Source: an uncultured virus (IMG/VR IMGVR_UViG_3300026549_001205)
Lineage: Duplodnaviria > Heunggongvirae > Uroviricota > Caudoviricetes
Length of the DNA: 20,000 nucleotides
IMG/VR virus record: IMGVR_UViG_3300026549_001205
Direction: 5' to 3' (one strand)
The position numbers were made by a program, and so were the translations under genes. Numbering within the stretch: the first letter of the stretch is position 1; each line of letters opens with the position of its first letter. This document shows, piece by piece, positions 1-20,000 of the stretch. The notes below the pieces were generated by a model. That model worked only from the letters and a program-made list of their open reading frames with translations, had not been told where the DNA came from and searched no databases.

Positions 1-534
1 GAAATCATCCTCCGCACGAGCTCTGCTGCCGAGCGGCTCACCATCACGAATCTTCTGAAGATTGTTCAGTCCGCAGGCAATGCCCTTGTTGCCGGAGCTG
101 TTGAATGCGTAAAACGAGATCGAAGCACGGCCGTAAACACCACTGTAAACCTCGCTGTGATCGATGATCTCCTGACGATCAGCATCCACGATGCCAGGCG
201 CCGTAGTGGAGTTCGCGTTGATGAAGTAGGAATCCTTGTAAGCCTCGTCATCCGGTCTCTCGGCATCGCCATCTCTGAGCGGTGTCTTGATCGCGGACAG
301 TGCCGGAACGGATCTTCCGTTGCCCTTCAGCTTGGCTTCCCCTTCGTGGTACGCAGCCTCAATGGCGGCCTTGATCTTCGCAACGGTTACAGTATCCTTT
401 TTCGGGATGATCAGGCTGACGCTGTACTTCGGTGCACCGCCGTTGATGCTCTTCGGCTCCCACGCGTTGCAGTAGGACCAGCGGGTATCCTTGCCAGTAA
501 TCACTTTTGTCGGGTTCATCATTGTCTTAGACAT
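1..534 (-). CDS. DUF2815-family phage ssDNA-binding protein (T7 gp2.5-like); 3' end runs off the window
   Basis: Not in the ORF track because there is no stop inside the window. My translation from the ATG at 534 (preceded by GGAGAA) is MSKTMMNPTKVITGKDTRWSYCNAWEPKSINGGAPKYSVSLIIPK...LRDGDAERPDDEAY...VYSGVYGRASISFYAFNSSGNKGIACGLNNLQKIRDGEPLG...AEDDF. These are typical DUF2815 motifs, and the gene sits in its usual position after DUF2800. Confidence 0.9.
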   Translation of the reverse strand, partial: MSKTMMNPTKVITGKDTRWSYCNAWEPKSINGGAPKYSVSLIIPKKDTVTVAKIKAAIEAAYHEGEAKLKGNGRSVPALSAIKTPLRDGDAERPDDEAYKDSYFINANSTTAPGIVDADRQEIIDHSEVYSGVYGRASISFYAFNSSGNKGIACGLNNLQKIRDGEPLGSRARAEDDF

Positions 535-552
535 ATTCTTTTCCTCCGTATG

Positions 553-1671
553 TCACTCTTTGAAATCATCTGCGGCTGAGTTCATCTCAGGCCGTTTATC
601 ACTCTGTGGAACCAGTGTTGGTTTACCCTGCGGTCGTTCCACAAGACCGCCGAGCACCTCATTGAATTTCTTCTTACCCATGAGAGATGTCATAGCTGTA
701 ATGCCAAGAAGCCGCTTCTCATAAGGATCGAAGCCTGCTGCCTTTGCAGCTTCTACCACCATTGCCTCGTTGGTGTACTTCCGGTTAGCCCGACCCTCGA
801 CCAGCTTGAATCCGGACCATCTCTTTCCGGAGAGCGCCTTCTGCAACGCGTAGTCCTTCAGGTCGGATGCCCAGGATGACAGCTGGTCCAGCTTCGACAG
901 GATAGCCTCGATCTCCTCATCTTCGAGTGTCGGCGGCATCGCAAAGTCATATCGCGCGAGCTCCAGGTTCGTTTCTGCCCGTTTCCTGCAGTTCGCTTTG
1001 ACACTGCAAAACTGGCAATGATCGCCTGCTTTGAATTCGCCCTCGCCTACGAACGCGAGCTTTGCTGCCGGTACCAGAACGGTATCCGCCCAGGTGAGAA
1101 GATCTTCCTTACTCATCTCCGTCTCGCTGACATGATCGAGGCGCGGCTGAAAGATCACCATCTTGACCTTCCGGATGTCGTAAATGCCATCGAACATGTC
1201 TACGCAGCCAAGTGCGTAACACTTAAGCTGACTGGAAGAGCTGTCGACCTTGATCCCGGTCCCGTATTTCAGATCCACAATCGTCAGCGTCTCATCACCG
1301 ACGATCAGTGCATCCGCGGTACCGAAGGATTCCGGTATCCACCGAGAGAGATCAAGCTGCTGCTCAACAAGGACCGTTGGATCGTGACAGGTTTCCTTAT
1401 CCTTCTCGACCTGCGAGAGCACGTAGGTAACGTAGTCGTCTGTGGCTGACTCCATTTCCTGGTCGTAGCAATCGAGGTCTCCTGTAGGGTCTCTGGCCTT
1501 CCTGCCTAGTGCTGTCTTCAGCTTGTACTCGGCAAGGCTGTGCGCGCAGGTCCCCTGGATGGCATATTCAGATGACCGACCACCGGTATCGGTATTGAGC
1601 TTTGCCGAAGGTGGACATGCGATCCAGCGGTTACTTGAGGATGCCGACAGGAATGCGTGCTTATCAGGCAT
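553..1671 (-). CDS. DUF2800-family phage protein, PD-(D/E)xK Cas4/AddB-like nuclease with predicted Fe-S cysteines
   Basis: 372 aa. HAFLSASSSNRWIACPPS N-terminus, GTCAH, FGTADA...IVDLKYG nuclease motif, IFQPR, and CQFCSVKANC cysteine cluster. Adjacent to DUF2815. Confidence 0.88.
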   Translation of the reverse strand: MPDKHAFLSASSSNRWIACPPSAKLNTDTGGRSSEYAIQGTCAHSLAEYKLKTALGRKARDPTGDLDCYDQEMESATDDYVTYVLSQVEKDKETCHDPTVLVEQQLDLSRWIPESFGTADALIVGDETLTIVDLKYGTGIKVDSSSSQLKCYALGCVDMFDGIYDIRKVKMVIFQPRLDHVSETEMSKEDLLTWADTVLVPAAKLAFVGEGEFKAGDHCQFCSVKANCRKRAETNLELARYDFAMPPTLEDEEIEAILSKLDQLSSWASDLKDYALQKALSGKRWSGFKLVEGRANRKYTNEAMVVEAAKAAGFDPYEKRLLGITAMTSLMGKKKFNEVLGGLVERPQGKPTLVPQSDKRPEMNSAADDFKE

Positions 1672-2020
1672 CTGGAATCACCTCCGCCTCCTTGAGAAGA
1701 GCTGCGTAATCTTCTGGCTTGACCTCGGAAAGTTTCGCGGCGCCATGCTTCTTCAACAGCTCGCGAATCGCATCTGTGTTAGCCTTGCTGACGCGAGTCT
1801 TCCTGGCCATCACCTCTCTGAGTTCCTCGAATGAGATCTGCTTCGGCTTTTCCTTATTAGCAGTATTTTCTTTTATAGGCTGCTTACCCTCTTCAGGTTT
1901 TGCCTCTTTCTGGTTCGTACTGGAGAAGATCTCCCGAAGTGAATCGGAAATACCGATCAAGTTCTCACCGCACTTGCGCATCTCATCCAACGTTAGAGAT
2001 AAGTCGCTCATCTTTGACAT
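1664..2020 (-). CDS. Conserved phage early protein of unknown function that typically precedes DUF2800
   Basis: 118 aa. MSKMSDLS...CGENL N-terminus and ISFEELREVMA...IRELLKKHGAAKLSEVKPEDYAALLKEAE C-terminus. GGAGG RBS, and 8-nt overlap with the DUF2800 start. Confidence 0.75.
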   Translation of the reverse strand: MSKMSDLSLTLDEMRKCGENLIGISDSLREIFSSTNQKEAKPEEGKQPIKENTANKEKPKQISFEELREVMARKTRVSKANTDAIRELLKKHGAAKLSEVKPEDYAALLKEAEVIPDA

Positions 2021-2150
2021 GGTTACCTCCCTTCTGTGCTGGGGCTTCTGTCATCCGCATCCTGCAAGCGATCCGATCTGATAAGATACTGATTACTTGC
2101 AGGAGTGAGATAACATCAGCCCTGGTGTACCATCCTGTGTTACGGGTCAT
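1983..2150 (-). CDS. Small hypothetical phage protein (~55 aa)
   Basis: ATG at 2150 follows AAAGGCAGGTG. Sequence MTRNTGWYTRADVISLLQVISILSDRIACRM...KGG; it overlaps the next gene. The ORF-track start at 2207 lacks an RBS. Confidence 0.5.
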   Translation of the reverse strand: MTRNTGWYTRADVISLLQVISILSDRIACRMRMTEAPAQKGGNHVKDERLISNVG

Positions 2151-2168
2151 GTTCGACACCTGCCTTTC

Positions 2169-2199
2169 TGGAAGGACTTGTTCTTCTTCATCCCTTCCA
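2169..2199 (-). promoter_or_regulatory. Stem-loop in the leader of the early/replication genes, downstream of the sigma gene
   Basis: Minus strand TGGAAGG-N17-CCTTCCA, extendable with G-U pairs. No U-tract follows, so it is not a terminator. It lies just before the RBS of the 2150 ORF. Confidence 0.4.
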
Positions 2200-2247
2200 A
2201 AACACACAGGACAGTTTCCACCAGACTGAGCAAAAACTTTTTGAAAT

Positions 2248-2733
2248 TTATCTGAAGTCTTTCAGCTGCTCCCGGAGTGCCTTCAGCAGAATCTTCCTTC
2301 TGTAACTGACGGTCGTCTGCGGAATGCCGGTCTGTGCGGAGATCTTCCTATCAGAAAATCCTTCACCGAACAGTTCAATGATGGAGCGATCATCCGGTGC
2401 AAGCTGCGCCAGTGCCTTATTCAGCTCCTCGATGGCGATGTTCATCATGACCATGTCTTCCAGGCTATCGCCCTGCTGCGGAATATCGAGTCCGTCATCC
2501 AGCATCCGTTCAATGGATACGGGCGCACCAGTCGCTGCCTGATCGCAATGGCTGCAGTCGCCTGTACAGCGATGACCGCCGACATTGCAACGCCATGCTC
2601 TCTGGCGACGCTTCATCTCCGCCCATGCCGGTCTCTTGAAGGCCAGGTACACTTCCTCGGTGACCGGAACCATCTGTCCGTTGATCTCGATGTAACGCTG
2701 CTTGTTGTTATTATTCTGTTCCTGCTTTTTCAT
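2248..2733 (-). CDS. Sigma-70 region-4 (ECF/Tn916 Orf7-like) transcription factor with an N-terminal four-Cys motif
   Basis: Likely ATG at 2733 (GAGGTG-AAGAAA-ATG). VPVTEEVY, RC-x6-CxxxCxxC, and a C-terminal HTH in ALAQLAPDDRSIIELFGEGFSDRKISAQTGIPQTTVSYRRKILLKALR. Confidence 0.85.
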   Translation of the reverse strand: MKKQEQNNNNKQRYIEINGQMVPVTEEVYLAFKRPAWAEMKRRQRAWRCNVGGHRCTGDCSHCDQAATGAPVSIERMLDDGLDIPQQGDSLEDMVMMNIAIEELNKALAQLAPDDRSIIELFGEGFSDRKISAQTGIPQTTVSYRRKILLKALREQLKDFR

Positions 2734-2904
2734 TTTCTTCACCTCGTGGCCGAGGCACAGAAAGCAGGAATCAGAACGGGTCCTAGCCGATCCAGACCCT
2801 TCTAAGGCGTAATAAGACGCACGAAAGAAAGGTCTCCGTTACAGCTTCACAAGTCTGTCTCTTATGACAGATGGTGAAACTATTACGGTACCTGCTTTCG
2901 TGCG
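2714..2904 (-). promoter_or_regulatory. Structured 5' leader of the sigma gene: long hairpin plus RBS-sequestering helices
   Basis: Imperfect ~87-nt hairpin at 2818-2904, hairpin at 2773-2803, a CCTCG-GCCA-CGAGG hairpin over the SD at 2742-2755, and a 10-bp perfect helix 2761-2770/2719-2728 that encloses the start codon. Confidence 0.65.
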
Positions 2905-3102
2905 CACTCCAGCCGATATCAAATTTTCAAAGTTCTGCTACGTAGATATAAAGGTTTGGATTGTCGGACCTGAGCTGGCCCGTGAGAAAGATTAAGAGCT
3001 GTCGTAGAACATGTCGTTTTCCTCCGTAGGTTTTCATTGGTTTACATATTTCATTAGGATTTCTCCTAACATGCTTATTGTCGCTGATATCGAATTTTCA
3101 AA

Positions 3103-3141
3103 ATATGGTCACGGCATGGGCAGAATATGGGTGCGATATGG
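3103..3141. repeat. Four phased hexamer direct repeats (ATATGG, GCATGG, ATATGG, ATATGG) at exactly 11-bp period; probable protein-binding operator
   Basis: + strand copies start at 3103, 3114, 3125 and 3136. They lie between the tandem terminators and the sigma leader. Confidence 0.7.
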
Positions 3142-3157
3142 AAAATTAAAAATAGGT

Positions 3158-3188
3158 AAAAAAATAGCCCCTGCGAAGTCGCAGAGGC
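3158..3188 (-). terminator. Rho-independent terminator (second of a tandem pair)
   Basis: Minus strand GCCTCTGCG-ACTT-CGCAGGGGC followed by TATTTTTTT. Confidence 0.8.
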
Positions 3189-3190
3189 AT

Positions 3191-3225
3191 AAAAAAAGAG
3201 GAGAAGTTCTTGTATCCTCCCCCTC
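3191..3225 (-). terminator. Rho-independent terminator (first of a tandem pair) ending the BREX/ABC-3C transcript
   Basis: Minus strand GAGGGGGAG-N10-CTTCTCCTC followed by T7, starting 7 nt after the ATPase stop codon. Confidence 0.75.
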
Positions 3226-3232
3226 AGTCAGT

Positions 3233-5023
3233 TCAATCTGTATATCCAATCAGAAGTCCGTATCTTCCAGGCTCTTCTCCATGCGTATAATATTCTAGCT
3301 TGGTATCCTTATAATCAATTTTCGGTATGCTGTTTTCTACAATGATGACCTGCCCACAATCCTGGTGAGCGACCATGTAATTGAAAAGTCCCCTTCTCAT
3401 ATAATCGGTGGTTTCATCCCCACCCTCTTTTAAAGACAGAATCGGAGAATCAAGCAACAATACACCCAGTCCATGCTTTCCGCTTTGAGCGAGGTATTGA
3501 TGAAGAGCAAGCGCCACCACAGTATTTAGGAAGGCTCGATATCCTTTTCCCCATCTCAGCTTCTTTTTCCCGTTGACGACAATGTCAAAATCATCGCTGT
3601 CAAAATCAAAGAAGCAGTTTTTATAATTATGAAATTTCACTTCCTTCAGAATTTCGATCAGAAGATTATTGAAGGCATCCACAAAGTCCTCGGAGAAGTT
3701 ATCCTGCGCTTTGAACGGTGCCTGTGCATCATTTGGATCCTCTTCCTTCTTTTTAGCAGAGGTCATGAATTTTTCAACTTTCTCTATCACATCCGTGCGC
3801 GCACTTCTGTCGATTGAAAGCTTCAGGCCGCTGATTTGATCCTGCAAAGCCTGTATTGCAGGCTCAAGTTCCTGGTTTATTATATTAGACAGCTTGTCAC
3901 TTTCCGCTCTAAGCTCGTCTATCATCGCTTGATGACCGGAAATTTCAGAATCGATATCGTGTTGTGCATCCATTACATCATTAAGCTGAGGCAATATTCT
4001 GTTCAACTCAGCTTGAGCGGCTTCCTCATACGATTCCCTTTGTTCAGGATGAATATCTCCGCCACAGAACGGACATTTCTTAGGCTGTTCAACAGACTCC
4101 AGTTTCTGCTGACCATCTACAATGAAACTGATTCTCCTGATATCTGACCGGTACTGACTCAGCAGGATCTGATAACGGTTCTTCATCGATTTCGCCGATT
4201 TCTGCAAGTCTTTTACCTCAAGGATCCTGTCTTCAATCTCCTGACGCTTCTTCGATGTCTCTGAAATTTTATCCTGGGCTTCCCTAATCTGCTGTACAAG
4301 ATCATCAATGGCCTTCTGAGCCTCTTCTCTAGAAAGAACATCTTCCTCTTCGTCTGGCTTCAGCGTCGATAAAAATGCAAGATTTTCTATCTTTACAGCC
4401 GCTCTTGCCTTATTCTCCGCTGTTTTCTTCTTAGGATCCTTCTTTTCCTTGTATTCCTGGAAATCATTCTCATTCAGAAAATATAACAAGGTACTTTTTG
4501 TAGCTGTTTTGGAGAAAGGTCCACCCTTACTAAAAAATATGCTGTCTTTTCCGATGACGTTTCCTTCTGCAACACATATAAGATTCAGAAACGATCTATA
4601 CGTGAGACTCTGCCTGCCTCCATTTTCATTTTTAATAATTTTTACACCCTCACCAACTCCCGTTATGGTCATCCACACACGATTGATAGGGTACTTTGAG
4701 TTGCCAGCAGTATACGTATGAGACTCTATTTCCGGATCAGTGCTTTCAACCTCGATCTTTGTACTGCCTAACCCGCGATGCATAGTCACCAGACCATTTT
4801 TCGTACGTACAGCAATATGGACCGTATCGCATCCGGTATCTTTATCAATGACAAATTTGTCATAATCCAAACCGCACATAAAATCAAAACTATCTAGAAT
4901 CCAGCTCTTACCAGTATCCGATGCGCCATGAATTATATTCAATCCATCCTTAAACTTTACTTCGGAGTCTTCAATGCCCGGTCCGGTATACCAGAGTCTT
5001 TCGATATAATATCTGCTATTCAT
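3233..5023 (-). CDS. ABC-3C/Lamassu-family SMC/Rad50-like ABC ATPase (LmuB-like)
   Basis: 596 aa. Walker A GLNIIHGASDTGKS, long coiled coils flanking a CPFC zinc-hook-like motif, degenerate signature GKGYRAF, Walker B/D-loop LLLDSP, and QVIIVEN. Confidence 0.85.
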   Translation of the reverse strand: MNSRYYIERLWYTGPGIEDSEVKFKDGLNIIHGASDTGKSWILDSFDFMCGLDYDKFVIDKDTGCDTVHIAVRTKNGLVTMHRGLGSTKIEVESTDPEIESHTYTAGNSKYPINRVWMTITGVGEGVKIIKNENGGRQSLTYRSFLNLICVAEGNVIGKDSIFFSKGGPFSKTATKSTLLYFLNENDFQEYKEKKDPKKKTAENKARAAVKIENLAFLSTLKPDEEEDVLSREEAQKAIDDLVQQIREAQDKISETSKKRQEIEDRILEVKDLQKSAKSMKNRYQILLSQYRSDIRRISFIVDGQQKLESVEQPKKCPFCGGDIHPEQRESYEEAAQAELNRILPQLNDVMDAQHDIDSEISGHQAMIDELRAESDKLSNIINQELEPAIQALQDQISGLKLSIDRSARTDVIEKVEKFMTSAKKKEEDPNDAQAPFKAQDNFSEDFVDAFNNLLIEILKEVKFHNYKNCFFDFDSDDFDIVVNGKKKLRWGKGYRAFLNTVVALALHQYLAQSGKHGLGVLLLDSPILSLKEGGDETTDYMRRGLFNYMVAHQDCGQVIIVENSIPKIDYKDTKLEYYTHGEEPGRYGLLIGYTD

Positions 5024-5480
5024 GGGGCACCACCTTTTCCTTTATTGATTCAACAGCTATAGTGTTGATCTGTTTTAAGATTTCCTGTTCTGAGTAACCG
5101 GCATATTTATCCAACACACAGTTAACTTCTCTCCTGTAGGAATCCGCATATCTCGTATCAAGCGATTGCGCGAATTCCCTTCCTTGCTCTGCGATGCTGA
5201 ACAGAAATCCGTCTTTTGTTGCCTTCGCAGTAATAAGCCCCCTCTTAACAAGAAGATTTACTGCCTCCCTTGTGAGTTCCTTTCTAGTCGCGAATTCCGC
5301 GAATTTGAAAAGATTATCTCCATGAAGATTATTATCCGATGTATGAAAGCTCTGTCCGTACAACGACACAAAATCAATTGCAGCAATCATATTTATTGAA
5401 AAATCTGCTCGTCTCTCGGTCTGCAGCAGAATAACCGTTCTCAACGCAGTTTCAAAAGGAGTATTAAAAATTTCATTCAT
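5016..5480 (-). CDS. ABC-3C middle component (MC2-like, winged-helix; LmuC position)
   Basis: 154 aa. FNTPFETALRTVILL...DFVSLYG...NLHG...R..L...LVKRGLI...G motifs resemble ABC-3C middle component 2. It overlaps both neighbours by 8 nt. Confidence 0.75.
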   Translation of the reverse strand: MNEIFNTPFETALRTVILLQTERRADFSINMIAAIDFVSLYGQSFHTSDNNLHGDNLFKFAEFATRKELTREAVNLLVKRGLITAKATKDGFLFSIAEQGREFAQSLDTRYADSYRREVNCVLDKYAGYSEQEILKQINTIAVESIKEKVVPHE

Positions 5481-6600
5481 CTTCAGGCTCCTTCCACGTT
5501 ATTATTTGATCGTTTGCCAGCATATGACACATACCGATTTTTTCCGCAGAGCCAATCCATCCGGGGAGCAAGGAAATAAGTGATCTTGTGATGGGCATCC
5601 CCGCTGCGAACCCAGTGACTGCTGTCAGTTTATCAAAGCCATTGTCATAAGTCTTGATGTAATGAGGATATATCCCATCATTGACCTCATCCTTCATTTC
5701 ATCAAATTCTTTATATTCAATAGGAAGCACCGCATCTTGAAGAGATCTCCGGATCGTTTCCATTGCATAAAAGCATTTTCTCTGTTGTGAAAAATCTCTT
5801 TTATAAGTACGATTACGATCCACCTCACTGCGGGTAAGTCTGCCCCTTCCTTCTGCATCTCCGTATGCATCGTACAAAGCATTAACATAATTCAGCTCTA
5901 CATCATCATCTACGATTACCGGAACTTTTATGTTTTTCGGCCTCGGATATTTGCTGAGGAGAGCTTTCAGATCAGTGACATCCTGCTGAATATCTGCATC
6001 CGTAATGACTGCTCTTCTTACTGGCCTTAGAATTTCCCCAGCATCCCATTTAAGAATACTGTCGGTCTCATCGACATGGATTCCTCCATCAGTGCCAGTA
6101 TATCGATCTATATACCCGTCATCGATCTCAGCGATTCCATCAGTACAATCCTTATTGTTAACATTCAGAATCGCGAAGCGGTACAGTGATGCCAGCAGAT
6201 ACGCCAGGTCTATATACGAAGCTGAAAGAACATGCTCCTTTGTAAATCCCCGCAGCCATCCGACAGAATCTCCCGTAAGTATATTTTGGTCATCATTCAG
6301 GACATGCTTTATTGCCAGAACCAGTGCCGTCTTCTTTCCCGTATTGATCATCGGAATCACAAGGTTTCGAAAGTTTTCTGCAACATCCTCCGGATCATTG
6401 TTTCTTGCAGCCTCAATCACATCATCCGGCACATTATCATGGCCGCTCTTTAAGTGTCCGGAGAGCGCTCCGTCGCGGATCACAGATGTATCGGAACCAA
6501 AAGAGGAAAATACAGCATCACGCAAAGGGTCATTCCTTACGTTCTGACCCTTCGCTTGATAAAGTAAAACCTGCAATGTACCGAAACAAACACGCTCCAT
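5473..6600 (-). CDS. ABC-3C first ('effector', LmuA-position) protein: uncharacterised N-terminal domain plus CTD6-like C-terminal domain
   Basis: Likely ATG at 6600 (GGGGGTG SD at normal spacing). C-terminal ELNYVNALYDAY...F..QRKCFYAMETIRR...EFDEMKDEV.DGI...NGFDKL...KIGMCHMLAND..I.W resembles the ABC-3C CTD usually paired with MC2. Confidence 0.72.
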   Translation of the reverse strand: MERVCFGTLQVLLYQAKGQNVRNDPLRDAVFSSFGSDTSVIRDGALSGHLKSGHDNVPDDVIEAARNNDPEDVAENFRNLVIPMINTGKKTALVLAIKHVLNDDQNILTGDSVGWLRGFTKEHVLSASYIDLAYLLASLYRFAILNVNNKDCTDGIAEIDDGYIDRYTGTDGGIHVDETDSILKWDAGEILRPVRRAVITDADIQQDVTDLKALLSKYPRPKNIKVPVIVDDDVELNYVNALYDAYGDAEGRGRLTRSEVDRNRTYKRDFSQQRKCFYAMETIRRSLQDAVLPIEYKEFDEMKDEVNDGIYPHYIKTYDNGFDKLTAVTGFAAGMPITRSLISLLPGWIGSAEKIGMCHMLANDQIITWKEPEDE

Positions 6601-6625
6601 TAACGAAGCCACCCCCTTCTCGAAA

Positions 6626-8653
6626 TTATTCGATCCCCAGTGCCTTGATTACAGTATCCTCCGGGCTGCTGTAGAACGATATCTGGAACTTTGCAAACAG
6701 CTCTGCTGGCACCGTCGGTATATCTGCCGCGCTGCTCATCGGAATCAGTATCCTTTTCGCTCCGGCATCAAATGCAACCTGAAGCGTAGAAGCCAATTCC
6801 TCGACTTTATTGACGGTCCCGCCGATACTCATAGATCCCAGTACACACAGCTGCGGCAATACCGGCTTATCGAGCGCAACGCTGCAATAGGCGACCATCG
6901 CCGGCAGCGATACATTGCTTGAAAGACCCACACCCTGGCAATCCTGAATAGCCATGATGTAATCCTTGTTATCCGTAGAGATTGATGCACTGATCTGCTT
7001 GGCATTTGCCCGGAAATAATTCTGAGCGGTCTTTACAGACTCCTTCGTCTCCTTAGCACTCTGCATGCCTGTGACGTCAAATTTTCCGCTACCGTTCGTT
7101 ATAGTAGCTTCGAACTTGAACAGGCCCATCATGCCGTTCGTTCCATTGCAAACGGTGTAGACATGCCCAGGCTTTCCCAGACCTTCCGGAATCAGCTTGC
7201 CGCCGCCCTGCTCAAGAACCGGAACGGAAACCTCTTCCATGTTGTCATTGCGGATATAGCTGAACTGCACATCGTAAAATTCCATTCCGCCGATCTTCTT
7301 CAACTGCTCCTTGACCCTGCGGCGTCCTTCAATGGCGTACTTCAGGATCTCCTCCATCTGGTCTTCCGTGTATTTTTCGTCCGGATAGATGAGCTTAGTA
7401 AGTCCGGATACCATCTTCCTTACGGCAATCGTGTCACGCTGGTTCAGGCACCTACCGAGCTTAAAATATTTATCAAAAGCATCCGTCTCTGGTACCTTAC
7501 GCATCTCCCGCATCCATTCTGCAAGGTAATCCGAGATGAAGCCATAGTTATCAGTAAAGTACTCAGGCCTCATCTTCGGGATTTCCCAGCCGGGAATATA
7601 GCAGTGCATACGGTCAAAGAATGCACTATCGATCATGGCTGTCGGGAACGGTTCAAACAGGTGCGATGTCTTAAGCAGATAATCCACACTCTGATTGATA
7701 TTTCCCACAAATACCATCGAGGCATTCGCTTGAATGGCATCCTTGCCGCGGGCAAAGGATCCTGACGCCATGTAGTCCTTCATGATCTGCACGCCGTCCT
7801 TGTCCTTAAAATTGATGCCAGCGACCTCATCAAAAGCCACTACATCCCAGAGACCAACCAGGCCGACCTGCCGTCTGCCCATGTTATAGAAGAGGTTAGC
7901 GACAGTTGTCTGTCCTCCTGAAATAAGGATAGAGTTCGGTGAGAGTTCCTTGTATATATGCGATTTGCCGGTTCCCCGAGGGCCCAGTTCGCAGATATTG
8001 ACGTTATTTTCTACAAGCGGAACAAGTCTTGCGAGCAGGTGCCACTTTACACGATAATCAAACTGTGTCGGCTCCATACCGCAGGAGCGCAGGAGCAGGT
8101 CTATCCACTCTTCCTTCGTAAACTGGCTCCTAGCCTCGATGATCTCGTTCTTGTCCAGGTTGGGCATCTGAATAGGTGTGATCTCACTTATTACGAATGG
8201 GCTCTTTTTCTTTTCATCCTCATCGTAGAAATACGTCAGATCAACGATGCACCAGATACCTCCAGCAAGAAGTTTTTCATATTCCCGGATATACTTCGGA
8301 TGAACATAGAGTCCCTTGATTCCGAGGAAGAGGAAGTCCGCCTCATACTGATCCGTATGCTCATTCAACTTGACGCTGACCTTGTCAATGACAGTATGAT
8401 TGCCCTCTTCCTTGATCCTTGCCTTGATCTGCTCAGCTTCATCCGGACGAACATAATTGTCCGACAGGATTCGCTTCACTTGCTCGATGCCTGCTTCCAC
8501 CTCGGCTTCATCATCAGAGGTGCAGTAATTTCCAAGAAGATACTCAAGGACATATGTAGGCACATTAGCACTGTCCTTGATCTTCTTCGTCGCCCCCTTC
8601 GGGACCACTCTTCCGGAGAAGATCTCAAATACTTTCTTATCTAACTGATCCAT
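6626..8653 (-). CDS. brxL: BREX BrxL (MCM-like AAA+ ATPase with Lon-like C-terminal domain)
   Basis: 675 aa. NVPTYVLEYLLG, ELGPRGTGKSH (Walker A), GLVGLWDVVAFDEV, MKDYMASGSFARG, DSAFFDRMHCYIPGWE. Located after pglZ. Confidence 0.95.
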   Translation of the reverse strand: MDQLDKKVFEIFSGRVVPKGATKKIKDSANVPTYVLEYLLGNYCTSDDEAEVEAGIEQVKRILSDNYVRPDEAEQIKARIKEEGNHTVIDKVSVKLNEHTDQYEADFLFLGIKGLYVHPKYIREYEKLLAGGIWCIVDLTYFYDEDEKKKSPFVISEITPIQMPNLDKNEIIEARSQFTKEEWIDLLLRSCGMEPTQFDYRVKWHLLARLVPLVENNVNICELGPRGTGKSHIYKELSPNSILISGGQTTVANLFYNMGRRQVGLVGLWDVVAFDEVAGINFKDKDGVQIMKDYMASGSFARGKDAIQANASMVFVGNINQSVDYLLKTSHLFEPFPTAMIDSAFFDRMHCYIPGWEIPKMRPEYFTDNYGFISDYLAEWMREMRKVPETDAFDKYFKLGRCLNQRDTIAVRKMVSGLTKLIYPDEKYTEDQMEEILKYAIEGRRRVKEQLKKIGGMEFYDVQFSYIRNDNMEEVSVPVLEQGGGKLIPEGLGKPGHVYTVCNGTNGMMGLFKFEATITNGSGKFDVTGMQSAKETKESVKTAQNYFRANAKQISASISTDNKDYIMAIQDCQGVGLSSNVSLPAMVAYCSVALDKPVLPQLCVLGSMSIGGTVNKVEELASTLQVAFDAGAKRILIPMSSAADIPTVPAELFAKFQISFYSSPEDTVIKALGIE

Positions 8654-8667
8654 TGTCTACGCCTCCA

Positions 8668-11193
8668 TCAGAACATCTTGAACTGCAGGATGTCTACTGT
8701 GAACTGTTCCTTCTCGATGTACTCATCCGGCTTTTCAATATTCCGTAATATCAGGTAATAGCGCTTGCTTCGATCAAATTCAATATTCATCAGGTTAAAG
8801 CGAATCTTCGTGCTCCTGGAATCCACATCGTCACTTTCTGAAGCTGCAACGAAACGATATTCGCCGGAAACTTTGTTTCCGTCCTCATCCACCAGATAAG
8901 TCTCACAGGTGATCGCCTGCTTCCGTTCCTCAATCTTCTCATACTGTTCGAACTCAAGCGTAAAGCTCCTATTCGTAATCTTCCTTGTAATGCTCTTGAG
9001 ACGGACGCCTACCGGTGTCACATCTTCCTTGCCCTTCGCTGCAGATAGTTCTCCGATATGAATGACCGGAACAATTGTCTCCTGCAGGGACGGACCGCCA
9101 TGAACATACTGCAGGCCGCTGCCTTGGGTCTTAAATAGATCGTAGCCATAAGGCGTGATGATCTTATATTCTCCATCTGATACTTCCGGCAACGGAAATT
9201 CGACTGTATACGGAATCTGCATCGATTTATCATCAGTCAGTACAAAGCGCTTGGATGCCTCTATAGCATGCAGCGACATGACATTGCTGTATTTCTGCGA
9301 CTCCTCGATCTCATTTCTCCGATACATGAAGCCATGATCGGCTGTTACATAAAAATTGGAGATCTGCAGGCTGTTGTACAGTTTCCTGATAAGCAGCAGG
9401 ATCTCATTCACTGCTGTCCCGGCTACGTCGAAGACCTTACTTTCGTTATGTTCGCCGGCTTCATCCACAACATTGTGGTAAATGTAGACAAGTGATTTAT
9501 CCGCCATATAGCTGCGGAGCTCCGCACGAGACATCTTGTTGATCTTTTCGTAGCGAATCGCGGCATAAGATTCCTTCTTAGCCTTAAGCACAGCATCTCT
9601 GGCATTCGTATCAACAGTAGACTGTGAATCCACCATGACCAGTTTATTGACATAGGTCATAAGCCTGTGGGGAAGGAGGGAGGCCATACCGAACCTTGTC
9701 TCTGAAGGAAGCGGTGATACTGCATAGTTGATCTCTTCCGTTCCCTTAAGGATCGTATCCGCCTTGATCTTCTCGAAGAGGTCATGGCCTATCTCATAGC
9801 GCAATCCATCAGAGATGATGACGAAACACTTCTTGTAATTCTTGTTCTGCACTTCCTGGTAGAAGTCATTAGACGTCTTTATGCCAGTGAACTTCCACGC
9901 ACCTTGCTCTTTCAGCGCATCGCTGTATGCCTTGCCGAGAGGATCGAGGAACTTCGCCTGATATGTGGATTCTACTAAGCTGAGAAGATCCTCCATCTCA
10001 GGGATCGGAACCTCTATCTTATTGAAATTGGCACAGATTCTTCTGTAGTAGGTATCTACCAGATACCAGGAATCTGCATAATTCTTCACATATTCCGTAG
10101 CCAGAAGTCCTGTCGGGATCGTCTTCTCTATCTTCTTTAAGAACGCCATGACCGAGCTGAGAATCTCATACTCTGCCTGATGCGTCTCATACCACATGGA
10201 ATTGAGTCTGTATGAGATAACCCTCTCGAAGGAATCATAATCCAGGCTGCCGTTCACAAGGCTTGCAGAAATCTTCTTGATGATGTCACTGTCGATGCAC
10301 TCGAAAATGTCTGCTTCCTGTACACAGGTGATATCCCTTGCCACAAGCAGACCCTCAATCTTCAGATCAATAGCAATATCTCGCTGCAGATCCTTGTACC
10401 GTTTATCCTGCTTGATTTTATCTACGAAGAACTTGGCGTCCATTTTCCCAGGTCCATCTATCTGATATTGCTGATAGAAGGACGGCAGGTCGCCAAAATC
10501 TGCCCGCTGCTCGAGAAGAGCTGTGAACATGAACTTCTTCGTGAGTGTGCTGATCTTCTGGTCGCCTTCGTAGTTATAGTACTTGCAGATTTCATCCCAG
10601 AGATATTCTTCAAAGCCGAACTTCTTAAGGTCCGCGTATTTAGTACCATCGGTATCAAAAACAAGCTCCGTCAGAACGCTCTCGATGGATCTGGATGCCG
10701 CCTTAACCAGGACGCACATCATAGCCATTCGAAGGTCGCTGGACGCCATAGAGTCGTTCACCTCAATATAATTACCCAGTTTCTTTGTTCTTCCCTCGGC
10801 ATCAAAGAACTTCGCATGCCATTCGATTACACGACGCAGATCCGTATTCGTAAGGCCGAGCCTTCGCATAGTCAGCGCTACGGTATCCGCATAATATTCC
10901 TCGCTATACATCAGCACATCCAAAAGCCAGTTCTCTTTATCTGCCGGCTTCTCATGCGGAATATAGATCAGATAGTTTGAATCAGTATCGTCGTGCTCAA
11001 GCGTCTTCTTGACCGCAAACTCATTCTTATCACAGACGAGCACCTTGCAGCAGTCATAGTTGTCCTGCGTAATGTCGTCCTTAAAATTTACCGGCGGATC
11101 ATACCAGAATATTATCTTCCTGCTGCTTCCTTCGTTTTCCTGAAACAGCCTGATGATTTCCTTTCTGGCTTCCTGATAATCTATACTTGCCAT
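8668..11193 (-). CDS. pglZ: BREX PglZ (alkaline-phosphatase-superfamily phosphodiesterase/nuclease)
   Basis: 841 aa. RKIIFWYD, ENWLLDV, VIISDGLRYE, LPSETRFGMASLLP, VYIYHN.VD..G, TADHGF, YVHGG.SLQE. Confidence 0.95.
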   Translation of the reverse strand: MASIDYQEARKEIIRLFQENEGSSRKIIFWYDPPVNFKDDITQDNYDCCKVLVCDKNEFAVKKTLEHDDTDSNYLIYIPHEKPADKENWLLDVLMYSEEYYADTVALTMRRLGLTNTDLRRVIEWHAKFFDAEGRTKKLGNYIEVNDSMASSDLRMAMMCVLVKAASRSIESVLTELVFDTDGTKYADLKKFGFEEYLWDEICKYYNYEGDQKISTLTKKFMFTALLEQRADFGDLPSFYQQYQIDGPGKMDAKFFVDKIKQDKRYKDLQRDIAIDLKIEGLLVARDITCVQEADIFECIDSDIIKKISASLVNGSLDYDSFERVISYRLNSMWYETHQAEYEILSSVMAFLKKIEKTIPTGLLATEYVKNYADSWYLVDTYYRRICANFNKIEVPIPEMEDLLSLVESTYQAKFLDPLGKAYSDALKEQGAWKFTGIKTSNDFYQEVQNKNYKKCFVIISDGLRYEIGHDLFEKIKADTILKGTEEINYAVSPLPSETRFGMASLLPHRLMTYVNKLVMVDSQSTVDTNARDAVLKAKKESYAAIRYEKINKMSRAELRSYMADKSLVYIYHNVVDEAGEHNESKVFDVAGTAVNEILLLIRKLYNSLQISNFYVTADHGFMYRRNEIEESQKYSNVMSLHAIEASKRFVLTDDKSMQIPYTVEFPLPEVSDGEYKIITPYGYDLFKTQGSGLQYVHGGPSLQETIVPVIHIGELSAAKGKEDVTPVGVRLKSITRKITNRSFTLEFEQYEKIEERKQAITCETYLVDEDGNKVSGEYRFVAASESDDVDSRSTKIRFNLMNIEFDRSKRYYLILRNIEKPDEYIEKEQFTVDILQFKMF

Positions 11194-11206
11194 TCGCTGT
11201 TTCTCC

Positions 11207-14200
11207 TTACTTCAAGGGTACGAGCAGGTCTTTCTTCACCTTGGTCCCGCTGTCCGTTACAAGTTCCACGCCCTGGAACTTAGCGTAGTTTTCCTTAACA
11301 CCATCATCCAGGTCGATCTTGATGTACTGGTTTGCCATGTGATCGAGGACCTGACCGTATTCGATTGCTTCGTTATATGCTGCTGCCAGGTTCTGACGCT
11401 CTTTTTCAAGACGAGTCTTGTCTCTCCCCTCGGCCTTGGCAATCTGACCATTCAACTCATCCAGTTCATTCTTCTTACGTGTGGATTCCGGCAGATAATA
11501 CTTCGCATTGATTCTGGCAAGTGTGTCCTCGTTATAGCGATGCATGTAAATCACGCACTTGAATCCAGCCTTCTTACCGCTGGAGAACATCCAGTAAATT
11601 GGACGTTTCTGATAAATTTTCAGATGATCCGGATAAAAGCCATCGTTCAGATACCTGTTCAAAGTCTCCTCTGAGGACTCATTATTATTCTTGCCAAGAG
11701 CCTCAGCGATAAAGTCGATATTCTGACGATAGGTATCCTCACCGTATATCACCTTGATGAGCCTGATAATCTTTGTCGTCAGACCATCTTCCATTCCTAA
11801 CTTTGTATAGATAGGAACAATGCCGTCATCATCCGGCTGATATGAAACATACTTCGATGCATCCCAGTCACCGCCGGCATAGGCAAGTCCGTCGACATCA
11901 AGAGAATAGCGCCCCATTACGATTCCGATGAGATAGGAAATTAGAGAGCGGATGTCGCGTTCCTTATCTGCAAGGCGAACTGTAACATCCTTGTCTTCAA
12001 CCTCCGGAGTCAGCTCATCCTGCAGGCCATAGATATCGATAAAGATACGGTTCAGTTCCTCCTCATTGGACTTCAGTTTATCAAAGCGATTCTGACAAGC
12101 CTTTTCCCAAGCCTGATAAAAAGAAGAAACATATTTCTTTCCGTCATCTATAACGCCGAAAACAAGCGGATGTTTCTTAAAGTTCCAGGAATATTCTGCG
12201 GTATCCCAGTCTGTTTTTGATAAAAGCAAGTTCTCTGAGACTAATTCTTCAACCTCATTTTTATGTGAAATATCCTTTTTAAATGGTATTCGCTCTATAT
12301 CCCAGTTGGTAAAACTCATTGTTGGATTAAATGCTGCGAGATAATAACTCGACACATTTGAGCAAAGAAAACCTAACAGGAACGTTTGCCATTCTTTTTC
12401 TGAAATAAATATAGATCTGCTGGTATCATCAAAAATAAACCCCGGCGCTTTATACTTCACTGCGAAACGGACGGAACTAAGCTTATTCCAGGTAAGGCCT
12501 TCCTTGAAATAGTAATTTGTATTCTGCGGTCTAGCGGCTAGTTTTCCTCTTGCATTTTTATAGTGTTTTATCCTATAGCCGTTGTTTTCCCAGTCGACTA
12601 CCATTTCATTATTAAATGACCACTTCCTAAATGTTCCTCCACTATTACAGGGATACCATTTATAGGGGAGTTTTTCTGTGTCCTCACATTTGCTTGCATT
12701 AAATCCTATGGTCGGCAAATTGATTTCAAACCAAAATCTTTCAAAGATGTCATTATTCCCTGTTGCAAGACCAGCTTTAGGAGAAGCAAAGTCATTTAAT
12801 ATTTCCCCATCTTTGAATGCTTCAGCAAAAATTTTTCCGCCCCAATAAATATAAGGGGCTCCTGGAATATTTTGGAAACGGTTCTGGCTGACAAAATACC
12901 TATGCTTTCCGGATAAAAATTCTCTTCTCTTTCCTTCTTCGCTAGGTTCATCTACAAGTCGTACAAACGAGCCTACATATTCTTTGTCAATTTTATTTCT
13001 AAATACAAATGTAGCGGTTTGAACTACTTCCCCATTTATTGTTTCAAAAGCATGCGCACCAAGTTGAGCCAATGTCACAACGTTTCTATTTCGAAGTAGT
13101 GTCTCTCGTAAATCTATAAAGCTCGAAGTGAACATCCATGCCTGCATGTTAATCATGGATAGAAAACCATTTGTTTTTACAAAATTGGTTTCCATGAACA
13201 TTGCAAACATGTCCACCTTACTATTCGGATATTCTTTCGCCGCATAATCACTTACCACTCCCTCCATTGAAGAAATCGGTCTATATGGTGGGTTCGTGAT
13301 CATTACGTCATATTTAGCCGACAACACCTCTGCCAGCGCTGCTAGTTCTTTCAGTCGTTTCACCCCATAGCTCAGAAACTCCGTATTGAATATACTCGGA
13401 ACAGCCTTCTTATCGATCTTCTCTAATGCTCCGTCAAGGCATGTGAAGTCAATCGACTTTACCTTCAGCAAAGAACCGATAGTCTTACCCTCTTCGAAGG
13501 TATCTACCAGATAGTCAATATGCTTGGTCTCCGTGTCGTTCAGTAGATCAAGATCCTTGACCTGCTTCCTGTATCCCATATCCTTCAGCAGCTTGGAATC
13601 CTTCAGTTCATAGACATGAGGAGCCACATAATACTTCTCATCAAAGAAACGGTTATTGACACTTCTGGCCTTCATGATCAAGGAGAAAGACGCGAGCTGC
13701 ACTGCACGCTTGTCGACATCAAGTCCAGTGAGATTCTTCGTCAGAATCAGTGTCGGGATATCTCTCTTCTGATATCCGCGCTCCTCATACATCGCATACA
13801 GAAGGTCAAATACATATACAAGGATATGTCCTGACCCACAGCACGGTTCAATGATCCGAATATCTTCCGGATTCACATTCTTATAACGGATCTCTTCGAG
13901 CTTCTTCTGCACCTCAGGCTTCTGCTCCGCATCCTCGACATAATATTTCATTCTGGACTTGAGAGAAGAATTCGGATAGCTTTCAAGCCATAATCTTCCC
14001 ACGGAGTTCTGCGCCATATAGCGAACGATCCAGTCAGGTGTAAAGAGCTGCGTTACCGCCGGAAGCGTATATTTTGTGATGGTCTTCTTGGATGCGTAGA
14101 CAGCGTCCTTCTTGGATGAAATGTAGAACTGATACATCCAGCCGATGATCTCTATATCCTCGAGAAAAGCCTCCTCCGGAATCTCGACCAGCTCTGTCAG

Positions 14201-14773
14201 AACCGTCTCGCCCTTCAGAAGTGTATTCGGAAGCAACAGATCGATATAGGAATAATCCGTACTGAACAGCATCGGAAGGATGCCGGACAGCGCATTACAC
14301 TGACGGAGCAGTACGTAACGGTACAGCTCCTCGATCTTGCCCTGCTGCTTATATTCGTTACAGATGTTCATATCCAGCTTCAGTTCACCGGCTACGAGAT
14401 TCAGGTTCTTCAGAATTTCCGGTTCAATGCCTCCGCCCGGATTTGACAGGACCCGGAAGCCATGTGGAAGAAAACCGTGTACTTCCATGAAACGTAAAGC
14501 CACGAAACGGTTGAACCAGGTGTAAGCAAATTCTTCTATGACATTCCTGTATCCCATACGGTCTACAAGATTGACGATATAGTTTCTCTTGCCCAGCATG
14601 TCGCCCGGATATGACGTAGGGTCACCCTCGATTACTGTGAAGTCTCCGACCTTTTCTGCTTTTTTGATTTCCGTATCACTGTTTATCCCCAGCGCCTTCA
14701 GAGAAACCTCGATCTGCTGCTCGAGGTTCTCCTTTGCCCATGTGGAATAAGTCTGTAAAATTCTCTTATCCAT
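11207..14773 (-). CDS. pglX: BREX PglX/BrxX N6-adenine DNA methyltransferase
   Basis: 1188 aa. AYTWFNRFVALRFME, TQLFTPDWIVRYM, motif I EPCCGSGHIL, motif IV NPPY, YQKRPIYW, IDLDDGVKENY. Confidence 0.95.
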   Translation of the reverse strand: MDKRILQTYSTWAKENLEQQIEVSLKALGINSDTEIKKAEKVGDFTVIEGDPTSYPGDMLGKRNYIVNLVDRMGYRNVIEEFAYTWFNRFVALRFMEVHGFLPHGFRVLSNPGGGIEPEILKNLNLVAGELKLDMNICNEYKQQGKIEELYRYVLLRQCNALSGILPMLFSTDYSYIDLLLPNTLLKGETVLTELVEIPEEAFLEDIEIIGWMYQFYISSKKDAVYASKKTITKYTLPAVTQLFTPDWIVRYMAQNSVGRLWLESYPNSSLKSRMKYYVEDAEQKPEVQKKLEEIRYKNVNPEDIRIIEPCCGSGHILVYVFDLLYAMYEERGYQKRDIPTLILTKNLTGLDVDKRAVQLASFSLIMKARSVNNRFFDEKYYVAPHVYELKDSKLLKDMGYRKQVKDLDLLNDTETKHIDYLVDTFEEGKTIGSLLKVKSIDFTCLDGALEKIDKKAVPSIFNTEFLSYGVKRLKELAALAEVLSAKYDVMITNPPYRPISSMEGVVSDYAAKEYPNSKVDMFAMFMETNFVKTNGFLSMINMQAWMFTSSFIDLRETLLRNRNVVTLAQLGAHAFETINGEVVQTATFVFRNKIDKEYVGSFVRLVDEPSEEGKRREFLSGKHRYFVSQNRFQNIPGAPYIYWGGKIFAEAFKDGEILNDFASPKAGLATGNNDIFERFWFEINLPTIGFNASKCEDTEKLPYKWYPCNSGGTFRKWSFNNEMVVDWENNGYRIKHYKNARGKLAARPQNTNYYFKEGLTWNKLSSVRFAVKYKAPGFIFDDTSRSIFISEKEWQTFLLGFLCSNVSSYYLAAFNPTMSFTNWDIERIPFKKDISHKNEVEELVSENLLLSKTDWDTAEYSWNFKKHPLVFGVIDDGKKYVSSFYQAWEKACQNRFDKLKSNEEELNRIFIDIYGLQDELTPEVEDKDVTVRLADKERDIRSLISYLIGIVMGRYSLDVDGLAYAGGDWDASKYVSYQPDDDGIVPIYTKLGMEDGLTTKIIRLIKVIYGEDTYRQNIDFIAEALGKNNNESSEETLNRYLNDGFYPDHLKIYQKRPIYWMFSSGKKAGFKCVIYMHRYNEDTLARINAKYYLPESTRKKNELDELNGQIAKAEGRDKTRLEKERQNLAAAYNEAIEYGQVLDHMANQYIKIDLDDGVKENYAKFQGVELVTDSGTKVKKDLLVPLK

Positions 14774-14784
14774 TCCGCTACTCC

Positions 14785-17700
14785 TTATCCGAGGTCGATT
14801 TCATCGTTGCCTTCAAGTTCCGAGAGAAGCTTCTGCCGGATTGCATCTACGACCTTCTCAACATCATCTCTGGATGTAACTTTCTTGTTGATGGTAGGCA
14901 CGCACTCAATAATACGAATATGTTTGATACGAACTGATGGCTCTCCACCCTCATTCATAACATCCGTAATAAACCTGCGGAAACCACTGACTGTACCTGC
15001 ACTTGCGGTTACGTAGGAATCCATATTCGAGGTCTGCACTGTCAGAGAATCAAGCCATCCGCTGTACTGATCGGCAATTTCATCGGCCTTCGCCTGCAGA
15101 CGGTCTTTCTGTTCGTCGTTAAGGTCTGCCTTCAGTGCTTCCAAGAGCTCTCTGCTGACGGTATCTCTGTCGGCTTCGATTCTCTGCTTTATCGCCTTCA
15201 GCTTGTCTTCGATGATCTCCGCCTTGACCGTACTTGCCTGGAATACAAGATTGGCAAGATCATTCATTCTGGTGAACGGCATCTCCATACCGATGATTTC
15301 GTTCATCTGGGTAACGATTGGCTCCAGTTTGGAAAGATCCTGCAGCGAGCAGTTCTGAGCGTACCATTCGCAGATCTTCTTGCCGTCCTGATAATTCTTC
15401 TGCTGATTGCTGCCATCCTTATAGAAAGCCTCAAGCTGCTCAAGAGTCTCTGCGTTGTCCTCAAGGTTGTCCTTCCTCGCAATGATCTCATTGAAGACTG
15501 ACAGCGTATCGGAACTGTGGAGGATGGCATCAAAGTCCTTGTAGATTTCTGCTGCCACTGTGCATCCGGCGTATGATGATCCGTATTTCTGCTTCAGGCC
15601 GCTCAGGAAGTCACGTTTCCTAGTAAAGAATGCGATCACACCTTCCTTAAGCTTTGTTTCTTCCAGAGGGATATTCTCGGAGTAGACATCGTTCATAATC
15701 CTCTTTACAGAATAAAGAACCTGTTCATCAATCTTCACCTGCAGGCGGACTACCATCGTGTCTGTGTTGGTCTTGTGTACAAGGTCGTTCTTAAAGGAGC
15801 TGTTCCGCTCATCCACTTCGTTATCGTGAATAAGGATCTGGATCTTGTGATGCTTCCAGAGCACTCCGACCATTCCCTGGATATCGATATCACGCCAGCC
15901 GTAAGGCTTCTTGGTGAAGAAATCCAGTAAGCTCTTGACTGTCACCTTCCTATGCAGACCAAGGTCATCCTTAATCTTGCCGCAGATCTCGTCATAGGCA
16001 TTCTTATTGACATCTCCAGAGAGATCATCACCTGTGAGGGTCATCTGGTTATCATTCAGCATCGTAAGGATGCTTCTCTGGTCCTGGTAGAAATAAGACA
16101 CGAGGGAAAGCTTGAAATAGTCGTGTCCAACCATTTCCTTCAACGCATCCTGCAAGCGATCCTTGCCATCCTTCTGCTTGATATCGATCCTGGCACCGGA
16201 CAGATAGATCGGTGCTGTCCTGAGAGATGCACGGATAATATCCTCCGCACGTTTCAGACGGTCGGAGTACTCTGCAGACTTCTTGCTCATGATCTCTGTA
16301 AGAGCTGCAGACATCGATGCACTGTTGTTTCTCTTGAATGTCGCGATTTTATTGGCGCGAATAAGCTCATCGATAAATGATCCTTCCGTAAGATCCACAA
16401 CGATCGAATTCGAGCGTACGGATTCAGCACCGAATTCTGTATCCTGACGAAGCCCGGAGAAGTTCGTCATCACCTTGATCGTGATGTGTTCCTGGCTGAA
16501 GGCTCCTTTTATCTCGTCATCGACGTAGCGGTTCAGGCCGAAATCATAACGGCCCTCATACCTGTATTTATTACTTTCGAGCACCTTATCGTAGATGATG
16601 TCAAAGATAGTCCTCTTGACTTCCCCTTCGTTATAGGCGGAGTTAATGATCTGACGGTTTACATCCTGTTCAGCGTTCGTAAGGAAGTCGTACTCGTCAC
16701 CATTCTTCTGGATGAGTGTCTCCTCCTCAAGCTGCTGCAGCGCATTGAGGATCTTACTCTTAAGCGCTGCCTTGTCGGCATTGATGTTGTCGACCATCAG
16801 TGTCGCAAGCCTGTCGATCGTCGCCGGCATTTCCTTGACATGCTTGATCATGAAGAGGACACGCAGAACTCTGATGGCGAAGGCATCGAGACTTGTCCGT
16901 CTCTCAGCATTTGAGAATACGGTCTTGATATCGTAATCGATAAATTCCTCGATGGTGGAATAGAAACTGTCAAACGGAACCAGGATTCCTGATTCCTGAT
17001 CAGCGACAGCTTTAGCTGAATTCTGGAAGGCTGACAAGAGAGAACGCTCATTCTGTGACAAATGGCGACCTTCACTCATGCCGTGTTCACGAATCGCTTC
17101 AAATACCTTCTGCAAGAGTTCAAACTGATAGGACACGAACGGATATACGTCCTTAAACTCTTCTGCATCTTTATATCCGGACCATGTCGGCTTCGCCTGG
17201 AACAGGATCAGATTTGAAAGTTTACTGCTGTTGGCGTCAAAGACTGCCTTAAGAGGTGTCGCAGCCTCATCCTTCTTCTCAAGGATACGGCGCTTGATGA
17301 CCTCATCGGCATTGGCGCCGGAAAGAAGAAGTCTGGTATCAAAGCGTCCCTGGATCTTCGAGAAGTCCTGCTGCTTATCGGACGTCGCGTCGATCATGGC
17401 CTTCAGTTCCTGCTGTGAGGTGACGACTACCCATGCCTGGCCACGTGCAAACTTACCGAGATCCTCAACACAGGTCTGCAGATTCAGCATCAGCTGCGTG
17501 TTATCACCGATGAACTGACCAACCTCATCCATAAGGAAGATGACTCTGGTCTTATTCTTACGGCAGTATTCATCTACAATCTTGGCAAATTCCTCTGTCG
17601 TATTCGTAAAGTTGCGGGTCTGATCCTCGATAAACTTCTTAGCGCTCTCCTCGCTCATTCCACGTGATGCAACAAGAGCCTTAATGATATAGTCACGGTT

Positions 17701-18306
17701 CAGAAGAGCCTTTGCTCTTGTCTGGGCCCAGTTGCGGCCGGAGAATTCTTCGAACTTGGCGATGAAATCCTGCAGCTTTCCTTCGTTATCGAGTGTACGC
17801 TCCAGATCTGCCACCCAGGGAGAAGTGCCACAATAGCCTACGGACTCATTGAACGCCCTGAGCATGATATCCATAATGGCTTGTGTGCGGCTTTTGGAAT
17901 CAGACTTTGCTTTACTATCAATATTGAAAAGCACTACCTTATTCTTCGCCTTTGCACAGGTCTTCAAGTCGGCCAGTACCATCTGGTCTTTAATCTTGTC
18001 ATTAAAATATTCAACGGCAGGCTGACCCGCAACTTCCTCATTCTCCAGGATGTATCCGAGGATCTTCAGGAAGTGAGATTTACCGGATCCAAAGAAGCCC
18101 GTAATCCAGACACCGATCTTCTCTGTCGGATGATTGATAGACTCACGATAGCGGCGGAAGAATGTACGCATACTCTTCGTGATCTCATCCGTGCATACGT
18201 ACTCCTCGAGTTCCTGCCACTTTTGTTCTTCGTCTTCATTACCGATTGTGACGACACCCTGGATGGACCTGGAAATATCCTTCTTAAACAGATCTTTAAT
18301 AATCAT
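14785..18306 (-). CDS. brxC: BREX BrxC P-loop ATPase
   Basis: Likely ATG at 18306 (AAGGAG SD; MIIKDLFKKDISRSIQGVV). Walker A WITGFFGSGKSH, Walker B FLMDEVGQF, WVVVTSQ, FSKIQGRF, YPFVSYQF, PYGW. Confidence 0.95.
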   Translation of the reverse strand: MIIKDLFKKDISRSIQGVVTIGNEDEEQKWQELEEYVCTDEITKSMRTFFRRYRESINHPTEKIGVWITGFFGSGKSHFLKILGYILENEEVAGQPAVEYFNDKIKDQMVLADLKTCAKAKNKVVLFNIDSKAKSDSKSRTQAIMDIMLRAFNESVGYCGTSPWVADLERTLDNEGKLQDFIAKFEEFSGRNWAQTRAKALLNRDYIIKALVASRGMSEESAKKFIEDQTRNFTNTTEEFAKIVDEYCRKNKTRVIFLMDEVGQFIGDNTQLMLNLQTCVEDLGKFARGQAWVVVTSQQELKAMIDATSDKQQDFSKIQGRFDTRLLLSGANADEVIKRRILEKKDEAATPLKAVFDANSSKLSNLILFQAKPTWSGYKDAEEFKDVYPFVSYQFELLQKVFEAIREHGMSEGRHLSQNERSLLSAFQNSAKAVADQESGILVPFDSFYSTIEEFIDYDIKTVFSNAERRTSLDAFAIRVLRVLFMIKHVKEMPATIDRLATLMVDNINADKAALKSKILNALQQLEEETLIQKNGDEYDFLTNAEQDVNRQIINSAYNEGEVKRTIFDIIYDKVLESNKYRYEGRYDFGLNRYVDDEIKGAFSQEHITIKVMTNFSGLRQDTEFGAESVRSNSIVVDLTEGSFIDELIRANKIATFKRNNSASMSAALTEIMSKKSAEYSDRLKRAEDIIRASLRTAPIYLSGARIDIKQKDGKDRLQDALKEMVGHDYFKLSLVSYFYQDQRSILTMLNDNQMTLTGDDLSGDVNKNAYDEICGKIKDDLGLHRKVTVKSLLDFFTKKPYGWRDIDIQGMVGVLWKHHKIQILIHDNEVDERNSSFKNDLVHKTNTDTMVVRLQVKIDEQVLYSVKRIMNDVYSENIPLEETKLKEGVIAFFTRKRDFLSGLKQKYGSSYAGCTVAAEIYKDFDAILHSSDTLSVFNEIIARKDNLEDNAETLEQLEAFYKDGSNQQKNYQDGKKICEWYAQNCSLQDLSKLEPIVTQMNEIIGMEMPFTRMNDLANLVFQASTVKAEIIEDKLKAIKQRIEADRDTVSRELLEALKADLNDEQKDRLQAKADEIADQYSGWLDSLTVQTSNMDSYVTASAGTVSGFRRFITDVMNEGGEPSVRIKHIRIIECVPTINKKVTSRDDVEKVVDAIRQKLLSELEGNDEIDLG

Positions 18307-18904
18307 TTGCAGCTGTTCTCCTTTCAACCAGCGGGAAAGCCCGGTAATAATTGTCGTCATCGAGTCTTTCGAATAGCTTCAGTGTCATTTTTTCTTTTAT
18401 CTCGTATCTTCCCGGATACATCATAACGACTGGATTTCTCCGGAAGATGCTCTGCAGGTTGTTCAGGATTGTATGACTCCTGATAACCGGAAAGGCCTTC
18501 CCGACACCTGTGATCAACACGATGCTCTTTCCGTCATCGGCGACGCCTTCCTTGAATTTATCGAGGAATGCATTCTCTTCTTCCTCAACGGACAGAAGCG
18601 GCTGAAATACCTCTCGCAGGAGCAGATCTTTGTCATATTCCGCCTCCATTCGGAGCACGTCTTCCATGTATCCTTCAGATTCGATAATATCCAGCATCAT
18701 TTCGTAGAGATCGAACTCAACGATTGCCGGATTCCGGTCCTTCAGTTTCTTTACTTCCTTGCGTACCAGAAGTTCATCTTTTGGAGCGTAGTCAAAGATG
18801 TAAAACCTCAGATCATTTGCCGTGCCATATTTTGTCAGTGCATCAACGCTGATCATCCTGTCTTCCAGGTCGATGAATCTTTCGTTTAATGATCTTTCCG
18901 CCAT
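18296..18904 (-). CDS. brxB: BREX BrxB (DUF1788)
   Basis: Likely ATG at 18904. FYIFDYAPKDE, LITGVGKAFPVIRSHTILNNL, PVVMMYPGRY, LF...DDNYYRAF. Lies between brxA and brxC. Confidence 0.92.
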   Translation of the reverse strand: MAERSLNERFIDLEDRMISVDALTKYGTANDLRFYIFDYAPKDELLVRKEVKKLKDRNPAIVEFDLYEMMLDIIESEGYMEDVLRMEAEYDKDLLLREVFQPLLSVEEEENAFLDKFKEGVADDGKSIVLITGVGKAFPVIRSHTILNNLQSIFRRNPVVMMYPGRYEIKEKMTLKLFERLDDDNYYRAFPLVERRTAANDY

Positions 18905-18905
18905 A

Positions 18906-19511
18906 TCAGTCACCACCTAACATTGCTTTCAGATAATCCTTGTCGCCGATTAACTCGATATGTTCTTCAACTGCTGGATGGATCATCACACGGTTCACGA
19001 TGATATTTTTCTTCTCCCTCCTGCCAAATCCAGAATCCACCAGGATATTTCGATATCCCTTCGTAAGGCAATCCAGTGTGAACTTTCCCCATTTAGCAAC
19101 AATTAGATCAGTCTGCTTTTTACTTGCGAAGAACTCATCGAAGTCGTCCATAGATAAGTATTTTCTGTTTTCGCTCATAAGAGCGTCTCTGTACTTTTCA
19201 AAGAGGAAATCGAAGAACAATGAATCAGTTTTAGCAATGGCGTAAACAAGAATAAATTTTGATGTGGCAACATCAGCGTTATAGAACTGGTTGAGGAGGA
19301 ATTCATCCAGCGCACATAAACGGTTGTAGAGAACATTTGTGATCTCGCGTCTACGCTCCAGGGATTCAACCTCTATGAAATTCTCATCAAAGCAACGGTG
19401 ATAAATCTCATCTCGATCAAGCCCATCCAGCATCAGCTTTGCGATCTTCTTCGCGATAGGATACTTGAACGGAGTTTTCTTGATGGCTGATGAGTAGGGT
19501 TTTCTATTCAT
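18906..19511 (-). CDS. brxA: BREX BrxA (DUF1819, DNA-binding)
   Basis: 201 aa. YSSAI, ENF..., LYNRL, YAIAKTDSLFFDFL, W...T...L...YRNILVDSG. First gene of the operon, with a TAAGGAG RBS. Confidence 0.88.
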   Translation of the reverse strand: MNRKPYSSAIKKTPFKYPIAKKIAKLMLDGLDRDEIYHRCFDENFIEVESLERRREITNVLYNRLCALDEFLLNQFYNADVATSKFILVYAIAKTDSLFFDFLFEKYRDALMSENRKYLSMDDFDEFFASKKQTDLIVAKWGKFTLDCLTKGYRNILVDSGFGRREKKNIIVNRVMIHPAVEEHIELIGDKDYLKAMLGGD

Positions 19512-19581
19512 TAGCGCAATTCTCCTTAATATATATGAAGGGCATAGATGCCCTCAATTTTAGTTTTCCGATTATAAGAAA

Positions 19582-19610
19582 ATATTATCAGAAAATTAAT
19601 GGCGAGTCAA
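19582..19610 (-). promoter_or_regulatory. Probable sigma-A promoter for the BREX operon
   Basis: Minus strand TTGACT-17 nt-TAATAT with an extended -10 TG, about 70 bp upstream of brxA. A second TATAAT lies at 19571-19576. Confidence 0.6.
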
Positions 19611-19681
19611 CAAAAAGCGTTCCTTTTGAAATGCAGTTTGTGCGTTTTTGAAAAATCCCGTTTTCAAGTCGTTATCATTTC

Positions 19682-19730
19682 TAAGGTCTCAGCCACCTAA
19701 AATCGCCAAATCAGTAGTTATAAGGTCTCA
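19682..19730. repeat. 10-bp direct repeat TAAGGTCTCA (two copies, 39 bp apart)
   Basis: Exact copies at 19682-19691 and 19721-19730. Confidence 0.6.
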
Positions 19731-19744
19731 CAAGCTGTCGGAGC

Positions 19745-19813
19745 AAAAAAATAAGGGATTCCTGGTCTCCCGTCACGCCGATTTGCTCGGGTGCGGAATT
19801 GCAAGAATCCCTT
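19745..19813 (-). terminator. Terminator-like stem-loop downstream of rlmD
   Basis: Minus strand AAGGGATTCTTG...CAGGAATCCCTT (12 bp with one G-U pair, large loop containing an internal hairpin) followed by ATTTTTTT. Confidence 0.6.
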
Positions 19814-19839
19814 GATTTAGCGCCTTTTCAGGCCAATTT

Positions 19840-20000
19840 TCAATTATGTCTTTCCATCAGTACAACGGTCTCAACGTGTTCAGTGAAGGGGAACATGTCA
19901 AAGGGATATGCCTTGTTGGCTGCATAACCGAGCTTTTTGAACAATCGAAGGTCCCGCGCTAACGTATCCGGGCCGCAGGAGATGTAAACCACCTTTTTCG
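19840..20000 (-). CDS. rlmD: 23S rRNA (uracil-C5)-methyltransferase RlmD/RumA (TrmA family), 3' end only
   Basis: My translation is KKVVYISCGPDTLARDLRLFKKLGYAANKAYPFDMFPFTEHVETVVLMERHN*. It contains the family motifs VYISC.P.TLARDL and DMFP.T.HVE. Confidence 0.9.
   Translation of the reverse strand, partial: KKVVYISCGPDTLARDLRLFKKLGYAANKAYPFDMFPFTEHVETVVLMERHN

Follow-up and report, generated by a model that had tools for sequence, protein, structure and literature searches.

The locus studied here raises the question of what the RNA leader ahead of a phage regulator gene does. On the minus strand of the 20,000-nucleotide stretch of uncultured Caudoviricetes DNA that we analyzed (hereafter the window), a 490-nt intergenic region separates an ABC-3C ATPase gene (3233-5023) from the regulator gene. 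A preliminary description of the sequence had read three overlapping complementarities in this region as a translational switch on a sigma-factor mRNA. Comparison with homologous sequences indicates that this leader RNA, which precedes a sigma-region-4-like gene, is conserved; it matches no Rfam family. We consider it fairly probable, on the predicted folds, that this RNA would work as a self-contained switch made of three mutually exclusive helices.

The locus and the regulated gene

The 5' limit of the intergenic region is a terminator-like hairpin at the end of the ABC-3C ATPase gene (Table 1). The regulator gene is the first gene of a DUF2800/DUF2815 replication module, and is followed by two small ORFs, a DUF2800 nuclease gene (1671-553) and a gene for a DUF2815/Enc34-type ssDNA-binding protein (534-1). 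The cargo found just upstream of the leader consists of BREX and ABC-3C genes in the window, of ABC-3C in the related locus L083 and of an HTH repressor-like gene in L006. None of the 24 sequencing runs found for the region is an RNA run. Short DNA contigs from four of the runs cover it, with a few single-base variants and no useful ends or joints.

Table 1. Coordinates of the features of the leader and of the gene that follows it
Feature	Coordinates	Strand	Basis
Intrinsic-terminator-like hairpin and T-run (stem 3188-3167, 9 pairs, then TATTTTTTTA)	3160..3188	-	
Upstream copy of the 17-nt box, TTTGAAAATTYGATATC, window only	3086..3102	-	Exact match
GGAGG, the SD of the mini-ORF, 8 nt upstream of the ATG	3021..3025	-	Sequence, clade comparison
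Mini-ORF, ATG to TAA, encoding MFYDSS	2992..3012	-	Conserved peptide in clade
Small hairpin, 10 nt past the mini-ORF stop	2965..2982	-	Varies between homologues; absent in L006 and L086
Box TTTGAAAATTTGATATC, just 5' of helix C	2915..2931	-	Conserved in leaders
Helix C, long hairpin with variable tip and conserved G+C-rich base	2806..2914	-	Fold and alignment
Segment 1, 5' strand shared by helices B and C	2885..2914	-	Folds, duplex tests
Small hairpin separating helix C from the anti-SD strand, sequence not conserved	2778..2799	-	Predicted fold
Segment 3, strand masking the start region	2748..2777	-	Predicted folds, duplex tests
SD hairpin GCCUCG-GCCA-CGAGGU, with SD GAGG (2745-2742) in its 3' arm	2741..2756	-	Fold and covariation
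ATG (2733-2731) and codons 2-7; 2727-2713 is the 3' strand of helix A	2713..2733	-	Predicted fold
Regulator gene, sigma-region-4-like, 161 aa, heads the module	2248..2733	-	ORF and profile matches

The name of sigma factor given earlier to the gene product is unproven, because the only models that match are those of sigma region 4 and LuxR-type HTH domains, below the full sigma-family cut-offs. Specifically, the protein scores 27.3 bits against PF08281 (sigma region 4, cut-off 25.7) over residues 105-148, and 40.0 bits against TIGR02937, below the cut-off of 42.9 and over the C-terminal part only. Its best matches in the PDB are NarL-type HTH domains and FliA region 4, and phrog_13787, of unknown function, matches over the full length. 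Members of the sigma-70 family have regions 2 and 4 scoring above the cut-offs, and here region 4 alone was matched.

A promoter consensus scan of both strands of 2200-3400 returned no promoter-like site, which is weak negative evidence because the consensus covers sigma-70-type promoters only. Inspection by eye upstream of the mini-ORF and within the box gave no convincing -35/-10 pair.

Three predicted helices compete in the leader

The competing structures are built from a few strands. Segment 1, which resembles the strand of the regulator gene made of the SD arm, AUG and first codons, faces segment 2 (2839-2814) in helix C. Segment 3 has two possible partners. In helix B it pairs with segment 1; helix A and the SD hairpin bring it together with the SD arm, the AUG region and codons 2-7. 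All three complementarities were found on the minus strand at the positions first reported, and they are indeed non-random, far beyond what shuffled sequences give for inverted repeats and for minimum free energy (MFE). Between 2904 and 2714 (minus strand) there are three perfect Watson-Crick inverted repeats of at least 9 bp, against a shuffle mean of 0.06, and none of 2000 dinucleotide shuffles reached three.

Folding of the leader RNA, which the preliminary description had proposed as a check, gave an MFE of -95.7 kcal/mol for 2930-2700 (minus strand), compared with -57.9 +/- 4.5 for 200 dinucleotide shuffles, none of them as stable (z -8.43). The predicted MFE fold contains helices A and C together with the nested CCUCG-GCCA-CGAGG hairpin over the SD. 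Helix A and this hairpin, which alone amount to -31.5 kcal/mol, cover the SD and the AUG as had been suggested for an OFF state, and both elements are paired in the predicted ground state. The upstream segment doubles, again as claimed, as the 5' arm of a long hairpin: helix C has 38 pairs (2909-2814) plus three more (2914-2912 with 2808-2806) and alone reaches -53.2 kcal/mol. Helix B is present and competes with helix A as described, but it had been given a length of 13 bp and actually has 21 pairs (2914-2891 with 2768-2748). Its energy is -33.6 kcal/mol, against -18.7 +/- 3.1 for shuffled partners, with 0 of 1000 as low. Since helix B covers the 5' arm of the SD hairpin, it competes with this hairpin besides helix A.

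Homologous leaders conserve the pairings

We gathered homologous loci by alignment-based searches; searches with single proteins had yielded one irrelevant locus each. A blastn search with the 536-nt leader in 50,697 phage records found no match, and protein searches recovered relatives just 29-38% identical, in six phage records and one plasmid record. The core pattern of segment 1 was met in 51 stretches of viral contigs, and nhmmer added no leader to the collected set. In the clade of the window, 10 distinct sequences have the leader ahead of the homologous gene. Of 71 distinct regions preceding sigma-like homologues, 20 had the layout of hairpin, U-run and anti-SD strand, a count that is partly circular because the hairpin search demanded a U-rich tail. 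Sigma-like homologues mostly bury the SD within some hairpin.

Rfam 15 gave no match at the gathering threshold over the whole window and 18 homologous loci (99,805 bases). The families covered include the DUF2800 and DUF2815 motifs, the C4 antisense RNA, the T-box and riboswitches. A permissive scan of 2600-3300 produced ten matches with E values of 0.44-6.8, far below gathering and mostly on the upstream terminator. Full-text literature searches and a search for terms in the main text of PMC5737381, a paper with its motif lists in supplements, gave no description of the leader.

Covariation among homologous leaders, another check proposed at the outset, was found both with RNAalifold and in a permutation test of duplexes. 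RNAalifold recovered helix C and the SD hairpin, with compensatory changes in 10 of 29 pairs. On alignment A2, the base helix of helix C (22 pairs) had 90.5% of its cells paired and four pairs changed on both sides, and in the middle helix both-side changes affected 7 of 10 pairs. The closing pairs of the SD hairpin co-vary as well (CG 5 and UA 4 at one pair; CG 4, GC 3 and AU 2 at another). Helix B was 84.8% paired on A2, against 39-50% with a slid partner, and two of its pairs were changed on both sides. For helix A in the register of the window, only 47-55% of the cells were paired in the MAFFT alignment, a low value because the start regions are misaligned there. The conservation of this helix rests on the energy test and on inspection of each sequence.

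In the permutation test we used one representative of each of 12 sequence groups, which are mutually related and were defined, like the segment windows, by ourselves, and compared cognate with non-cognate segments over 20000 permutations. Cognate duplexes were stronger for helix B (-32.4 vs -22.6), helix A (-26.0 vs -19.2) and helix C (-27.0 vs -18.3), with 0 of 20000 permutations equalling the result in each case, and three control pairings showed no cognate effect. The cognate partner of helix B ranked first in its row for 6 of the 12 groups. By predicted duplex energy, helix B is kept in distant leaders despite their different sequences. The G-U pairs of the homologous leaders are confined to the sense strand of the regulator mRNA.

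Termination and the balance between folds

In the homologues, a conserved GUGCGC..GCGCAC base stem is followed by tails of the type UCUUUUUU. Helix C looks like an intrinsic terminator because a U-run comes next in these sequences, and in the homologues it is likely to be one. The tail of the window, UCUUAUUA (2817-2810), occupies the place of the U-run with A at 2813 and 2810, in alignment columns that are at least 90% U among 19 leaders. Termination may be weak in the window, since the U-run is interrupted. The hairpin measures about 95 nt there, within a range of 85-100 nt, an unusual length for a terminator. Its tip is variable, with no conserved aptamer-like core, and no ligand pocket is therefore evident.

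When MFE folds were predicted for growing lengths of RNA, the optimum passed from C to B once segment 3 was complete in 16 of 18 leaders, and 12 of those 16 returned to C after the SD, AUG and first codons were added. In the other two, L062 and L003 (the closest relative of the leader of the window), B was never optimal at any length. Of 17 full-length leaders, 3 already have B in their MFE fold. In the window, the B state, with SD and AUG unpaired, reaches -80.4 kcal/mol against -95.7. The locked state is thus favoured by about 15 kcal/mol at full length, and opening it would need kinetics or a helper.

We looked for an upstream antiterminator in the stretch between the mini-ORF and segment 1. 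Its complementarity to segments 1, 2 and 3 did not exceed that of shuffles: in 10 leaders, 29 of 30 tests gave z values from -1.8 to +1.8 and the remaining one gave -2.6. A pairing of the SD region of the mini-ORF with the 3' arm of the terminator was considered and rejected as generic purine-pyrimidine complementarity, not above shuffles.

A mini-ORF and a conserved box precede helix C

All 10 distinct leaders of the clade of the window have the mini-ORF. GGAGG lies 4-8 nt ahead of its start in nine of them (window, L003, L083, L004, L005, L084, L006, L086 and L011), and in the remaining one, L039, the ORF that follows it is another, overlapping one. The peptides have 6-7 codons (MFYDSS, MYNDSS, MYNDTS, MTTNDTS), with synonymous changes for Asp (GAC/GAT), Ser (AGC/AGT/TCA), Phe (TTC/TTT), Tyr (TAC/TAT) and Asn (AAC/AAT). 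Distant leaders of the same class have no mini-ORF, and for this reason it cannot be a general trigger.

The 17-nt box has two exact matches in the window, where 0.23 are expected (9 of 200 shuffles had two or more). The homologous loci have one copy each, the second being unique to the window. The TATC of the box is invariant in 10 of 10 leaders and its sequence is better conserved than the stems; L006, L086 and the distant leaders are devoid of it. Through pairing of its 3' end with 2892-2889, the box can take part in a local hairpin (2918-2911 with 2896-2889), which would arise before the 3' arm of C has been transcribed. For 12 of 18 leaders, the window not among them, folding of this stretch predicts a comparable hairpin whose loop encloses a UGCGCA core, at z values of +0.01 to -1.95. 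Its inner pairs differ by clade (GCU/AGC, GCC/GGC, GCCUU/AAGGC, GUCC/GGAC).

A model of the switch and its alternatives

By prediction, the ground state hides the SD and AUG in helices and a conserved alternative, helix B, frees the SD, which is the pattern of an SD-sequestering switch. A switch gating translation of the regulator gene, as first suggested, is a reasonable reading because the helices are exclusive, conserved, co-varying, on the sense strand and without Rfam match. In the locked state, segment 1 would pair with segment 2 to form hairpin C, which should terminate most transcripts, given the U-run that comes after it in relatives. Segment 3, left free, would form helix A and the SD hairpin, from the SD arm to codon 7. 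Read-through transcripts would still be untranslated, since segment 3 masks the start region. In the open state segment 1, mimicking the strand of the start region, would take segment 3 to form helix B and leave SD and AUG single-stranded. We infer that the energies of B and C lie close together and that A tips the balance, in which case B should win whenever the start-region strand is unavailable, that is, not yet transcribed or covered by a ribosome. The leader would then act as a double lock with two stable states, and the choice between them would be made in the course of transcription or by an occupying ribosome. Such a co-transcriptional, ribosome-held latch would keep a lytic or replication regulator tightly off, with an all-or-none decision per transcript. 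In the clade of the window, the mini-ORF probably adds an input from translation status.

Opening of the lock could also be left to a protein. Bound to the box and the local hairpin (2931-2889), it would keep segment 1 off segment 2, so that polymerase reads through and segment 1 passes to segment 3, with the RNA as platform and the protein as trigger. The conservation of the box above that of the stems, its single copy per homologue, the local hairpin predicted in most leaders with clade-specific inner pairs and the lack of an RNA-only antiterminator upstream agree with such antitermination, and the stability of the locked state in the window calls for a helper. It is nevertheless a possibility that we hold unlikely, as no candidate protein was identified, the box is missing from several leaders, and the hairpin is weak, is not the predicted fold of the window and does not pair the G+C-rich base of the terminator arm, which falls within its loop. 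The hairpin also uses helix B nucleotides, which the protein would have to release again. The mini-ORF suggests another trigger, a ribosome stalled or slow at its end (..D-S/T-S-stop) that relieves termination. Attenuators that work through leader peptides are known from trpL and hisL and, as ribosome-mediated control, from erm, cat and ABC-F resistance genes of Firmicutes. As in those systems, a short ORF with its own SD, predicted to be translated, is followed by a hairpin with U-run and by the regulated gene, and alternative pairings share strands. The strong and properly spaced SD, the conserved length and peptide with synonymous changes in all clade members and the hairpin that begins about 10 nt past the stop in most of them fit this reading. 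So does the extra overlapping ORF of L039, which ends in Pro-Pro-stop, a slow-termination context. What it does not explain is how the ribosome would reach the terminator: the stop is 55-89 nt from segment 1, and no path from ribosome position to terminator can be drawn because the intervening RNA has no complementarity in excess of shuffles. The leader ORF is there, but not the ribosome-dependent antiterminator helix between it and the terminator. Unlike in the known cases, the alternative partner of the terminator arm sits downstream of the terminator and would act on translation, there is no run of regulatory codons, and distant leaders share the core of C, B and A without any mini-ORF. We find this ribosome-sensing mechanism doubtful. 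Because there is no upstream antiterminator in the 10 leaders, the design is not that of a classical attenuator. The preliminary description had missed, besides this absence, the U-run after C in the homologues, the mini-ORF and the 21-bp extent of helix B.

It had also drawn an analogy with antisense control of the P1 C4 and P4 CI type, in which an antisense or small RNA would pair with one of the segments and flip the fold. The phage regulators P1 C4 and P4 CI (the C4 family is in Rfam) and the countertranscripts that attenuate rep genes in pT181 and pIP501 are the relevant precedents. The resemblance lies in mutually exclusive helices, one of them, here, a putative terminator, ahead of a gene with a key role in controlling the replication or lytic phase of a mobile element; moreover, the A-rich box would be a U-run on the opposite strand. 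Here, in contrast, no promoter-like site was found on either strand in the scan with the sigma-70-type consensus, there is no Rfam match, C4 included, in the window and the 18 loci, and the competing strands are all in cis, with every partner needed for switching present. The conserved sense-strand G-U pairs of C would become A-C mismatches in an antisense RNA. The analogy is thus not supported, and we consider control by an antisense RNA very improbable. A last alternative is that nothing switches: C would be a terminator that shields the replication module from read-through of the defence genes, A an RBS hairpin and B a by-product of similar sequences, without function. The position of the leader directly downstream of constitutive-looking cargo, and the fact that most sigma-like homologues hide their SD in some hairpin, would suit passive insulation. 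However, a by-product would not co-vary, and distant leaders retain helix B although their sequences differ (the 0 of 20000 permutations above). Helix B is also as long as 21-25 bp, and in 16 of 18 leaders its energy is tuned to the energy of C. This makes mere insulation improbable.

Two other kinds of known system bear comparison with the self-contained switch. Bistable or kinetically gated start regions occur in the lambda cIII mRNA, the 5' leader of the MS2 maturation gene and the refolding hok mRNA. In these as in our leader a long-range helix closes SD and AUG at equilibrium, an alternative fold exposes them, and the decision would plausibly be taken while the RNA is being transcribed or soon afterwards. 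They are unrelated to it in sequence and in Rfam, and the activating strand is here itself locked in a terminator-like hairpin, by which the levels of transcription and translation would be coupled. Some riboswitch expression platforms also combine a terminator with SD sequestration in a single leader, with a similar logic of sequestor and anti-sequestor, but the present leader differs in its lack of a conserved aptamer-like core at the variable tip of helix C.

Significance

The gene that follows this leader stands first in the replication module of a widespread group of phage-like elements of rumen and gut Firmicutes. The logic suggested for its control is unusual, in that one strand would serve both as terminator arm and as decoy of the gene's own ribosome-binding region, without an upstream antiterminator. 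If the latch behaviour is true, the leader would be a natural and compact device that makes expression all-or-none and proof against read-through, of interest for RNA biology and possibly as a synthetic-biology part. The conserved leader peptide of 6-7 residues provides a second testable lead. A more speculative version, which we rate as rather unlikely, is that the leader is a ribosome-latched timer for the master regulator of a prophage, with the mini-peptide ORF tuning the decision to the translation state of the cell. The 5' arm of the terminator would imitate the start region and win the masking strand only while the start region is unmade or covered by a ribosome, and each transcript would be silenced for good or locked open by the first ribosome. 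If this were true, the switch from lysogeny to replication would read the translational capacity of the host.

The three alternative helices of the leader

We have folded the minus-strand RNA of the sigma-like gene and found every coordinate of the preliminary description to be correct on that strand. The minimum free energy fold of 2930-2700 contains helix C, a small hairpin, helix A and the nested Shine-Dalgarno (SD) hairpin (see the table). At -95.7 kcal/mol its predicted energy lies below that of all 200 dinucleotide shuffles (-57.9 +/- 4.5; z -8.43). The overlapping complementarities had been thought non-random and are so: the stretch 2904-2714 (191 nt) contains three perfect inverted repeats of at least 9 bp, while the shuffle mean was 0.06 and three were reached in 0 of 2000 shuffles. 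Helix B lies where it had been placed but comprises 21 pairs instead of 13 bp (predicted -33.6 kcal/mol, vs -18.7 +/- 3.1 with shuffled partners, 0/1000 as low). As it takes in the 5' arm of the SD hairpin, B competes with this hairpin as well as with A. Single-base variants were seen in leader contigs from other ruminant gut runs at 2740 (spacer between SD and AUG), 2885 (upper part of helix C), 3068 and 3165 (plus-strand letters), at a low depth that makes them uninformative for covariation.

Features of the window around the leader
Feature	Coordinates	Strand	Remarks
Type 1 BREX	19511-6626	minus	complete, six genes (brxA, brxB, brxC, pglX, pglZ, brxL)
ABC-3C system	6612-3233	minus	three genes, directly after BREX
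Intergenic region			490 nt, between ABC-3C genes and sigma-like gene
Terminator-like hairpin	3188-3160	minus	
17-nt box, two copies	3086-3102; 2915-2931	minus	171 nt apart
MKYVNQ mini-ORF	3054 (ATG) to 3034 (TGA)	minus	3034-3067 including SD
Segment 1	2914-2885	minus	
Helix C	2909-2814	minus	predicted fold; segments 1 and 2
Segment 2	2839-2814	minus	
Small hairpin	2799-2778	minus	predicted fold
Segment 3	2777-2748	minus	masking strand
Helix B	2914-2891 with 2768-2748	minus	segments 1 and 3
Helix A	2777-2762 with 2727-2713	minus	predicted fold; segment 3 and start region
SD hairpin	2756-2751 with 2746-2741	minus	predicted fold; nested in helix A
Sigma-like gene	ATG 2733	minus	161 codons
Cys-rich stretch	~2590-2540	minus	residues ~49-64
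Genes after the sigma-like gene		minus	two small ORFs, DUF2800 PD-(D/E)XK nuclease, DUF2815/Enc34-type ssDNA-binding protein

Conservation in related loci

A protein search gave 22 homologues, 19 of which were aligned (A1) and used as query to collect 80 viral and 80 metagenome loci; start-codon assignment left 90 loci with 71 distinct upstream regions. By blastn and nhmmer the window-type leader was detected as ten distinct sequences (window, L003, L083, L011, L004, L005, L084, L006, L086 and L039), L006 being identical to L007, L085 and L087, and L039 to L041. A wider layout of long hairpin, U-rich tail and strand masking the start region (the hairpin being 75-105 nt long with a predicted energy no higher than -30 kcal/mol, and its end lying 75-100 nt upstream of the start) is common to 20 of the 71 regions, a count that is partly circular because the U-rich tail was a search requirement. 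Independently of the search, a MAFFT alignment of 19 of these 20 leaders gave U-run columns of at least 90% U, from which the window departs at two positions (A2813, A2810).

Alignment of the homologous leaders revealed compensatory changes in helix C, the SD hairpin and helix B. Helix C was recovered by RNAalifold; over the ten aligned sequences, 90.5% of the cells of its 22-pair base helix are paired and four of these pairs have changed on both sides, its middle helix has both-side changes in 7 of 10 pairs, and the tip varies freely. Judged from these alignments, helix C is conserved and co-varying in the relatives, and G-U pairs at several of its positions indicate that the structure belongs to the RNA of the minus strand. 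In the homologues UCUUUUUU-type runs come directly after its G+C-rich base (the run of the window is UCUUAUUA), so that helix C and U-run appear to have the anatomy of an intrinsic terminator, unusually long. The SD hairpin is found as CCUCG/CGAGG, CCUCC/GGAGG and CCUCA/UGAGG, and in every relative a longer helix, of differing sequence, extends to the AUG or first codons (in L006, CCUUCAUC/GAUGAAGG).

For helix B, 84.8% of cells are paired over the ten close leaders, a figure that falls to 39-50% if the partner is shifted by 1-3 columns; two of the pairs show both-side changes. In distant leaders its strands differ in sequence and are still complementary (a perfect 10-bp core in L062, 14 pairs around a 2-nt mismatch in L045). 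We compared the duplex energies of segments from the same and from different leaders, using one representative of each of 12 groups (set by eye from the 20 leaders, with segment windows of our choice and few independent clades). Cognate vs non-cognate energies were -32.4 vs -22.6 kcal/mol for helix B, -26.0 vs -19.2 for A and -27.0 vs -18.3 for C, each with 0/20000 permutations as low, figures that are not true probabilities since the groups are mutually related. No cognate/non-cognate difference was obtained for the three controls, in which segment 2 was paired with the start region or with segment 3, and segment 1 with the start region. The strands have diverged between groups and complementarity within each leader has been retained.

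Balance between the alternative folds

The B state of the window, predicted at -80.4 kcal/mol with SD and AUG unpaired, lies about 15 kcal/mol above the C plus A state. The gap between the optimum and the B-enforced fold was 0-10 kcal/mol in 8 of 17 leaders, and in three of the 17 (L086, L041 and L037) the unconstrained optimum already holds B. When growing transcripts of 18 leaders were folded, the optimum moved from C to B in 16 once the masking strand had been completed, with the 3' end some 24-20 nt short of the AUG, and in 12 of these it returned to C, now with A, after the SD arm, AUG and first codons were added; in L003 and L062 B was never optimum at any folded length. These energies indicate, as a computed property, that B and C would be nearly balanced and that A decides.

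Mini-ORFs, the 17-nt box and the region upstream

Every one of the ten distinct leaders in the window's clade carries a short ORF at 55-89 nt before segment 1, and in nine this ORF has GGAGG 4-8 nt ahead of the start codon. It reads MFYDSS in the window, L004, L005 and L084, MYNDSS in L011 and L086, MYNDTS in L006 and MTTNDTS in L003 and L083. Codons vary synonymously, with serine from both codon boxes (AGC/AGT and TCA), which argues for selection on the peptide. In L039 and its identical L041 (~1294-1345) the homologous ORF is MTTRST, whose first 8 nt are those of the MTTNDTS ORF; it has no SD of its own and is preceded by an SD-bearing extra ORF, MRDPP, that ends in Pro-Pro-stop and overlaps it by ATGA. 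The window has a second mini-ORF, MKYVNQ, 42 nt before the conserved one, with AGGAG 8 nt upstream and not seen in the homologues. The 17-nt box TTTGAAAATTYGATATC, with two copies in the window and one per homologous locus, has the palindrome GATATC in its core and could serve as a protein-binding site in either the DNA or the RNA.

Between mini-ORF and segment 1, complementarity to segments 1, 2 and 3 was not above that of shuffles (29 of 30 tests within z +/- 1.9, one at -2.6), so that a classical antiterminator is absent. The terminator arm has one alternative partner only, which lies on the 3' side of the terminator and acts on the region where the ribosome binds.

Other leader arrangements

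We have found a second leader class, located about 190-220 nt ahead of the start of the sigma-like gene in L013, L025, L026, L027, L033, L057, L061 and L069, with a short terminator hairpin and long U-run. The loop and the 3' arm of this hairpin can pair (10 + 5 bp) with the downstream SD-masking strand, a long-range pairing that is predicted as the optimum for L061. The logic of the window appears to be kept in this class, the shared strand here being the other terminator arm. In a third arrangement, immediately before the start codon (L008, L029, L030, L034, L058, L067 and L071), the SD lies within a G+C-rich hairpin followed directly by a U-run and then ATG, so that terminator and SD mask are one hairpin.

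Genomic context

All genes of the window are on the minus strand, and its DNA was found in bovine and sheep gut metagenome runs. The 161-aa product of the gene behind the leader had been described as a sigma factor. Region 4 is its sole sigma-70 match (PF08281, 27.3 bits) and it scores under the cut-offs of full sigma families; phrog_13787 (function unknown) matches it over the full length, and the solved structures most closely related to it are NarL-type HTH domains and FliA region 4. For these reasons we call it sigma-like. Its N-terminal half has a C-x7-C-x3-C-x2-C stretch, kept in about half of the aligned homologues (the rest have a shorter, Cys-poor stretch), that may be a metal-binding insert.

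Together, BREX and ABC-3C (3233-19511) make up a defence island that immediately precedes the phage-like replication module. In the relatives the order sigma-like gene, DUF2800, DUF2815 is repeated and upstream genes vary: ABC-3C in L083, the closest relative, and instead an HTH_3/HTH_19 repressor-like protein in L006. The leader thus sits where cargo or lysogeny genes give way to the replication module of a phage-like element.

Novelty and proposed mechanism

Rfam 15 at gathering thresholds, a scan that the preliminary description had suggested, gave no known family in the window or in 18 homologous loci, and a permissive scan of 2600-3300 gave chance-level matches only (E at least 0.44), most of them at the upstream terminator. 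No description of the leader appeared in full-text literature searches, nor in a term search of the main text of a 2017 survey of 224 candidate RNAs (PMC5737381). We regard it as a new, uncatalogued class of cis-regulatory leader with unusual wiring.

Among known systems, leader-peptide attenuators are partially alike, but the antiterminator that defines them is missing here. The lambda cIII mRNA has a bistable start region and the MS2 maturation gene is kinetically gated; both resemble the leader, which adds the coupling to a terminator arm. The antisense-type analogy initially put forward (P1 C4, P4 CI) is not supported: no component of such systems, pT181 included, was found.

Our computations establish three conserved, co-varying and mutually exclusive helices on the sense RNA, with no upstream competitor. 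We infer that helix C would terminate most transcripts in the relatives and fewer in the window, that read-through transcripts would be silent because helix A forms, and that translation of the sigma-like gene would require segment 1 to hold the masking strand. B would be favoured with the start-region strand unavailable, either untranscribed or under an initiating or translating ribosome. The first opening could come from pure folding kinetics, from a protein that would bind both the conserved box and a small local hairpin on the 5' side of helix C, or from mini-ORF input; the conserved mini-ORF is absent from distant leaders with the C/B/A core, which makes it an accessory of the window's clade and not a general trigger. 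On this reading of the three helices, the leader would be a double lock with a built-in key and, if so, would provide tight silence and all-or-none expression per transcript.
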